Virus record (IMG/VR): IMGVR_UViG_3300045988_126112
Span: 64,001 to 128,000 of that record
Length of the DNA: 64,000 bases
Strand: one strand, 5' to 3'
Source: a virus
Shown here piece by piece: positions 1 through 64,000 of this stretch; within the stretch, counting starts at the first letter, position 1; each line of letters starts with the position of its first letter. Position numbers and translations under genes: made by a program. The notes beneath the pieces were generated by a model, which saw only the letters and a program-made list of their open reading frames with translations, was not told where the DNA came from and did no database searches.

Positions 1-397
1 AAGGAATAGTTCCTTCAAGAATTAAATTATTAAATAATTCTCCTTGTTTATTTGGAGTACCATGAGTATGTGCTTTTATAGTATCTCCTTCTAGCCATAA
101 TTTTGTCATACAATGTGCTATATTATTTAAATCTATACTTTGTTGTCTTACCAATTCTGTAGTCATTGGATGTCCTGCTTCACCAAAGAAGTTTTTTGAA
201 TTGATTAATTCCATAGTACGTTCGCAAGATAATTGACCTTGGAAATCTTCTGTTCCATACCAACGTCCATTTCTATTTTTTATATTTAAATCTTGCATTA
301 CTGTTTCTATAGATAATCTATTGTTTTTATCTGATACTATTCGCATTTCTTTTGGTGTTGTAGTTGCTTCATTAATCATATATCCTAATGCTTGCAT
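1..397 (-). CDS. Prohead core protease, T4 gp21-like (N-terminal 132 aa in window; rest runs off the left edge)
   Basis: My own reverse-strand translation from the ATG at 395-397, with GGAGG upstream: MQALGYMINEATTTPKEMRIV...NSKNFFGEAGHPMTT...LWLEGDTIKAHTHGTPNKQGELFNNLILEGTIP. The GE-x-GHP box (about 167-184) and the downstream W..G...G....G..L...I..G spacing resemble T4 gp21 (GELNHP). It is absent from the ORF track because it is open at the window edge. Confidence 0.65.
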   Translation of the reverse strand, partial: MQALGYMINEATTTPKEMRIVSDKNNRLSIETVMQDLNIKNRNGRWYGTEDFQGQLSCERTMELINSKNFFGEAGHPMTTELVRQQSIDLNNIAHCMTKLWLEGDTIKAHTHGTPNKQGELFNNLILEGTIP

Positions 398-422
398 TTA
401 AAATTCCTCCTTTATTAATTTA

Positions 423-436
423 TTATAATAGTGTTA
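423..436 (-). promoter_or_regulatory. Class II box TAACA-N6-TAA (candidate late promoter)
   Basis: Minus strand reads aatagaaTAACActattaTAAtaaa. 28 nt from the prohead protease ATG. Confidence 0.55.
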
Positions 437-479
437 TTCTATTCAATATCGGTATTTTGTAAAAGTCGATTCTTTCACT

Positions 480-490
480 TATATATTATA
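480..490 (+). promoter_or_regulatory. Class I box TATATATTATA-N4-TG (candidate early promoter)
   Basis: cactTATATATTATAactaTG. Intergenic, 114 nt upstream of 604. Confidence 0.5.
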
Positions 491-603
491 ACTATGACAT
501 AGATATATAATATAATAAAAATATATTGGTAGTATCTTATGAAGAGATACAAATTATATCAAGTTTTCTATGTTACTTGATATAATAATTTTGGAGGTTT
601 ATT

Positions 604-882
604 ATGAGAAAAGCAAATATAAAAGGAATAGCAAATGCAAAAGGTTTTAAATTTGAAGTAAAAGTGTCAATAGGTTCTGCTGAAATAGTTAATGACAGAC
701 ATTTCTGTGGTAATAAAGATTATGACGGAAGCAAAAAAGAAATAAAAGATTTTAATTTTGAAATAGCAATGGAAGCAGAAGAAGCTAAACTAGATATAGA
801 TATGTTTGCTAAAGACATAAAAGAAACAATAAAAGAACAAATAGAAAAAAATACAGTAAGTACAACAAAAGCTGCTAAATAA
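604..882 (+). CDS. Hypothetical protein (92 aa)
   Basis: ORF track; GGAGG 7 nt upstream; terminator follows at 900-935; class I box at 480-490. Confidence 0.7.
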   Translation: MRKANIKGIANAKGFKFEVKVSIGSAEIVNDRHFCGNKDYDGSKKEIKDFNFEIAMEAEEAKLDIDMFAKDIKETIKEQIEKNTVSTTKAAK

Positions 883-899
883 TAAGAAACAAAAACAAA

Positions 900-935
900 A
901 TAAACACATGATTAATTTCATGTGTTTATTTTTTC
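900..935 (+). terminator. Rho-independent terminator
   Basis: aaacacatga/tcatgtgttt 10-bp stem followed by a T-run. Confidence 0.75.
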
Positions 936-967
936 TATGTTACTGTGTAAAACTCAATGAAGATGAT

Positions 968-978
968 TATATATTATA
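968..978 (+). promoter_or_regulatory. Class I box
   Basis: gatTATATATTATAtaagTG. Follows the terminator at 900-935; 49 nt upstream of 1027. Confidence 0.55.
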
Positions 979-1026
979 TAAGTGTATGAATAATATAATA
1001 TATATAAATTAAAGGAGGTAAATATT

Positions 1027-1377
1027 ATGAATACAAATCTTATAACAGAATCTACTTTTGCATTACATTTATTAGACAGTCTAAATTTTACAAAGGTTAA
1101 ATATGATATCGAATTATCATATGAAACTTTAAAAGCTTTAGAGAATATACAAGAAGAATCTAAACATATAGTTTTGAATTCATTATTGGCAATAGGAGAT
1201 TGCCTAATGAATGAAAATGACTGTAATATAGAAAGTATAATCAATGCAACAAAGACTATGTTAAATTCTGTAGTAATGATACACAGTATAAATCTAGATA
1301 TAGAAGACTATAAATTTGTAAAGAAAATTTGCAATTGTGTAGATGTAATTGAAACTTTATCTAAAAAGTATTTATAG
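1027..1377 (+). CDS. Hypothetical protein (116 aa)
   Basis: ORF track; AAAGGAGG upstream; class I box at 968-978. Confidence 0.7.
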   Translation: MNTNLITESTFALHLLDSLNFTKVKYDIELSYETLKALENIQEESKHIVLNSLLAIGDCLMNENDCNIESIINATKTMLNSVVMIHSINLDIEDYKFVKKICNCVDVIETLSKKYL

Positions 1378-1390
1378 GAGGTAATATATT

Positions 1391-1762
1391 ATGAAAATAT
1401 CAATTGAAAAAATTAGTATCATTAATATTACATTATTAGATATCACCAAAGGAGGAATTGATGTTTTAAAAGATTCTACACATATTAAAGAACATCAATT
1501 AATAGATGAGATATCTTCATTATTTCAAAATATAATAAAGCATAGTATAATAGCACCTTTGTCTTTATTAGCTTTGGAAGAAGATAATGAAAGAGATCTT
1601 ATTGGTATTGTAAATGTAGCAGAAGGGCTTTTTGATATAGCAATATCAAGATGCAATTGTATCGAAGACAATACAACATTAAGACATATCAGAGGAACAT
1701 GTAAGCTAACGAAAAAAAGAATAGTTAATTATCTAAATGCAAATATTTTATCAATAGAGTAA
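1391..1762 (+). CDS. Hypothetical protein (123 aa)
   Basis: ORF track; AGGAGG upstream; terminator at 1768-1805. Confidence 0.7.
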   Translation: MKISIEKISIINITLLDITKGGIDVLKDSTHIKEHQLIDEISSLFQNIIKHSIIAPLSLLALEEDNERDLIGIVNVAEGLFDIAISRCNCIEDNTTLRHIRGTCKLTKKRIVNYLNANILSIE

Positions 1763-1767
1763 ATGAT

Positions 1768-1805
1768 AAAAAGGTAGTGGAGAAATCCCTACCTTTTTAT
1801 TTTTT
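1768..1805 (+). terminator. Rho-independent terminator
   Basis: aaaggtag...ctaccttt stem followed by tttattttt. Confidence 0.65.
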
Positions 1806-1824
1806 GCCAATTGCTTTGAAATAA

Positions 1825-1838
1825 TAACAATATATTAA
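1825..1838 (+). promoter_or_regulatory. Class II box
   Basis: aaaTAACAatatatTAAaat. The TAA begins 27 nt before the ATG at 1863. Confidence 0.55.
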
Positions 1839-1862
1839 AATAATAGTAAAGGAGGATTATAA

Positions 1863-3950
1863 ATGCTAAACCCACTAGATATAAATAAACGTAAACATGA
1901 AGTAGAACAAGCTATATCTCCACAAAATTTATCAATGACTGAACGTTCAGCAAGAAAAGGGTCTATATCTAAAATGGAAGAATGTTTTAAATATTGGAAT
2001 TCTTTTTCAGTAGATGAAACATTATCTTTACATCATACATTAGATATCGTAAAAGAATGTTTATCTCATAATAATGATGACTATGTAAAAGATAAGATAT
2101 CATTTATACTTGAGAATAATCTAATACCTAAACTACACAAAAAAGAATCTTTATTAGAAGTAAATACCTTTTCCATAGATTGTGGTTTACCTAATTTAAA
2201 ACTTCTATCTAAATGTAATGAAATGATTACATATGATAGAATACTTAGAAATCAAAATACTTTAGAAAACGGTATAGAAGTTACATCATATAGAGATTTA
2301 GAGGAATGTGTAATGGATATATGTAATGCATATAATAATTCTGGATTATCTATGAAAGAAAAATATGCTTTAAGTGTTGAGAGTTCATTATATACAAAGT
2401 ATTTATTATCTAATATAATTATGGTAAATGAATCAGATGAAGATATAATAGACTTGGTCGATTTATTTTTTGCTTTAAACTGTAATGAGCAATTTGAATA
2501 TGATAAAATTAATCCTATATCTTTAAATGAAGATATAAATTCTTTTTCATATTCAGTTGTAAATGGAATGATGAGTGGTATGTATATAAATGGTGGATGG
2601 ACTGTAGATCAAATGCTATCTAGATTACCTCATGGAGAACTTAAAAAATATGAAAAAGCTAATAAGTTACATCCTTTAGATGTTATAGACTTAGAGATGT
2701 CTAAATCTATAAGTGCTTATACTAATAATGAAAGTGGTGATTCATATAGAAGTGAATTTATTAAAAAGAAAATAGACGGCAGAAGTTATAATTGCATAGC
2801 TTTTTATGAAAATGCTTCTTTAAGCAAATTATCTATCTTATATAAAAAAGGAGAAAATCTAGTTATAGTTCCTATATATTCTAAATTTGGTGAATCTCAA
2901 CCACTTATTGTAGAAAGAGGAGTAGCTAGAAATCTATATGAAGAAACTGATAATCTAATATATCTTGATGAGAAAAAACTTATGAAGAAATTAGAAAAGA
3001 AAGTTAAATCTATAGACTTTAAGAATATAAAAACTCTAAATGAATTAAAGAAAAAGATAGATAATATGTGTACTAAATTCTTTACTAAGAAAGATACTTC
3101 TATATTAGATGAAGTTCCTGGAGTATTTACTTGTGTAAGAGCTAGTTGTATAGCTGGTGCTTTTGCTGTTCATCCTATGTTTGGTGCTGTTGCTTTTATG
3201 ACTAATAAGTTTATGAAGATGCATTTTGAGAGAAAACAAAAAGATAAAGTTCTTAAACAATATGATGCTGAAATTAAAAAAGTTGAAAGCAAAATAGAGA
3301 AATGTAAAAGCGATAAGACTAAAGAAAACTATAAGAAGTACCTTAAAGAATTAAAAGATAATCGTAGTACTCTTGAAGAATATTATGATCAATTCTTTAC
3401 TGACGATGAATTATATGATAACTTTGACGAATCAACTGAAGTATTAAATGAATTATCACTTACAAATAGTCTTAAATTAGCTAAAGAAAAATTTAAGAAA
3501 AATTTTGTAAAAATGTCAGATAAAGAAAAGAAACTATCTACTCAAATGGATAATGCATACGATAGATTTGTATATCAAGTTGAAAAGAATCTTTCTAATA
3601 AAAATAGAGAAGCAGTTATTAAAGGTTCTTTAATACCTTCATTCTCTGCTATGTTAAAACTTGCAATGGCTGCTGCTACAGTTAGTTTTATAAGTCCAGC
3701 ATTAGCTGGTATAACTGTTATGGGTGGTATAGCTGCATCTAAAAATGCTACAAGAAAAGAAAGAAAATATATATTAGATGAAATAGATATACAATTAGAA
3801 ATTGTAGAAAAGAAACTTCAATTAGCTGAAAATAATAATGACATGAAAGCATATGAACAACTTCTTAGACTAAAAAGACAATTAGAAAGCGAAAAGAACA
3901 GAATTATCTACAAAAGAAAAAGATCTATTGTTGCTACTAAATATAACTAA
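1863..3950 (+). CDS. Hypothetical late protein (695 aa) with C-terminal hydrophobic segments and coiled-coil-like K/E-rich stretches
   Basis: ORF track; AAAGGAGG upstream; class II box at 1825-1838. Hydrophobic runs: CIAGAFAVHPMFGAVAFM and LAMAAATVSFISPALAGITVMGGIAA. No family recognised. Confidence 0.75.
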   Translation: MLNPLDINKRKHEVEQAISPQNLSMTERSARKGSISKMEECFKYWNSFSVDETLSLHHTLDIVKECLSHNNDDYVKDKISFILENNLIPKLHKKESLLEVNTFSIDCGLPNLKLLSKCNEMITYDRILRNQNTLENGIEVTSYRDLEECVMDICNAYNNSGLSMKEKYALSVESSLYTKYLLSNIIMVNESDEDIIDLVDLFFALNCNEQFEYDKINPISLNEDINSFSYSVVNGMMSGMYINGGWTVDQMLSRLPHGELKKYEKANKLHPLDVIDLEMSKSISAYTNNESGDSYRSEFIKKKIDGRSYNCIAFYENASLSKLSILYKKGENLVIVPIYSKFGESQPLIVERGVARNLYEETDNLIYLDEKKLMKKLEKKVKSIDFKNIKTLNELKKKIDNMCTKFFTKKDTSILDEVPGVFTCVRASCIAGAFAVHPMFGAVAFMTNKFMKMHFERKQKDKVLKQYDAEIKKVESKIEKCKSDKTKENYKKYLKELKDNRSTLEEYYDQFFTDDELYDNFDESTEVLNELSLTNSLKLAKEKFKKNFVKMSDKEKKLSTQMDNAYDRFVYQVEKNLSNKNREAVIKGSLIPSFSAMLKLAMAAATVSFISPALAGITVMGGIAASKNATRKERKYILDEIDIQLEIVEKKLQLAENNNDMKAYEQLLRLKRQLESEKNRIIYKRKRSIVATKYN

Positions 3951-3962
3951 GGAGGTGATATA

Positions 3963-5063
3963 ATGTTATATAGTGATCTTATAGAAAAATATAGAAGAGA
4001 GTATAGAGCTTTGCATGAAGCTGACGAAGATGAAGAAAAGAAAAAGAATAAAAATCAACCTGATGATGATAACGAAGAGGAAGAAGATGACGAACCACCA
4101 GGAGGGGACACTCCTGATGAACCAGCTACAGATGATGAAGGTGCAGATGAAGAGGAAGAAGATGATGAACCACCAGGAGGAGATGATACTCCTGCAGATG
4201 ATAATCCTGATGAAGATGCAGAGGAAGAAGATGATGAACCACCAGGTGGTGCTGATGATGATACTGATAATGCAGACGAAGAAGAAGACGATGATGAACC
4301 AGATGTAGGAAATGATAATCCTGATGAAGGTGGAGATGAAGAAGAGGAAGATGATGAGCCACCAGGTGGTGCTGTTGATGATGGAGATACAGATACTGGA
4401 GGAGATACTATGGATGATGATGGTGGTGCTCCTACAGATGATGGAGATACTGGTGCTGATACTATGGATGACGATACTGGTGGTGACACCATAGATGATG
4501 GCGATACTGGTGGAGAAGAAAATGATAATACACCTGATGAAGGTGGTGGAGATGATACTGGTGGTGACACTATAGATGGTGGAGGAGATACTGGTGGAGA
4601 TGATACAGGCTCTGATACTATGGATGATGATGGAGATTCTGGAGGAGATGATAAGCCTGATTCAGATGAAGAAGATAATGATAATGCTGATAACTCTGAA
4701 GAAAATCCTATACAACAAATGGAAGATGAAATATTTAAAGATCTTAGTGATTCTCAAAAACAAATAAGAGATTATGAAATGAAAAGTAATTATATAAAAT
4801 TACATGACTCAATAAATGATATATTACAAAGATTAAACAATGTTTATAAAACAGATGAAAACATAAGAATAGTTGATTTTGTTACAAAACAACTAATTTC
4901 TTTAAAAGATATGGTTAAAGATTATTTAACTAAAACTTATATTACTAAAACTTTCCAAGAAAACATGTTATTTTATCAACATTGCTTAGTAATTATGAGT
5001 GATTTAAATAGATTAATAATTGAAATACTTCCAGATTTAGATGGAAATAAACCAGTTTGTTAA
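3963..5063 (+). CDS. Extremely acidic repeat protein (366 aa): low-complexity D/E/G/T/P region followed by a folded-looking C-terminal domain of about 120 aa
   Basis: ORF track; AGGAGGTGAT upstream. Four copies of EEE(E)DDEPPGG, then GDT-x-DD/GGDT repeats through about aa 245. Lies immediately upstream of the putative capsid gene. Confidence 0.8.
   Translation: MLYSDLIEKYRREYRALHEADEDEEKKKNKNQPDDDNEEEEDDEPPGGDTPDEPATDDEGADEEEEDDEPPGGDDTPADDNPDEDAEEEDDEPPGGADDDTDNADEEEDDDEPDVGNDNPDEGGDEEEEDDEPPGGAVDDGDTDTGGDTMDDDGGAPTDDGDTGADTMDDDTGGDTIDDGDTGGEENDNTPDEGGGDDTGGDTIDGGGDTGGDDTGSDTMDDDGDSGGDDKPDSDEEDNDNADNSEENPIQQMEDEIFKDLSDSQKQIRDYEMKSNYIKLHDSINDILQRLNNVYKTDENIRIVDFVTKQLISLKDMVKDYLTKTYITKTFQENMLFYQHCLVIMSDLNRLIIEILPDLDGNKPVC
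4060..4680 (+). repeat. In-frame degenerate tandem repeats encoding the acidic low-complexity region
   Basis: gaagaggaagaagatga(c/t)gaaccaccagg(a/t)gg recurs at about 4075, 4150, 4222 and 4340. After that come ggagatact / gatgatgatgg-type repeats. Confidence 0.8.
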
Positions 5064-5072
5064 TCAATTTAA

Positions 5073-5086
5073 TAACAATATAATAA
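5073..5086 (+). promoter_or_regulatory. Class II box
   Basis: ttaaTAACAatataaTAAaaa. Upstream of the putative capsid gene. Confidence 0.55.
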
Positions 5087-5120
5087 AAATTATGATATAT
5101 ATGAAAGGAGTGTTATAACC

Positions 5121-6872
5121 ATGCCAGTAGTTGGTGAAAAAAAGAAAAAACAATCAAATAATAAGTCATACATGTATGAACCTATTTACGGGCTTTCAAA
5201 AGCTTTCTTAGAATGTGCAAAAGATATATTAAATGAAGGTAGAGTAGATATATTCTCTAATGCTAAATTAGCATGTTTACAAAAAAATACAAATGATTCT
5301 TTAAAAAGATTCTTTATAGAAGAATCTGCTGATAGAGATTCTATGACTGCCGAACAATATGATGATCATATGCTTATGATGGAACAATTATATGAAAATG
5401 ATCGTGATTTATTGCTTGAATATACACCAATGGCTACAGTTAACCCATTAATCGGTACAACTTTACCATTACACAAAAACTTATTAATGAACAATGTGTT
5501 CACTCAAACAAATGCTATACCAAAAGCAGTAGCAGCATCTCCAAAGTGGACAGAATCAATGGAATATAGATATCTTGTAACTCCAGATGGAGAAGAAATA
5601 GATTTCTATACTCAACAACATTTAATGACTAAAGCAGTAGATGCTACAGCTCCATATAAAGAAATAGAACTTAAACTTCCTGAATATGGAGAAACAGATA
5701 TGTTAGATGCTATAGGAGCAAGTTCTATAGACAATTTATCAGTAGATACAATAGTATCTGCAGTTGCTGTACCAGTAACAGAAGTTGCTGATGGACAAGA
5801 AGAAGCAAAAATAGAAGGTGTTGACGGAACTTATATTTGGATGCCAGTTAACATCAAATTTGGTCCTACTTATGGTGAAAATGAAAGAGCTATGGTAGGA
5901 AACATAAGACCAGCATTAACAATTAAAAACTTAAAAGTTGATGGTGATATACAAGACGATATGATCCAAGGTACTATGAATAAAAATAAAATAACAGTAG
6001 TTGGATTAAAAGGAATGGTTAAAGCAGTTAAAATTAGAACTAGAAAAGATACTTCTAATGCAATGCTACCAACTTGTAGTGTAAAATGGAAAGAAATCAC
6101 AGATTTATTCGAAATGCCAAATGCAATTCCAATAAATGTGCCAATCTCTCCAGAAGAAATAAAAGACTATGCTGCATTATATAATATAAATCAATTAACA
6201 AAAATAATGTCTATGATAAAAATAGTATTAGAAAACTATAAAGATGATCATATACTAGAATTCTTAGATAATTCATATGATAGACTAGATCCTAGTCAAA
6301 CTAACTTCTTACAAATTGACTGGGCTCCAAGACATAACTATGCATTAGATCATGTTGAATGGAGACATAAAGTATCATTTGATGCAATTGATACATTTGC
6401 TACTAAATTAGTAAATATATTAAATGATCCAAATGTTACTACAACATTCTTCGGTAGACCTGATTTAATAAGAAAAATAACTCCAACTGAATATTCTTAT
6501 GAATCTCCTAAGAATATAGGACCAGTTACATTAGAGTTCCAAAAGGCTGTACATACTACAGACAACAGAACTTATCAATTCATTTCTTCTCAAAAATTTG
6601 AAAAGAAATATGATTCTAATTTAGCAAATCAATTAATATGTATATTATCACCTAAAAATACTGATAGAATAATATACAAAGAATACGATTATCAAATGTA
6701 TGTAGGTAATGAAATAAGAAATGCTGTAAACTATGCATTACCAGCTGTACATTCATTTGAAAGATGGATGATGACTGAATATCAACCAGTACAAGGTAGA
6801 ATAGAAATACTTAACCCAACTGGAATAGTAGAAAAACCAGCTGTAAACGTTAATATAATAGAAAAACCTTAA
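5121..6872 (+). CDS. Putative major capsid protein (583 aa)
   Basis: Own class II box (5073-5086) and a strong terminator (6897-6930). Visibly different codon choice (many TTC/AAC/CCA/GTA codons) suggests high expression. Follows the acidic scaffold-like gene. No diagnostic motif seen, so the call is positional. Confidence 0.4.
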   Translation: MPVVGEKKKKQSNNKSYMYEPIYGLSKAFLECAKDILNEGRVDIFSNAKLACLQKNTNDSLKRFFIEESADRDSMTAEQYDDHMLMMEQLYENDRDLLLEYTPMATVNPLIGTTLPLHKNLLMNNVFTQTNAIPKAVAASPKWTESMEYRYLVTPDGEEIDFYTQQHLMTKAVDATAPYKEIELKLPEYGETDMLDAIGASSIDNLSVDTIVSAVAVPVTEVADGQEEAKIEGVDGTYIWMPVNIKFGPTYGENERAMVGNIRPALTIKNLKVDGDIQDDMIQGTMNKNKITVVGLKGMVKAVKIRTRKDTSNAMLPTCSVKWKEITDLFEMPNAIPINVPISPEEIKDYAALYNINQLTKIMSMIKIVLENYKDDHILEFLDNSYDRLDPSQTNFLQIDWAPRHNYALDHVEWRHKVSFDAIDTFATKLVNILNDPNVTTTFFGRPDLIRKITPTEYSYESPKNIGPVTLEFQKAVHTTDNRTYQFISSQKFEKKYDSNLANQLICILSPKNTDRIIYKEYDYQMYVGNEIRNAVNYALPAVHSFERWMMTEYQPVQGRIEILNPTGIVEKPAVNVNIIEKP

Positions 6873-6896
6873 GGATAAAAAAATAAAGATTATATG

Positions 6897-6930
6897 AGTC
6901 TACACTCTAAATGAGTGTAGACTTTTTAAT
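6897..6930 (+). terminator. Rho-independent terminator after the putative capsid gene
   Basis: agtctacactc/gagtgtagact 11-bp stem followed by ttttt. Confidence 0.75.
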
Positions 6931-6948
6931 TAGAAAGGAGTAAGTTCT

Positions 6949-8136
6949 ATGCCTGTAATATTAATTAAGCCAAGAAAGGTAGTAAGACAGTATAAAAATA
7001 GTGTAAATTGTGCTCCTCTTGAAGATGCTATGAGTAAGATAAAATTAAATCCTACTAATGATAGGCTGACGAATTTAATGAAAGTTCTAAACGATCTATT
7101 TAAAGGAACTGATTGTAAAGGAGTTATATATACTAAAAATACTGATAAACCTTTATTTGGAATGTGTGTTATGCCAGTTATAAATGAAACTGATGTAAAG
7201 AAAATGATATTAGAAAATGACTTTAGTACTTTAAAACAAAACTATTTCTTAGAGTTTGATTCTAAATTATTTGAAATAGGATTAACTACTAGAGAATTAG
7301 TAGCAGTCGTATTACATGAAATAGGTCATATAATACTTGATATAGATAAAGCTGTAGATGAAGTTACTAAATCTTTTTATATGTATCTTCAAAAGAATAT
7401 GGAAACTATAGATATGCAAAGATTTATAAAATATGCAGACTTATTAGCTTTTGGATTTAGAGATGCTATTAGAAAGATAAACAATATATTCTCTGATGAA
7501 GAAACTAATGCCGATTCTTATGCTGTAGCTTTAGGATATGGGCAAGAATTAATAAGTGCATTAAAGAAAATAACTGATAGATGTACTTTATTAAATAAAG
7601 ATTTAGATAATAAACTATTAGTTCTTCAATGGACTCTTAGATTATATAAAAATATGAAACTTAGAAGAATACCAGCTATAAGAACATTAGAAAAAACTTA
7701 TCAAATGACTGGTAGTGAATTAGAAAAAAGAGAAATAAATAAATGTATGAATGCTATAAAACAATATGAATACGATGCAATAGATGAATCAGCTGTTTTA
7801 GAAGAAAAGACTAAGCTATCTATATTTAGAAGATTTAAATATAAAGGAATGCGTGGAATAGAAGACGATTTATATGGATTAACTCTAAGAGTAAAATCAG
7901 TTGATGAACAAGATGAAGCATTAATGATTCTTAGAGATATAAATAGTAGATTAGCTATTCTTGATGACTATATTTCTAGCGAAGATTTAGACCAAAATGA
8001 TTTAGAAAGATGGAACGCAGTAAGAAAGAAATACTTAATGCTTAGAGAGGAACTTTCTAAGAAAACAACATATGATGATAAATACTATGGATTATTTATC
8101 AAAACACCAGTTGTTAAATCAAGATATGAATATTAA
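6949..8136 (+). CDS. HExxH zinc-metallopeptidase-like protein (395 aa)
   Basis: ORF track; AAAGGAG upstream. VAVVLHEIGHIILD motif encoded near 7310-7340. The rest is helical/charged. Terminator at 8136-8166. Confidence 0.45.
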   Translation: MPVILIKPRKVVRQYKNSVNCAPLEDAMSKIKLNPTNDRLTNLMKVLNDLFKGTDCKGVIYTKNTDKPLFGMCVMPVINETDVKKMILENDFSTLKQNYFLEFDSKLFEIGLTTRELVAVVLHEIGHIILDIDKAVDEVTKSFYMYLQKNMETIDMQRFIKYADLLAFGFRDAIRKINNIFSDEETNADSYAVALGYGQELISALKKITDRCTLLNKDLDNKLLVLQWTLRLYKNMKLRRIPAIRTLEKTYQMTGSELEKREINKCMNAIKQYEYDAIDESAVLEEKTKLSIFRRFKYKGMRGIEDDLYGLTLRVKSVDEQDEALMILRDINSRLAILDDYISSEDLDQNDLERWNAVRKKYLMLREELSKKTTYDDKYYGLFIKTPVVKSRYEY

Positions 8137-8166
8137 GAGCTTAGGTAATTCCTAAGCTCTTTTTTA
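8136..8166 (+). terminator. Rho-independent terminator
   Basis: agagcttagg/cctaagctct stem followed by ttttt. Confidence 0.8.
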
Positions 8167-8187
8167 ATTACTAAACATCTTTTTAAT

Positions 8188-8198
8188 CATATATTATA
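8188..8198 (+). promoter_or_regulatory. Class I box
   Basis: aatCATATATTATAtaggTG. After the terminator at 8136-8166; 39 nt upstream of 8237. Confidence 0.55.
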
Positions 8199-8236
8199 TA
8201 GGTGAAATAAAATAAATATATTGGAGGTAATACAAT

Positions 8237-8821
8237 ATGAATAATTTTGAAGTACAACAAAAAGAAATAAGTGATGAAAAATATTTAGCATCAATAATGA
8301 ATAAAATGATGTCACTAGAACGTTATGTAGATGTATGTAGTAAAGCAAAAGAGATGGGCATTTCAACTAAAGAAATGATATCTTTTGTTGATGATTTTTA
8401 TGGAGAACCAAATATTTGTAATCATGAAGTATCATTTGATTGTAATGTATTTGAATATACATATTCAAATGGAGTTAAAGATGGAGTAAAATGTAGAATG
8501 TGTAATCATAAAATGAAATTAGAAACTTTTGATTTAGCAGTAAAATTAGGATTAGGTAATAAAATTATTGATATAAATAAGGAGGAAGAAACAATGAAAA
8601 AATATTTAATATTAGGGCAATTTAATGATGGAAGTACAGGTATGATGTATGCTATAATAAATGCCAATGATGATTTAGAAGCTATGAAAAAAGTAGAAAA
8701 ATCATTAGAAGATGGACATGTAAATACAGATATAATATCAGTAATGAGTCCTATTGAAATAACTGATTCAGATCAAGTTAATTTTGTTATCCCTAGTGGA
8801 ATAACAAAATTAGATTTCTAG
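8237..8821 (+). CDS. Hypothetical Cys-rich protein (194 aa)
   Basis: ORF track; GGAGG upstream; class I box at 8188-8198. An in-frame internal AAGGAGGAAG-N5-ATG at about 8595 could give a separate 75-aa product. Confidence 0.65.
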   Translation: MNNFEVQQKEISDEKYLASIMNKMMSLERYVDVCSKAKEMGISTKEMISFVDDFYGEPNICNHEVSFDCNVFEYTYSNGVKDGVKCRMCNHKMKLETFDLAVKLGLGNKIIDINKEEETMKKYLILGQFNDGSTGMMYAIINANDDLEAMKKVEKSLEDGHVNTDIISVMSPIEITDSDQVNFVIPSGITKLDF

Positions 8822-8831
8822 TCTTTAAAGA

Positions 8832-8863
8832 AATAGAGAGTTGAAAGACTCTCTATTTTTTTT
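8832..8863 (+). terminator. Rho-independent terminator
   Basis: aatagagagt/actctctatt stem followed by a T8 run. Confidence 0.8.
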
Positions 8864-8902
8864 AATTACATATATGACTTAATATAAAGGGAGGTATAAT
8901 AT

Positions 8903-9265
8903 ATGGGACAATTAACAGATATACTTAATAAGGCAAAAGAAAGAGATAAGATGGTACAATATGCAAATAAGTATAAAGCATACATAGCAACAATAACTAT
9001 GATTGTAAAAGATGAAAATGATGAAGAAGTTAAAATTGATTTAATTCATCCTATACTTGCAGAGAGTGAAAAGCAAGCTCATGATATACTACAAATGCTA
9101 ACATCTTATGATAACTTTACAAAAGATGCTAATTTAAATTGGGTATTGGATTATTCCAATAGAAAAGAAAACTTATCAAAAACAGTTTTGAAAAATATTG
9201 CAACATGTGATTTCAAACTGGAATCTAATTTAGGAGAGGAAGGTGCAGCATATGTCATTAACTGA
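8903..9265 (+). CDS. Hypothetical protein (120 aa)
   Basis: ORF track; GGGAGG upstream. Confidence 0.65.
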   Translation: MGQLTDILNKAKERDKMVQYANKYKAYIATITMIVKDENDEEVKIDLIHPILAESEKQAHDILQMLTSYDNFTKDANLNWVLDYSNRKENLSKTVLKNIATCDFKLESNLGEEGAAYVIN

Positions 9266-9467
9266 AATAGTACAAAAATATGAGATAGGAAAAAATAAAA
9301 AAGAAGTGGTTATTTTATGTGTTCCTAAACACTTAGCAAGTGATGTTGAAAGTGTTCTTGTGGATGGATATGTTACAACAATTAGAAATAATGATGTAAT
9401 ATTCCATATATATAATATTGAACAACTTTCCAGAAGAACTGGAATTAATTTTAATTATAAATATTAG
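9252..9467 (+). CDS. Hypothetical protein (71 aa)
   Basis: The ORF track frame begins at 9243 (GTG). I prefer the ATG at 9252 (MSLTEIV...), about 9 nt after GAGGAAGG. Overlaps the preceding gene end. Confidence 0.55.
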   Translation: MSLTEIVQKYEIGKNKKEVVILCVPKHLASDVESVLVDGYVTTIRNNDVIFHIYNIEQLSRRTGINFNYKY

Positions 9468-9478
9468 GAGGTAATGTT

Positions 9479-10219
9479 ATGGCATTTAATAACAATAATA
9501 ATGAAGAAAAAAGATATGAAGAAGTATATTCACCTTTAAATCTATACTCACCAGATAGATCTAAAGTATTAGGATTTGACTTTGTTTTACAAGGAATTCT
9601 AAGAATGAAAATAACTCCAAGAAATGGTAATGGAGTTGGATATGATAATAGTAAATCAGTATCTATTTATCTATCTGTAAATCAAGCTGTTGTTTTATCA
9701 CAAGCATTATCAATGCTTAGAGAAAAAATAAGAAATAATCAAGCTTGTAATATTGGTTGTACAAATAATAAAAAATTAGCTAATGTAGTATTTGAATCTA
9801 TACCAGATTCTAGTGGATTAGCTAAAATAACTTGTACAATAAATACATTTAATAATGGAGCTATAGCTAAAACAGCTACAATAGATTTTAAAAATGATGA
9901 ATATATAGTACAAGATTTTGATGCCAATACAATGAATCATACAACAGTAAATATGTCTGATGTACCAGTAGTTCTTATACAAAATCTATTAAATGAATAT
10001 GTAAAAGCAATGACAGGTGCAGCAGCTTATGGAGTACATTATTGTGTAGGTCAATATAAATATGACAAAAGAAAAATAAAAGACGCATTACTAGGTGGTG
10101 GGCAAAAACAACTTGGTAATTCACAACAACAAAACAATAATTCTATATTTAATCAAGATAAAGGTTCATCAAATGAATTTGTTTCTACAAATGATTCATT
10201 TGATGAATTCTTTGATTAA
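9479..10219 (+). CDS. Possible ssDNA-binding protein (246 aa), T7 gp2.5-style architecture
   Basis: Folded N-terminal domain, then a Q/N/G-rich flexible linker (GGGQKQLGNSQQQNNNSIFNQDKGSS) and an acidic aromatic C-terminal tip (NDSFDEFFD). This is the linker-plus-acidic-tail layout typical of phage and bacterial SSBs. No sequence homology was verified. Confidence 0.35.
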   Translation: MAFNNNNNEEKRYEEVYSPLNLYSPDRSKVLGFDFVLQGILRMKITPRNGNGVGYDNSKSVSIYLSVNQAVVLSQALSMLREKIRNNQACNIGCTNNKKLANVVFESIPDSSGLAKITCTINTFNNGAIAKTATIDFKNDEYIVQDFDANTMNHTTVNMSDVPVVLIQNLLNEYVKAMTGAAAYGVHYCVGQYKYDKRKIKDALLGGGQKQLGNSQQQNNNSIFNQDKGSSNEFVSTNDSFDEFFD

Positions 10220-10226
10220 AAGGAAT

Positions 10227-10258
10227 AAAGGGAGATTAAGTTCTCCCTTTATTTTTTG
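10227..10258 (+). terminator. Rho-independent terminator
   Basis: aaagggaga/tctcccttt stem followed by attttttg. Confidence 0.8.
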
Positions 10259-10273
10259 TTTAGGAGGGAATTT

Positions 10274-10903
10274 ATGGATAATGGTTTAAATATATTTATC
10301 GAATTTGAAATGCTATTTGATGAAGATTATGGATTAATAAGAACTCTTGTAAATAAATTTAAAAATAGTCAATATCTAAATACTGAATACTTAAAGCATG
10401 TATCATTTAAAAACTTAATAAATGATTTATTAACACAAGAAGTTAGAGATCCTTTAAAATTAGCAATAGCTGATGGAATAAATTATCAATCTATATATGA
10501 TGATATAGAAAAAGATGATAAATTTAAAGAGTTAATAGTTAAAAATAGTTATCCTTTAAAGAAAATGATATCATGTATGAAATATTCAAAAGCTCTTTCA
10601 TTAGATGATTCATATACAGTAACAGTTTGCTGTAATAATAAATATGAAGTAGAAAGACTAAAGGATATAGGATTTAAAGTTGATGTAATTATGTATGAGC
10701 CTGATTTAGATTTAAGTAAATATGATTGCTTATATTTAAAAGAAGGAATACATTTAAAAAGTAAATATAAAAATGTATCACAAAAACATATTTATATAGC
10801 GAATTACAATTACAATTGTGATTCTAATAAAGATTTGCTACCTAAGAATGAAATAATAGCTTATTCTATAGATAGCGATTTAAAAATTATAGATATATAC
10901 TAG
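10274..10903 (+). CDS. Hypothetical protein (209 aa)
   Basis: The track ORF starts at 10256. The ATG at 10274 (MDNGLNIF) sits 7 nt after AGGAGGG. Confidence 0.65.
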   Translation: MDNGLNIFIEFEMLFDEDYGLIRTLVNKFKNSQYLNTEYLKHVSFKNLINDLLTQEVRDPLKLAIADGINYQSIYDDIEKDDKFKELIVKNSYPLKKMISCMKYSKALSLDDSYTVTVCCNNKYEVERLKDIGFKVDVIMYEPDLDLSKYDCLYLKEGIHLKSKYKNVSQKHIYIANYNYNCDSNKDLLPKNEIIAYSIDSDLKIIDIY

Positions 10904-10916
10904 AGGAGGAAGTATT

Positions 10917-12629
10917 ATGGGAATTTATTCAAATATTGTAAAGAAAGATAAACTAAGAGAAATACAAGGTCAAGTGCTAGAAGAAATTAGAGATGCATTA
11001 GTGCAATCATATGGTCCATATGGCTCAAATACTTTAATTTATAATGATAGTACTCTAAATAAATATACTAAGGATGGACATGAAATTCTTAGTGGTATTC
11101 AAATATTAAATGAAATTGAAGCTTCTGTACAAAGAGATTTAGTTCAAATCACTAATAATACAGTAAGAAAAGTTGGTGATGGTACTACAGCAGCTACAAT
11201 ACTATCTTCTATAATATTCAAAACATTTACAGAATTAGAAGGAAAATATACTCCATATAAATTAATGAGATTATTTGATAAAACTGTAAAAGAAATAACT
11301 AAAAATATTATGGAAAGAAATAGAGTTTTTGATTTTAATACTGCATATAAAATAGCTATGATATCTACTAATGGTAATGAAAAGATATCTAAAGAAATAG
11401 CTAGTATATATGAAAAATATGGTAATGAAGTATATATAGATGTAACTATAACTACTCAAGATAGAAATGTAGTAAAAGTATATGATGGTCTTTCTATGTC
11501 AGAAGGATTATACAATAGTGCATATATGAATATACCTAAAGAAAATAAAGCAGATATAAGAGATTGTCATGTATATTACTTTGATGATCCAGTAGATACA
11601 CCAGAAATGATGAGTCTATTAAATGCTATAATAGATAAAAACATATTCCAACCTGTAAAAGATAAAAGTAAAAAAATTATACCTACTGTTATATTAACTC
11701 CTCATATAAGTAGAGATATGAGTACTTATATAGAACAAGTTGAAGCAGTTATGACTAATTGTAAAGGTATGGATAAACCTCCACTTATAATAATAAATAA
11801 TATATTTAAAACTGGAAACGTTGAAGATATAATTAAAATGTGTGGTTGCCCACCAATTAAAAAATATATAAACGTTGAACAACAAAAAGAAGATATAAAA
11901 CAAGGAATTGCTCCAACTGTTAAAAATGTAGAAAGATTCTGTGGTTATTGTGATGAAGTAGTTGCTACTACAAAAGAAAGTAAATTCATAAATCCTAAGA
12001 ATATGGTAGTTAGAGATAAAGATGGAAATATAACAGGATATACAGATGAATATAAGAGTCTTTTAGATTTCTTAAAAACTGAATTAGAAAGATATAAAGA
12101 AGATGGAGAAGACGCAGCTAAAATAGGTGGTATGAGAAGAAGAATAAATGCATTAAAAGCTAATATGATTGAATATGTTATAGGTGGTATATCTATGGCT
12201 GATAGAGAAGCTTTAAAATGCTTAGTAGAAGATGCAGTATTAAACTGTCGTTCTGCTGCTGAACATGGTGTAGGATGGGGTGCTAACTTTGAAGGACTAA
12301 TAGCATCTAATAAAGTTAGAAAAGAAACTGAAGATGAAGATATAAAACTTATAGCTACAACTATATATGAATCTTACGTTGAATTGATAACTACATTATA
12401 CAAAACTATGAATCTTTCTGATGAAAAGATAGATTCAATTATAAAAGCAGAAGAACCATTTAATATGGTTACTGAAGAATATGATGGTAATGTATTATCT
12501 TCTATAATGCTAGACCCAGTTATATTAGATTCTATAAATAGATTGCTTACTTTATTATTTACTTGTAATCAATTTATCGTTGACGATCCACTTAAAAATG
12601 TATATAACAATCCTTCATATACTAAATAA
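10917..12629 (+). CDS. Phage-encoded chaperonin, GroEL/Cpn60 family (570 aa)
   Basis: The N-terminus follows the GroEL pattern: ...ALVQSYGPYGSNTLI...KYTKDGHEILSGIQ...VRKVGDGTTAATILSS (compare GroEL TLGPKGRNVVL...TKDGVSVAREIE...AGDGTTTATVLA). The GDGTT nucleotide-binding loop is encoded at about 11175-11195. Length fits a chaperonin. Confidence 0.85.
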   Translation: MGIYSNIVKKDKLREIQGQVLEEIRDALVQSYGPYGSNTLIYNDSTLNKYTKDGHEILSGIQILNEIEASVQRDLVQITNNTVRKVGDGTTAATILSSIIFKTFTELEGKYTPYKLMRLFDKTVKEITKNIMERNRVFDFNTAYKIAMISTNGNEKISKEIASIYEKYGNEVYIDVTITTQDRNVVKVYDGLSMSEGLYNSAYMNIPKENKADIRDCHVYYFDDPVDTPEMMSLLNAIIDKNIFQPVKDKSKKIIPTVILTPHISRDMSTYIEQVEAVMTNCKGMDKPPLIIINNIFKTGNVEDIIKMCGCPPIKKYINVEQQKEDIKQGIAPTVKNVERFCGYCDEVVATTKESKFINPKNMVVRDKDGNITGYTDEYKSLLDFLKTELERYKEDGEDAAKIGGMRRRINALKANMIEYVIGGISMADREALKCLVEDAVLNCRSAAEHGVGWGANFEGLIASNKVRKETEDEDIKLIATTIYESYVELITTLYKTMNLSDEKIDSIIKAEEPFNMVTEEYDGNVLSSIMLDPVILDSINRLLTLLFTCNQFIVDDPLKNVYNNPSYTK

Positions 12630-12653
12630 TTAAAATACAAACAACATTTAATT

Positions 12654-12684
12654 AGTCGATAGTATTAATTTACTATCGACTTTA
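12654..12684 (+). terminator. Hairpin (weak terminator; poor T-run)
   Basis: agtcgatagta/tactatcgact 11-bp stem followed by only tt. Confidence 0.4.
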
Positions 12685-12709
12685 GATGTTACAGAAGGGG
12701 TGAAATATT

Positions 12710-13489
12710 ATGAATATGACATTCGATCAATATATTGCAAATCCAATGGGAAAAAAGAATGCAGTATTTAGTAATCGAGAAATGTTTAGAGCTATGTACA
12801 AGCAAAAACTTGATGTTTTATTAGTAAGAGAAGTGGGAAAAGTTAAATATGACTTATACACTTCAAAGAAAGGTAAATACTATATACACTTTAAAATACC
12901 ATCTGAAAAGATTAAAGGTATATATTATGATACAGTTATTGAATTCTATACTGATCAACATGCAGCTGAATTATCAAGAAGTTTAAATAATTATTATGTA
13001 AAATTCTATTCTAATGATCCTTCATTTGTGTTCACATTTGCTCATGCATTTAGAGCTAATGATATGCTTATAAAAGATTTAGAATGTAAAATGAGCAAGA
13101 AAGCTTTAAAAGAAGTTGCTAAAGAAAAGAATCCAAAGAATGAAGTAGGTTATGTAAAGTCTATATTCTTTGCATATCTATTAATGAAACAATATGGATT
13201 ATTTGAAAAAGTACAATTTAAATCATATGCTAAACAATATGATCCAAGAACTTTTAAAGACCAAATAACACATGCAGACCAAAAAATAGAAGAAAGAATA
13301 AATGCAACTGAAAAAGAAGCAAAAGAAAAAAGAGTAGAAAAACAAAAAGAGAGAGTAGCACAACAACAAAATAGACGTGAACAGAATCCCATGTTTATTA
13401 ACTCATCACCTAAAGTATCGTCAGTAAAAAAAGTAAATCGTATTGAGGCTACTAAAGGAAAGAAAGTTAAAAAAGTAAAAAAAATATAA
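12710..13489 (+). CDS. Hypothetical protein with K/E/Q-rich basic C-terminal tail (259 aa)
   Basis: ORF track; AAGGGGTG upstream. Confidence 0.65.
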   Translation: MNMTFDQYIANPMGKKNAVFSNREMFRAMYKQKLDVLLVREVGKVKYDLYTSKKGKYYIHFKIPSEKIKGIYYDTVIEFYTDQHAAELSRSLNNYYVKFYSNDPSFVFTFAHAFRANDMLIKDLECKMSKKALKEVAKEKNPKNEVGYVKSIFFAYLLMKQYGLFEKVQFKSYAKQYDPRTFKDQITHADQKIEERINATEKEAKEKRVEKQKERVAQQQNRREQNPMFINSSPKVSSVKKVNRIEATKGKKVKKVKKI

Positions 13490-13493
13490 TAAT

Positions 13494-13504
13494 CATATAT
13501 TATA
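13494..13504 (+). promoter_or_regulatory. Class I box
   Basis: aatCATATATTATAatatTG. 21 nt upstream of the ATG at 13525. Confidence 0.5.
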
Positions 13505-13524
13505 ATATTGGGAGGATGATTAGT

Positions 13525-15042
13525 ATGGAAAAAGAAATAATACATTACATTTGTGAAAGACCAGAATTTATTCATGTTGATGAATGGGTTCCAAATGAAG
13601 AAGACAAAATACTTAATTGGATGAAAGACGAATTTGTAGTTCCTGTATCAAGTTTCTTAAATCAGGAACAAAATTTACAATTGGATTGTTTCAGTTTAAA
13701 GGTTAAAAAATCTTATAAGAGCGTAAAGGCAAAAGATCATTTTTGCCAATATTTAAATTACTTTGAAAAATTTTACGACAAAGACAAAGAACTAATATCA
13801 ATTTATTCTAGAATAAAATGTATGATAGACGGGTATAAAGATAAATATACTCCAGAGCTATTAAAGCAAGACATCAATAACTATTTGTTATCATATTCTA
13901 TGAAATGGAAAGTTAGAAGAATGAATAATGATAACTATATTCCTTTAGAAAAGAAATATAAGAATAGTAAAAAACCAGGGTTAGAATATAATGATATACA
14001 TTGTAAACTAATGCTGGAATTATCATTGTTCCAAATAATGATGATACCTATATTAACACATTACGCATATGTAAATAAAGTATTAGATATAACAAACTTC
14101 TTATTAGAATTCTATGATTTAATTCTTTATATGAAAAATGTTACTATAAATTTACCAAATAAATTTTACGAAACTGTAAAATCTAGTACTGAACACAGTA
14201 CTATAAATAACCCAATATGGGATAAACAAGATATAAGAGGATTAAATCCAACAACATTTGCAATAGAACATTCAAATTCTATAATATTGCAATTAATGCC
14301 AAAATATATTTATAGTTCAGCAGCTGTTGCATTAAACTTTAATTCTATAAAACAAAATATAGACCATCAAGTTATAGGTAATGAATATGAATTCGTATTT
14401 GTTAAACTTGATAATATAAAGAAAGATGAAGATTCAAATTCAGAATTTGATAAGTTTGAATCTTATACAGCAAAACAAGACGAATCATTGTATATTGAAT
14501 TAAATCATATAGCTAGGGAATCAATGAAAATGATTGAATTTAAATATGGTCCTTTTGACCAAGCTGAAATAGAATTCTATAAAAGAGAATTATTTGATGA
14601 TACAGATTGTATAAATAATTTTCAAAAGCATATAGTATTCAATTTGTTTTATCAAATATTTGGAGATACAGAAAGTATAAAAGCTATAAATAAAGATGAT
14701 TATATCAAACTTGTTATAGCAGCTAAAAGGATATTCCATAGTTATAAAATGGTTATAATGCCATATGTTGTATCAAGCAAAATAGTCAAATCTGTAAGCA
14801 GAAAGACTATAAATAAGAAAGAAGAGAAGAAGATTGATGATAGTGAAATATTTGAGTTATTAATGAAAAAATATAATAATAACCCTAAGGTTAAAGAACA
14901 TATCTTATCAATAATAGCAACAATATATTCATCTACTTTTAGAATGATAGATTATAATGATAGAAATATAAATGGTAAAATAATGCCATTGTTTATGGAA
15001 TTTATCAGTAAAGAAGTATGTGATTATGCAATGTTAACATAG
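13525..15042 (+). CDS. Hypothetical protein (505 aa)
   Basis: The track ORF starts at 13516, but that ATG abuts the GGAGG. The ATG at 13525 (MEKEIIHY) has 9-nt spacing. Class I box at 13494-13504; terminator at 15051-15087. Confidence 0.7.
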   Translation: MEKEIIHYICERPEFIHVDEWVPNEEDKILNWMKDEFVVPVSSFLNQEQNLQLDCFSLKVKKSYKSVKAKDHFCQYLNYFEKFYDKDKELISIYSRIKCMIDGYKDKYTPELLKQDINNYLLSYSMKWKVRRMNNDNYIPLEKKYKNSKKPGLEYNDIHCKLMLELSLFQIMMIPILTHYAYVNKVLDITNFLLEFYDLILYMKNVTINLPNKFYETVKSSTEHSTINNPIWDKQDIRGLNPTTFAIEHSNSIILQLMPKYIYSSAAVALNFNSIKQNIDHQVIGNEYEFVFVKLDNIKKDEDSNSEFDKFESYTAKQDESLYIELNHIARESMKMIEFKYGPFDQAEIEFYKRELFDDTDCINNFQKHIVFNLFYQIFGDTESIKAINKDDYIKLVIAAKRIFHSYKMVIMPYVVSSKIVKSVSRKTINKKEEKKIDDSEIFELLMKKYNNNPKVKEHILSIIATIYSSTFRMIDYNDRNINGKIMPLFMEFISKEVCDYAMLT

Positions 15043-15050
15043 GTTTTATC

Positions 15051-15087
15051 ATAGCTCTTAGCGTAACAGCTAAGAGCTATTTTTTTA
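15051..15087 (+). terminator. Rho-independent terminator
   Basis: atagctcttagc/gctaagagctat 12-bp stem followed by a T7 run. Confidence 0.85.
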
Positions 15088-15098
15088 GGAGGATTGTT

Positions 15099-16154
15099 AT
15101 GGAATTTAGAGAGAGAATGAAAGGATTATTATTACAACTTCCAGATGCTAAATTGGCATCTGGTGGTAACGAAGTAACTTTACGATGTAGATATTGTGGA
15201 GATAGTGAAAGAAATCATAGTGAAAGACATATGTATGTAAAATTACCAGATTATCAAACACCTATGCTTTATAATTGTTATAGAGCTAGATGTAAAGCTA
15301 AGGGTATAGTTACATATGACAAATTAATAGATTGGGGAGTTAAACTTACAGATGAAGATGTAAGAGAAATATTAATGTATAATAAGAAAGTTTTAAATAT
15401 GGATAATAATATCATATTTAGAGATAGAGAGATATATACATTGAATAATACTTTCATTGATAGTACAAAAAATTATCAAAACAAAATTGATTATATAAAT
15501 AATAGAATAGGTAGTAATTTTAATCATATGCAATTAAAACAATTAAAGATTAGTCTAGATATATTAGATACAATAAGAGAAAATAATCTTGGATTAAATG
15601 CAGAGTTATGGAAATTACAAAAAGTATCTGAAAATTTTATAGGATTCATAACTCAAGACAATGCATACGCTGTTTGTAGAAATATCAATTTCAATGAAAA
15701 CATAAAAGCACCTATGAACTTTAGGTACTATAAGTATAAAATACATGATATTTTAAATACAAACAGAAAGAGTTTTTATATTATACCTACAAGCGTTAAT
15801 ATAAATGAGAAAGTAAATATATTTCTTTCAGAAGGAACATTTGATATATTATCAGTATGGTATAATATAATACAAAATAAAGTACCAAATTCTATATTCT
15901 GTGCAGTATTAGGAAGTGGATATGAAGCTGCTATAAAATATTTAATCAGTAATCTAAAAATAATAAATGCTGAGATACATTTATATTTAGATAATGATAT
16001 GAATATAGGAGTATTAAGTAATCTCTTTATGAAATTAGAACCTTTTCATTACAATGTATTTATACATAGAAATGCATATGAAGGTGAAAAAGATTTTGGT
16101 GTTCCTAAAAAGAGAATAATTGATTATCAAGAACAAATAATGAAAGGGTGGTAA
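15099..16154 (+). CDS. DNA primase (zinc ribbon plus TOPRIM), 351 aa
   Basis: N-terminal Cys4-type ribbon LRCRYCGDSERNH...LYNCYRARCKAKG. TOPRIM Glu in IFLSEGTFDILS and the DxD in LYLDNDMNIG. Confidence 0.7.
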   Translation: MEFRERMKGLLLQLPDAKLASGGNEVTLRCRYCGDSERNHSERHMYVKLPDYQTPMLYNCYRARCKAKGIVTYDKLIDWGVKLTDEDVREILMYNKKVLNMDNNIIFRDREIYTLNNTFIDSTKNYQNKIDYINNRIGSNFNHMQLKQLKISLDILDTIRENNLGLNAELWKLQKVSENFIGFITQDNAYAVCRNINFNENIKAPMNFRYYKYKIHDILNTNRKSFYIIPTSVNINEKVNIFLSEGTFDILSVWYNIIQNKVPNSIFCAVLGSGYEAAIKYLISNLKIINAEIHLYLDNDMNIGVLSNLFMKLEPFHYNVFIHRNAYEGEKDFGVPKKRIIDYQEQIMKGW

Positions 16155-16155
16155 T

Positions 16156-16311
16156 ATGAAAACTTATCAAGTTTATACTTGGCTAGCTGTATTATGCTGG
16201 GTTATATTTTTAATATTGTGTACATTTAGAATAGGAAGAGCTAGAAATGCATTTATGGTTTTACTTGAAGCTATATTTTGTTTTGTGCTAGCAATAATTT
16301 TAAAACTATAA
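16156..16311 (+). CDS. Small two-pass membrane protein (51 aa)
   Basis: My own translation: MKTYQVYTWLAVLCWVIFLILCTFRIGRARNAFMVLLEAIFCFVLAIILKL. The ATG is 2 nt after the primase stop, with GGGTGG upstream. Followed directly by the terminator at 16311-16336. Below the ORF-track length cut-off. Confidence 0.5.
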   Translation: MKTYQVYTWLAVLCWVIFLILCTFRIGRARNAFMVLLEAIFCFVLAIILKL

Positions 16312-16336
16312 TCAGGAGCAATCCTGATTATTTTTT
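16311..16336 (+). terminator. Rho-independent terminator
   Basis: atcagga/tcctgat stem followed by tatttttt. Confidence 0.65.
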
Positions 16337-16362
16337 GAACATTTTAGAAAGGAGGGATATAA

Positions 16363-17577
16363 ATGGCTGGTAAATTTATCAATACAACACAAAAAGTTAT
16401 AATTGATTCTTTAGTTGAATCTTATAAAGATAGACTTAAAAATCCTTATTATACTCAAACAGATAAGAAAGCTACTATAGTTACTTATTATAACATTAAT
16501 AAAGCTAAATCTACATTAGATGAAGGATTAAAAATAGAATATAGTAGACTTGGTAAAGATTCACCTTTAAGATTTAATAGAATACATAACTTTTTTATTT
16601 ATGGATTGGAAAAAATATCAACTCAATTAGAGAGTGGAGATTTTGGTATAGTAGCTTCAGATATAGAAGGAGAAGCTATAATATTACCTAATACTATTGA
16701 GCCTTTACCTAATGATTATTTTACTATCAATTATTTAAATGATACACTTTTATTTAAAGTAACTGGAGTAACATTTGATACTATAGAAAATGATGCTAAC
16801 TTCTGGAAAATAACTTATAAACTAGATAGAATGGAAGATACTGATATCTTAGACCAAATATCTGATGAGTTTGAAATGATAGTAAATAATGTAGGTACTC
16901 AATATAAATCTATAATAAGAAAAAAAGATTATGATTTTATAGATAAACTTGAAATTATAATAGATAGAATTAAAGAATATTATAATTCTTTATTCTATAA
17001 TGAAAGAGTACAAACGTATACATTCCAAAATTTAACGAAACGTTTCTATGATCCTTATATGATAGAATTCCTTATAAGGAATGATGTATTAACTAATGAT
17101 GGAAGAAAGTATATCTATATAGGACATCAAACAATATTATCAAATAAATTTGATATGGAATATGATAAAACTTTCTTTAGATTTTTAGAGATGCCTGATA
17201 TAACTGGAAGAAGACCTAGATATACATCTCAAGCAACTTATATAGATCAACTAATGTGTATATTCTCAGATAGACCTGAAGAATATTTTGAAGTACATTA
17301 TATTGATGATAAAAGTTTAGTTAATTATAGTGAATATATTATAGAAAACTTTTCACATGAATTAATTGACAATATATTTAGTAACAAAAAATTTGAAGGA
17401 AATGATTATAGAAATATAATCATCAAATATTTCTATAATGAAAAACTTAATGCTGATGATATTGACAGTCTTAATAATATTGATTTTGATGATACTATAG
17501 AATATTTTTATAATATTCCTGTATTATTATATACTTTAGACTCTAGTATAAAAGAATTACTAAAAACATATAAATAA
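16363..17577 (+). CDS. Hypothetical protein (404 aa)
   Basis: ORF track; AAAGGAGGG upstream. Confidence 0.7.
   Translation: MAGKFINTTQKVIIDSLVESYKDRLKNPYYTQTDKKATIVTYYNINKAKSTLDEGLKIEYSRLGKDSPLRFNRIHNFFIYGLEKISTQLESGDFGIVASDIEGEAIILPNTIEPLPNDYFTINYLNDTLLFKVTGVTFDTIENDANFWKITYKLDRMEDTDILDQISDEFEMIVNNVGTQYKSIIRKKDYDFIDKLEIIIDRIKEYYNSLFYNERVQTYTFQNLTKRFYDPYMIEFLIRNDVLTNDGRKYIYIGHQTILSNKFDMEYDKTFFRFLEMPDITGRRPRYTSQATYIDQLMCIFSDRPEEYFEVHYIDDKSLVNYSEYIIENFSHELIDNIFSNKKFEGNDYRNIIIKYFYNEKLNADDIDSLNNIDFDDTIEYFYNIPVLLYTLDSSIKELLKTYK
17564..17577 (+). promoter_or_regulatory. Weaker class II-like box (AAACA-N6-TAA)
   Basis: aaAAACAtataaaTAAaat. Overlaps the stop of 16363..17577; 28 nt before the ATG at 17603. 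The first base and the inner TAT pattern deviate from the other copies. Confidence 0.25.
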
Positions 17578-17602
17578 AATTATACAAAAGGAGGAATTTA
17601 AT

Positions 17603-17890
17603 ATGCTTGGATTAGAATCAAGTTATTTAGAATCTTCAATATTTGGTTTAATAGCAGATCAAGATGAAGAGGATTTAAAATTTTATGACGAATCTATAGT
17701 AACATCTGTATTAGAAACAAATGATTGTGATGACATGATTATAGATTGTGATAAAGATGACGATGATGATGGATTTGATTTCGATACAAATTGGGATGAT
17801 GTTGAAGATATAGAAGATGAATTATTAGATGATATTGAATCAACACCAATATATGATGAATTTGATTCAGATTATCGCACTTACTATTAA
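17603..17890 (+). CDS. Highly acidic small protein (95 aa)
   Basis: ORF track; AAAGGAGG upstream. D/E-rich throughout (DCDKDDDDDGFDFDTNWDDVEDIEDELLDDIE). Confidence 0.7.
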   Translation: MLGLESSYLESSIFGLIADQDEEDLKFYDESIVTSVLETNDCDDMIIDCDKDDDDDGFDFDTNWDDVEDIEDELLDDIESTPIYDEFDSDYRTYY

Positions 17891-17903
17891 GGAGGATTAA
17901 GAA

Positions 17904-18380
17904 ATGAAAAAAAGAGTAAATGTAAAAATTAATGGTCCAATATATACTGTAAGACCTATAATACAAAGAAGTCTTATGAATGTAGAAATGACTGAAGGAG
18001 ATATAAGAAATTGTATATGCTCTAATGCTATGGTTGAAGAAATATTAGAAGATGGTAGTAGAGTTCCTTTAGGATTACACAACTATAATAAAGATAACAA
18101 TAAAAAGAAAAAACCTCAACCTACACCTGTAGTTCCTAAACCTCAACCTCAACCTAAGCCTCAACCTAAACCTGAGCCTAAAAAAGAAACTCCAGCTGTA
18201 AATGTAAAAATAAAAGAGGATAATAGACCTAAAGAAGAAGTTAAAAAAGTTGAACCACAAGTTCAAAAGAAACCATATGTAAAACCTGCTATGGAAATAA
18301 AAGAACAACCAGTTCAACCTAAAAAAGAAGAAGTAAAAGCTGAAGAAGTTAAAAAAGAAACTCAAGAAGAAAAAAAATAA
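17904..18380 (+). CDS. Basic Pro/Lys-repeat protein (158 aa)
   Basis: ORF track; AAGGAGG upstream. Folded-looking 65-aa N-terminus, then PQPTPVVPKPQPQPKPQPKPEPKK and a K/E/V-rich tail. Confidence 0.7.
   Translation: MKKRVNVKINGPIYTVRPIIQRSLMNVEMTEGDIRNCICSNAMVEEILEDGSRVPLGLHNYNKDNNKKKKPQPTPVVPKPQPQPKPQPKPEPKKETPAVNVKIKEDNRPKEEVKKVEPQVQKKPYVKPAMEIKEQPVQPKKEEVKAEEVKKETQEEKK
18141..18182 (+). repeat. Seven CCT-NNN hexanucleotide repeats encoding PQPQPKPQPKPEPK
   Basis: cctcaa cctcaa cctaag cctcaa cctaaa cctgag cctaaa. Confidence 0.85.
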
Positions 18381-18450
18381 TTTTTGATTCATTCATAACA
18401 AGTGAGCTACAAGGATAGTTATCCTTGTAGCCCTCAGCTTTGTTATTTGA

Positions 18451-18476
18451 CTATTGATATTAATTAATATCAATAG
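18451..18476. repeat. Perfect 26-nt palindrome
   Basis: ctattgatattaa|ttaatatcaatag, in the convergent intergenic gap. Confidence 0.9.
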
Positions 18477-18556
18477 GGGAAATATTTAGATACAAATTGT
18501 ATCTATAATATTTAATACATATTATGCTCTTATTTAGAGCCCTCCTATTATTTTAA

Positions 18557-18695
18557 ATACATAGTTCTTATTGCTTGATGGAAGATTATATTATACATTA
18601 TTAATTATTAATCTTCCTCCCATCCCATAGTTTGGTTATCATCCATGATATCACCTCCCCTCGTTGTTAATATACATTGAAGGAACTATGTATTA
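18557..18695. repeat. 12-bp inverted repeat enclosing about 115 nt, with an internal 9-bp hairpin
   Basis: aatacatagttc (18557-18568) pairs with gaactatgtatt (18684-18695). Inner stem: ggaagatta (18581-18589) with taatcttcc (18610-18618). Confidence 0.8.
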
Positions 18696-18702
18696 CATAA
18701 TT

Positions 18703-18713
18703 ATAATATATAA
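18703..18713 (-). promoter_or_regulatory. Class I box with no annotated gene downstream (orphan)
   Basis: Minus strand reads ttcaatTATATATTATAattaTG. The flank is identical to the copy at 29450 (ttcaatTATATATTATAat). Confidence 0.5.
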
Positions 18714-18729
18714 TTGAAAGAATTAAGTT

Positions 18730-20436
18730 TTACAATTTACCTAATTTAACATCTTTAGTTATATTATTTCCAGGTATATGAATAGTTAAACTATATAAAG
18801 CTTGTATACATTCGTGACTAGGATTTCTTGCATTCTTTCCACCTAAGTTAATATAGTTTTTCTTTGAATTAGCAAATTTTTCTAATTCAGCATTTGCTTC
18901 TTTTGTAAATGCTACTTTAGCTGTAACTTGGTCACCATCATAGTCACCACCTATTGCTTCAAGATATAGATTGGATAGATTTAAAGTATCCATAAATTTA
19001 TTACTAGTATCCTTACCTATATCTTCTTCTCTTATCTTAGGATAATATTTATAAAATGTATTATTTACATACATTGGTTCTGTTTCTTTAGTTGATGATA
19101 CTCTTATTTTTGTAGTAAACTGATTAAAGTAACTATCCATAGGATATCTAGTTATTATTACATTTTTATCTTTAGAAACTTCTTCACAAGCCATAAATAT
19201 TAAATCACACCAAGTTAATCTTCTTCTAAATAATGGTGTAACATCTCCACTATCTTTATTTTTTAAAGCTTCATATTCATCTACAGAATAACCATTAAAT
19301 CTCATCCATACAGTTCTTTTTTCATCTTCTAAAGGAACTTGTATAGGTATAAATCTATTAGAGAATCCCTTCATAAATCTTTCAATTTCTTCTTTTATTC
19401 TTGTATCAGAAAATGCTATTAGAGGGTCTTTTACTTTTAAATATTCAATTTCACCTTTTTTATTTCTTACTGGATAATCTTTTGTACTAAATTCATTTTC
19501 AAAAAATCTTCTTATCCAGAATATAATAAATGGGAATAAGTTTGAGCATAAAGATGATAAAGGTATACATGTATAATCTAGAGTAGTTTTCATATCATCT
19601 AGGCTTTCTACTTTTAATTCTGGTGCAGATAATACAAGTCTAGTACCATAATCTGTAGTTTTAGATAATACTGATTGTCTAATTATACCATATTTTCCTG
19701 ATAATCCTTTACCAGCTTCTTTATCTTTAGAAGTTCCTGTGAACCATTGATATAGTTTAACTATAGTATTTTGTATTCTACCTCTAACAGCATTAGACAT
19801 ATTTAATCCATAATCTGCTGTTTCTTTTAAACTTCTTACTCCTAAGATAAGTTGATTATAAATTTTATTTATTTCACCTACTGTAACATATCCACCAGTA
19901 TTATTTACATCTCTATAATATGCTGGAATAACAAGCATTTGTTTTATAAACATTTTATCCCTAGTTTCTTCTAAGAATTTTATTTTAGTTTCCCTCTTAG
20001 ATGATTCTGTATGTTTAAATTTAATTTTATCAATATTAGCTTTAAGCCATTTAATACCATTATCTCCATTATCATCTTGAACAAATTGTCCGTCTTTATC
20101 TATTATAAATGTATCTGTACCATTTACAACTTCAGATAATTTTCTATCCATACTATTCCATATAATATAATATAATGGATGAATAAAGTATTCACTAAGA
20201 TCTATATAAGCAAATATATTAGCTCTCTGATCTTTAGTAATACCAAAAATTTCATTAGATAAAAGACCATCACTAGTTGGTATATTATCTCTAACAAAAA
20301 ATATTGGATTTGTAATCTCTCTAAGCTTATTCTTCTTTATAAGCTTATCTACATCTAATAAATCAAAATGAGCATGTCTTTCAGCAGCTTCATTTAATGA
20401 TTCTATAGCGTGTCTTTCTAATTCTTCATAATTCAT
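18730..20436 (-). CDS. Multisubunit RNA polymerase beta-prime subunit, N-terminal half (split gene product, 568 aa)
   Basis: Ordered beta-prime landmarks: LLSNEIFG; VIPAYYRDV (compare VIPPxxRP); IIRQSVLSKTTDYGTRLVLSAPEL (compare RxxGKRVDYSGRSVIV); ITRYPMDSYFNQF (compare NRAPTLHRLGIQAF); and the catalytic loop GGDYDGDQVTAKV (compare NADFDGDQM), encoded at about 18928-18951. The ORF stops about 65 aa after the Asp triad. Confidence 0.85.
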   Translation of the reverse strand: MNYEELERHAIESLNEAAERHAHFDLLDVDKLIKKNKLREITNPIFFVRDNIPTSDGLLSNEIFGITKDQRANIFAYIDLSEYFIHPLYYIIWNSMDRKLSEVVNGTDTFIIDKDGQFVQDDNGDNGIKWLKANIDKIKFKHTESSKRETKIKFLEETRDKMFIKQMLVIPAYYRDVNNTGGYVTVGEINKIYNQLILGVRSLKETADYGLNMSNAVRGRIQNTIVKLYQWFTGTSKDKEAGKGLSGKYGIIRQSVLSKTTDYGTRLVLSAPELKVESLDDMKTTLDYTCIPLSSLCSNLFPFIIFWIRRFFENEFSTKDYPVRNKKGEIEYLKVKDPLIAFSDTRIKEEIERFMKGFSNRFIPIQVPLEDEKRTVWMRFNGYSVDEYEALKNKDSGDVTPLFRRRLTWCDLIFMACEEVSKDKNVIITRYPMDSYFNQFTTKIRVSSTKETEPMYVNNTFYKYYPKIREEDIGKDTSNKFMDTLNLSNLYLEAIGGDYDGDQVTAKVAFTKEANAELEKFANSKKNYINLGGKNARNPSHECIQALYSLTIHIPGNNITKDVKLGKL

Positions 20437-20451
20437 ATTTATTAACTCCTT

Positions 20452-20490
20452 TCAAAAAAAAATTAGAGTTTCTGGTTACCCAGAAACTCT
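20452..20490 (-). terminator. Rho-independent terminator (minus strand), between the 104-aa gene and the RNAP gene
   Basis: agagtttctgg/ccagaaactct 11-bp stem. The minus strand continues aatttttttt. Confidence 0.75.
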
Positions 20491-20790
20491 TTGTTTATAT
20501 AAAATAATATTCAATTTATCCTCACTAATATTACATATTTTAGCTTTAAATCTATAGCTATATTTATCTATTACTGTAGTTTCAATTATATTCTTTATAT
20601 CATTTATAGATATATTTGGAGATGTGATTGATATATTAAATAATATTTTATTGTCGTCTATTATATCATAGCTATCTACTTTAAGCATATCGTATGGAGA
20701 TATCAAATCGTAGATAATCATGAATTCGTCAAATGAGGAATTTATATGTTCCCCACATTTTAACGAATTTGTAAACTCTAATCTATCCAC
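20476..20790 (-). CDS. Hypothetical protein (104 aa), GTG start
   Basis: ORF track. The GTG start overlaps the stop of the small upstream ORF (TAGTG). Minus-strand terminator at 20452-20490. Confidence 0.6.
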   Translation of the reverse strand: MDRLEFTNSLKCGEHINSSFDEFMIIYDLISPYDMLKVDSYDIIDDNKILFNISITSPNISINDIKNIIETTVIDKYSYRFKAKICNISEDKLNIILYKQRVSG

Positions 20791-20921
20791 TAAATATCAA
20801 TCCCTTCTTCTATTTGATCTTTTAATTCTTCAGCAGCAGCTTTTTCGACTCCTTCTTTAGTCATTAATCTATTTCGTAATTCTATATATAATGTATGAAA
20901 TATTCTGTTTCCCATATTCAT
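20790..20921 (-). CDS. Possible small protein (43 aa)
   Basis: My own translation: MNMGNRIFHTLYIELRNRLMTKEGVEKAAAEELKDQIEEGIDI. It fills the 187-bp gap between two minus-strand genes, and its TAG overlaps the next GTG start. No clear SD, and the frame stays open further upstream, so the start is uncertain. Confidence 0.3.
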   Translation of the reverse strand: MNMGNRIFHTLYIELRNRLMTKEGVEKAAAEELKDQIEEGIDI

Positions 20922-20977
20922 AGCTTCAGTATATGAAGTCTTACCTTTAGAATTATCTACGAAGTTTTGTAATTTAA

Positions 20978-22636
20978 TTACATAGTCGTGATACGTGCTA
21001 ACTGATGACGTGTAAAAACCAAATCTTGAGCAGAGATTTTTGTTTCTGGTATAGTTTTACCACATCTTGGACAAACTGTTTCTGGTAATACATAATCTAC
21101 ATTAACTTCACGTTCGTCAACTATTTCGCTTATCTTAGCTTGAACTTTACTTAATTCATCAGCTGATAAAGATTTTAATACTTTAGCATATCTTTTTATT
21201 TTATACATTAATTCTTTAGTTATATTATCATCATGTTTAGTAAGATTTATAGGAATTAATGACATAGTTTGTCTATCTATTACATATATAGCATCTATGT
21301 AACAAATATAAGTTATTAATTCAGCGTTTTCTTCAGTAAAATCATCTGGTAATAGAGCTAATTCAAAATACATATTATATATAGAAGGATCTTTGAAATC
21401 CATTACATATTCATCTGTAATTTGTTCTCTATAAGTTTTAAGTTTTTCTGGTGCTCTTAAAGCTTTTCCTACTATTTCTTCAGCTTTCTTTTCATCTTCT
21501 GGAGTTTCAAATTTAATCATTTGATATAATGGAGTTTCATCACTTACGAATACTTCTCCACATTCTTGACAGTTGTATGGTATATAATTTGCTCCACCAT
21601 AACTAGCTCTATATATAGCCATGTATATATGGTCTATATCTCTAACAGATATTTGTTTTAGCCATTCTGTAAACTCAGGTTTTCCTTCAGTTCTATCATG
21701 GTTGTATATAAGTTTATATATTTCTCTATTTCTGTTATATCTAGTTAGATTATCATTACCTAATAAAGTTGTTATTTCTTGTCCTTTAAATTCTTCCATT
21801 ATTATTGGAGTACCAGTATTAAATAATCCCCAATTAGAAGTGTAAGGTAGTTCTTCTGTATTAACTACTTTTATAGCATTTTTGACACTAACTGTTTTTT
21901 CAGCTACTGTAAATTGAGATAAATCTATTACTTTACTTTCATCTATTACTTTTATTTTTTGTTGAGCAGATTTTTTAAGTCTTTCTGTCCATTCTTCTTC
22001 TGTAAGATTAAGTTTTTCTAGTTTGTCAGAATCTTCTTTTGATTCTTCAGCAGCAACTTCTTCATCATCGTCGTCATCATCGTCATCTAAATCATTAATT
22101 ATATCCATTAATGATTTTTTAGGTAATTCAGGAGTAACTTCAGTTATTGCTTCGTCATCATCATCTTCATCGTCCTCATCTAAATTTACTTCGTCTATAG
22201 TTTTTTCTCCAGCTAATAAAGCATCAACATCTTCATCTTCTTCTTTTTCTTCTTGAATTTCTTCTTGTTTTTGTTGCATAAAATCATTTTCTCTTTTAAG
22301 TCTTCCTAAAGTACTATTTATATCAAACATTGCACTATCAAAGACTTCACTTGTACTATTAGGTGCTTCATCACCTCTATAAACAGCTTTCATATGTTCA
22401 TCATGTGCAGCTTTATCTTCAGCTTCTTGTTGAGCTTTTATTTCAGCCATTCTAGCTTTATCTTCAGCTATTTTCTTAGCTTTATAAGCTTCAGCATTTA
22501 ATCTAGCTCTAGTAGCAGCATCCATTGGATGTTCTTGAACTGTTTCTGTAGATACAGTTTCTTCTTGTACTTCTGGCTCTGGTTGTATTGTACCTTCTGA
22601 TAAATCACTTAACCCTATTGTTTTATTTTCTTCCAT
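20978..22636 (-). CDS. Hypothetical protein (552 aa): acidic/coiled N-terminal half, C-terminal half with two CxxC pairs
   Basis: ORF track; AGGAGG upstream. Poly-D/E runs (DLDDDDDDDDEE). Possible zinc ribbon from YNCQECGEVF plus CPRCGKTIPE. Confidence 0.7.
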   Translation of the reverse strand: MEENKTIGLSDLSEGTIQPEPEVQEETVSTETVQEHPMDAATRARLNAEAYKAKKIAEDKARMAEIKAQQEAEDKAAHDEHMKAVYRGDEAPNSTSEVFDSAMFDINSTLGRLKRENDFMQQKQEEIQEEKEEDEDVDALLAGEKTIDEVNLDEDDEDDDDEAITEVTPELPKKSLMDIINDLDDDDDDDDEEVAAEESKEDSDKLEKLNLTEEEWTERLKKSAQQKIKVIDESKVIDLSQFTVAEKTVSVKNAIKVVNTEELPYTSNWGLFNTGTPIIMEEFKGQEITTLLGNDNLTRYNRNREIYKLIYNHDRTEGKPEFTEWLKQISVRDIDHIYMAIYRASYGGANYIPYNCQECGEVFVSDETPLYQMIKFETPEDEKKAEEIVGKALRAPEKLKTYREQITDEYVMDFKDPSIYNMYFELALLPDDFTEENAELITYICYIDAIYVIDRQTMSLIPINLTKHDDNITKELMYKIKRYAKVLKSLSADELSKVQAKISEIVDEREVNVDYVLPETVCPRCGKTIPETKISAQDLVFTRHQLARITTM

Positions 22637-22649
22637 AATTTTATTCCTC

Positions 22650-22988
22650 CTATAATTCTGATAATTTTATATCATCATCTTTAGTTGTTTCCATTCTAAA
22701 GATAACGTTATTTACTTCTATTGTAATAGATAGTTCGTTGTTACTTTTCTTAACAACGTCGATATTATTTATACTATACTCTGGTAGATATGTTTCTATT
22801 TGATCTTGTATAGCTTGTTTAATTGGTAATACATCATCCATTTCTCTAAATCTCCAGTTTTTTACTAATCCTACTCCCATTAATGGATGATTTGGATAAG
22901 TTCCTGGATTTAATAATATTAATCTCTTAATTAATACAAATATAGCTTCACCACCTGAGAATTCTTTGGGTTCTTTAAAGTTATTCAC
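22650..22988 (-). CDS. Baseplate wedge protein, T4 gp25 / GPW family (112 aa)
   Basis: IKRLILLNPGTYPNHPLMGVGLVKNWRF matches the gp25 signature (LLGIITTRKGSRPFDPEFGCDLSDQLF). IQDQIETYLPEYSINNIDVV...LSITIEVNNV matches ESAVRNYEPRIDKLAVNV...LIVEIRFSV. The GTG start directly abuts AGGAG, so the exact start is uncertain. Confidence 0.65.
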   Translation of the reverse strand: MNNFKEPKEFSGGEAIFVLIKRLILLNPGTYPNHPLMGVGLVKNWRFREMDDVLPIKQAIQDQIETYLPEYSINNIDVVKKSNNELSITIEVNNVIFRMETTKDDDIKLSEL

Positions 22989-23119
22989 TCCTAAAGAGTA
23001 TTCAATTCTATTACTAATTATAATTACCCCCTTTTCTCTATAGATTACTAATTAGTTTAATAAAATATTATTTAACTTAACACATTTAAGTAAATTTAAA
23101 AAAATAGGAGGCTAATAAT

Positions 23120-23686
23120 ATGAAATATGTAGACTTAGATAAAGGTATAATATTAAACGAAATTGAAAGAGGTAACTTTAACGAATATCCATATGGGAGT
23201 AAATTAGTTGAATCTAAAACTGATGGTTTTAGAATAGAACCACTTAATTTAACTCCAATAGACGATCAACTTGCTGTACCTATAGCTATATTAAATCTAA
23301 AAGGATATAAAACTGACCAATGTTGTGCAGGTCATCTTGATGAAGGAGTAGCTTGGTCTTATATAAGATTTGTTGAACCAATATTTAGAGAACAACAATT
23401 TTGTTGTCCTAAAGGCAAAAATATAAAAGATAATGTATTAATGTCTATAGATGATGATTTTAAAACTATAAGAATTGCAGAGTGTAATAATAATACATCA
23501 AGACTACCTAAAATACAAAAGATGATTGATGATTTTTGTCAGACTATATTGAAATGGGCTTTAGATCTTCCATATAAACCAAAAGAAGTAAAAATTGAAG
23601 ATATGGGAGTTATAGCAACTGATGATATACCTAGAATGGGAACATTTATAGATGAAAATACTATGTTGTTAGGAGATAGGAAATAA
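23120..23686 (+). CDS. Hypothetical protein (188 aa)
   Basis: ORF track; AGGAGG upstream. Confidence 0.65.
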   Translation: MKYVDLDKGIILNEIERGNFNEYPYGSKLVESKTDGFRIEPLNLTPIDDQLAVPIAILNLKGYKTDQCCAGHLDEGVAWSYIRFVEPIFREQQFCCPKGKNIKDNVLMSIDDDFKTIRIAECNNNTSRLPKIQKMIDDFCQTILKWALDLPYKPKEVKIEDMGVIATDDIPRMGTFIDENTMLLGDRK

Positions 23687-23976
23687 TGGAACTATATGAA
23701 ATAATACAAGAAAAATTAGATAGTGCTGAAATACATCCACATAGCGTTCAATCTGTAGCAGAATTAGAAGATAAACTACTTAAGTTTAAGTCTGAATTAA
23801 TACAAGAGATTACTGTTAGAACTGGATGTGAATACAAAGATTTAAAATTAGTAATAGACCGTAAAGAAGAAGACAATCTTACTAGATATAGAATTACTTT
23901 ATATTTACTTAGTAAGAAATTACAAAAGATATATAAAGGTCAAAATGGAGCAACTATAGAATTTGCAGTCGGCTAA
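23686..23976 (+). CDS. Hypothetical protein (96 aa)
   Basis: ORF track; TAATG stop/start overlap with the preceding gene. Confidence 0.6.
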   Translation: MELYEIIQEKLDSAEIHPHSVQSVAELEDKLLKFKSELIQEITVRTGCEYKDLKLVIDRKEEDNLTRYRITLYLLSKKLQKIYKGQNGATIEFAVG

Positions 23977-23989
23977 AAAGTATTTTAGT

Positions 23990-24000
23990 TATATATTATA
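23990..24000 (+). promoter_or_regulatory. Class I box
   Basis: agtTATATATTATAgataTG. 72 nt upstream of 24072. Confidence 0.55.
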
Positions 24001-24071
24001 GATATGAATAAGAGGTGCATTCAATCCTCTACTTCATTTAATATTATATAAAATTTCAAGGAGGTAAGTTT

Positions 24072-24557
24072 ATGTTAAACTTATATTGTGTAAACGTTTT
24101 CAAAGGGGAAATATTAGAAGGACAAAAATTTATAGTAGCAGATACAGCAGTAGAAGCTAAAGAAAAAGCAAGAGATAATGTAGAAAGATGTCAAGAATTT
24201 GATTATGTTCCTGTAAGAATTATAGCTAATACTGGAAAAGTATTTCCAGTTAAAAAAGATGAAGTAATGGATGAATTCAAAAATCCAACTTACGGAGATA
24301 ATTCTATAATTATAGATGAATACAATATATCTATAATAGAATTCCAAGATGAAAATGACTGCGAAGGACTAGAATTAACTTATGATATAGTAAAATCAAA
24401 TGAATTTTCATTAGTTATGCGTGATGGACATGATTTATTCAATTCATTAGTAGAAGATGGAACTATTGATAGAAACTCTACTAAAGAATATAGCATAATA
24501 GCTACAAATAAAAGAACTGAAGAAGTTCAAAGAGTTTATATTAAAATCAATAAATAA
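24072..24557 (+). CDS. Hypothetical early protein (161 aa), distant paralogue of 25464..25943
   Basis: ORF track; AAGGAGG upstream; class I box at 23990-24000. Shares the N-terminal pattern NLY...EG-I-EGQ..IV-A....EA with 25464..25943. Confidence 0.65.
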   Translation: MLNLYCVNVFKGEILEGQKFIVADTAVEAKEKARDNVERCQEFDYVPVRIIANTGKVFPVKKDEVMDEFKNPTYGDNSIIIDEYNISIIEFQDENDCEGLELTYDIVKSNEFSLVMRDGHDLFNSLVEDGTIDRNSTKEYSIIATNKRTEEVQRVYIKINK

Positions 24558-24585
24558 AGTTGAAAGATAATATAAATTAGTTACG

Positions 24586-24620
24586 ATAGCTAGGATTCGT
24601 CCTAGCTATTTTTATTTTTA
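24586..24620 (+). terminator. Rho-independent terminator
   Basis: atagctagga/tcctagctat stem followed by tttttattttt. Confidence 0.8.
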
Positions 24621-24643
24621 TATATTTAATGAGGGTGAATAGA

Positions 24644-25183
24644 ATGGATGGAAAGATATCTATATATAGTAATGAAGAACAAATAAACAAAATTAAAGAA
24701 AAATTAGAAATTTCAACAGATGCTGATTACATTTATGTAGTCAGTCAGACTGAATATCCATTAGAAATGGATGAAAAAGGAATACAAAAAACAGTTATGA
24801 AATGTAATGAATTTCTAACTGTAGTTGAATATATCTTTAAAAGAAATTACATATATGTAATTTTATTAAAAGAAAACGAATATGATTATGAAGAAAACGA
24901 ATTACCTATTATTGAATCAAATGATAAATACTATGCAGGATATGAAATAGGTACTTATAGATATAATGCTCCTATGAGCTGTTATTATGATAAATATCAA
25001 AATGAAATAGGCTTTAAAGCTATATTAAGAGATTTAAATTTATTAAACAATAAAGGTTGGTTAGTACATTCTGTAGAAGAATATATTGATTACGACATTA
25101 TATTATTTAAAAGTATTAAGAAAAGTAATTTTTATAATAAAATGTATATATTATTTAAAACAAAGGAGGATATCAATGAATGA
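24644..25183 (+). CDS. Hypothetical protein (179 aa)
   Basis: The track ORF begins at 24629. The ATG at 24644 (MDGKISIY) is better spaced from GAGGGTG. Confidence 0.6.
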   Translation: MDGKISIYSNEEQINKIKEKLEISTDADYIYVVSQTEYPLEMDEKGIQKTVMKCNEFLTVVEYIFKRNYIYVILLKENEYDYEENELPIIESNDKYYAGYEIGTYRYNAPMSCYYDKYQNEIGFKAILRDLNLLNNKGWLVHSVEEYIDYDIILFKSIKKSNFYNKMYILFKTKEDINE

Positions 25184-25442
25184 TTTTGATGAAGCAAGTT
25201 TAAGTGTAGAAGAAATGCTTAAAGATATTGAAAAAGAAAAAAAGATAAATAAAATAGAAAGAATAGAAGCATTAATAGTTAGACATATAAGAGCACATAT
25301 CATTATAGATTTAAAAGAAAATTTCTATAATGTGCATATTAAAAGAAGTGATAGATTGTCTTATGATGATATAGCCAAAAAATGGAATGTATCAACAAAA
25401 TATGTAAAAAATATAGCCGAAGAAACAGGCTATACAATATAA
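25176..25442 (+). CDS. Small protein with C-terminal helix-turn-helix-like segment (88 aa)
   Basis: The track ORF begins at 25086, inside the previous gene. The ATG at 25176 follows AAAGGAGGA by 6 nt. LSYDDIAKKWNVSTKYVKNIAEE resembles a sigma region 4 / HTH motif. Confidence 0.45.
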   Translation: MNDFDEASLSVEEMLKDIEKEKKINKIERIEALIVRHIRAHIIIDLKENFYNVHIKRSDRLSYDDIAKKWNVSTKYVKNIAEETGYTI

Positions 25443-25463
25443 TAAATTTAAGGAGGTATAGAT

Positions 25464-25943
25464 ATGAATCTATATATATTATTAATAGAAAGAGAAGGAA
25501 TAGTAGAAGGACAATTAATAGTTTCAGCTAAAAGTATTACAGAAGCAGTTAATATAGGATATGCTGAATTAGGAGACAGTACTATATACGAAAATGTACA
25601 CCTATATGCATATAAAATATTAGTAAACGATTCTAAAATATATCCAGTAACTATGGCTGGATTAAAAACTTTAAGTAATAGAACAGAAGAGGAACAAGTT
25701 ACTAATGAATATGAAATAAAAATATTTAAATACAATAAAAACAAAACTATGAAATTAGTATTTAAAGATATTATGCTTTCAGATAATGTAAATCTTGTTT
25801 TAAAAGAAGCGAAACATAGAGCTATAAGTATGATAGGCAGCGTTTTTGAACAACACGAAACTGTAAATATATCAGTTCGTAATACAAAAACAAATGAAGA
25901 TATAAATGGAAATTATTTAATTCATAAAGGAGATGAAGAATAA
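25464..25943 (+). CDS. Hypothetical protein (159 aa), distant paralogue of 24072..24557
   Basis: ORF track; AAGGAGG upstream. Confidence 0.65.
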   Translation: MNLYILLIEREGIVEGQLIVSAKSITEAVNIGYAELGDSTIYENVHLYAYKILVNDSKIYPVTMAGLKTLSNRTEEEQVTNEYEIKIFKYNKNKTMKLVFKDIMLSDNVNLVLKEAKHRAISMIGSVFEQHETVNISVRNTKTNEDINGNYLIHKGDEE

Positions 25944-26215
25944 TGAAAAAATTTGTAGTAATAGGAAATGAAGAAGAAATAGTTAAAGCTAAAGAGGCTC
26001 TTGCCTCTTTAGATGTAGAAATTAATGATTCTTTACAACAAGAATGGTTAATGGGTGAAATAAATACAGCAGCTTTAAATAATGATATAGTTCTCGATAG
26101 AGAACAACAAAGACATTGGGCTGATAGATTTAATAATGAAGGAGATGGTTGGGATGAATTCTTTGGACACATGGAAGACTTCCTATTAATCAGACATAAT
26201 AAAGATAATGATTAA
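25943..26215 (+). CDS. Hypothetical protein (90 aa)
   Basis: ORF track; TAATG overlap with the previous gene; terminator at 26233-26268. Confidence 0.6.
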   Translation: MKKFVVIGNEEEIVKAKEALASLDVEINDSLQQEWLMGEINTAALNNDIVLDREQQRHWADRFNNEGDGWDEFFGHMEDFLLIRHNKDND

Positions 26216-26232
26216 AATTAATTTGTAATCTT

Positions 26233-26268
26233 ATAGTGGTGGTTGGTTAATTCCAACCACTATTTTTA
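26233..26268 (+). terminator. Rho-independent terminator
   Basis: atagtgg(tgg)ttgg/ccaaccactat bulged stem followed by ttttt. Confidence 0.65.
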
Positions 26269-26290
26269 TATATTTAAAGGAGGCTTAATT

Positions 26291-26944
26291 ATGAGTATAA
26301 TAATTGATAAAAATACAGAAACAATTGGTTTTAGACCTATACCAGATACACATGAATTATGTAGAATTCATAGCAAAGAATTTGAAGAATTCATAAAAGC
26401 TAATAAATATTTTATCAATGCTTTTGATGAAATATATAGTGATAGAAATTCAGATGATATTAATATAGATAATATGGCACATCCTGTAATAAATACTTAC
26501 TTTAAAAGAAAACCAAAGAAACAATCTTTAGTTTTTCCTATAAGACAATATGATTTCGATAGTTATATATTAGAAACAAATATAATATGCAAACGCACAC
26601 CATTATCTATAGTGAAAGAAATAAAAGATAAGAAAGAATATTTAATAGATATGAAAAACTTAGGTGAATTAAAACATATTGTAATAGATAATAGATATGA
26701 TATTTATTATAAAAATTATATACGTAGAAGAATAGATGATGTATATGGTTTTTGGGATATAATAGATACAATAACTAATAGATATGGCAATAGACTTGTA
26801 ATATTGAAAGATAGAAAAAGTAATAAGGAAAAACGTTTTATGTTTAATTATTTTACATTAGGAGGATATCCAAATTTAATATATCCAGATAAAATAGAAA
26901 TAGATGATTTGGAAATATGCAAAAAAGCATTTGAAAGAATATAA
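26291..26944 (+). CDS. Hypothetical protein (217 aa)
   Basis: The track ORF starts at 26243, inside the terminator. The ATG at 26291 (MSIIIDK) follows AAAGGAGG. Confidence 0.65.
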   Translation: MSIIIDKNTETIGFRPIPDTHELCRIHSKEFEEFIKANKYFINAFDEIYSDRNSDDINIDNMAHPVINTYFKRKPKKQSLVFPIRQYDFDSYILETNIICKRTPLSIVKEIKDKKEYLIDMKNLGELKHIVIDNRYDIYYKNYIRRRIDDVYGFWDIIDTITNRYGNRLVILKDRKSNKEKRFMFNYFTLGGYPNLIYPDKIEIDDLEICKKAFERI

Positions 26945-26956
26945 GGAGGTAATATT

Positions 26957-27292
26957 ATGTATTTAATTGATATGCGAACTAAAAGAGTATATGAATTATA
27001 TGATGATCCAGAAGCAGATTATATAAGAAATGACTTTGAAAACGATTGCGACGCAGGATTATTATATGGAGAAGAACCTGTAGAATGTATGATAGAAAGT
27101 TATTCTCAATACTGGTTAGATTATTTGCATGGTGTAATTAAATGGGATATTACATCTTTAAAAATGGAAGATGAATTAAAATGGTTAAGATGTGCAATGT
27201 GCAAATATTTTAAAGAACACGATGTGGATATACAAAGTGTTAAATATAATAATTGCAGTTCACATGTAAAATACACTCAAGGAATATATTAG
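26957..27292 (+). CDS. Hypothetical protein (111 aa)
   Basis: ORF track; AAGGAGG upstream. Confidence 0.65.
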   Translation: MYLIDMRTKRVYELYDDPEADYIRNDFENDCDAGLLYGEEPVECMIESYSQYWLDYLHGVIKWDITSLKMEDELKWLRCAMCKYFKEHDVDIQSVKYNNCSSHVKYTQGIY

Positions 27293-27303
27293 GAGGTAAT
27301 AGT

Positions 27304-27555
27304 ATGAATGATTTTAAAGCTGTTGAAGTTGGTAATAATGATTTATATGCTATTTTAACGAAATTGCCAGATGGAGCATTACATACAGATGATGTAATGC
27401 ATCGCATATTTGGAAAAGCAGAATCTCAAAATGATTTAGTTCAACAAAGATTGGAATTCTATACTAATGCTATATTTGGTTCTATGCTTTCACATACACT
27501 ATATATAGATAAAAAATTTATAGAAGAATCTAAAGAAAAATTAGGGGGTAAATAA
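27304..27555 (+). CDS. Hypothetical protein (83 aa)
   Basis: The track ORF starts at 27253. The ATG at 27304 (MNDFKAVEV) follows AGGAGG by 8 nt. Confidence 0.6.
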   Translation: MNDFKAVEVGNNDLYAILTKLPDGALHTDDVMHRIFGKAESQNDLVQQRLEFYTNAIFGSMLSHTLYIDKKFIEESKEKLGGK

Positions 27556-27556
27556 T

Positions 27557-27769
27557 ATGAAAGAATTTAATGAAGAAAATATAGTTAATGCTTTAAATGA
27601 AATAGATGATACATTGGATGATTTAACAGATTCAATGATATCATTTGCAGAAACATGGGCATCTATAGGAAGAAAAATTAACTTAGTTTTAAACTTAATA
27701 ATAATCGCTGCCTTACTTGGTGGTGGTTATTGTATATATAATATATTAAAATTACAGGGGGTATTATAG
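27557..27769 (+). CDS. Small C-terminally membrane-anchored protein (70 aa)
   Basis: ORF track. C-terminal hydrophobic helix LVLNLIIIAALLGGGYCIYNIL. Confidence 0.6.
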   Translation: MKEFNEENIVNALNEIDDTLDDLTDSMISFAETWASIGRKINLVLNLIIIAALLGGGYCIYNILKLQGVL

Positions 27770-27770
27770 A

Positions 27771-27956
27771 ATGTTTATAAAAGTGAATGATAGATATAAA
27801 AAAGAGTTAAGAATAAATGTAGATAGTATAATGTATTATTTACCTGCTGCTACTAGTGGTACAGAAATAAATTTAAAAGGAAAAATTTATCTCACAGTTT
27901 TAGAATCTGTAGAAGAAATAGATAAGATGATAGAATTAGCACAACATAATAAATAA
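27771..27956 (+). CDS. Hypothetical protein (61 aa)
   Basis: ORF track; terminator at 27962-27997. Confidence 0.55.
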   Translation: MFIKVNDRYKKELRINVDSIMYYLPAATSGTEINLKGKIYLTVLESVEEIDKMIELAQHNK

Positions 27957-27961
27957 TATGG

Positions 27962-27997
27962 TAGGGGTGGAGAAATTCACCCCTATTTTATTTTTTG
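27962..27997 (+). terminator. Rho-independent terminator
   Basis: taggggtg/caccccta stem followed by ttttatttttt. Confidence 0.75.
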
Positions 27998-28026
27998 CAA
28001 AACATACTATAAAGGAGGTATGTACA

Positions 28027-29433
28027 ATGAAAGATATTGTATTAACTGAAGCTACTAAAAATGCTTCAAAGAATAAACAAAGAAAATATAAATGTCCTTA
28101 CTGTGAAACAAGACTTCCAAAAGAAAAATTAATAACTCATATTGAAAAGAATCATGCTGATATGATTGGTGAAAATTACACAGCAGCAAGAATAGTATTC
28201 AATATGATTAATAAAAAAGAATGTGGTCATTGTGTACAATGTAAGAAAGAAACTCAATGGAACGAAGATACATGGAGATATGAAAGATTTTGTAGTGAAG
28301 AATGCTCTCAAGAATATTCTAAGATAATGAAACAAAGAATGATTAAAACTTATGGAAAAGAGCATTTACTTAACGATCCAGACCAACAAATTAAAATGCT
28401 TAAAAATAGACATATATCTGGAACTTATAAATTTAAAGATGGTGGAAGAAGAGATTATTGTGGTAGCTATGAGCATAAACTTTTAGAATTCTTTGATAAA
28501 GTAATGAATGTACAATCTAAAGATATAATAACTCCTGGTCCTACTATTGAATATAAATATAATGGAGAAAATCTATTCTGGATAACTGATCTTTACTATG
28601 CTCCTGCGAATTTAGTATTCGATGTTAAAGATGGTGGTGATAATCCAAATACTAGAGATATGCCTGAATATAGAGAAAAACAATTTGCTAAAGAACAGGC
28701 TATATCTGAAATGAATCAATATAATTATATTAGACTTACAAATAACAACTTTCAACAACTTCTTTTAATATTAGCTGAAATAAAAGCTAATATGCTTGAA
28801 GAAGATAATCCAGATTACATTATAAGAATAAATGAGTTTATGGTTGGAACTATGAAACCAGTAAATCAAAAATATTTCTTAGCTAAATCTATGATTGATA
28901 ATGTGTTTGTAGATACATATGCTTTTATAGGTAATGAATTATCTCAATGGTATAAAGTATCAGATAATAAACTTGTTAAATGCAATCCATTAAATGATGT
29001 ATGTGAATCATATCATATATTTGAATACAAAGGTAATCCTACTATATTTGAAAATATGATTAAAGATAATCTAAATAAAGAAGTTGAATATAATAAAGAA
29101 TTCTTCTATGAAACTTTAACTGGAAAAGAATTATATTCTAATGAGCAAATCATTTATGATAAAAGAAATTTCAAAATAGTTCCTTCTGTAATGAAAGAAT
29201 ATATGAATAGAATAGCTGTTATTGATTCAACTGTAAAGCATTTCAACGAATTATCTGTATTAGTACAAGATTATGATAAGCAAGAAATGATTAAAAATAA
29301 ATATCCTAACCTAGAATTAAGATGTAATTGGAATGGATATTTTGCTAAGAATACTTTAAATGAATGCGTAAGCCCATATGTAAAAGATATATCTGAATTA
29401 GATGATAGCGTATTAGAAATGCTTAATGGTTAG
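28027..29433 (+). CDS. Zinc-finger protein with possible PD-(D/E)xK-like nuclease core (468 aa)
   Basis: The ATG at 28027 follows AAAGGAGG; the track ORF starts earlier, at 27958, inside the terminator. Motifs: YKCPYCETRLPKEKLITHIEKNH (C2H2-like); CGHCVQCKK...ERFCSEEC (FCS-type); then ...ITDLYYAPANLVFDVKDGG, a candidate D...(D/E)xK. Weak motif-level inference only. Confidence 0.3.
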   Translation: MKDIVLTEATKNASKNKQRKYKCPYCETRLPKEKLITHIEKNHADMIGENYTAARIVFNMINKKECGHCVQCKKETQWNEDTWRYERFCSEECSQEYSKIMKQRMIKTYGKEHLLNDPDQQIKMLKNRHISGTYKFKDGGRRDYCGSYEHKLLEFFDKVMNVQSKDIITPGPTIEYKYNGENLFWITDLYYAPANLVFDVKDGGDNPNTRDMPEYREKQFAKEQAISEMNQYNYIRLTNNNFQQLLLILAEIKANMLEEDNPDYIIRINEFMVGTMKPVNQKYFLAKSMIDNVFVDTYAFIGNELSQWYKVSDNKLVKCNPLNDVCESYHIFEYKGNPTIFENMIKDNLNKEVEYNKEFFYETLTGKELYSNEQIIYDKRNFKIVPSVMKEYMNRIAVIDSTVKHFNELSVLVQDYDKQEMIKNKYPNLELRCNWNGYFAKNTLNECVSPYVKDISELDDSVLEMLNG

Positions 29434-29449
29434 ACTTTATTATTTCAAT

Positions 29450-29460
29450 TATATATTATA
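29450..29460 (+). promoter_or_regulatory. Class I box
   Basis: ttcaatTATATATTATAataaTG. 24 nt upstream of the small ORF at 29484. Confidence 0.55.
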
Positions 29461-29483
29461 ATAATGATAGGGAGGTGATGATA

Positions 29484-29588
29484 ATGAAACTAACTATAAA
29501 AGAGCTAAATATCTTAGCTCAAATTAATCCTGATATGAAAATAAAGGATTTAATTAAAGCAGTAGAAAAAGAAAATAAAAATAAATAA
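29484..29588 (+). CDS. Possible small protein (34 aa)
   Basis: My own translation: MKLTIKELNILAQINPDMKIKDLIKAVEKENKNK. GGAGGTGAT 8 nt upstream; class I box at 29450-29460. Confidence 0.4.
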   Translation: MKLTIKELNILAQINPDMKIKDLIKAVEKENKNK

Positions 29589-29607
29589 AAAGGGAGAGTG
29601 TAGAATT

Positions 29608-30213
29608 ATGGCTATAAAAATTAACAAAGATAGTATAGAATTAACAGGAAAGGAATTTGACATAGTGAGAGGATTTATTGAAATGAATCAAAATGGGGAA
29701 TTAAGTTTAAATTTAGGCAATAAAGATATTACAAATGATGAATATACTATGCCTTCACTAGATGTTGAAGTTATGATGAATACCAGATCTATTTTAAATA
29801 GAGTGGATGGAAACAACCACTATTTAAATTTTGGTGATAAAAACTGTACAGATAAAGAAAAGAAAAAATTATTAGAAAAATTTCTAAATAAAATAGATAG
29901 ACCTGATTTATTAGATACTTTATGTGATGCTTCTGATGATGATATTATAATGGATATATTAGCAGGAACATTAAATATTAGAACTGATGCAGTAAAAGTC
30001 CTATCTATTTTAGATAATATAAATAATTTTATAGGGTTTAAAAACTTTATGTTATTTATATTAGACTTTATAAATTATGAAGATAAATGTAATCATATGG
30101 GACTTGGTAATCCTATGGTTTCACATATTGATAAATACGGAAAATGTGAGATGTGTGGAAAAATTATACCACACGATTCACTAATGATTGCAAAAATGCT
30201 TGAATTAATTTAA
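29608..30213 (+). CDS. Hypothetical protein (201 aa) with C-terminal Cys/His cluster
   Basis: ORF track; GGGAGAG upstream. Cluster: CNHMGLGNPMVSHIDKYGKCEMCGKIIPHD. Confidence 0.65.
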   Translation: MAIKINKDSIELTGKEFDIVRGFIEMNQNGELSLNLGNKDITNDEYTMPSLDVEVMMNTRSILNRVDGNNHYLNFGDKNCTDKEKKKLLEKFLNKIDRPDLLDTLCDASDDDIIMDILAGTLNIRTDAVKVLSILDNINNFIGFKNFMLFILDFINYEDKCNHMGLGNPMVSHIDKYGKCEMCGKIIPHDSLMIAKMLELI

Positions 30214-30224
30214 CTAAAAAAGGG

Positions 30225-30542
30225 ATGATTGAGTTGAAACTTATTTACACAAAAAGGCAATTCAAAGTGTTCTATAGTGAAGAACACAAAAATTATCTAG
30301 TATTGAATGTAAAAAAATCTTTTAATGAAGGTCACACACATATTCAACACTATAACCAAACTTTGTATTTAATAGATTGTGTAATTAAGAATAAAATACC
30401 AAAGAAATGCAATAAATATTTTCTAGTTAGTTTAACTAGATTGGCTAAAGATAAAAAATATATAGAAAGAATTGAAAGAGTTCTTAATGGGGAAGAACCT
30501 AAGCAAAGCTATAGGAACGTCCCTAAGAACTTTAGAAAATAA
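30225..30542 (+). CDS. Hypothetical protein (105 aa)
   Basis: ORF track; terminator at 30549-30580. Confidence 0.55.
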   Translation: MIELKLIYTKRQFKVFYSEEHKNYLVLNVKKSFNEGHTHIQHYNQTLYLIDCVIKNKIPKKCNKYFLVSLTRLAKDKKYIERIERVLNGEEPKQSYRNVPKNFRK

Positions 30543-30548
30543 CAAATA

Positions 30549-30580
30549 AAAGAGGTATTAAGTTACCTCTTTTATTTTTT
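30549..30580 (+). terminator. Rho-independent terminator
   Basis: aaagaggta/tacctcttt stem followed by tatttttt. Confidence 0.8.
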
Positions 30581-30599
30581 GCCAAAACTATTAAATAAG

Positions 30600-30610
30600 T
30601 ATATATTATA
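30600..30610 (+). promoter_or_regulatory. Class I box (TA instead of TG downstream)
   Basis: aagTATATATTATAttaaTA. After the terminator at 30549-30580; 27 nt upstream of 30637. Confidence 0.5.
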
Positions 30611-30636
30611 TTAATATAATAAAGGAGGAATATATT

Positions 30637-33252
30637 ATGAACTTTGAAGGATTAGGAACAATTTATGAATCATTAGGACAATATGATCAAATACCAATGA
30701 CTGAAGAGAATATTAAGAAATACAAATCTAAAGCTAAAGGATTATCTCATATAAGAACTGGCAAAGATTATACAGGTACTATAATTTTAGATAATAAAGA
30801 CGTAGTAGGCTTTTATAATCTTAGAAAATCTGATAGATATATCCAAGCTTTAGAGGTTAGTGAGAATTATCAATCTAAAGGTATTGGAAGTCAATTACTT
30901 CAAGAATGTATTAATAAAGGAGCAACTAAATTATCTGTAAACAAGAAAAATGAAAAAGCTATTAATCTTTATAAGAAAAGAAACTTTAAAGTTGTTAAAG
31001 AAGATAATACCATGTATTATATGGAATTAAATAAAAAGGTACATGGGCTAAAAGAAAGTTATAGTAATATACCAGAACTTAATGAAGATTATAAGAAATA
31101 TATTACTCAAAATTTTGAAGATACTTTAAAAGCTGAAGAAGAAAGTATTGAAAAATTTGGTCTTTCTATTAGAGAAAGATATGAAAATATATTCGATGAT
31201 ATTTGCTCAAGACAATATCTAAATGAAAATGTAAATGAATCTACAGCTTTACAAAATGAAGATTTTGTAAGATCCGTTGGATATCAAATTCCTACAGACA
31301 ATATAACTTGCTTACCTTATTTTACACCACAAGAACTTGAAGATATTGTATTTAAAGAAGGAGTTGAACAACCTGAATGGTTTAAAGAATATAAACTTCT
31401 TCAAAATGGTATAGTTAGTGAAAGATTTATAGAATTGAATAAGCAAAGACTTAATGATTTATATGAAAATATAAATGAAGATTCTAATACTATATTAAAA
31501 CTTGGGTGGACTCCTGATATTCCATTAACTAGTGATAATTTAGAAAAGGTATCTGCAACTACAGCGTTTAGAATTAGATGCAATCTATGTACTAATGAAT
31601 TTTATGATGCTACTTCTATACACGATGATGAGTATATTAAAGAATCTATAGAAACAGGTAAATATATTTATGTAGATATCGACAAATTTATTACAGGAAA
31701 AAATAATGTTTGTTTAATTACTGGATTATCTGGAAGTGGTAAAACTACTCTAGCTAAAGAAATGGCATCTAAATATAATGCTACTATTGTTTCTTTAGAT
31801 AGTTTTACTGGAAAATATGGAGAAATTAATCATGATCCTGTATTAGATTCTTATATGAAAAAGAATAAAAAACTTGCTAAAGATTTAGAAGAAGGAAATT
31901 TAGATAATAATGCTATAGCTTATGAAATGGATAAATATCTACAATATGCTATTTCATATTGTAATAAAGATACTAATAATAAATATATTATAGAAGGAGT
32001 TCAAATATATTGGTTAATGAATGGTAAAGACCTTAAAGGTTGCTCATTAGTTTGCGTAGACGCTTCTGCTGTAAAAAGTGCATTACAAAGAGTTAAAAGA
32101 TCTAATAAATTAAATAAAGAAGCTAATACAAATTTAATAGGTAAATTATCAGATGCTTTACAATCTGCAAAAATTAATAAAGATGATGTTAGAGGTTATA
32201 AAGACTTCAAAAAGGAAGTAAGAGAAGGATTAACTGAAGCTACTAAAGATAATAAAAATCCTGTATATATAATACTTGTATATACAGCATCACCATTTGG
32301 AAAAATGATTAAAGAATATACACATGGAATATATACACATGCAGCTATGTCTTTAGATAATACTTTAAATAAACTTTATAGTTTTAATCTAAATAATCAA
32401 TTTAATAAACTTGGTGGATTTAGTATTGAATCTATAGAGGGTTATAAAAAAGATAATAAAGATGCTATAATGTGTGTATATACTACATTCATAGATGATG
32501 ATAAGAAAAGAAAACTAGACAAACAAATAAATTACTTTATAGGTAATATAGATAAAACTAAATATAGTATTATAAATGTGCTTGGCTTAATTGCAAATAA
32601 GCCTATAGAATTAGCTAATGATATGATATGTAGTCAATTTGTTGATAGAATGCTTAAGTCTGTAGATATAGACGTTACTGGTATGGCTAGTTCTTTAGTA
32701 ACTCCAAATGATATTTATAAATCAACTTCTAATAAAATATATAAAGTTTATGAAGGAAGAGTTGATGAATATAATCATAAGAAAATTCAAGCTAAAGTTA
32801 ATAAACTTAGACGTTCTAGTATAACTGAAGCTAAATCTGCTCCAGTACAATTTGATAAAGATGGTAATCTTCTTATTATAAAAAATATAAAAGATGTACA
32901 AGAAGAATATAATAAATGCCATAAGTTACTTCTATCTTATGATTCTTCAGGAAATATAGAAGGGATGAAGCATGAGTTATATAAATTATGGTATCTTAAT
33001 CTTATACTTGAAAGAAAGATATATAAGAATAAGAAACCTGAAAAAGAATATCATGATATGAGAGCAAGAATACTTAATGATTTTAATAAGTATCTTAAAA
33101 TAGTAAATAAAGCTGAACCAGACTTTGATTTCACATCTGGTTATGAAGAATCGCCATATAGTGATGCAGCTATTAAAATCCATTCTCATACTTTGAAATA
33201 TGGAGTTAAGTATTCTAAATCATTATTTAAGCTATTTGAAACTGTTTTATAA
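30637..33252 (+). CDS. Multidomain early protein (871 aa): N-terminal GNAT acetyltransferase, central P-loop NTPase/kinase-like module, C-terminal permuted papain-like (YiiX/C92-like) module
   Basis: GNAT motif A: IQALEVSENYQSKGIGSQLLQ...AINLYKKRNFKVV. Walker A: ITGLSGSGKTTLAKEM. C-terminal His-before-Cys pattern: YTHGIYTHAAMSL ... NDMICSQFVDRML. Class I box at 30600-30610. The GNAT and P-loop calls are solid; the peptidase call is tentative. Confidence 0.6.
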   Translation: MNFEGLGTIYESLGQYDQIPMTEENIKKYKSKAKGLSHIRTGKDYTGTIILDNKDVVGFYNLRKSDRYIQALEVSENYQSKGIGSQLLQECINKGATKLSVNKKNEKAINLYKKRNFKVVKEDNTMYYMELNKKVHGLKESYSNIPELNEDYKKYITQNFEDTLKAEEESIEKFGLSIRERYENIFDDICSRQYLNENVNESTALQNEDFVRSVGYQIPTDNITCLPYFTPQELEDIVFKEGVEQPEWFKEYKLLQNGIVSERFIELNKQRLNDLYENINEDSNTILKLGWTPDIPLTSDNLEKVSATTAFRIRCNLCTNEFYDATSIHDDEYIKESIETGKYIYVDIDKFITGKNNVCLITGLSGSGKTTLAKEMASKYNATIVSLDSFTGKYGEINHDPVLDSYMKKNKKLAKDLEEGNLDNNAIAYEMDKYLQYAISYCNKDTNNKYIIEGVQIYWLMNGKDLKGCSLVCVDASAVKSALQRVKRSNKLNKEANTNLIGKLSDALQSAKINKDDVRGYKDFKKEVREGLTEATKDNKNPVYIILVYTASPFGKMIKEYTHGIYTHAAMSLDNTLNKLYSFNLNNQFNKLGGFSIESIEGYKKDNKDAIMCVYTTFIDDDKKRKLDKQINYFIGNIDKTKYSIINVLGLIANKPIELANDMICSQFVDRMLKSVDIDVTGMASSLVTPNDIYKSTSNKIYKVYEGRVDEYNHKKIQAKVNKLRRSSITEAKSAPVQFDKDGNLLIIKNIKDVQEEYNKCHKLLLSYDSSGNIEGMKHELYKLWYLNLILERKIYKNKKPEKEYHDMRARILNDFNKYLKIVNKAEPDFDFTSGYEESPYSDAAIKIHSHTLKYGVKYSKSLFKLFETVL

Positions 33253-33253
33253 T

Positions 33254-33264
33254 CATATATTATA
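33254..33264 (+). promoter_or_regulatory. Class I box
   Basis: aatCATATATTATAaaagTG. 38 nt upstream of the Nudix ATG at 33302. Confidence 0.55.
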
Positions 33265-33301
33265 AAAGTGTAACAAAATAAATTATATTGGAGGTATGTA
33301 T

Positions 33302-33793
33302 ATGAACATGCATGCGATAGGACTAGTAATAATAAATGAAAAGGATGAAATATTGATATTAGATCATAATAAGTTTAATATCAAAACAGTTCCAGTAGGA
33401 AAAATAGAAGAAGGTGAATCTATATACAATGCACTTCATAGAGAAATAAAAGAAGAAATTGGTGTAGAATTCAGTAATGAAATATTATTAGCAGATAGCT
33501 ATGTAAGATATGAAAATATAGAACGTAGCTTTGAATATGTATTTGTTGTTAATACAAAAGATATAAAAGGTAAACCTAGAAATATGGAACCACAAAAACA
33601 TTCTGATATGTATTGGGTTCCAATAGATAAATTGCCTGAAATAGGTAGACTTGGAACAGCAACTCATATATTTATGGAATGCTTAAACAAGGGTTATGCG
33701 ACAAATAAAAATCATGAGTTTAAAATAATTAAGCATAATAAAGTTTGTAATCTAGAAAGAGATTATGACCCAGCACTATATATAATACAATAA
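33302..33793 (+). CDS. Nudix hydrolase (163 aa)
   Basis: Complete Nudix box GX5EX7REUXEEXGU: GKIEEGESIYNALHREIKEEIGV. I prefer the ATG at 33302 (7 nt after GGAGG) over the track start at 33296. Class I box at 33254-33264. Confidence 0.85.
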   Translation: MNMHAIGLVIINEKDEILILDHNKFNIKTVPVGKIEEGESIYNALHREIKEEIGVEFSNEILLADSYVRYENIERSFEYVFVVNTKDIKGKPRNMEPQKHSDMYWVPIDKLPEIGRLGTATHIFMECLNKGYATNKNHEFKIIKHNKVCNLERDYDPALYIIQ

Positions 33794-33813
33794 AATATAT
33801 TGGGGGAATAATT

Positions 33814-34203
33814 ATGGTGGTATTAGATGCAATAAAAAATACATTACAAGCTAGACAACTAAATGAAAAAAGAATTAATAATAGAATAGAACTGGATATT
33901 TGTCCAGTTCTATTTATTCCTAAAGATGGAATGGCTAGAGAAAGATATATGCTAAAACCAGATGAGAAAGTTATAGGAATAACTGGATGGATATTTAGTA
34001 GTAATGATTCTCAAATGATACAATTAGTATCTGTGAATAAAAAAATAATTATATTGGACGATATAATATATCCAATATACAAGAAAGATGTTGAGATTAG
34101 TATAGTAAATAAAACTAAAAAAGATTTTGAGTTATCTTCAGGTCATTGTTTAGCTAAAGCAATATTACAACCTGAAGTAACTAGAATAAATATTTTAAAA
34201 TAA
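33814..34203 (+). CDS. Hypothetical protein (129 aa), possibly a degenerate dUTPase-fold protein
   Basis: By eye it aligns with trimeric dUTPases: IELDIC (vs AGLDL), LKPDEKVIGITGWIF (vs LAPGDTTLVPTGLAI), EISIVNKTKKDFELSSGHCLAKAILQPEV (vs [30 protein letters not shown]). It lacks a clear RSG motif, the GxxDxxYxG motif and the C-terminal motif 5. Confidence 0.3.
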   Translation: MVVLDAIKNTLQARQLNEKRINNRIELDICPVLFIPKDGMARERYMLKPDEKVIGITGWIFSSNDSQMIQLVSVNKKIIILDDIIYPIYKKDVEISIVNKTKKDFELSSGHCLAKAILQPEVTRINILK

Positions 34204-34221
34204 TTAAAGGGGGATTTTAGT

Positions 34222-34707
34222 ATGAATAATAAATTAATGATAGCAGGTGGATTAGTAGTAGCAGGTATAACAGTAGGAGGTTTAAACTCAGAAACTAATG
34301 CAATGGAATTACCTAACTACTATGTAACTTTAAGAGGATGCACAATAATGAGTCATCCTTCTAAATATAGCGAGATAATAACCAATGTTGACAAAAATGA
34401 ACTATTAGAAATAATCACTTATAGCAAATCAGGAAACTGGGCTAAAGTAAAATATAATGGTCATATAGGATGGTCAATGACTAAATACTTACATGTATAT
34501 GAAGATGATTTAGAAAGTGATGCAACAGTAAAAGCATATGCTTTAAATCTAAGAAGTAAACCATCTACTACAAATGGTAGAGTATTAAAAACTTTAAAGA
34601 AAGGAACTCCATTAGTAATACTTAAAAAATCTGGTGGATGGTATTATGTAAAACCTATAGATGGTGTAGGTATAAGAGGTTGGGTATCAGCTAAATATGT
34701 TGGATAG
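34222..34707 (+). CDS. Membrane-anchored or secreted protein with two SH3b domains (161 aa)
   Basis: N-terminal hydrophobic segment LMIAGGLVVAGITVGGL. Two SH3_3-like repeats: SGNWAKVKYNGHIGWSMTKYL and SGGWYYVKPIDGVGIRGWVSAKYV. Confidence 0.65.
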   Translation: MNNKLMIAGGLVVAGITVGGLNSETNAMELPNYYVTLRGCTIMSHPSKYSEIITNVDKNELLEIITYSKSGNWAKVKYNGHIGWSMTKYLHVYEDDLESDATVKAYALNLRSKPSTTNGRVLKTLKKGTPLVILKKSGGWYYVKPIDGVGIRGWVSAKYVG

Positions 34708-34709
34708 AG

Positions 34710-35630
34710 GTGACAATATTGAAAAATGTATTAATTGGAACAATTTACTACAATAAAAAGAAACAATTGTTTAAAGTAGTAAGTATTAAAAAGAATGACA
34801 AATATATTCTTCAAGATGAGAATAAAGAATTAAAAACAGTAACTAAAAAGCAGTTGATGCAAGGTTATACTAGATTAAAACCAGCAGGATATATTGTATT
34901 CTCTGTTGTAGAGTTTAATGATGATAAAGATGTAATCGTAGCTCTATATAGAGAAAAGCAATCTCAAAAGGAAGCTCAATATGAGCTTCCTTATTGTGTT
35001 TGTAGGCAAAATGTTATAAATATTTTTAGTAAGCAATTAGATAATATAGATAGAGTCGGAATGTCTGTATCATTAGACACTTCTGATATTGATACTGTAT
35101 TAGCTATGACAAATTGCAGTAAAATTGATACAGCAATAGCTGTATCTGTATATCTTAATAATACTTTACAAGATATATTAGCATTATTTGATAATCATTA
35201 CTTTGATGCAGCATTACAAAGTATGAGATTTAATAAACTTGGATTTATTCCAGGTTATTGTGATTTACTTGAAGAATTACTAATTCAAGAAGATTTCATG
35301 TATGATTTTTGTACAGGATTTGGAATTGAAAAAGTTGATTTTCCAATCAATATCATAAATGAAGAAACTGGATATGTAGATCCAATTCAAACAGTATTAT
35401 TAGAAAAGACTTTTTCAGTAGAAGTCTTCGATGCTTTTGCATTTGAGTTTGATTATACAATCAGACTTAAAGATATACAAAAACAATACAAATTAGTTTT
35501 CTCTGTTCCTGATAATAAACTATATGTCATAGCATTTACTGAAGGTAAATACTATAATGATTATGCTAGAAAAGAGATTAAGAATATGAGAAATACTATA
35601 TTTGAAAACTCTAAGTTGTTAAGTGATTAA
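34710..35630 (+). CDS. Hypothetical protein (about 303-306 aa)
   Basis: ORF track (GTG at 34710). The TTG at 34719 is better spaced from AGAGGTG, so the start is uncertain. Confidence 0.6.
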   Translation: MTILKNVLIGTIYYNKKKQLFKVVSIKKNDKYILQDENKELKTVTKKQLMQGYTRLKPAGYIVFSVVEFNDDKDVIVALYREKQSQKEAQYELPYCVCRQNVINIFSKQLDNIDRVGMSVSLDTSDIDTVLAMTNCSKIDTAIAVSVYLNNTLQDILALFDNHYFDAALQSMRFNKLGFIPGYCDLLEELLIQEDFMYDFCTGFGIEKVDFPINIINEETGYVDPIQTVLLEKTFSVEVFDAFAFEFDYTIRLKDIQKQYKLVFSVPDNKLYVIAFTEGKYYNDYARKEIKNMRNTIFENSKLLSD

Positions 35631-35642
35631 AAATAATTCAAT

Positions 35643-35656
35643 TAACAACATTATAA
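35643..35656 (+). promoter_or_regulatory. Class II box
   Basis: caatTAACAacattaTAAaaa. 84 nt upstream of 35738 and 14 nt upstream of a class I box. Confidence 0.45.
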
Positions 35657-35669
35657 AAACAATTATAAC

Positions 35670-35680
35670 CATATATTATA
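35670..35680 (+). promoter_or_regulatory. Class I box
   Basis: aacCATATATTATAgtatTG. Its 3' end starts the hairpin at 35679-35710. Confidence 0.55.
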
Positions 35681-35737
35681 GTATTGAGATATATATAAGT
35701 CTCAATACTATATTAAAAAAATTAGGAGGTAATATCT

Positions 35738-36607
35738 ATGGAAAACAATTATAATAATATGAACGGTCAACAAATGCAACAAGGAGCTGGTAATATAAAT
35801 ACTGAGTTCCAACAAAAAATACAAGCTGGTACAATATCAGCAAATGGAGGACTTGACAATTATGAAATAACAACAGAAAATAATATATCAATGAAAGTTA
35901 GTTCTTATTGTGAATTAATAACAAATGTTGATTTAGCAAAAAGAATAACTTCAACATTAAAATTACTATTCTGTGATTACAAAGGAACATTTGTAGATAT
36001 GGATGGTAATGGTCAAATACAAGTTGTATTATGGTTTGATCCTAACATGAGAAATGGAGAAGGCATTAAAGCAGTAGAAAGAAATGACTTAGCTTTAAAA
36101 GGAACTGGAAGTAAAGTTGCTGAGTTAAAAAATATGAATACAATAATGTCAGGTAATGCTAGACAATATGTAGTAACTAATCAAGGTAAATCATTATTAG
36201 CTAAATTTATAGGTGGAGATCCAAATAAAATAAATTGGAGAAACCATGTAGGCTACTATGATGCCAAACCACAACAATATGCAACAAATAATAGAGAAAC
36301 ATTGGTAAAAATAACTGGATGCAATATAAGAAACATATTAAGATTCATCCATGGTTCTAAAGTTGAAGTAGATAATGATTCAAAACAACCAGAACATGCA
36401 GTATCTTATGATGTTAAGTTTGTTTCTTTTATGAAACCAAATAGAATGCCACAATATCAAATGAATCCATATGGCGTAGTTGTACAAATGAATCAACAAC
36501 AAGAATTCTTATTACAAATACTTTGTATAGACAACGTGTTAATGGATGAATTGAAAAATACAATGGGTATAAATCCAAGCTTAATGGGTTCTATACAAAT
36601 GTATTAA
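35738..36607 (+). CDS. Hypothetical abundant-looking protein (289 aa) with Q/N-rich N-terminus
   Basis: ORF track; AGGAGG upstream. Preceded by both a class II box (35643-35656) and a class I box (35670-35680), plus an 11-bp 5' hairpin. Terminator at 36629-36666. Confidence 0.75.
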   Translation: MENNYNNMNGQQMQQGAGNINTEFQQKIQAGTISANGGLDNYEITTENNISMKVSSYCELITNVDLAKRITSTLKLLFCDYKGTFVDMDGNGQIQVVLWFDPNMRNGEGIKAVERNDLALKGTGSKVAELKNMNTIMSGNARQYVVTNQGKSLLAKFIGGDPNKINWRNHVGYYDAKPQQYATNNRETLVKITGCNIRNILRFIHGSKVEVDNDSKQPEHAVSYDVKFVSFMKPNRMPQYQMNPYGVVVQMNQQQEFLLQILCIDNVLMDELKNTMGINPSLMGSIQMY

Positions 36608-36628
36608 TAATCAATATAAATTCAAAAA

Positions 36629-36666
36629 GGAGAGATGCATTCAGTTGCATCTCTTTTATTTTTTTA
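36629..36666 (+). terminator. Rho-independent terminator
   Basis: agagatgca/tgcatctct stem followed by tttattttttt. Confidence 0.8.
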
Positions 36667-36679
36667 GGAGGTAAATAAA

Positions 36680-37030
36680 ATGGATTATCAATTAGACACA
36701 TATGATCAATATATATTTGATGAAAAAGGAAATCAAATAACTGTATTAAGAGAAGAAAGTTGGAATGGAAGACCAGCTAAACTTACATTAAGAAAATGCA
36801 TTATAGATAAAGATGGAAATGAAAAACCACATAAAGGATTCGCATTTCTAACTGAAGAAGGTCCACATAGATTGGCTGAAGAATTAGTTAGAAGAGGATA
36901 TGGTGAAACTTCTGTGTTACTAGAGAGTATTAAAGAAAGAGAAGATGTAGAAGGAGAAGATATTAAAGATATAAAAGTGGACGAAGAAGAATATTTCGAT
37001 CCAAAAGAAATATTTGCTAAAGAGGTGTAA
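36680..37030 (+). CDS. PC4/YdbC-like ssDNA-binding protein (116 aa)
   Basis: VLREESWNGRPAKLTLRKCIIDKDGNEKPHKGFAFLTEEGPHRLAEELVRRG follows the YdbC/PC4 pattern (VSWN...PKYDIR.W......KGITL.EEE...L..EL). Confidence 0.6.
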   Translation: MDYQLDTYDQYIFDEKGNQITVLREESWNGRPAKLTLRKCIIDKDGNEKPHKGFAFLTEEGPHRLAEELVRRGYGETSVLLESIKEREDVEGEDIKDIKVDEEEYFDPKEIFAKEV

Positions 37031-37033
37031 TTA

Positions 37034-38098
37034 ATGGGAGTAAATACAATAAATGTAACTAGTACTATATTTGGATTAGCAATACAATATGATAGATTGG
37101 ATGCTCTATGTAATAGAGCATTCAGAAACTTTAATGGTAAAACTATCAATATATTTATAGACTTATATACAATCTTTAAAGATTTAAGAAAACAAAACTA
37201 TCTTGAAGGAAATAATGTAGATATATGTGCAGGTATAATAAACTTAGCTGGACATTATAGACGTTTCTTTCTAAAGAATAATATATATGCTAAGATATAT
37301 TTAATAAACTCATCTAATATTCCTCAATGGAATATTGAGTTATGTGAAGATTACAATAAGAAGATGGTTCATATTGTATCTACAACATTAAAGAGAACAA
37401 ATACGTTAATTGAATATAACTATGATTTATTAGATACATTAACTCCATATTTAAAAGATGTTTATCTTATACACAGTACTTATGAATCTAGTGTTGTAAT
37501 CTATAATATAATTAAAAAGAATAAAGATATTGGAAATAATACAGCTAATCTTATAATAACTAAAGATATATATCCTTTTCAATTAGCTGGAATATGTAGT
37601 AATACTTTAATATATAAAGTAAAGAAATATAAAGGACAAGATATAAGTTATTGTGTAGGAGCTGGTAATTTGTATAATGCTTTATTATATGAAAACAAAA
37701 TCAATTATAATGATTACGATTTCTATAAAATAAGTCCAAAACTATTTAGTGTATTAATAACTTTAAATGGATTTAAGAAAAGAAATATAAAATCTATATA
37801 TAATATAAAGACAGCTAAAAATCTTATAGAAAAAGCTATATATGGAGATGCTATATTATTGAATGATTATAACTCTATCATAAATTGGAGAGATATTCAA
37901 CCTAAAGTAGAACCTATAGAGTTAAAGAATAGATTTGAATGTCTTGATATAATAACTCAACATTACACATATATAAATGATTATGAGTCTAAGTATAAAT
38001 TGAATAACTTATATGATCCTGATGGATTAAGAAGTTTAAATGAAATGTATTTTAAGACATTGAATCCTATAATATTTGATGGATTACTAATGGAATAA
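37034..38098 (+). CDS. Hypothetical protein (354 aa)
   Basis: ORF track; AGAGGTG upstream; terminator at 38102-38142. Confidence 0.7.
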   Translation: MGVNTINVTSTIFGLAIQYDRLDALCNRAFRNFNGKTINIFIDLYTIFKDLRKQNYLEGNNVDICAGIINLAGHYRRFFLKNNIYAKIYLINSSNIPQWNIELCEDYNKKMVHIVSTTLKRTNTLIEYNYDLLDTLTPYLKDVYLIHSTYESSVVIYNIIKKNKDIGNNTANLIITKDIYPFQLAGICSNTLIYKVKKYKGQDISYCVGAGNLYNALLYENKINYNDYDFYKISPKLFSVLITLNGFKKRNIKSIYNIKTAKNLIEKAIYGDAILLNDYNSIINWRDIQPKVEPIELKNRFECLDIITQHYTYINDYESKYKLNNLYDPDGLRSLNEMYFKTLNPIIFDGLLME

Positions 38099-38101
38099 AA
38101 C

Positions 38102-38142
38102 ATAGAAGTAAGGATTAACCTCCTTACTTCTATTTATTTTTT
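38102..38142 (+). terminator. Rho-independent terminator
   Basis: atagaagtaagga/tccttacttctat 13-bp stem followed by ttatttttt. Confidence 0.85.
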
Positions 38143-38157
38143 GAAAGGAGAATAGTT

Positions 38158-39342
38158 ATGAAAGGTAATAGTTATAAATATAATATACAGCTTACTTATA
38201 TGAAAGATGATATTGAAATCAATCTAGATTATAAGAATATACTTACAATGGCTATTGATTATAATTATGAAAAAAAGAATATGCCTACATTGTTGATAAG
38301 GGTTGGTATAGATAAAAGTATTATAGACCATATGATTAGCAATAAAAATAATACAATAATATTATCTATAACTAAGTTTAAAGAAAGTAATGGTATACAT
38401 ATACGTAAGCCAGTTATAAAAAGTGAATTCTTTTATTTTTTAGATAATAATATGTCGTTTACAGACGATATAGATTATGGAAATAAGGAAAACAAAGAAA
38501 ATAAAGATATATATAAAATAATTTCTTTAGGATTGATACAAAAGGATATAGTATTAAATAATAAAACTTTGATAAATACAGTATATAAAGATACTCATTT
38601 ACTAGATATAATATGTGATGTGTTTAAAGAAAAGAATCTTGTAATTGAACCTTTTGTAAATAATGATGATGTTAAATGTCTTATAGTTCCTCCTATGGAA
38701 ACTGTAAGTAAGTTTTTAACATATTTAGACGATAGATATACATTTTATAATACACCATATAGATTCTTCTATGATTTTAATAAGACTTATTTACTTAGTT
38801 CTTCTGGAAGAGGTGTACCAGTTAAAAATGAAAAATATAATGCAATATTTATATATGTAGATAATACTATAACTGACAAATCTAAATTTGATGGAATGAA
38901 AGAAGATAGTGAATTAAAAGCATATATGATAAATGTCGATGCAGCAGCAATAAATATATCTGTAGATAAAGCAACTACTATAAGTTATAATCAAATCATT
39001 GGGGTAAATAGTGAAGGTGAATATCAATCTGTAAATATAAATAGTAATTTAGACGGAGATAGATATAAAGTTACTAGACTTAATAATGAAAGATTTGATG
39101 TATTAGATAACCTTAAAAATGAACTTGAATCAAATAATATTGTAATTAATATAATAAAAGGAGAATTAGACTCTACTGTATTTACATTGAACAAAGAATA
39201 CTATATTAAAAATTATAATAAACTAGCTGATAAGAATGGTAAGTTCTTATTATCTGCTAAAAAAGAAATATATATAAAAGAAAGTGAATACTTTAATATG
39301 ACTACTATACTTACATTGAAAAAATGCCCTAGTACTAATTAA
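38158..39342 (+). CDS. Hypothetical protein (394 aa)
   Basis: ORF track; AAAGGAG upstream. Ends in the bidirectional terminator at 39320-39365. Confidence 0.7.
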   Translation: MKGNSYKYNIQLTYMKDDIEINLDYKNILTMAIDYNYEKKNMPTLLIRVGIDKSIIDHMISNKNNTIILSITKFKESNGIHIRKPVIKSEFFYFLDNNMSFTDDIDYGNKENKENKDIYKIISLGLIQKDIVLNNKTLINTVYKDTHLLDIICDVFKEKNLVIEPFVNNDDVKCLIVPPMETVSKFLTYLDDRYTFYNTPYRFFYDFNKTYLLSSSGRGVPVKNEKYNAIFIYVDNTITDKSKFDGMKEDSELKAYMINVDAAAINISVDKATTISYNQIIGVNSEGEYQSVNINSNLDGDRYKVTRLNNERFDVLDNLKNELESNNIVINIIKGELDSTVFTLNKEYYIKNYNKLADKNGKFLLSAKKEIYIKESEYFNMTTILTLKKCPSTN

Positions 39343-39365
39343 AGTACTAGGGTTTATTTTATTTT
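39320..39365. terminator. Bidirectional terminator at a convergent gene junction
   Basis: ccctagtact/agtactaggg 10-bp stem flanked by an A-run on the left and a T-run on the right. Confidence 0.75.
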
Positions 39366-40897
39366 TTCTTTTCAGCTGGTTTATTTCCTTCCTCAAATCC
39401 ATCTCCGTTGTCTTCAGGTTTGCTAAGTTTTATATACATACGTTTATAAACATCTTTATTTCCATCTTTAGTTTTAAAGTGTCTACTAATTTTCCATAGT
39501 TTTGATTTACCTTCTTGAGATACAGTTATTCCACCTGGAACGAAATCTAATCCTTCTTTTTCATTTTTAGTTTCATTTGTTTGATAAGCTGAACTAACAT
39601 CTTGGAACATTACTTTATTGTCACCTTGATCATCAACATAATTAATTCTTATTATATAATTATTAGAATTGTTACATTGATCATTACCAGATTTATAACA
39701 TATATCAATACTTTGTATACCTTTTTGGTCTTTTTGTGCTTCTTTAGCAGCAGGAGTTAAATCATTATTATAATCTGTTCCTGTTTTAACTGGAGCATCT
39801 CCTTCTTTATCATCAGAAGCTTGACCACCATAACTAGCAACATGTTTCTTGATTATTTTCCAATAGAATTCGTATATTTCTTTAGCAATAGCTAATTTAG
39901 CTGTAGTTAAATACATTGCAGTATCTGTGTATTCACTACATTTTTTACTTACATCACTATGTTGAGATGTAGTTTTTATACCTTCTTTTTCTGCATCAGT
40001 AGGTCCTTTTACATCCCCTTTTTTCATAGCATTATTTTTAACTTGTGTACCAACTTTATTTACAGATTGTTTGTTAGTCATATCACCAGTAACTTGTTTA
40101 GCTCCAGCACCATCTACCATTTCTTCATCTTCAGCTTCAGTAAAATATTTTTCAAAGAATTCTGAATAAGCTGTTGTTGGAGTAAATAATACACTTTCAT
40201 TATTTGAAGCAGGAGTATCATCTTTTAAATCTTTTATAGATAACTGTTTAGCTATTTTTGCTGCTGCATCTCCTATAACTTTTTCATCATTTTCTAAAGG
40301 CTTTAATATTTTTTCTTTATAATCTACACAATAATTATAAATATTTGTCATATTAACTTGTTCAGCTGTATATGTCTTTTCATCTCCACCTCTAAAATAA
40401 TCTTTAGCAGCATCTATAAGTTCATCTTTATCACAGTTTAATTGATTCATTTTAAAATAGTCATGTAATATTTCATTAGTATAATTATCTATATTCCATT
40501 TACTTACTCTAGAATAATCAAATGGTGGTATAGGTGAATTTGCTATTCTTTTAATACCTTCATCATATGGATACATTTCTATTTCTTCTGTATATTTAAT
40601 CTTCTTACCTACAATAAGGTCTTTATTTTTTTGAAGATAATTTTCTTTAGTAGAGAAAAAGTTTTTAAATCCATTGATAGCTTTTCTAACCATTTCTTTT
40701 ATCTTTTCCCAAGCTTTTTGTAATTTTTCTTTGGCACTATCAATAACACCTTCATTTATTTTATCTAATTTTTCTATACTCATTTCTCCTGAAGTCCATA
40801 ATATAGCTTCTTGGATAAAATTATACATACGTTCTTGTTCATAAGCTTGTTCTAATAAGAAGTTTCTATACACAATATCTTGAGTTTGATAATCCAT
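39359..40897 (-). CDS. Paralogue family member P1 (512 aa), longest and most divergent
   Basis: Shares the family core helix (KEKLQKAWEKIKEMVRKAINGFKNFF) with P2-P5. TAATG overlap with P2. Confidence 0.75.
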   Translation of the reverse strand: MDYQTQDIVYRNFLLEQAYEQERMYNFIQEAILWTSGEMSIEKLDKINEGVIDSAKEKLQKAWEKIKEMVRKAINGFKNFFSTKENYLQKNKDLIVGKKIKYTEEIEMYPYDEGIKRIANSPIPPFDYSRVSKWNIDNYTNEILHDYFKMNQLNCDKDELIDAAKDYFRGGDEKTYTAEQVNMTNIYNYCVDYKEKILKPLENDEKVIGDAAAKIAKQLSIKDLKDDTPASNNESVLFTPTTAYSEFFEKYFTEAEDEEMVDGAGAKQVTGDMTNKQSVNKVGTQVKNNAMKKGDVKGPTDAEKEGIKTTSQHSDVSKKCSEYTDTAMYLTTAKLAIAKEIYEFYWKIIKKHVASYGGQASDDKEGDAPVKTGTDYNNDLTPAAKEAQKDQKGIQSIDICYKSGNDQCNNSNNYIIRINYVDDQGDNKVMFQDVSSAYQTNETKNEKEGLDFVPGGITVSQEGKSKLWKISRHFKTKDGNKDVYKRMYIKLSKPEDNGDGFEEGNKPAEKKK

Positions 40898-41970
40898 TAT
40901 AGTTCACCTCCTATAAATTTTTTATCTTTTTCTATCTTAGATAATGCTATATATAATATACGTTTATCTTGTACGTATTTATCTTTTAAAGCATCAAGTT
41001 TTTGACTGAAAGCTATACTATGTATAGTACTCATTTCAGTTATTTGATTTGTAAGAGCTTTTACATAAAGATTTAATTGATTCATTGAATCATTATCTAA
41101 TGTTGCCTCAGTTCCACCAACAGCACCATCATTAGATTTAACTTTAAATCCACCTGCTGTTCTTTCACTACTAACCATTCTGTCTATTTGTTTTTCTATT
41201 TGTTTATATTGGTTTTCTAATTCTTTTTTAGTCTTTTTAACATTCTTTTCTGTTTCTTTATAGTCTTTCATATCTCTAAAGCATTCCATAACTTTAGCAT
41301 TATCTACAGTAAATATTGAAGTTGAATCCATATTATTTCTAAATAATTCAAATAATTCACTAGAGAAATCTGATTGATATATAGCTCTATCTGGTTGACC
41401 TATAACTTTTCCTCTAAGTTTATCATATTTTTCTCCATCTATTTCATCTTTTACATTTTTATATAATTCTTTTAATTTATCTTTATTTTTTCTATTATCT
41501 GCTCCTAATTGAGATAGATCTAATTTTACAAATTCTGAATTGAATTCAACCAAAGCATCACACACAGGTATATTAGGTTCTATAGTAAATTCATAACCAT
41601 CATAATCAAATTCATGATCTGAATTGAATTTCTTTAAAACGTCTTCTTTCTTTATAAGATATTTTTCAGAGTTTACTATTCTATGAAGTGTAGTTATAAA
41701 ACGTTCAAATAAACTCTTTATATATTTTATAAAACTTTTTATAATATCTTTAATCTTTTGGAAGAAATCAGAAAAGGCTTCATTTACTGCAACAAAATTA
41801 TCAGCTTCATAAATAGCTCTATACATTTCTTTATTGGCTTCTCTATAGGTAGTATTCATCTCTCTAAGATAACCTATAGTATATATAGTTAAAGATCTAT
41901 CTTCTATAGTTTGATTCATTATAGACGATATATCGTTTTCGATAATTAAAGAATTTAATCCTATTCCCAT
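40897..41970 (-). CDS. Paralogue family member P2 (357 aa)
   Basis: N-terminus MGIGLNS. Core: FSDFFQKIKDIIKSFIKYIKSLFERF. GAGGAGGTG upstream. Confidence 0.75.
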   Translation of the reverse strand: MGIGLNSLIIENDISSIMNQTIEDRSLTIYTIGYLREMNTTYREANKEMYRAIYEADNFVAVNEAFSDFFQKIKDIIKSFIKYIKSLFERFITTLHRIVNSEKYLIKKEDVLKKFNSDHEFDYDGYEFTIEPNIPVCDALVEFNSEFVKLDLSQLGADNRKNKDKLKELYKNVKDEIDGEKYDKLRGKVIGQPDRAIYQSDFSSELFELFRNNMDSTSIFTVDNAKVMECFRDMKDYKETEKNVKKTKKELENQYKQIEKQIDRMVSSERTAGGFKVKSNDGAVGGTEATLDNDSMNQLNLYVKALTNQITEMSTIHSIAFSQKLDALKDKYVQDKRILYIALSKIEKDKKFIGGEL

Positions 41971-41989
41971 TATCTTTGCACCTCCTCAA

Positions 41990-42031
41990 AAAGTAAATAA
42001 AATAGAGATTACCCAAAAGGCAATCTCTATT
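41990..42031 (-). terminator. Terminator/attenuator hairpin inside the paralogue operon (minus strand)
   Basis: aatagagatt/aatctctatt stem. The minus strand continues ttatttacttttt. Confidence 0.6.
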
Positions 42032-42053
42032 TGGGATTTATTTATAAACTAAA

Positions 42054-43172
42054 TTATATTAATCTAAGGTTATCTAATGATGGTATACCATCTTCATTAT
42101 ATGAACTATAATCATCATCATATTCATAAGATTCATTTTTAGCTTTTCTACCTATAAGTTTAACACAAGTAGCTTTATATTGTTTACGTTGATCATTGAA
42201 TGCTGTCATTTTAGCAGCTTCAACTTGTTCTAATATAGTTAAACAGTTAGTAACAACTGTATTACATTTAGATATAACTTGAAGTCTCTTAGAATTAGTA
42301 TTAACTTCATCTTTATCTGTAGGTTTAGGTATTTTAGATAACTCTTTAGAGCATCTTTCTAATTCTTTAATTTGATTTTCACAAGTTTTCTTAGTTGTCT
42401 TAAAGTCATCTTTTATTGTTTTTGAACCTGTTGAAGCATTCATTAAGAATTGAACTATTTCTCCTTTATTTATGTCACTATCATCTAAAGTTATAGCTGA
42501 ATCTTCATCATTTCTTAATTTAGCTCTTAATTCTTTAGCAAATTCGCCAGCATCTAAACCACCAGAAGAACCTATAGCAGCTGCTCTTAATTCTTCTATT
42601 ATATCAGTATCTTCAGATTTTACATCTTTATCTTCTATAGTACTTAATCTATCAGATCTGTAATTAAATGCAATAGCTACAGTTGTTCCACTTAATCCTT
42701 CCATTTTAATAGATACTTTTTTCATAGCATCCAATATAGATTGTGCTCCAGCTACTTTTTCTGGTGTAAATTTATAACCTTTTATTTCAAGGTCTTTTGT
42801 ACTACCAGCCATTATTTGTTTTCTGTATTTATTTACAAAAGCTTTATCATCTTTACCAAAAGATTGCATTTTAGCAAAGAATTTAGTAAATAGAGATTTT
42901 ATTTTTTCCCATATTTTTTTTATTGCAGCTTTTAATTTTTCTATTATACCGCCTGCTCTACCAGCTTCATAAACTATTTCTTGACCAGTAGATTCTAATA
43001 CTGCTAATTCTGAAACACCTATAGTTTTCATTATAGCATTTAAATTTGAGTCTATTTCATAAGTATGTCTAAGAGCTGCTTCGTCAAAGCTATCTTCAAA
43101 TATATCTTCAACTTCTACATCTTCTAAATAAGCAGTTCCTTCATAAGCTTCTTTAACTGAGTATATTCCCAT
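42054..43172 (-). CDS. Paralogue family member P3 (372 aa)
   Basis: N-terminus MGIYSVKE. Core: GGIIEKLKAAIKKIWEKIKSLFTKFF. AAAGGAGG upstream. Confidence 0.75.
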   Translation of the reverse strand: MGIYSVKEAYEGTAYLEDVEVEDIFEDSFDEAALRHTYEIDSNLNAIMKTIGVSELAVLESTGQEIVYEAGRAGGIIEKLKAAIKKIWEKIKSLFTKFFAKMQSFGKDDKAFVNKYRKQIMAGSTKDLEIKGYKFTPEKVAGAQSILDAMKKVSIKMEGLSGTTVAIAFNYRSDRLSTIEDKDVKSEDTDIIEELRAAAIGSSGGLDAGEFAKELRAKLRNDEDSAITLDDSDINKGEIVQFLMNASTGSKTIKDDFKTTKKTCENQIKELERCSKELSKIPKPTDKDEVNTNSKRLQVISKCNTVVTNCLTILEQVEAAKMTAFNDQRKQYKATCVKLIGRKAKNESYEYDDDYSSYNEDGIPSLDNLRLI

Positions 43173-43198
43173 TATAATTTCCTCCTTTTTTATATAAA

Positions 43199-44344
43199 TT
43201 AAAATTCATAGTTTTCAAACATTTCATTTATTTCATATTCAGCTGCTTCTTCTACAGCATCTAAATATGTAGCTTCATTTTTAGCTTTATCATTATATGA
43301 TACAGCTTTAGCAAATACTCTTCTTGATTGAGATATTTTGAATTTATGTTCATTTAAGAAACAAGCAACTACTCTATTATGAACATTTTCAAGTGTACTT
43401 ATACAAGTTTGTACTACTCCACTAACATTTAATGAATCAGTTACTTGTTGAGCATCAACAATTTTCTTTTTACTACCTCCACCATCAGTATCTGTTGGTA
43501 TAGTTACCATATCACCTTTTTTAGCTTTACCTAATTCTTTAGAGTATGATTCTACTCTTTTTAATACAGCACTAAAATGTTTATCAGTTTTCTTTTGTGC
43601 ATCTGTTATTTCTTTCTTTATTTTATCACCTTGTAAATCTAATATAATAGAAGTTAATCTAGATGAATCTAATCCTTCTTCTGATTCTTCTGAATCAAAA
43701 CACAATTCATGTATTTCTTTAGCAAGATCTTTCATTTCAACATTTTTTAATTTACTACTTATGCATCCTTCTATAAAATAAGATTCCAAATCTCCATCAT
43801 CTATATGTTTCTTCCATGAATCAGCAGTAGATTCGTTATCTAACATACCTAATATAGTAAGTGCTTCTGTTTGTAAAGCAGTACCAGGATCTAAAGCATC
43901 TTTTAATTCTTTAAATCCAGCTAATTCTTGGCTATATTTGTATTTTAATTTACTAAGATTTTTAGTTCTTACTTGACGTTGATATTTTTCAACAAATTTT
44001 TTATTATCTCTTATGATAACTGTATCTAACTTCTTTAAAAAAGTTGAGAAAACACCTTTAATTTTTTCCCATATTTTCTTTATCATTGATTTAAATGCTT
44101 CAAAGAATCCACCTAATGAAGCTTCTGTAAATGCTAATAATTCTTCTTCTGATGCTCCTTCATTAACCATTACAGCTTGATTAAAATCTCTAGCTATACC
44201 AGCTTCAAATATAGCATGATTATTTCTTTCCATGTCTATAAGAGCATTATAACAACCTAATGTACCAACATAAGATTCATCTGCTACTATTTCTTCTCCT
44301 GAATAATAATTTAATCCAGTTCTATTTGATGAGTATATTCCCAT
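43199..44344 (-). CDS. Paralogue family member P4 (381 aa)
   Basis: N-terminus MGIYSSNR. Core: GGFFEAFKSMIKKIWEKIKGVFSTFLKK. Contains a 233-nt tract identical to P5. Confidence 0.8.
   Translation of the reverse strand: MGIYSSNRTGLNYYSGEEIVADESYVGTLGCYNALIDMERNNHAIFEAGIARDFNQAVMVNEGASEEELLAFTEASLGGFFEAFKSMIKKIWEKIKGVFSTFLKKLDTVIIRDNKKFVEKYQRQVRTKNLSKLKYKYSQELAGFKELKDALDPGTALQTEALTILGMLDNESTADSWKKHIDDGDLESYFIEGCISSKLKNVEMKDLAKEIHELCFDSEESEEGLDSSRLTSIILDLQGDKIKKEITDAQKKTDKHFSAVLKRVESYSKELGKAKKGDMVTIPTDTDGGGSKKKIVDAQQVTDSLNVSGVVQTCISTLENVHNRVVACFLNEHKFKISQSRRVFAKAVSYNDKAKNEATYLDAVEEAAEYEINEMFENYEF
43934..44166 (-). repeat. 233-nt tract identical to 45131..45363 (inside paralogue P4)
   Basis: Base-by-base comparison by eye shows no mismatch. 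The flanks diverge immediately (t/a on one side, cc/tc on the other). Confidence 0.85.
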
Positions 44345-44386
44345 TATAGTTTCCTCCTTTATTAAGCATAATATTTTATTTTATAG

Positions 44387-45526
44387 TTATAAACAATATT
44401 GTTCAAACATTTCATTTATTTCATATTCAGCTGCTTCTTCTACAGCATCTAAATATACTGATTCATTTTTAGCTTTATCATTATAAGATACAGCTTTAGC
44501 AAATACTTTTCTAGCTTGAGAAATTCTAAATTTATTTTCATTTAAGAAACAAGCAACGGCTCTATTATGAACATTTTCAAGATTATTTATTACAGTTTGA
44601 ATTACTCCAGCATTTTGTAAATAATTAGTAATAGTTTTATTACTAGTTATAGGAATTTTTTTAGATGCATCATCTGGTCTATCTATTTCTATTTTTTTAT
44701 TATTATCATCTATTTTACTTTTAGATAGGTCTTTACTATATCTATCTAAATCTTTTAATATACTTCTAAAGTGTTTATCTACAGATTTTTGTGCTGTTTC
44801 AATATCTTTTTTAGTTTTATCACCTTGAAGTATTATTATTATTTCTGTAAGTCTTGATGAATCTAATCCTTCTTCTGATTCTTCTGAATCGAAACAAATA
44901 TCATGGACTTCTTTTGATAAATCTTTCATTTCAACATTTTTAAGTTTACCACTTATACATTTTTCTATGAAGTATTCATTTAATTCATCTTTTTCAAGCA
45001 TATCTTTATAAAAAGTTAATGAACCAAACCAGTTAGCAAAGCCTTTCATAACATTATCTGCTTCATCTTTAAATTTATCTTTTGTTGTTAAAGAATCTTT
45101 TATATCGTTAAATCCTTCTAATTGCTTACAATATTTGTATTTTAATTTACTAAGATTTTTAGTTCTTACTTGACGTTGATATTTTTCAACAAATTTTTTA
45201 TTATCTCTTATGATAACTGTATCTAACTTCTTTAAAAAAGTTGAGAAAACACCTTTAATTTTTTCCCATATTTTCTTTATCATTGATTTAAATGCTTCAA
45301 AGAATCCACCTAATGAAGCTTCTGTAAATGCTAATAATTCTTCTTCTGATGCTCCTTCATTAATCATTGTAGCTTCTTGAAAATCTCTAGCTATATTATA
45401 CTCAAATATAGCACGATTATTTCTTTCCATATCTATAAGAGCATTATAACAACCTAATGTACCAACATAAGATTCATTAGCTTGCACATCATATTCTGAT
45501 TCCATATGTCTTGAATATATTCCCAA
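44387..45526 (-). CDS. Paralogue family member P5 (379 aa), TTG start
   Basis: The track ORF starts at the GTG at 45535, which abuts AGGAGG. The TTG at 45524-45526 is 8-9 nt from the SD and gives the N-terminus MGIYSRH, matching the paralogues. Confidence 0.75.
   Translation of the reverse strand: MGIYSRHMESEYDVQANESYVGTLGCYNALIDMERNNRAIFEYNIARDFQEATMINEGASEEELLAFTEASLGGFFEAFKSMIKKIWEKIKGVFSTFLKKLDTVIIRDNKKFVEKYQRQVRTKNLSKLKYKYCKQLEGFNDIKDSLTTKDKFKDEADNVMKGFANWFGSLTFYKDMLEKDELNEYFIEKCISGKLKNVEMKDLSKEVHDICFDSEESEEGLDSSRLTEIIIILQGDKTKKDIETAQKSVDKHFRSILKDLDRYSKDLSKSKIDDNNKKIEIDRPDDASKKIPITSNKTITNYLQNAGVIQTVINNLENVHNRAVACFLNENKFRISQARKVFAKAVSYNDKAKNESVYLDAVEEAAEYEINEMFEQYCL
45131..45363 (-). repeat. 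233-nt tract identical to 43934..44166 (inside paralogue P5)
   Basis: See the partner feature. Encodes ...EGASEEELLAFTEASLGGFFEAFKSMIKKIWEKIKGVFSTFLKKLDTVIIRDNKKFVEKYQRQVRTKNLSKLKYKY. Confidence 0.85.
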
Positions 45527-45538
45527 TTTTAGCACCTC

Positions 45539-46564
45539 CTAAAAAATTGATGAAGCAACTGAATCTGGCATTGAATCTACCAAATCATCTGCTTTATATT
45601 TCTTTGTGTTATCACTTTTAACTTCTCTTGAAGCTTTTACTTCACTTTGTTTATTATCTATTGCTATTTTATTAGCAACTTTATCAAAGAAATTAGCAAT
45701 TGCATATTGCTTTTTAGATATTTCTTTTCTTTCTTTAGCTTTCATTCCAGGATTTGTTTCTACAGCTTGAGCATTTATTTTTAATAATTCAGATTGTATA
45801 TAGAAATAATCTGAAACTTGAGTTCTAGTATGGAAGAAGAAGTATACTAATTCTCTCATTATCGGAAGTATATTTGTAGCTAATAAAGTTAAAGCTACTA
45901 CAGCAGCAACACCTGCAACTGAAGTTGAAACACCTAAAAGATTTTTACTAGCTTGAGATATTACATATTCCATTGATTTATCAAAATCACCTTTCTTACA
46001 GCATTGATTGAATTTAGCTAAGTTATTTAAAACTAAATTATCTTTAGTTTTATTAACAGCTATTTTATCAACTACAGCTTCATATGAATCTCCATTAGGA
46101 ATTTTAATAAATTCAACACAAGTAGATATTAAATATGAATTAGCTTGTATAACAGCTAAAGTCATTGTAGAATACATTACCATCGGTAATTCGATACTTA
46201 ATTTAAAAGCTTTTTCAAACAATTCTCTTCTTGAACGTATATTATCTAAAGCTTCCAATACTGTATCTACTGGATTAGCTTTTTGACCATATTGTGATAA
46301 TAAAGATTTCATTACATCTAAACTATCAACCAATTGTTCATAATTACTAAGCTTAGTAATATCACCTTTAGTTTCTGGTATATCACCAAAATCTATATCA
46401 TCAATCTTATTGATGATATGGTCATAAAGTCTACTAGTTAATGATGCTAATATTTGAGATTGGTCTTCTTCATTTACATTAAGCATTATAGTTCTAGTAT
46501 CTTTATCATCTAAATCAAAATGCTCTTTTAATATTTGATCATATTCCTTAGTCATATAAGCCAT
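45539..46564 (-). CDS. Hypothetical late protein (341 aa) with one hydrophobic segment
   Basis: ORF track; GGAGGTGAT upstream; class II box at 46580-46593. Hydrophobic segment: VAGVAAVVALTLLATNILPI. Confidence 0.7.
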   Translation of the reverse strand: MAYMTKEYDQILKEHFDLDDKDTRTIMLNVNEEDQSQILASLTSRLYDHIINKIDDIDFGDIPETKGDITKLSNYEQLVDSLDVMKSLLSQYGQKANPVDTVLEALDNIRSRRELFEKAFKLSIELPMVMYSTMTLAVIQANSYLISTCVEFIKIPNGDSYEAVVDKIAVNKTKDNLVLNNLAKFNQCCKKGDFDKSMEYVISQASKNLLGVSTSVAGVAAVVALTLLATNILPIMRELVYFFFHTRTQVSDYFYIQSELLKINAQAVETNPGMKAKERKEISKKQYAIANFFDKVANKIAIDNKQSEVKASREVKSDNTKKYKADDLVDSMPDSVASSIF

Positions 46565-46579
46565 TTTATCACCTCCACC

Positions 46580-46593
46580 TTAATATTCTGTTA
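46580..46593 (-). promoter_or_regulatory. Class II box
   Basis: Minus strand reads aaaTAACAgaatatTAAggtggagg. 18 nt from the ATG at 46564. Confidence 0.5.
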
Positions 46594-46641
46594 TTATTTA
46601 TATTCCATTTCTATTTAATCAAAAAATAAACTTTCTATATA

Positions 46642-47943
46642 TTATCGCATTTTAGTCATAAGAGTTATCATTTTTCTGAAATCATTATCACTAGATTCTC
46701 TTTCTAGTGATCTAAATGAAAGTCTCTCATAAACATCATTACCAGTATCATAAATGAAGTCACATACTTCATTTAATTCATCTACTATAACAACAGACAT
46801 TAAATTGTAAGATTCCATTATAGGTCTTATTACTCTAGGATTATCTATATGAACATTGTAATTCTTTTTAAGATATTGTACTTCTTCTTGAGAAACTACT
46901 AATGTAGTTATAGCACTAGCATCATTTGGTTGACCTAAAGTTCTTCTTATTTTAGATTTCAAAGAACGTCTTTCTAATACTTTCCATAATTTAGAACTTG
47001 AACCTCTACGTGATTGAGATAAAGCATCTATTTTTGCTTTATCAATAGCAAATAAGAAATCTTTAACAAAAGATATTTCTCTTGTAGTAGCTCTTATGAA
47101 TTTTAAAAATCCATTATTATCTACATTTTTAGAGTATAATCTTTCTACTACATCCATAGAATCTATAGGATATAGTTTTGCTTTTACACCTATAACTAAT
47201 CTATTTTGTATAGGCATTCCATCAGTATTAGTAACAAAGTTTACTATCATTACAGTTGGTACTAATTCATTAGCTTTTTTAACATCTGAATCCATTAATT
47301 GATTTCTAAGAATATCAACATGATTTTTTGAACCTTTAAAATCCATATCTAAATAACGTTCTTCATCATAGTCTATAGGAGGAGCTTCATATAATATAGC
47401 ACTTTGACTACCATCATATTTTGAAGCTACTATCTTATAATTTTCTAATGAAATATTATTTACTGATTCTGGAAGTACATAACTTATATTATGTTTAAAA
47501 TCTTCTTTAAGCAAATCAAGTTTTTCTCTATATTCAATTGGATTGATATTAGCATTTTCATCTGCAGCTGACATTATTAAGTCATCCATTAAATTCATAA
47601 AACTATCAACAGACATTTTATCGTCTATTTTTAGATTAGTATGGAATTTCTTAATATAATCTAATCCATTATTAGTATTATTTACTGATATAGCAGAAAA
47701 AAGCATCTGTAACATAGATACAGCTTTACGTTCAACAGCTTTAGCTACCATTGTTGCATTTTCTACACTTATGTTTCTAACTGTCGCTACTGGAAAGACT
47801 AATGTTAATGCATCTGAAGCATGCGAAATAGATTTGAAACTGTCATTAGCAGTCATACCCTTAATGTAATCTGATTTTCTAACATCATTTATAACGTCTA
47901 TAATATCTCTTATAACTGTTTCATGTATTATATCATTTGACAT
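46642..47943 (-). CDS. Hypothetical late protein (433 aa)
   Basis: ORF track; AAAGGAGG upstream; class II box at 47969-47982. Confidence 0.7.
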   Translation of the reverse strand: MSNDIIHETVIRDIIDVINDVRKSDYIKGMTANDSFKSISHASDALTLVFPVATVRNISVENATMVAKAVERKAVSMLQMLFSAISVNNTNNGLDYIKKFHTNLKIDDKMSVDSFMNLMDDLIMSAADENANINPIEYREKLDLLKEDFKHNISYVLPESVNNISLENYKIVASKYDGSQSAILYEAPPIDYDEERYLDMDFKGSKNHVDILRNQLMDSDVKKANELVPTVMIVNFVTNTDGMPIQNRLVIGVKAKLYPIDSMDVVERLYSKNVDNNGFLKFIRATTREISFVKDFLFAIDKAKIDALSQSRRGSSSKLWKVLERRSLKSKIRRTLGQPNDASAITTLVVSQEEVQYLKKNYNVHIDNPRVIRPIMESYNLMSVVIVDELNEVCDFIYDTGNDVYERLSFRSLERESSDNDFRKMITLMTKMR

Positions 47944-47968
47944 TAATCATACCTCCTTTAATAATATT

Positions 47969-47982
47969 TTAATATAATGTTA
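47969..47982 (-). promoter_or_regulatory. Class II box
   Basis: Minus strand reads tttTAACAttatatTAAaat. The 15-mer TTAACATTATATTAA is identical to the copy at 52175-52189. Confidence 0.55.
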
Positions 47983-48031
47983 AAAAGACAAAAAATAAAA
48001 GACTTATAAGAAGACTTATTATAATATTATT

Positions 48032-48268
48032 CTAAAAGTATGTTATTACATATCTCATAGGTTTAATATCATCTTCTTCTCTTTTTGGTTCCTCAATTTT
48101 GTTACATTTATATTCTTCATGTTGTTTTACAGGTTCAACATAATTAGATGTAGTATCATAAGAATAATTACTTTCGTAACTTCTTTGTTTTCTACGTCTA
48201 TTACTTGAAACTGCACTCCTTCTTATATAAGTGTAACTACTTTCTGCACATAAGCCTCTATTATACAT
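48032..48268 (-). CDS. Hypothetical protein (78 aa)
   Basis: ORF track; GGGAGG upstream; class I box (minus strand) at 48368-48378. Confidence 0.6.
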   Translation of the reverse strand: MYNRGLCAESSYTYIRRSAVSSNRRRKQRSYESNYSYDTTSNYVEPVKQHEEYKCNKIEEPKREEDDIKPMRYVITYF

Positions 48269-48367
48269 ATTAAATTCCTCCCTTTATTCGATCGTATTTG
48301 ATATTTAAACATTAAGTTGGAGGTCGGAATTTTATTACATATAATAAGTTCTTATAAGTCTCACTAT

Positions 48368-48378
48368 TATAATATATA
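48368..48378 (-). promoter_or_regulatory. Class I box
   Basis: Minus strand reads cattTATATATTATAatagTG. 100 nt upstream of the start at 48268. Confidence 0.5.
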
Positions 48379-48400
48379 AATGAAATTTGATTTAATAGAA

Positions 48401-48414
48401 TAACACTAATATAA
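48401..48414 (+). promoter_or_regulatory. Class II box
   Basis: aatagaaTAACActaataTAAttt. Shares the aatagaaTAACACTA flank with the copy at 423-436. Confidence 0.55.
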
Positions 48415-48431
48415 TTTGAAAGGATGTGATT

Positions 48432-49529
48432 ATGATGGCTAAAACCAAGAAGAATAAAAAAGATGACGAATTAATTAAATTATCTAGAGAGTCTAAAATA
48501 CAATCCAGTATAGATAAAAATGGTAACGTCTTACATTTAGGGAAAAGTGGCTATCTTAAAGAGACTGGAGCTTTAGATAATAAGACATTAACAGAGATAC
48601 AGCAAGCTGATTTTATACAAAATTCTTCAGATATGAATTGGCTTACTAGATTTAATAGGTTAAGTTATTTGGACCCATATAATACTTTAACTCATAATAA
48701 AGAATATATATTTATAACTAAACCAGACTTACATTTATTTGAAGGTAAAAGTAGTAGTGCTTTAAATAGTGAAATAAAAGATAATACTTATTTTTTAGAC
48801 ATGTTTGAAAGATATAGACATGTAATGAAACAACTACAATATTCTGTAAATACTTCTAATCCTTATTTATGTATACTTTCTAATTCAGTAGCATCATCTA
48901 TTGAATTACCTTCTATAAATAGTTTGGAATCAGAATCTCCAGAGAATTTATATGGAGATAAAATATCATATAGACATGGCTCTGCAGCTGGAGATGTTGG
49001 ATTTGAATTCTCTTTAGAATTTTATGAAACTAAAAATTTGGAAATATATAATCTATTTAAAATGTGGGATAAATACTATGAATTAAAATCAAATGGAAGA
49101 ATCACTCCTCCAGATGATTCATATATTTTAAATATGGAATTACATGATCAAGTATCTATATATAAGATAATAGTAGGTGAAGATTATGAAACTATATTAT
49201 TCTATGCTAAATATTATGGTGTATATCCAAAAAGTTTACCTAGAGATAGCTTTGGTTCATTAGATGATGGGAATTTAAAACTAAGTGTAGATTTTAAATC
49301 TTCATTTGTTATAGATAATGACCCACTAATATTAGCTGATTTAAATAAGATATCTTATGGAGATAAAACTGGTAGTGTTGAATTAGAAAGTTTATGGGAT
49401 CATGAAAATGATAGAGTAAATTATAAATGGGTTGGAAAACCATATGTAATCAAATGTAAAGATATAGATAATGGTGAAAACTCAGAAGGAAGTATGGGAA
49501 AATATAAATTGAAATGGGGGAAAAAGTAG
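48432..49529 (+). CDS. Hypothetical late (probably virion) protein (about 365 aa)
   Basis: The track ORF starts at the GTG at 48426. The ATG at 48432 is better spaced from AAAGGA. Class II box at 48401-48414. Confidence 0.7.
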   Translation: MMAKTKKNKKDDELIKLSRESKIQSSIDKNGNVLHLGKSGYLKETGALDNKTLTEIQQADFIQNSSDMNWLTRFNRLSYLDPYNTLTHNKEYIFITKPDLHLFEGKSSSALNSEIKDNTYFLDMFERYRHVMKQLQYSVNTSNPYLCILSNSVASSIELPSINSLESESPENLYGDKISYRHGSAAGDVGFEFSLEFYETKNLEIYNLFKMWDKYYELKSNGRITPPDDSYILNMELHDQVSIYKIIVGEDYETILFYAKYYGVYPKSLPRDSFGSLDDGNLKLSVDFKSSFVIDNDPLILADLNKISYGDKTGSVELESLWDHENDRVNYKWVGKPYVIKCKDIDNGENSEGSMGKYKLKWGKK

Positions 49530-52178
49530 ATGGCAGATATGAATTACTTACCAGATATTTATAAAATAACCGATACAGTTCAAAGTATACAAAAAAATTA
49601 TATTGAGGAAGATGATGTTACTTTAACAATGGGTATCTATGGTTATTTAAATGAAGTCAATGCTAACGCATTACAAAACGCTATATTATTAGCAGCAGAA
49701 TATGGTAATGAAGCATTACCAATACGTGCTAAATATGAAAGAACCATTCTTACAAATGCTATAACTTATGATGTTAAAGATATAAATGCACAGCCAGCTG
49801 TAATGAAAGTTATGTTAGGATTCTTAAAATCTAATCTAGATAATTTTCTTGATTCAAATAAGCAATTAGTTATAGATAGATATTGCGATTTAGCTATTGA
49901 AGAATATAATTTTCATTTAGACTATGATTTAATAATAACAAGAAGAAAATTAATGAATGGAAATATTATATATTCAGCTAGATATGATTTATCTTTCGAT
50001 AATGGTATATCTGATATTACAAACCCATACTTACAATCTCCAATAATAACTTCAGTTCAAGGAGATGAATATTTATTTGTAATATGTGATATAAGACAAA
50101 CATCTTTAGATATACTTACTAATAAAATTATTACTAATAATATACTTGAATCAAAAACATTTGATTTTCAATTCGAAAATCAATTATGTAATTTTAATGT
50201 ATTTGTAAAAGAAAATGGAGTTACAACTAAATTAACGCCAATATATGAAGGTATGCCTTCAACAACAGAAAAATTCTGTTACTTTACTTATGTAAATGAA
50301 AATACAATAAGAGTAAAATTCGATAGAAAATCTTATCAACCAGCTTTAAACTGTGAAATTACAGTAGAAGTTTATACTACATTAGGTAGTGCTGGAAACT
50401 TTTCTTATTCTAAAATATTAATATTACCTTTAGAGTCTGAAAATTATGATTATAGAAATATAAAAGCTATAATAAGACCTATGGCTTCTTCCACTAATGG
50501 AAGAGATAGAAAATCTGTAAATGAATTAAAAAGAATAATACCAAAACGTATGTTAGCACGTGCTGGTATTATAAATACAAAAGATTTACAAAACTATTTT
50601 GATATGTTAGATGTTGATAATAGACTTGTAGTATTTAAGAAAAGAGATAATCAAATAGAAAGATTGTATTATGCATATTTATTAGCTAAAGATGAAAATA
50701 GTGATATAGTTCCTACAAATACTATTGAAATAAATCTTAATACTGAAAACTTTGATATTATCTATAAAGATAGATATATTTTAAAACCTGGTAGAGAGAT
50801 ATTCTATGATAAAAAAGAAATTGGATATTATGATAAAAAATTAATTGGAGAAGAAGAAAAATTAACTGAATGTGAATGCGGCTGTGGTTGTTTAATGGGT
50901 GAAAGACATCCAATATTTACTTATGCATCACCATTTATTACTGTTGTAAACAAATCACCTTTATCTATTTCTTATTATCTTGATGTAATTAATGATACTT
51001 ATATATTCGATTATGATTATATAAATCAACAGTCAGCAATACAATTTGTATCTACTAATATAAACTTATCTAAAAATTATTTAATTAGTGATGATTATGT
51101 ATTTAGAATGAGTTTCACACAAAACTCTACTACTAATGCTGATATAGTAATATATGAAAAAGATGAAGAAGGAAATAAAACTGGTGTTATCTCTGATATA
51201 CTATTAAAACCAGTTTTAGCTATAAGTATAAATGGAACAACTTATTATGTTAAAGGTGACATAGTAAACTTTGAAGAAAATACTTTCACTTATGAAACAG
51301 AATTTAGATTATCTACTAATAGCTGTTTAATAAATGAAAAAAATCAAATTCAAATAGTTAATCTAATAAGAAGTGGTGAATCTAGAGAAGAAAGTGTATT
51401 TGTTGATGAAATAATTCATATATCTGTATATGCTTTCTTAGAAAACTCATTAATTAGTGATAAAGATACTACTTATAATCCTGATATAGTAGTACCTGAA
51501 TATAATATAAATTATTCAGTTGTAAATAAATATCTAATAAATGAAGATATGCATTTATTTTATAATTATTCATCTACAATTAATTCAGTTTGTAAAGTTA
51601 ATAAACCTAATGAAGGTACTGAAACTGAAAGTTATAATTTCAGTTTAAAATCAATACCATTAATCAGACATGATTATATAAATAATAGCTATAAACTAAA
51701 TGAATTTATTAGTTATTTACAATATAGAAAATCGTATATTGATAAAGCACAAGAAATAATGGAAGATTCATTCAATATAGATTTAAAATTCTTTAACACA
51801 TATGGTCCATCTAAATTATTTAAGATTGGTAGAAAATCTGAAGAATTAGATAGAGTTAATTTAACTCTAAACTTCATTGTAAAATTAATATTGTCTTCAA
51901 ATGCTGAAGTTATATATTCTATTAAAGATAGTATAAAAGCATATATAGAAGATATAAATAAATTAACTAGTGTGCATATGAGTAATATCTGTTCTCATAT
52001 AAAACAACAATATGATTCTGATATAGATTTCATAGAATTTGTTGGAATGAATCATTATAATTCAAATTATCAATATCTTGAAAAGAATGAACCAGATATT
52101 TTAACTGATGTACCAGAGTTTATAAATGTTAACTTAAACGCTAATTTAGAGCCAGACATAAACATCACCATAATTTAA
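49530..52178 (+). CDS. Hypothetical large late (probably virion) protein (882 aa)
   Basis: ORF track. TAG-ATG abutting the previous gene suggests translational coupling. No family recognised. Confidence 0.75.
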   Translation: MADMNYLPDIYKITDTVQSIQKNYIEEDDVTLTMGIYGYLNEVNANALQNAILLAAEYGNEALPIRAKYERTILTNAITYDVKDINAQPAVMKVMLGFLKSNLDNFLDSNKQLVIDRYCDLAIEEYNFHLDYDLIITRRKLMNGNIIYSARYDLSFDNGISDITNPYLQSPIITSVQGDEYLFVICDIRQTSLDILTNKIITNNILESKTFDFQFENQLCNFNVFVKENGVTTKLTPIYEGMPSTTEKFCYFTYVNENTIRVKFDRKSYQPALNCEITVEVYTTLGSAGNFSYSKILILPLESENYDYRNIKAIIRPMASSTNGRDRKSVNELKRIIPKRMLARAGIINTKDLQNYFDMLDVDNRLVVFKKRDNQIERLYYAYLLAKDENSDIVPTNTIEINLNTENFDIIYKDRYILKPGREIFYDKKEIGYYDKKLIGEEEKLTECECGCGCLMGERHPIFTYASPFITVVNKSPLSISYYLDVINDTYIFDYDYINQQSAIQFVSTNINLSKNYLISDDYVFRMSFTQNSTTNADIVIYEKDEEGNKTGVISDILLKPVLAISINGTTYYVKGDIVNFEENTFTYETEFRLSTNSCLINEKNQIQIVNLIRSGESREESVFVDEIIHISVYAFLENSLISDKDTTYNPDIVVPEYNINYSVVNKYLINEDMHLFYNYSSTINSVCKVNKPNEGTETESYNFSLKSIPLIRHDYINNSYKLNEFISYLQYRKSYIDKAQEIMEDSFNIDLKFFNTYGPSKLFKIGRKSEELDRVNLTLNFIVKLILSSNAEVIYSIKDSIKAYIEDINKLTSVHMSNICSHIKQQYDSDIDFIEFVGMNHYNSNYQYLEKNEPDILTDVPEFINVNLNANLEPDINITII

Positions 52179-52189
52179 CATTATATTAA
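52176..52189 (+). promoter_or_regulatory. Class II box
   Basis: aattTAACAttatatTAAtat. Overlaps the stop codon of 49530..52178; 26 nt before the ATG at 52213. Confidence 0.55.
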
Positions 52190-52212
52190 TATTAGTAAAG
52201 GAGGAGAATTTA

Positions 52213-53139
52213 ATGGATACATTAAATATTATAAACAATTATAATGCAGAAGATTATATTACAGCAAGTTTAATAAGTCAACTTAATGAAGGAGAAATAA
52301 AAGATAGAAATGTAGATGAAAATGATGATATAAGAAATATATTAATGGAAATGCATCTACAAGGAAATCAAGCTAGCTTAGAATTAGATAAATTTAAAAC
52401 TAAAGTAAGAGATGATTTATTATTTGAAGCTATATATTATGTATATAAACCAACATTAAAAGATAGAATTTCACCAAGAACTGAAGCTCTATCTAAAACT
52501 TTAGTAAAAGATTTTATAGCTGAAAATGGAAGTTATGAACTTTTAAAAAGATATAAACATGAATCAGCATTTTTATCTAATCTTTATTCTATAATTGAAA
52601 ATTATGCTGGTATGATATTAGAAAAAGTAGATAAAGATAATGTAAATACTTTCTCTATAGATACAGATTTAAAAGATGATTTCTTTAATACATTAGAAGC
52701 AGAAGATTTCCAATCTATATCTACATTAGTTAATCAAAGAATTGCTGGAGCTATAGATGAATTTATAATTGATAATCAACAAACTAAAGCTCAAATAAGA
52801 GATATAGTAGCTCAAACTAAAGAAAGAATAGACACTAAACAAAATATGCCTCAAGATATAGAAGAGGCTTATAATGAACAATGTAAAACTAGAATAGCTA
52901 ATTTAAAACGTAATAAAACTAAAACTGTTCTTGAAGCATTAATATACAATATAGCTGAATCAGCTATAAGAAAACCAGAATTAAGAGAAGTATATTTCTC
53001 TGGTAATAAACCAGATATGGATTTAATAGTAGATGAAGCTACTACAGTATATTCTTTATTAGAAACTCTAAACACTTATAAATTTGCTAGAGTAAATGAA
53101 GATTATATAGTTAAAACTTTAGATAGTTTTAGAATGTAA
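52213..53139 (+). CDS. Hypothetical late protein (308 aa)
   Basis: ORF track; AAAGGAGG upstream; class II box at 52176-52189; bidirectional terminator at 53143-53182. Confidence 0.7.
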   Translation: MDTLNIINNYNAEDYITASLISQLNEGEIKDRNVDENDDIRNILMEMHLQGNQASLELDKFKTKVRDDLLFEAIYYVYKPTLKDRISPRTEALSKTLVKDFIAENGSYELLKRYKHESAFLSNLYSIIENYAGMILEKVDKDNVNTFSIDTDLKDDFFNTLEAEDFQSISTLVNQRIAGAIDEFIIDNQQTKAQIRDIVAQTKERIDTKQNMPQDIEEAYNEQCKTRIANLKRNKTKTVLEALIYNIAESAIRKPELREVYFSGNKPDMDLIVDEATTVYSLLETLNTYKFARVNEDYIVKTLDSFRM

Positions 53140-53142
53140 ATA

Positions 53143-53182
53143 AAAGCCCCATAGGTTGTTAGACCTATGGGGTATCTTTTTA
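53143..53182. terminator. Bidirectional terminator at a convergent junction
   Basis: ccccatagg/cctatgggg stem flanked by A/T runs on both sides. Confidence 0.7.
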
Positions 53183-53572
53183 TAAATATATAGTAAAATC
53201 TTTTGATGAAAAATTAGTTATATTGAATAATAAATTTAAATAAGTATTATCATTAATACAATATTTAGCCTTACACTTACATGAACTAAGTATATTTTGT
53301 ACATAAGGATTATTAAAAAATCTTTTCAATATATTTGAAGTTGTACTAAACGGATCGAAATTTATATCATTTTCAAACTCTAATGAAATAGTTTTAAATC
53401 TACCGTTCATTAAAAAATTTATATTTAAGGGATTTAATGTATTAACAATCTCTTGCTCCAATATTTTCATTGCTGTATCATCTGAATATATATTATTGTG
53501 TATAAATATTAAAAATTTTTTACATTCATCTGTAAATCTCTCATCTATAAAAGGTAATTTATTTTCTACCAT
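53180..53572 (-). CDS. Hypothetical protein (130 aa)
   Basis: ORF track; overlaps the upstream gene end by 14 nt. Confidence 0.6.
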   Translation of the reverse strand: MVENKLPFIDERFTDECKKFLIFIHNNIYSDDTAMKILEQEIVNTLNPLNINFLMNGRFKTISLEFENDINFDPFSTTSNILKRFFNNPYVQNILSSCKCKAKYCINDNTYLNLLFNITNFSSKDFTIYL

Positions 53573-54278
53573 AATAACTCAACTCACTCTCTTCTGGAAA
53601 ATTTTTTCTTTTAGATACTTGATTATATTGAAATTTATTATAAAACATATTTAAGTATCTAATATTGATTTCAATTCTAGGTAATATGGAATAATACTTA
53701 TGTACTGACCCATCTATTATTAAATCATCATCAAGCCATACATTAGCATTAAACATATCTGTATATTTTTTACCAGCATTATCCCAGTCTGGTTTCTTTA
53801 TGGGTCTTATCATTCCCATTTCTGCTAAAAATGTATCAGCAGCGTTAAATCCTTTTGGTGTTTCTATATACATTGTAATATCTACAATGCATGGAGTACA
53901 TATTAAACTTTCTAACTCATCAAACTCTTCTTTTTCCATTAATCTTTTTATATACATATTATCTTCTTTTGCACATGGCATATAAACATGTATAAAATTA
54001 CTATTATTTTTTGCCATATCTGCTAAATTATATCTATTAACTAATCTAGCTCTTGGTCTTTCTGACCCTTCTGGTTCTTCATACAATACTACATTATAAT
54101 CTTTATAGTATAGATTATTAAGCATTCCATTTCTTTTTTCCAATATTTCATTTTGTTTCTTTTCATTTATATTTAATTTATCATACAAATAGCTTAATCT
54201 CTCATTATAATCTTGTGGAATATCACCATATTTATTATAATAATTGACAGCTTTTTCTATTCTACTTTTTTTACTCAC
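53559..54278 (-). CDS. rusA: RusA-like Holliday junction resolvase (239 aa), GTG start
   Basis: ERPRARLV... then KKPDWDNAGKKYTDMFNANVWLDDDLIIDGSVHKYYS, which matches the RusA signature (PDxDN..K...D.L......DD..V......K). AAGGAGG 9 nt upstream of the GTG. Class II box at 54305-54318. Confidence 0.6.
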   Translation of the reverse strand: MSKKSRIEKAVNYYNKYGDIPQDYNERLSYLYDKLNINEKKQNEILEKRNGMLNNLYYKDYNVVLYEEPEGSERPRARLVNRYNLADMAKNNSNFIHVYMPCAKEDNMYIKRLMEKEEFDELESLICTPCIVDITMYIETPKGFNAADTFLAEMGMIRPIKKPDWDNAGKKYTDMFNANVWLDDDLIIDGSVHKYYSILPRIEINIRYLNMFYNKFQYNQVSKRKNFPEESELSYYGRK

Positions 54279-54304
54279 ATGGATATACCTCCTTTTATAT
54301 AATT

Positions 54305-54318
54305 TTAATAAATTGTTA
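54305..54318 (-). promoter_or_regulatory. Class II box
   Basis: Minus strand reads tggTAACAatttatTAAaat. 29 nt before the GTG at 54278. Confidence 0.5.
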
Positions 54319-54338
54319 CCAATTTAATTATTTTTGAC

Positions 54339-56480
54339 TTATTGAGAAGGTAATAATTTATGATATAAATTTTCACCAAGAGAATCTACTTTAACTTGTA
54401 ATCCAACTAATCCATTTCCGAATAATGTTTTCTTACCAGCAGACCATAATCTATTTAAATCTAGTTCTATAGCTCTCATTATATCTGGTTTATTTACATT
54501 TATACCACATAAATTGGCTATATAATCTAATTGATCTACGTTTTTACTTAATCCAACATAATCATTTTTAGGTGACATAGATAATGATTGATATAAATCT
54601 TTTATACTAATACTTATATCAACATCTAATGGTAATGCTGATAAAGTCCATTTAGATTTTTCACCTCTTGTTATACTCAAACTTGATATAATTCCCATAT
54701 TTACATTAAATTGCCCTTTATAAAAAGCTCTAACTAAAAATGGTGATTGAATACCATTATATCCTAATTGTCTTGGTAATGTAAAAGCTAATAGATGTAT
54801 TAATGGTACACCTATATTTAAATACCAACTATATGGATCTCCATCTGGAGTTCTAAGTTTAATATTTATATCATAACTTCTACTGAAATCAGAATCATTC
54901 CATATTTCTGGGAATACTAATTGCCCACCAACTTTTATAGTATCTAATGTATTTCTTAATCTACTAGTTAATAGAGCTGGTAAAACTTGTATATATTTAT
55001 CTGTAAAAGATGTTATTTGGTCAAAAGCATCTGAAAAGTTATTAGTTAATAATTGATTATATGCTGTACCAGTTGCTCCACCCATTAAGAATCCTATTTC
55101 TCTTGATAAATTATTAACTTGATTTATTGAATTTGCAAATTCAGATTCTGCAGTACTATTACTAAAACTTTCAGACATTTGTGATTCAGCATCTACATAA
55201 AAACCTACAGCTTGAACTAATCCAGATATATTCTTTAAATATCTAGATTGATAATTTTCCCATGACATTTGACCAAGAGAAGATTTATCAAACAATGCTC
55301 TTGTTGTATAGATATATTTATTAGCTATACCTAAATATATAGCCATTTCTTGTAACATTGCATCTACATAGTTAAAATACTCAGAATAAGCATGCTGGAA
55401 AGTATAGAATTTTCCATCTCCTTCTTCACCACTTACATCAGCTAATAATGTTTCTGCAGCACTTATACCACCAGCAACTAATGCTGATAATAAATCATCT
55501 TTAGAATCGTTTGAATAGTTAGGCATATAAGTAGGTATTCCTGGTGATAATACTAATAATGGCATTTTACTTAATATTCTTTCAGCATATAGTCTACCAT
55601 AAGAGCTATCACTTGATAATTTAGGATCCACTAAACTAGAAAATTGATATGGCATACCATGTATACCTCTAACTATATCACTTGGTATACTATCTTGGTC
55701 ATAATCATTTAATTTACCTTGAAATGCAGCATAATCTATATCATCTCTAGTTAAACTATCATCTTCAGGAATAAATTTATCTGTGCTTACTGAAGAGTCT
55801 TCACCATCTCCACCTTCACCACTATCACCTGAACCGCCACTTCCTCCATTACCACTACTATTTTTATGCTTTACAATACTATTATTATTTATTTCACTTA
55901 CTTTTGCTTCACCAGATTTTACATCAGTAGCTTTTATATACGTATTACTAGTTGTCTTATAACAAACATATCCATGTTTATCTTTTTTAGGAGTTGGGTT
56001 TTGCATTGTTGGTTTCTTTGAACTATATTCAACATAACACCATCCATCAGTTATACCAACTTTACTCATACTTACTATAGTATTAACTGGTATAGTTCCT
56101 AAAGAAGTTTTACTTTCTCTAGTTTTCCATACTGTAACTTTTTTAACTACAGTTCCAGTAGCTTTTATACTACTAGCATTAAAAGTTCTTAATTGGAATC
56201 CTGTTGTTGGATCCCCTTTAACTCCACCTTGTGCTTTATATGCTTCAGTAACACCTTTACCACTAACATGAATGCTACCATTAATCATATATAAGCACCA
56301 TCCAGTACCTAATTTTGAATGTTTTACTTTACAATACCAGTTTGTTTTATTATATCTTAATACTGTAACTTTATCTCCTGCACTCATTACTCCTATTTTT
56401 TTAGAACTCTGAGATGTACCTTCTCTTAAAGTTGTAGCTATTTCTATTACAGCACTTCCACCTTTAACATAATTAGCCAT
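54339..56480 (-). CDS. Tail/baseplate-associated protein (713 aa): N-terminal SH3-like repeats, G/S-rich linker, large C-terminal domain
   Basis: Repeats: GDKVTVLRYNKTNWYCKVKH..GTGWCLY and VGITDGWCYVEY. Linker: SSGNGGSGGSGDSGEGGDGEDS. Lies immediately downstream of the tape-measure-like gene. Confidence 0.55.
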   Translation of the reverse strand: MANYVKGGSAVIEIATTLREGTSQSSKKIGVMSAGDKVTVLRYNKTNWYCKVKHSKLGTGWCLYMINGSIHVSGKGVTEAYKAQGGVKGDPTTGFQLRTFNASSIKATGTVVKKVTVWKTRESKTSLGTIPVNTIVSMSKVGITDGWCYVEYSSKKPTMQNPTPKKDKHGYVCYKTTSNTYIKATDVKSGEAKVSEINNNSIVKHKNSSGNGGSGGSGDSGEGGDGEDSSVSTDKFIPEDDSLTRDDIDYAAFQGKLNDYDQDSIPSDIVRGIHGMPYQFSSLVDPKLSSDSSYGRLYAERILSKMPLLVLSPGIPTYMPNYSNDSKDDLLSALVAGGISAAETLLADVSGEEGDGKFYTFQHAYSEYFNYVDAMLQEMAIYLGIANKYIYTTRALFDKSSLGQMSWENYQSRYLKNISGLVQAVGFYVDAESQMSESFSNSTAESEFANSINQVNNLSREIGFLMGGATGTAYNQLLTNNFSDAFDQITSFTDKYIQVLPALLTSRLRNTLDTIKVGGQLVFPEIWNDSDFSRSYDINIKLRTPDGDPYSWYLNIGVPLIHLLAFTLPRQLGYNGIQSPFLVRAFYKGQFNVNMGIISSLSITRGEKSKWTLSALPLDVDISISIKDLYQSLSMSPKNDYVGLSKNVDQLDYIANLCGINVNKPDIMRAIELDLNRLWSAGKKTLFGNGLVGLQVKVDSLGENLYHKLLPSQ

Positions 56481-56494
56481 AATATCACTCTCCT

Positions 56495-56538
56495 TTTTTT
56501 ATAATAAAGTTCGGAAAGGATTATTCTCCTTTCCGAAC
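56495..56538 (-). terminator. Hairpin between the giant gene and the 713-aa gene (minus strand)
   Basis: gttcggaaagga/tcctttccgaac 12-bp stem. The minus strand continues tttattataaaaaaa. Confidence 0.6.
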
Positions 56539-56544
56539 CTAGTT

Positions 56545-59500
56545 TTATTCAGTAGCTAATATTTCAAGTATATCTAAAATAGCTTGAGTATTACTTGTAT
56601 CACTATCAGTACTATTCATTCCTTTTTGTAATAATGAGAATATTTTTTGTGTCTTAGTTTTGTCAGTATCTGAAGATGTTTTAGTTGTTGGTTTTGTAGT
56701 TTTTGTCTTAGTTGCTGGTTTACCTGTTATTGATTTTTGTATTTCTGTTAATAAATCAACTACTTCTTTAATATTTTCAGTATTATTAGCGACTTTATTT
56801 AATACTGATACTATTATAGTAATAAGTTGTTTTAATACTTTTTCGTCAATTCCTTTATTTAAATTACTTATATTAGCATCAACTTTTTGGTCACTATCAG
56901 GGAATGATAAAGTAACTTTATCTAATGAATTCTTAGTACCACCATGAGCTGTTTTATCATAATATTTACTTGGATTTAAACTCTTACCATTATCTGTCAC
57001 TTCATAATGTAAATGTGAACCAGTACTTCTACCAGTTGAACCTACATTACCAATTATATCATTTTGTCTAACTTTTGTTCCTAATCCATAAGAAGATTGA
57101 TCTTTCATATGTGCAAATCTATGATCGATACCTTTCTTATCTCTTACAACAAGAGTATTACCAAATCCATATTTTTTATCTTTAAGATTTTCTACAACTT
57201 TTCCTGATACTGGTGATTTTATTGGTGTATTTTCTTTTGCAGCATAGTCAACACCAGTATGGAATTCATTATCTCTTATACCAAAATCAGATGATTTGAC
57301 TCCATCTAATGTATCTTGGAAATATCTATCAATATCTTTAGTAAGATCTGTATCTTCTCCTTTACCTTCAGATGTAATCTTGCTCTTAATGTCTGCTAAC
57401 CATTTTGTATAGAATTCTTTTGATATAGGATGTATATGGTCACTTCCTCTATAAGATGGTTTATCTATACTTCTTGAGTCAACTATGTTAACTGAGTTCT
57501 TAGATGCTATTCCTGGTAATGCTTTTTGTACTACTGGAACCCATTTTTTAGTTTTACCACCAGAAGGAGTAAATGTTTGTGTTAACACTATTTTACTCTT
57601 TGGAGATTCTTTCTTGATTTTGTTTATAAGTTTAGTATATTGCTTACTATACCAATCAGCATTGAAACTTCCACCGCCACTAATCCAGTCCGCATCATTT
57701 GTTCCATAATGTGTTATGATTACTGGAGGTTTTTTAGCAGCTGCTTTGGCAACATTTCCATCGCTAATACCTTTAGCAACTGTATCACCTATTGTAGCTA
57801 CTACTCTACTAGATGGTAATACTTTCATATCTTTAAAACCTTTAGCTATTGAGTCACCTAATATAACTGATTTATCAAAATCACTAGATGAAACTTTTGT
57901 TTTTACTGAACTGTAATCTGTACCACTACTTAAATCACTACCATCACTTGAACTTGAACTATCTGTTGTAGCATCACTTGCAGCTGGTGTATCAATATCA
58001 AATCCAAATAATTTCTTACTAAAGTTTATAGCAGCTGTAGCCATATCACTAAAGAATTCACCTGCTGTACTTCCAGTAGAAGTATCATCTCCACTTGAAG
58101 CTCCACCATGTGAAGCTGAGTAATTTCCAACACTAGCTTCAGGTAATGTATAGCTTCCTGTAGCTTTTTCAAATTTAGTTAACTTATTAGGATTTTTTAT
58201 AGTTGGTGATACTTTCTTATCTCCATCTATAAATCTCTTACCAGTTAACCAATGGTTTTGAGACCAACTACTTCCAAGATTAGCAACTCTTATACCACTA
58301 AATCCACTTGAATCACTTGTAGTAGATTCTATATATTTATTATCTCCTAAATATAATGATGAATGTGAAACATTATCTTTATATTTAGTAGTACCATTTC
58401 TACTAGATCTAGTATTTTTAAATAATATAATATCACCAGGTTTAAGATCACCTTTCTTAACTTTAGTACCTCTACTACTTAAATATTGTTCTTCTGTATA
58501 GCCACCTATTTCAGTACCTGCAGCTCTGTCAAATACATGGTGAGTAAAGCTTGAACAGTCAGAAGCATTTCTATTTTTATTTATATAATCTCTATTTGGT
58601 TGAGAATAATAGAATCCTTTGTTTAAGAAAGATAAAGCATATTCTATAATCTTAGAACTTAATTTAACTTTATCATCACCTTTACCATATCTTTCATCGT
58701 CACCTTTACCAGTACTAACAAAGTTTTCAAAGTTAACTAACTTACCATCTTTAAGATATTTCTTATAGATAGTTTGTGCAGTTTTAGCTCTAGTTCCTCC
58801 ACCAACTCCTCTTTCGAAGAATTTATTAAACTTAGAACCAGCTTGATATGCATCAGTTTCATTTAAGAATCCATTAAGTCCTTTCTTTGGATATTCTTGG
58901 TTAAGCCATACCTTATGAGTACTATCTTGTAATTGATCCCATAAGAATGCCATTTGAGCATCTGTATCTGACCATTCCAAATTCATAGATTTTGCTATTT
59001 TTTTCAATTTATCAAAGTTATTATATTTGCGTATCCATTGGAATAATCCAAAATAAGTACCAGTTTTATCTTTACCATCAGCTTTTGGATTAAAACTACT
59101 TTCACACCAAGCATTACCTAAAACACCTGCAGATGCAGCATCTGATGCACCTTTAGCTTTAGTAAATTTTAGTATTTTTTCTGCAACATTTTTAGCTGAT
59201 ATATTAGATTCATCACTAGATGAACTACCATATTCTGAAGAACTTGAATCATCTGTTGTAGCATCACTTGCAGCTGGTTCATCAATATTAAATCCAAATA
59301 ATTTCTTAGTAAAGTTTATAGCAGCTGTAGCCATATCTCCAAAGAAATCACCTGCTGTAGTTGTAGCAGTAGTATCTTCTGTAGCAGTTCCATCACTTGT
59401 ACCATCTGAAGTTCCATCAGAACCATCATTTACTTCAGTAATTTCTCCTCCTACTTTATCCATATATTCTTTAAATGATAATGAACTTCCTTTAAGTTTA

Positions 59501-62500
59501 TAATGTTTACCTTTAGTTTCAGTATAATAATTTAAAGGATCGACTCCATTACGACTCTTACTTGTACCACCTTTTAGAACTTCTAAATGAACATGAGGAC
59601 CACTAACATGACCAGTAGCACCAGAAATACCTAAAAGTTGACCTTGTTTAACTGAATCACCTTTCTTAACTTTTTTACTCTTCATATGAGCAACTCTATA
59701 GAATGTATTACCACTATTAGTTTTTATAGTCAATGAATTACCATAAGAACTATGTTCATTTTCACTATATACAGTTCCTGATTTAGGAGCATATAATGGT
59801 TGGAAATGAACGTTATAGTCTAATGCACCATGGTCACCTCTAGCTGTAGCATATTGAGATCTTTTTTCACTAAAGTAAGAAGTTATACTTCCTTTACTTG
59901 GATCACAGAAATAACCCCAATCTACACCTTCACCCATACCATAATAAGGATTAGTTAAATCTACTATATCTGGACCTTTACCTGCACTTCCATCTTTACC
60001 CATAAATGTAATATTACCTTTACAGTTTTGGAAGTTTTTATAATCTGATGCACTAACTAGAATATCTATTCTATATACACCATTTACAATTTTTATAGCT
60101 CCACCTCTATCTGTAACTGTATATATTTTACCATCTAATGATGTACCAGTATTTGATATCTTTATTTTAGTACCAACAGGAACATCTGCAGGAGCAGCAC
60201 AAGTTTGTTCAGCAGGGTTTAGAGGATTACCTTTACAATCATAGAATCCACCTTCCATAGAATCGTTATGAGGATAGTATGCTGTAAAAGATGCTTTAAC
60301 AGATTTACCAACTTTATAGTTAGTACCTGTATATCTAGTACATTCACTTCCAGGTGAACCAGAAGAACTACTAGATGTAGTATCTGTACTTGCTTCACTA
60401 ATATCAAATCCAAATAATTTCTTACCAAAGTTTATAGCAGCTGTAGCCATATCTCCGAAGAAATCATCACCATTGCTACCAGTAGCTTCAGCACCAGTAT
60501 CTTCACTAACACCTTCACTTGAAGATCCACTACTTTCTTGACCGTCTGTACTTCCTACTTTCTTAACTTTACTTTCATCTACTTTATAAGTTTTATCACC
60601 TATTTTGAAAGCAAATCTAAATCCAGTACTAAGTTGTGATTCAGATCTAGCACCTGAGAATCTAGAACCTCTAGGGTCATTTATTACATAACCATCTTTA
60701 GTTTTACCAAACAATGCTAAATAATGTCCATTAGGTCCATATGGAGTTAATAAACAGTTTTTAGACCAGTTTGAACTCTTAGAGCATCTACCATCTATAA
60801 TTAAAGGATAACCTTTAGCAGCTAATTCTTTAGTTTTTGATAATGAACTAATATAAGTTACACTTGTATTATATTTTTTACCATAGTAATTAAATAATCT
60901 TGAAGAATCTGTTACACCAGCAGTAGGACTCCATCCATGACTCTTTCCTTGTGCACACATATCTTTAGGATTTAAAGTTTTACCAGTTACTTGCCCAAAT
61001 GCCATTGCAGCTGAAGTTGGACCACAACCAGCTTTTAATATATTTCCTCCAAATGCTACTTGAGACCAATAAGGGAATCCATTTACATATGTTAATGTAG
61101 TAGGGTCTGAACCTTTACCAGCAAAATTTGGATCTTCTAAAGCTAAAGCTTTACTATCTTTGCTAGATAACATAACTTGTTCAGCATCTTTAATATCTTC
61201 TTTATAACCTGTATCACCAAACACCCATGCATGTTTAAATCCTTTCTTTAATTGACTTTCATCATAAGATTTAGAACCATTAATACTTGATGGGTCATTT
61301 ACTATATAACCATTTTTATTACGACCAAACATTGCAACTATATGTCCATCTGAATCAGTTCCATATAAATTACCACCTTCACCAGATATAACCATTGGAA
61401 CTCCACGACTAGCATATTGTTTTATTTGTTCGAAATTATCAATTGATTTAACTTTTATTCCATATTTGTTTCCTAAATATGGGAACATTGAATCTGTTGA
61501 ACCATTATCATCATAAACTCCTGCATTGTAAGTTTCATCTGCTACTTCATTAGGAGTTATCATTTTACCAGTAACTTTACTTAAAACCATTGCAGCTGAA
61601 GTTGGACCACAGCCAGTTTCACTAAGTTCTGGTTTCTTTTTATCTGTATTATAATCTTTATATTGGCTAAAATAAGGGAAGTTATTTACTCCTAAATAAG
61701 AATCGTCAGTTTGAGAAACCTCAGCTGGATCTTTACCTTTACCAACGTATTCTCCTTTACCAAATAATCCACCAAACCAGTTAAGACCACTAGCTACAGC
61801 ATTTTTAACAGTATTGTAAACATTACCAACAGCGTTACCAGCTTTCTTAACTACAGATTTAACACCACTTGCTACATTATGAACAACATTACTTACACCA
61901 CCAGTTACTTTACTAAATAATGATTGTGCACCATTTTTTATTTTATTAAGTATTCCACCTGAAGCAGATGTTGAACCAGTTAGATTTTCAGCTATACTAG
62001 TTATAGTATCTGTAGTGGCATTTGTAGACATAGATTTAAGATTAAATTCTTTAACTATTTTATCAGCTTGTTTCTTTAATGTATCAATATCTTGAGGACC
62101 TTCACCAAATACTGGCATTACATAATCTTGTATTAATTTTGCCCAATCTGTATTTGGAAGTAATTTATCTATTACGAATCTTCCATTTATAGTAGCTAAT
62201 ATTGCAGCACATGCTTTCATACCAGTAGTATAAGTATCATAAATACCTATATATTTAGCTGGATTATTAAATGCATTAACAAAATTAGATATTAAGAAAG
62301 ATATATTACTTACATTAGCATTAGATACTATTGCTCTAAGATATCTATTTAGGTTAATAGATTTATTCTTTTCACAATTCATTTTTAATTTCTTGATTAC
62401 TTGTGGAACAAAGTTTCCTAAAAGTACACTTGCTGCACTATATTGACTACTACTAGCATCACCAAGTAAATTAATTATAGTATCATTATTAAATATTTTA

Positions 62501-64000
62501 GTAAATATTTCTTCTAATACTTTACTAGCACTTTCAATCATACCAGTACCACTAACAGATTTTGTAATATGATTTAATGCTAAAGTACTTTTCTTACGGA
62601 ATGAAGAACTTAAAGCAGATGGAGCTACAGATTTTATAGTATTTCTTACATTGCCTATAACTCTTTCACTTGAAGGAACTGAATTAGAGCTATCATCATC
62701 GCCTTTACCGAAAGACCAAGAATCTCTAAATCCATTCATTAATTCTTCTTTACTATAAGCTTTAGAATATTTCTTACCTCTAGGGTCATTTACTAAATAA
62801 TTACCATTTTTATCTTTACCAAATACAGTAACTATATGACCAGCTTTAGTATAAGGACTATCTTCACCTTTTCCTAAAGTACCAGATACTGCTGTTGGTA
62901 TACCAGCACTAACCATTTTATCAAATTTTTCAAAGTTTCCACCTGAAGATACAGTTTTAACACCATATTTTTTAGCTTCAGTAGCAAACATATTACCTCT
63001 AGCACCTTCAGAATCCCAAGTCTTATTCTTATAAGCATCTTTAGCTATTGATTCTGGAGATATGTCTTTACCAGTTACTTTACTTAAAGCCATTGCTGTT
63101 GAAGTTGGACCACAACCAGCATCATTTATCATTTGTCCAAATTGTCCAGAAGCTTGTTTTTGTGAGAAATATGGATTACCATTAACTACGTCACCTTCAC
63201 CTTTACCAACTTTCATACCATTTACAGTTTTTATATCTGATACTTTTGCATTAGTATCTTTGCTAGGTTTTTTAGTGAATACATTTTTTACACCATTTTT
63301 AACAGTATCCCATGCATTACCAGCAGCTGATTTAGCATCATTCCATTTATCACTAACCCAATCTTTAGATTTCATAACCCAACCAAATTTATTTTTAAAC
63401 CAATCTAATAGGCTTTGGAATCCTTCACCTATAGCTTTAATTGGATCTTGTATAAATTTAGAGCACCAGTCTTTAATATCATTAAATTTCTTTCCTATTC
63501 CATCAAGTACAGGCTTGATATTTTTATCATACCAACCACTTAATTGTTTAGTAAGACCATCTAATATACCTTTACCCCAATCACTTATACTATTGTATAA
63601 TGAACCAATCATTTTTGGTGTATCTACTATACCATTAGCAGCAGCACTTAAGCCTTTAGCCATTAAGTTAGCTCCGCCTTTGACTCCACTAAGTAACATG
63701 TTTCCAGTCCAATTCTTAGCAGTATTGAACCCGTTTTCTAACATCTTACCACCAGCACCTATACCATTTATAGCTTGATTTCCTAACCATTTAGCTCCAT
63801 TCCATAATTGACCAGCACCATTACCCATAGCTGTTAAAGCTCCAGCCATTTTATCTCCAGCCCAATTAATTCCATTATCATTAACCCATTTAAGACCTTC
63901 AAGTGCTTTACCACCTACCCATTTATTTACATCTACCCATTTACCAATACCTTTAAGTGTAGCTTGATCAAGCCATTTAAGTCCTTTAATTGCTTTACCA
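56545..64000 (-). CDS. Giant tail tape-measure-like protein with multiple peptidoglycan-hydrolase domains (over 2484 aa; N-terminus beyond the right edge)
   Basis: The track gives 2434 aa from the ATG at 63849. My translation of 63850-64000 shows the frame stays open to the window edge (GKAIKGLKWLDQATLKGIGKWVDVNKWVGGKALEGLKWVNDNGINWAGDK-MAGAL...) with the same Trp-periodic repeats. The domains are listed as separate features. Confidence 0.85.
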   Translation of the reverse strand, partial: GKAIKGLKWLDQATLKGIGKWVDVNKWVGGKALEGLKWVNDNGINWAGDKMAGALTAMGNGAGQLWNGAKWLGNQAINGIGAGGKMLENGFNTAKNWTGNMLLSGVKGGANLMAKGLSAAANGIVDTPKMIGSLYNSISDWGKGILDGLTKQLSGWYDKNIKPVLDGIGKKFNDIKDWCSKFIQDPIKAIGEGFQSLLDWFKNKFGWVMKSKDWVSDKWNDAKSAAGNAWDTVKNGVKNVFTKKPSKDTNAKVSDIKTVNGMKVGKGEGDVVNGNPYFSQKQASGQFGQMINDAGCGPTSTAMALSKVTGKDISPESIAKDAYKNKTWDSEGARGNMFATEAKKYGVKTVSSGGNFEKFDKMVSAGIPTAVSGTLGKGEDSPYTKAGHIVTVFGKDKNGNYLVNDPRGKKYSKAYSKEELMNGFRDSWSFGKGDDDSSNSVPSSERVIGNVRNTIKSVAPSALSSSFRKKSTLALNHITKSVSGTGMIESASKVLEEIFTKIFNNDTIINLLGDASSSQYSAASVLLGNFVPQVIKKLKMNCEKNKSINLNRYLRAIVSNANVSNISFLISNFVNAFNNPAKYIGIYDTYTTGMKACAAILATINGRFVIDKLLPNTDWAKLIQDYVMPVFGEGPQDIDTLKKQADKIVKEFNLKSMSTNATTDTITSIAENLTGSTSASGGILNKIKNGAQSLFSKVTGGVSNVVHNVASGVKSVVKKAGNAVGNVYNTVKNAVASGLNWFGGLFGKGEYVGKGKDPAEVSQTDDSYLGVNNFPYFSQYKDYNTDKKKPELSETGCGPTSAAMVLSKVTGKMITPNEVADETYNAGVYDDNGSTDSMFPYLGNKYGIKVKSIDNFEQIKQYASRGVPMVISGEGGNLYGTDSDGHIVAMFGRNKNGYIVNDPSSINGSKSYDESQLKKGFKHAWVFGDTGYKEDIKDAEQVMLSSKDSKALALEDPNFAGKGSDPTTLTYVNGFPYWSQVAFGGNILKAGCGPTSAAMAFGQVTGKTLNPKDMCAQGKSHGWSPTAGVTDSSRLFNYYGKKYNTSVTYISSLSKTKELAAKGYPLIIDGRCSKSSNWSKNCLLTPYGPNGHYLALFGKTKDGYVINDPRGSRFSGARSESQLSTGFRFAFKIGDKTYKVDESKVKKVGSTDGQESSGSSSEGVSEDTGAEATGSNGDDFFGDMATAAINFGKKLFGFDISEASTDTTSSSSSGSPGSECTRYTGTNYKVGKSVKASFTAYYPHNDSMEGGFYDCKGNPLNPAEQTCAAPADVPVGTKIKISNTGTSLDGKIYTVTDRGGAIKIVNGVYRIDILVSASDYKNFQNCKGNITFMGKDGSAGKGPDIVDLTNPYYGMGEGVDWGYFCDPSKGSITSYFSEKRSQYATARGDHGALDYNVHFQPLYAPKSGTVYSENEHSSYGNSLTIKTNSGNTFYRVAHMKSKKVKKGDSVKQGQLLGISGATGHVSGPHVHLEVLKGGTSKSRNGVDPLNYYTETKGKHYKLKGSSLSFKEYMDKVGGEITEVNDGSDGTSDGTSDGTATEDTTATTTAGDFFGDMATAAINFTKKLFGFNIDEPAASDATTDDSSSSEYGSSSSDESNISAKNVAEKILKFTKAKGASDAASAGVLGNAWCESSFNPKADGKDKTGTYFGLFQWIRKYNNFDKLKKIAKSMNLEWSDTDAQMAFLWDQLQDSTHKVWLNQEYPKKGLNGFLNETDAYQAGSKFNKFFERGVGGGTRAKTAQTIYKKYLKDGKLVNFENFVSTGKGDDERYGKGDDKVKLSSKIIEYALSFLNKGFYYSQPNRDYINKNRNASDCSSFTHHVFDRAAGTEIGGYTEEQYLSSRGTKVKKGDLKPGDIILFKNTRSSRNGTTKYKDNVSHSSLYLGDNKYIESTTSDSSGFSGIRVANLGSSWSQNHWLTGKRFIDGDKKVSPTIKNPNKLTKFEKATGSYTLPEASVGNYSASHGGASSGDDTSTGSTAGEFFSDMATAAINFSKKLFGFDIDTPAASDATTDSSSSSDGSDLSSGTDYSSVKTKVSSSDFDKSVILGDSIAKGFKDMKVLPSSRVVATIGDTVAKGISDGNVAKAAAKKPPVIITHYGTNDADWISGGGSFNADWYSKQYTKLINKIKKESPKSKIVLTQTFTPSGGKTKKWVPVVQKALPGIASKNSVNIVDSRSIDKPSYRGSDHIHPISKEFYTKWLADIKSKITSEGKGEDTDLTKDIDRYFQDTLDGVKSSDFGIRDNEFHTGVDYAAKENTPIKSPVSGKVVENLKDKKYGFGNTLVVRDKKGIDHRFAHMKDQSSYGLGTKVRQNDIIGNVGSTGRSTGSHLHYEVTDNGKSLNPSKYYDKTAHGGTKNSLDKVTLSFPDSDQKVDANISNLNKGIDEKVLKQLITIIVSVLNKVANNTENIKEVVDLLTEIQKSITGKPATKTKTTKPTTKTSSDTDKTKTQKIFSLLQKGMNSTDSDTSNTQAILDILEILATE
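56965..57275 (-). other. Giant protein domain: M23 metallopeptidase copy 2
   Basis: HTGVDY ... GSTGRSTGSHLHYEV. Confidence 0.75.
57375..57880 (-). other. Giant protein domain: SGNH/GDSL hydrolase
   Basis: Block I VILGDSIAKG, block III HYGTNDA, block V GSDHIHP. Confidence 0.65.
57961..58056 (-). repeat. Giant-protein linker module copy 3 (FFSDMATAAINFSKKLFGFDIDTPAASDATTD)
   Basis: About 90 of 96 nt are identical to 59251..59346. Confidence 0.8.
58315..58660 (-). other. Giant protein domain: NlpC/P60 endopeptidase
   Basis: NASDCSSFTHHVF...LKPGDIILF...VSHSSLYLGDNKYIES (Cys...His order). Confidence 0.7.
58790..59205 (-). other. Giant protein domain: phage tail lysozyme-like
   Basis: AGVLGNAWCESSFNPKA...GTYFGLFQW, the motif typical of tail-associated lysozyme domains. 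Confidence 0.5.
59251..59346 (-). repeat. Giant-protein linker module copy 2 (FFGDMATAAINFTKKLFGFNIDEPAASDATTD)
   Basis: About 90 of 96 nt are identical to 57961..58056 by eye. Confidence 0.8.
59570..59850 (-). other. Giant protein domain: M23 metallopeptidase copy 1
   Basis: HGALDY (HxxxD) ... GATGHVSGPHVHLEV (HxH). Confidence 0.75.
60050..60300 (-). other. Giant protein domain: 3D (MltA/YuiC-like) domain
   Basis: SFTAYYPHNDSMEGGFYDCKGNPL...CAAPADVPVGTKIKI...YTVTDRGGAIK..RIDIL. Confidence 0.6.
60394..60462 (-). repeat. Giant-protein linker module copy 1 (FFGDMATAAINFGKKLFGFDISE)
   Basis: Located from the sequence ...gaagaaatc.../...ttcactaatatc. Confidence 0.8.
60595..61098 (-). other. 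Giant protein domain: papain-like Cys peptidase (C39-like) copy 3
   Basis: NGFPYWSQ...KAGCGPTSAAMAFGQVTGK...GHYLALFGKTKDGYVINDP. Cys codon at 61024-61026. Confidence 0.6.
61210..61686 (-). other. Giant protein domain: papain-like Cys peptidase (C39-like) copy 2
   Basis: NNFPYFSQ...ETGCGPTSAAMVLSKVTGK...GHIVAMFGRNKNGYIVNDP. Cys codon at 61609-61611. Confidence 0.6.
62695..63180 (-). other. Giant protein domain: papain-like Cys peptidase (C39-like) copy 1
   Basis: NGNPYFSQ...DAGCGPTSTAMALSKVTGK...GHIVTVFGKDKNGNYLVNDP. Cys codon at 63112-63114. Confidence 0.6.

Follow-up and report, generated by a model that had tools for sequence, protein, structure and literature searches.

A giant tape-measure/tail-lysin-like protein with nine apparently active, putatively wall-cutting enzyme modules in a jumbo phage of the human gut

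The locus and its open reading frame

The window analysed here is a stretch of 64,000 nucleotides (positions 64,001 to 128,000 of the IMG/VR record IMGVR_UViG_3300045988_126112), and its last part is occupied by a single giant gene. On the minus strand, a point that the initial annotation did not give, 56545–63999 reads as one uninterrupted frame of 2,484 sense codons plus a stop at 56545–56547, with no stop up to the window edge; an ORF listing that begins at the first in-frame ATG shows only 56545–63849. The same 2,484 aa occur with 0 mismatches on a 244,046-bp human-gut contig, where, as on related contigs, gene callers give a length of 5,708–5,711 aa (the neighbouring gene used for the look-up was read on 15 contigs, and the giant gene was seen on at least four). 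Contigs ERZ918339 k127_120508 and ERZ19289564 NODE_27 give the sequence. A sequencing-error artefact, which would have undone the observation, is therefore excluded, and the window holds the C-terminal 44% of the protein. A scan of IMG/VR for the N-terminus found nothing. A search for in-frame SD+ATG starts inside the gene found none, and a promoter and terminator scan showed nothing meaningful within it. Directly downstream, at 54339–56480 on the same strand, lies a gene for a virion protein with an N-terminal SH3_3 domain, homologous to phiKZ gp182 (E 1e-18), AR9 g205 and the virion protein of the Staphylococcus jumbo phage PB50, and this neighbour defines the syntenic slot. The window also encodes a major head protein, GroEL and a multisubunit RNAP beta subunit, in agreement with a jumbo-phage context.

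Enzymatic modules and tape-measure-like segments

The initial annotation described a tape-measure-like giant protein carrying about nine cell-wall-degrading modules in one chain, and this observation is confirmed. When each module was scanned on its own, eight of them passed the curated gathering thresholds of Pfam, and catalytic residues are present in all nine (residue numbers are those of the 2,484-aa segment, and all features are on the minus strand). The segment begins with a Trp/Gly/Lys-rich, tape-measure-like region (63205–63999, residues 1–265), which matches the tape-measure (TMP) PHROGs 1272, 58, 1535 and 4197 with E values from 2e-7 to 7e-4. The claim that this region is a Trp-periodic repeat typical of tape measures is only partly supported: Trp makes up 6% of its residues and several W-to-W spacings are multiples of 11, but the lag-11 autocorrelation is weak (0.12). 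A second non-enzymatic, tape-measure-like segment (61690–62709, residues 431–770) matches TMP PHROGs 305, 58, 1272 and 167, the hits of both segments spanning E 1.5e-8 to 7e-4, and Gly-rich hydrophobic stretches of the kind typical of tape measures lie in the 827 aa upstream of the 2,484-aa segment.

Three C39-like, papain-fold peptidase modules (Peptidase_C39_2) score 68.4, 66.6 and 40.4 bits against a cut-off of 24. They correspond to C39a (62782–63174, residues 276–406, E 1e-18), which is inserted inside TMP-like sequence, C39b (61291–61683, residues 773–903, E 5e-18) and C39c (60670–61080, residues 974–1109, E 5e-10). GCGPTS and GH motifs are found in each copy, and in C39a the Cys of GCGP, the His of GH and the Asp of NDP are present; across 29 domains, Cys and His are invariant and Asp is present in at least 90%. 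The AF2 model of C39a has a pLDDT of 95.7, and its Foldseek neighbours are ComA, PCAT1, LahT, staphopains and papain-like CdiA toxins, at TM of about 0.6, together with the pseudomurein endoisopeptidase PeiR.

The module annotated initially as a 3D domain (59980–60309, residues 1231–1340) has no Pfam hit, PF06725 included, even at E up to 1. It matches, however, residues 333–464 of PDB 8v3w_H, the diffocin hub-hydrolase CD1368, at E 7e-10, and the matched residues have been described as an MltA-like lytic transglycosylase (PMC10996793). The residues taken to be the Tyr–Asp–Asp triad (FTAY, TDRGG and RIDIL) are present, although which residues form the triad is our reading of the alignment.

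Two M23 metallo-endopeptidase modules score 68.9 and 90.7 bits against a cut-off of 28.7 and match M23 peptidase structures in the PDB: M23a (59560–59832, residues 1390–1479, E 5e-19), with HGALD and HVH, and M23b (56971–57264, residues 2246–2343, E 7e-26), with HTGVD and HLH, that is, with HxxxD and HxH in both copies. Between them lie a phage tail lysozyme module (Phage_lysozyme2, PF18013; 58756–59187, residues 1605–1748, E 3e-25, 89.7 bits against a cut-off of 28.2), which carries GNAWCES...FQW and whose GNAWCES Glu aligns with the Glu of the SES motif in the phi29 gp13 lysozyme domain, and an NlpC/P60 endopeptidase module (NLPC_P60; 58306–58575, residues 1809–1899, E 2e-12, 47.6 bits against a cut-off of 23). 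The latter has a DCSSF motif, and its Cys and His align with Acd24020 (7cfl), but the third triad position is Glu rather than His. An SGNH/GDSL esterase module (Lipase_GDSL_2; 57427–57861, residues 2047–2191, E 5e-10, 40.6 bits against a cut-off of 32.9) also precedes M23b, and its GDS, GTND and DHIH blocks align with 4h08. The chain ends in a C-terminal tail (56548–56919, residues 2361–2484) with an LxxIxxNT motif shared with relatives and with AR9 g204; its helical nature and a role as baseplate-proximal anchor are inferred.

Linker elements and junction motifs

Two features had been missed in the initial annotation. The first is a G-K-G-(D/E) motif that marks most module junctions. GKG occurs 11 times against 3.1 expected from shuffles, eight of the 11 lying between modules and one at a module edge, whereas only 2 GKG are found in 16,674 aa of the other 51 ORFs of the window. 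The second is a conserved element of about 30 aa, predicted to be helical at low confidence, which occurs three times: copy 1 (60385–60468, residues 1178–1205, DDFFGDMATAAINFGKKLFGFDI) is flanked by Ser/Thr/Asp-rich tracts, copy 2 is found at 59269–59352 (residues 1550–1577), and copy 3 at 57979–58059 (residues 1981–2007). This linker was found in only 25 protein clusters out of 1.84 billion, nearly all of them giant phage proteins, with 2–3 near-identical copies per protein. In 36 relatives, 49 of the 50 linkers with a recognised module within 150 aa upstream follow a peptidase (32 of the 50 follow a C39 module), and all 53 with a recognised module downstream precede a non-peptidase module. 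An HMM built from the three copies of the window alone did not find the linkers of the relatives, for which a k-mer self-comparison and a family alignment were needed, and a BLAST self-comparison returned no internal repeats. Synonymous differences between the linker copies are few (2–5 codons), but with 26% GC and strong codon bias this does not separate selection from gene conversion.

Conservation and synteny

A full-length ortholog of 5,717 aa (P0036), which is 55.5% identical over the array, has the same nine modules in the same order with catalytic residues kept. In this ortholog the third position of the NlpC/P60 triad is His, and the motif G-[KRT]-G-[DE] sits at the orthologous junctions; G[KFY]G is found at junctions in many relatives. 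The first homolog search did not return the protein itself, and P0036 came only from the profile search with the linker. Relatives carry 2–8 modules, nearly every one of them having two or more C39 modules whatever else it carries, and some include an uncharacterised module (X1) for which Pfam found nothing. Among 50,697 phage genomes, no record covers more than 12% of the chain, and a megablast of the gene against them gave no match.

The gene order around the giant gene mirrors that of the Bacillus phage AR9 (g204, annotated as tape measure, g205, RusA and g212–g216), that of the tape measure, tail lysin and virion protein of PB50, and that of phiKZ gp181–gp182. The N-termini of three full-length relatives, P0001, P0002 and P0036, are homologous to that of AR9 g204 (E 1e-20, 2e-31 and 9e-18, respectively); for the protein studied here, whose N-terminal 2,397 aa lie outside the window and the retrieved loci, an AR9 g204-like start is inferred from P0036.

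Comparison with related phage proteins

AR9 g204 (1,925 aa) and its PBS1 equivalent occupy the same slot, but BLASTP found none of the nine module types in AR9 g204, and the protein described here is three times longer. In phiKZ, gp181 (2,237 aa) is a giant virion protein and structural peptidoglycan hydrolase with muralytic activity near its C-terminal part, placed by a review in the baseplate as a cell-puncturing device, and it is encoded directly upstream of gp182; however, no direct sequence similarity to it was detected, and gp181 is described with one glycosidase activity and targets a thin Gram-negative wall. In the Staphylococcus jumbo phages MarsHill, Machias, PB50 and DC4, the functions are split between two proteins of about 1,900–2,000 aa each, a tape measure with M23 and a tail lysin with PF18013 and PF00877, with three modules in total. 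The module types match those reported for these phages, and their lysozyme–NlpC/P60 pair aligns as a unit with residues 1600–1892.

The 3D/MltA-like lobe is 46–72% identical to that of the diffocin hub-hydrolase CD1368 and of C. difficile and Terrisporobacter phage tail proteins annotated as C40 peptidases. The logic of pairing a glycan cutter with a peptide cutter as scissors is the same (PMC10996793), but there the enzymes hang on a gp27-like hub domain with one pair per chain, whereas here the pair is 3D plus M23, not 3D plus NlpC/P60, and is one of three such cassettes. Another example is phi29 gp13, whose N-terminal lysozyme domain is the PDB relative of the Phage_lysozyme2 module and which combines lysozyme and M23; this is a tail-knob protein of 365 aa (the solved chain is 334 aa), not a tape measure, and has two modules only. 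Finally, muralytic activity is built into the tape measures of T5 (Pb2), mycobacteriophage TM4 and phiIPLA35, each with one motif or domain per protein.

Interpretation

Taken together, these data probably identify the segment as the C-terminal part of the tail tape-measure/tail-lysin protein of an AR9/PBS1-like (phiKZ-related) jumbo myophage of the human gut. The host is probably a low-GC Gram-positive bacterium, Peptostreptococcaceae being a guess, although a scan of 185,579 species genomes with the neighbouring protein, like the scan of the viral collection, found nothing. The initial interpretation, a tape-measure-like protein with about nine lytic modules, made from the C-terminal 44% only, is supported, and its description of the number as exceptional is fair, since virion lysins are described as having one or two catalytic domains (PMC10638138). 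Its alternative, that the chain is processed into several enzymes, is neither shown nor excluded.

In this view, an N-terminal part of about 3,200 aa is non-enzymatic, AR9 g204-like at its start, then charged and coiled, then Gly-rich and hydrophobic, and then Trp-rich. The C-terminal part of about 2,200 aa is an ordered array, GKG–C39a–GKG–[TMP-like segment]–GKG–C39b–GKG–C39c–[L]–3D–GKG–M23a–[L]–lysozyme–GKG–NlpC/P60–[L]–SGNH–GKG–M23b–C-terminal tail, where L is the linker element. So there are three cassettes of the form linker, glycan-directed enzyme and peptide-directed enzyme, preceded by three papain-fold peptidases.

What the analysis establishes is the modules, their order, their catalytic residues, their conservation in an ortholog, the synteny and the junction grammar, while the position of the protein, its mode of action and the activities and substrates of its modules are inferred. 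By analogy with other tape measures, the protein would lie in the tail lumen and baseplate with its C-terminus at the tip, would be expelled first when the sheath contracts, and would digest a channel through a thick wall. The lytic transglycosylase and the lysozyme would cut glycan strands; the SGNH esterase would remove O-acetyl groups, which block C6 of MurNAc and so hinder transglycosylases; and the M23, NlpC/P60 and C39-like peptidases would cut stems, cross-bridges or wall-bound and S-layer proteins. The tail location rests on synteny and on annotations of AR9, phiKZ and the Staphylococcus phages, and nine folded modules per chain, with three or more chains per tail, may not fit in a tail tube; they may have to sit in the baseplate or be stored unfolded.

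Tape measures fused to lysin domains have been described before; what differs here is the extent, this being the richest array of wall-degrading modules in one virion protein that could be found. It shows how a contractile jumbo phage may solve the thick-wall problem of Gram-positive hosts, by carrying a full enzymatic toolkit on its tape measure, and the regular grammar, together with the junction motifs, gives testable hypotheses about polyprotein processing and cassette shuffling. The nine modules and module X1 are also a ready source of enzybiotic domains, possibly aimed at gut Clostridia if the host guess holds.

Alternative explanations

A possible, although tentative, alternative is that the three C39-like modules are not peptidoglycan hydrolases but proteases aimed at proteins, such as the host S-layer or wall-anchored proteins, or the phage's own chain, which would leave six, not nine, peptidoglycan-directed modules. 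Their structural neighbours are mostly protein and peptide proteases, a survey of papain-like enzymes describes PF13529 as peptidases of unknown specificity, likely host relatives (Clostridioides, Romboutsia) carry protein S-layers, and C39 modules recur in nearly every relative. On the other hand, PhaLP lists PF13529 as a peptidase domain of phage lytic proteins, with 260 occurrences, and PeiR is also among the neighbours. Calling all three modules cell-wall-degrading is an inference.

Somewhat more doubtful is a self-processing polyprotein, its chain of about 620 kDa cut at the G-K-G-(D/E) junctions and/or at the linkers by its own C39-like (double-glycine-type) or M23 (glycyl-glycine-type) peptidases, which would release several free or tethered enzymes in the virion or during ejection. 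In favour of this reading are the enrichment and conserved placement of the junction motif, the closeness of the C39a model to the double-glycine peptidases ComA and PCAT1, and the many linkers that follow a C39 module. In addition, the family linker consensus has, in our reading, hydrophobic residues at −4, −7, −12 and −15 relative to an N-G pair, which is the spacing that ComA recognises in its substrate helix (PMC10885120). Lactococcal Tal proteins self-cleave at Gly-rich sites next to an M23 domain, and in the absence of internal starts separate enzymes could arise only by proteolysis. However, the −2 position is Asn, or deleted in the window protein, rather than Gly, and in the window protein −7 is Gly; the hydrophobic spacing is what any amphipathic helix would show; Gly-Lys-Gly may simply be a flexible hinge inherited through module duplication; and an AF2 model of C39c plus linker 1 gave an isolated helix with pLDDT below 40 and, at that low confidence, no docking into the peptidase groove. 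A stronger and still less likely form of this hypothesis is a programmed polyprotein with a fixed module grammar, in which the linker, placed in every scorable case but one between a peptidase and a glycan-directed module, would act as a built-in double-glycine-type leader recognised by the chain's own C39-like peptidases and the G-K-G-(D/E) junctions would be second cleavage sites. One gene would then deliver up to ten separate wall-degrading enzymes from the tail tip, and the near-identical linker copies would also serve as recombination joints that let cassettes be shuffled between phages.

An internal head or ejection protein similar to T7 gp16, packaged in the capsid and ejected ahead of the DNA, is improbable. 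phiKZ-like phages eject many head proteins, the PDB hits include an internal protein with an M23 domain (9k2v_E), and a folded array this large fits a capsid more easily than a tail tube, but the slot is that of AR9 g204 and phiKZ gp181, the non-enzymatic segments match TMP profiles, and the upstream part has Gly-rich hydrophobic segments. Lastly, an assembly chimera or a decaying fusion with no selection on the array, for which no evidence was found, is effectively refuted by the same gene length on independent contigs from different samples and by the 55%-identical ortholog that keeps all nine modules, their order and their catalytic residues.

The Giant Gene and its Enzymatic Modules

The gene lies on the minus strand, and positions 56545–63999 of the window translate into 2,484 sense codons followed by a stop, with no other stop up to the window edge, although ORF calling lists it only from the first in-frame ATG. 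An exact sequence look-up of the downstream neighbor located it on 15 metagenome contigs. On four of these, which are contigs of up to about 245 kb from human-gut samples, the upstream gene is called at 5,708–5,711 aa. The C-terminal 2,484 aa of the copy on ERZ918339 k127_120508 are identical to the window. The ORF is therefore real and reproducibly assembled, and the window holds its C-terminal 44%. Pfam searches of the whole chain, and of each segment separately, gave eight modules above the curated thresholds, namely three Peptidase_C39_2, two Peptidase_M23, Phage_lysozyme2, NLPC_P60, and Lipase_GDSL_2. A further segment (residues 1231–1340), which had been called a 3D domain in the initial annotation, has no Pfam hit. 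However, it matches the diffocin hub-hydrolase CD1368 (PDB 8v3w_H) with an E-value of 7e-10, and it is also 46–72% identical to tail “C40 peptidase/cell wall hydrolase” proteins of Clostridioides and Terrisporobacter phages. The diffocin paper assigns exactly those residues (338–458) to an MltA-like lytic transglycosylase with a Tyr-Asp-Asp triad, and the corresponding FTAY, TD.GG, and RIDIL stretches, as read from the alignment, are present here.

The catalytic residues have also been examined. In an alignment of 29 C39-like domains from this protein and its relatives, Cys and His are invariant and the Asp of NDP is at least 90% conserved. A confident AlphaFold model of the first C39-like module, C39a (pLDDT 95.7), resembles the double-glycine peptidases ComA, PCAT1, and LahT and the staphopains, as well as papain-like CdiA toxins and the pseudomurein endoisopeptidase PeiR, all at a TM of about 0.6. 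Both M23 modules have HxxxD and HxH and hit M23 peptidase structures such as LytM and lysostaphin. The lysozyme Glu aligns with that of phi29 gp13, and the Cys and His of the NlpC/P60 module align with Acd24020; the third triad position is Glu in this protein and His in the ortholog P0036. Finally, the SGNH blocks GDS, GTND, and DxxH are present.

Genomic Context and Probable Tape-Measure Identity

The window belongs to an AR9/PBS1-like, phiKZ-related jumbo phage. It carries a major head protein and, at 10917–12629 (plus strand) and 18730–20436 (minus strand), a GroEL-like chaperonin and a multisubunit RNA polymerase beta subunit, which are hallmarks of AR9-like and Staphylococcus jumbo phages. 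The neighbors of the giant gene are “virion structural protein” PHROGs. GC is about 26%; in the giant gene (56001–64000 compared with the rest) it is 30–33%, against 24–28% in most of the window, which may come from the Gly/Ser/Ala-rich composition or from acquired modules.

Several lines of evidence support a tape-measure/tail-lysin identity. The gene order giant ORF, 713-aa virion protein, RusA, and further virion genes mirrors that of AR9 g204 (annotated as tail tape measure), g205, g208, and g212–g216. The AR9 g205 gene, the homolog of the 713-aa neighbor, is annotated as joined from three pieces (15791–18126 of the AR9 locus), whereas the window’s copy (54339–56480, minus strand) is one uninterrupted ORF. 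In the Staphylococcus jumbo phage PB50 the same slot holds a tape measure (1,973 aa), then a tail lysin (1,904 aa), and then the virion protein. The 713-aa neighbor is also a homolog of phiKZ gp182 (E-value of 1e-18), and gp182 follows gp181, the 2,237-aa structural peptidoglycan hydrolase. In the 64-nt gap between the stop of the giant gene and the start of the gp182-like gene lies a perfect 12-bp stem-loop (GTTCGGAAAGGA...TCCTTTCCGAAC; 56509–56538). Moreover, the two non-enzymatic stretches of the giant protein inside the window (residues 1–265 and 431–770) hit tape-measure PHROG profiles, and C39a is therefore inserted within tape-measure-like sequence. Three adjacent ORFs of similar size (372, 381, and 382 aa) lie at 42054–45535 (minus strand), the middle one of which (43199–44344) weakly hits phrog_17020, the same family hit by the non-enzymatic segment of the giant protein at residues 656–736. 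The Trp periodicity claimed in the initial annotation is weak but present, and the extreme C-terminus carries an LxxIxxNT motif shared with relatives and with AR9 g204.

Relatives of the Giant Protein

A word-indexed search found 26 giant proteins (2,551–4,271 aa), several of them on contigs of 190–262 kb; one is annotated in NCBI as a Romboutsia ilealis “C39 family peptidase.” Their N-termini are homologous to the AR9 g204 N-terminus. A profile search with the linker element described below found 25 clusters among 1.84 billion representatives, most of them giant proteins, although several entries are short and possibly truncated. Among them is P0036 (5,717 aa), which is 55.5% identical to the window protein over the array and 42.7% identical upstream, and whose N-terminus is g204-like. 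P0036 has the same nine modules in the same order with the catalytic residues retained, while the relative P0048 has eight, and all others have two to six; a Pfam survey of relatives adds families such as glucosaminidase, SLT, and CHAP. No record in 50,697 deposited phage genomes covers more than 12% of the chain in one place, and reviews describe virion lysins as having one or two catalytic domains.

Junction Motif and Linker Element

Two features of the array have emerged from this analysis. The first is a junction motif. The tripeptide GKG, usually followed by Asp or Glu, occurs 11 times against 3.1 expected from shuffles, with eight copies lying between modules and one at a module edge, whereas the other 51 ORFs of the window contain only 2 GKG in 16,674 aa. 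One of these two is found at residue 74 of the gp182-like virion protein, directly following its N-terminal SH3_3 (cell-wall-binding type) domain (residues 17–62), again at a domain junction. Orthologous junctions in P0036 carry G-[KRT]-G-[DE], and many relatives have G[KFY]G at junctions.

The second feature is a linker element. The three junctions without GKG carry a 64-aa linker formed by an acidic Ser/Thr-rich tract, then an almost invariant core, (D/E)FF(G/S)DMATAAINFxKKLFGF(D/N)I, and then a Ser-rich tract. Relatives have their own version, GVFAKMGNxxxNLMASIFNGKEVDLF, in exactly two copies, which are identical at 27–31 of 31 positions within a protein but diverged between proteins. Across 36 proteins, 50 linkers have a recognized module within 150 aa upstream, and in 49 of these it is a peptidase (C39 in 32, NlpC/P60 in 13, and M23 in 4), the one exception being the uncharacterized module X1. 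All 53 linkers with a recognized module within 150 aa downstream precede a non-peptidase module (glucosaminidase in 18, lysozyme in 15, X1 in 10, 3D in 6, and SGNH in 4). X1 is a module of about 180 aa (FPKYNLN...GEQPG...RYNHPGNP) present in the relatives P0001 (residues about 3165–3345), P0003, P0010, P0027, and others, where it follows a linker ten times, in the position otherwise held by glycan-directed enzymes. It has no Pfam match and is absent from the window protein. The array therefore reads as three cassettes of linker, glycan-directed enzyme, and peptidase, i.e., 3D-M23, lysozyme-NlpC/P60, and SGNH-M23, each of which resembles a known stand-alone bifunctional tail lysin, such as diffocin CD1368, the Staphylococcus tail lysins, or phi29 gp13. 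As far as literature searches show, this regular module grammar has not been remarked upon previously.

Proposed Mechanism and Possible Processing

The initial annotation had described a tape-measure-like giant protein with about nine enzymatic cell-wall-degrading modules, and this observation has been confirmed, although a cell-wall-degrading role of the three C39-like modules is an inference. Its interpretation is likewise supported: the protein is a jumbo-phage tape-measure/tail-lysin fusion, a kind already known, of which it is an extreme form. The analysis itself establishes the modules, their intact catalytic residues, their conservation in an ortholog, the tape-measure slot, and the grammar. 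The action of the array, on the other hand, is inferred from what is known of tape measures and virion lysins. In this view, the C-terminal array would sit at the tail tip and be expelled first on contraction; the lytic transglycosylase and the lysozyme would cut glycan strands; the SGNH esterase would clear the O-acetyl groups that block C6 of MurNAc, an activity established for Ape-type esterases; and M23, NlpC/P60, and possibly the C39-like peptidases would cut stems and bridges.

Whether the chain might also be processed is a testable hypothesis with evidence on both sides. Cleavage would be in accordance with the junction motifs, with the resemblance of the C39 fold to double-glycine peptidases, and with the presence in the family linker of hydrophobic residues at -4, -7, -12, and -15 before an N-G pair, which is the spacing that ComA recognizes. 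The known self-cleavage of lactococcal Tal proteins also speaks for processing. However, an AF2 model shows no docking of the linker, the -2 residue is not Gly, and the spacing is generic for amphipathic helices. There are no internal translation starts in the gene. Finally, an unusual fusion for a phage was found elsewhere in the window (30637–33252, plus strand), where an 871-aa protein combines acetyltransferase (residues 13–134), ATPase-like (about 300–411), and enoyl-CoA hydratase/ClpP-like (532–708) PHROG hits.
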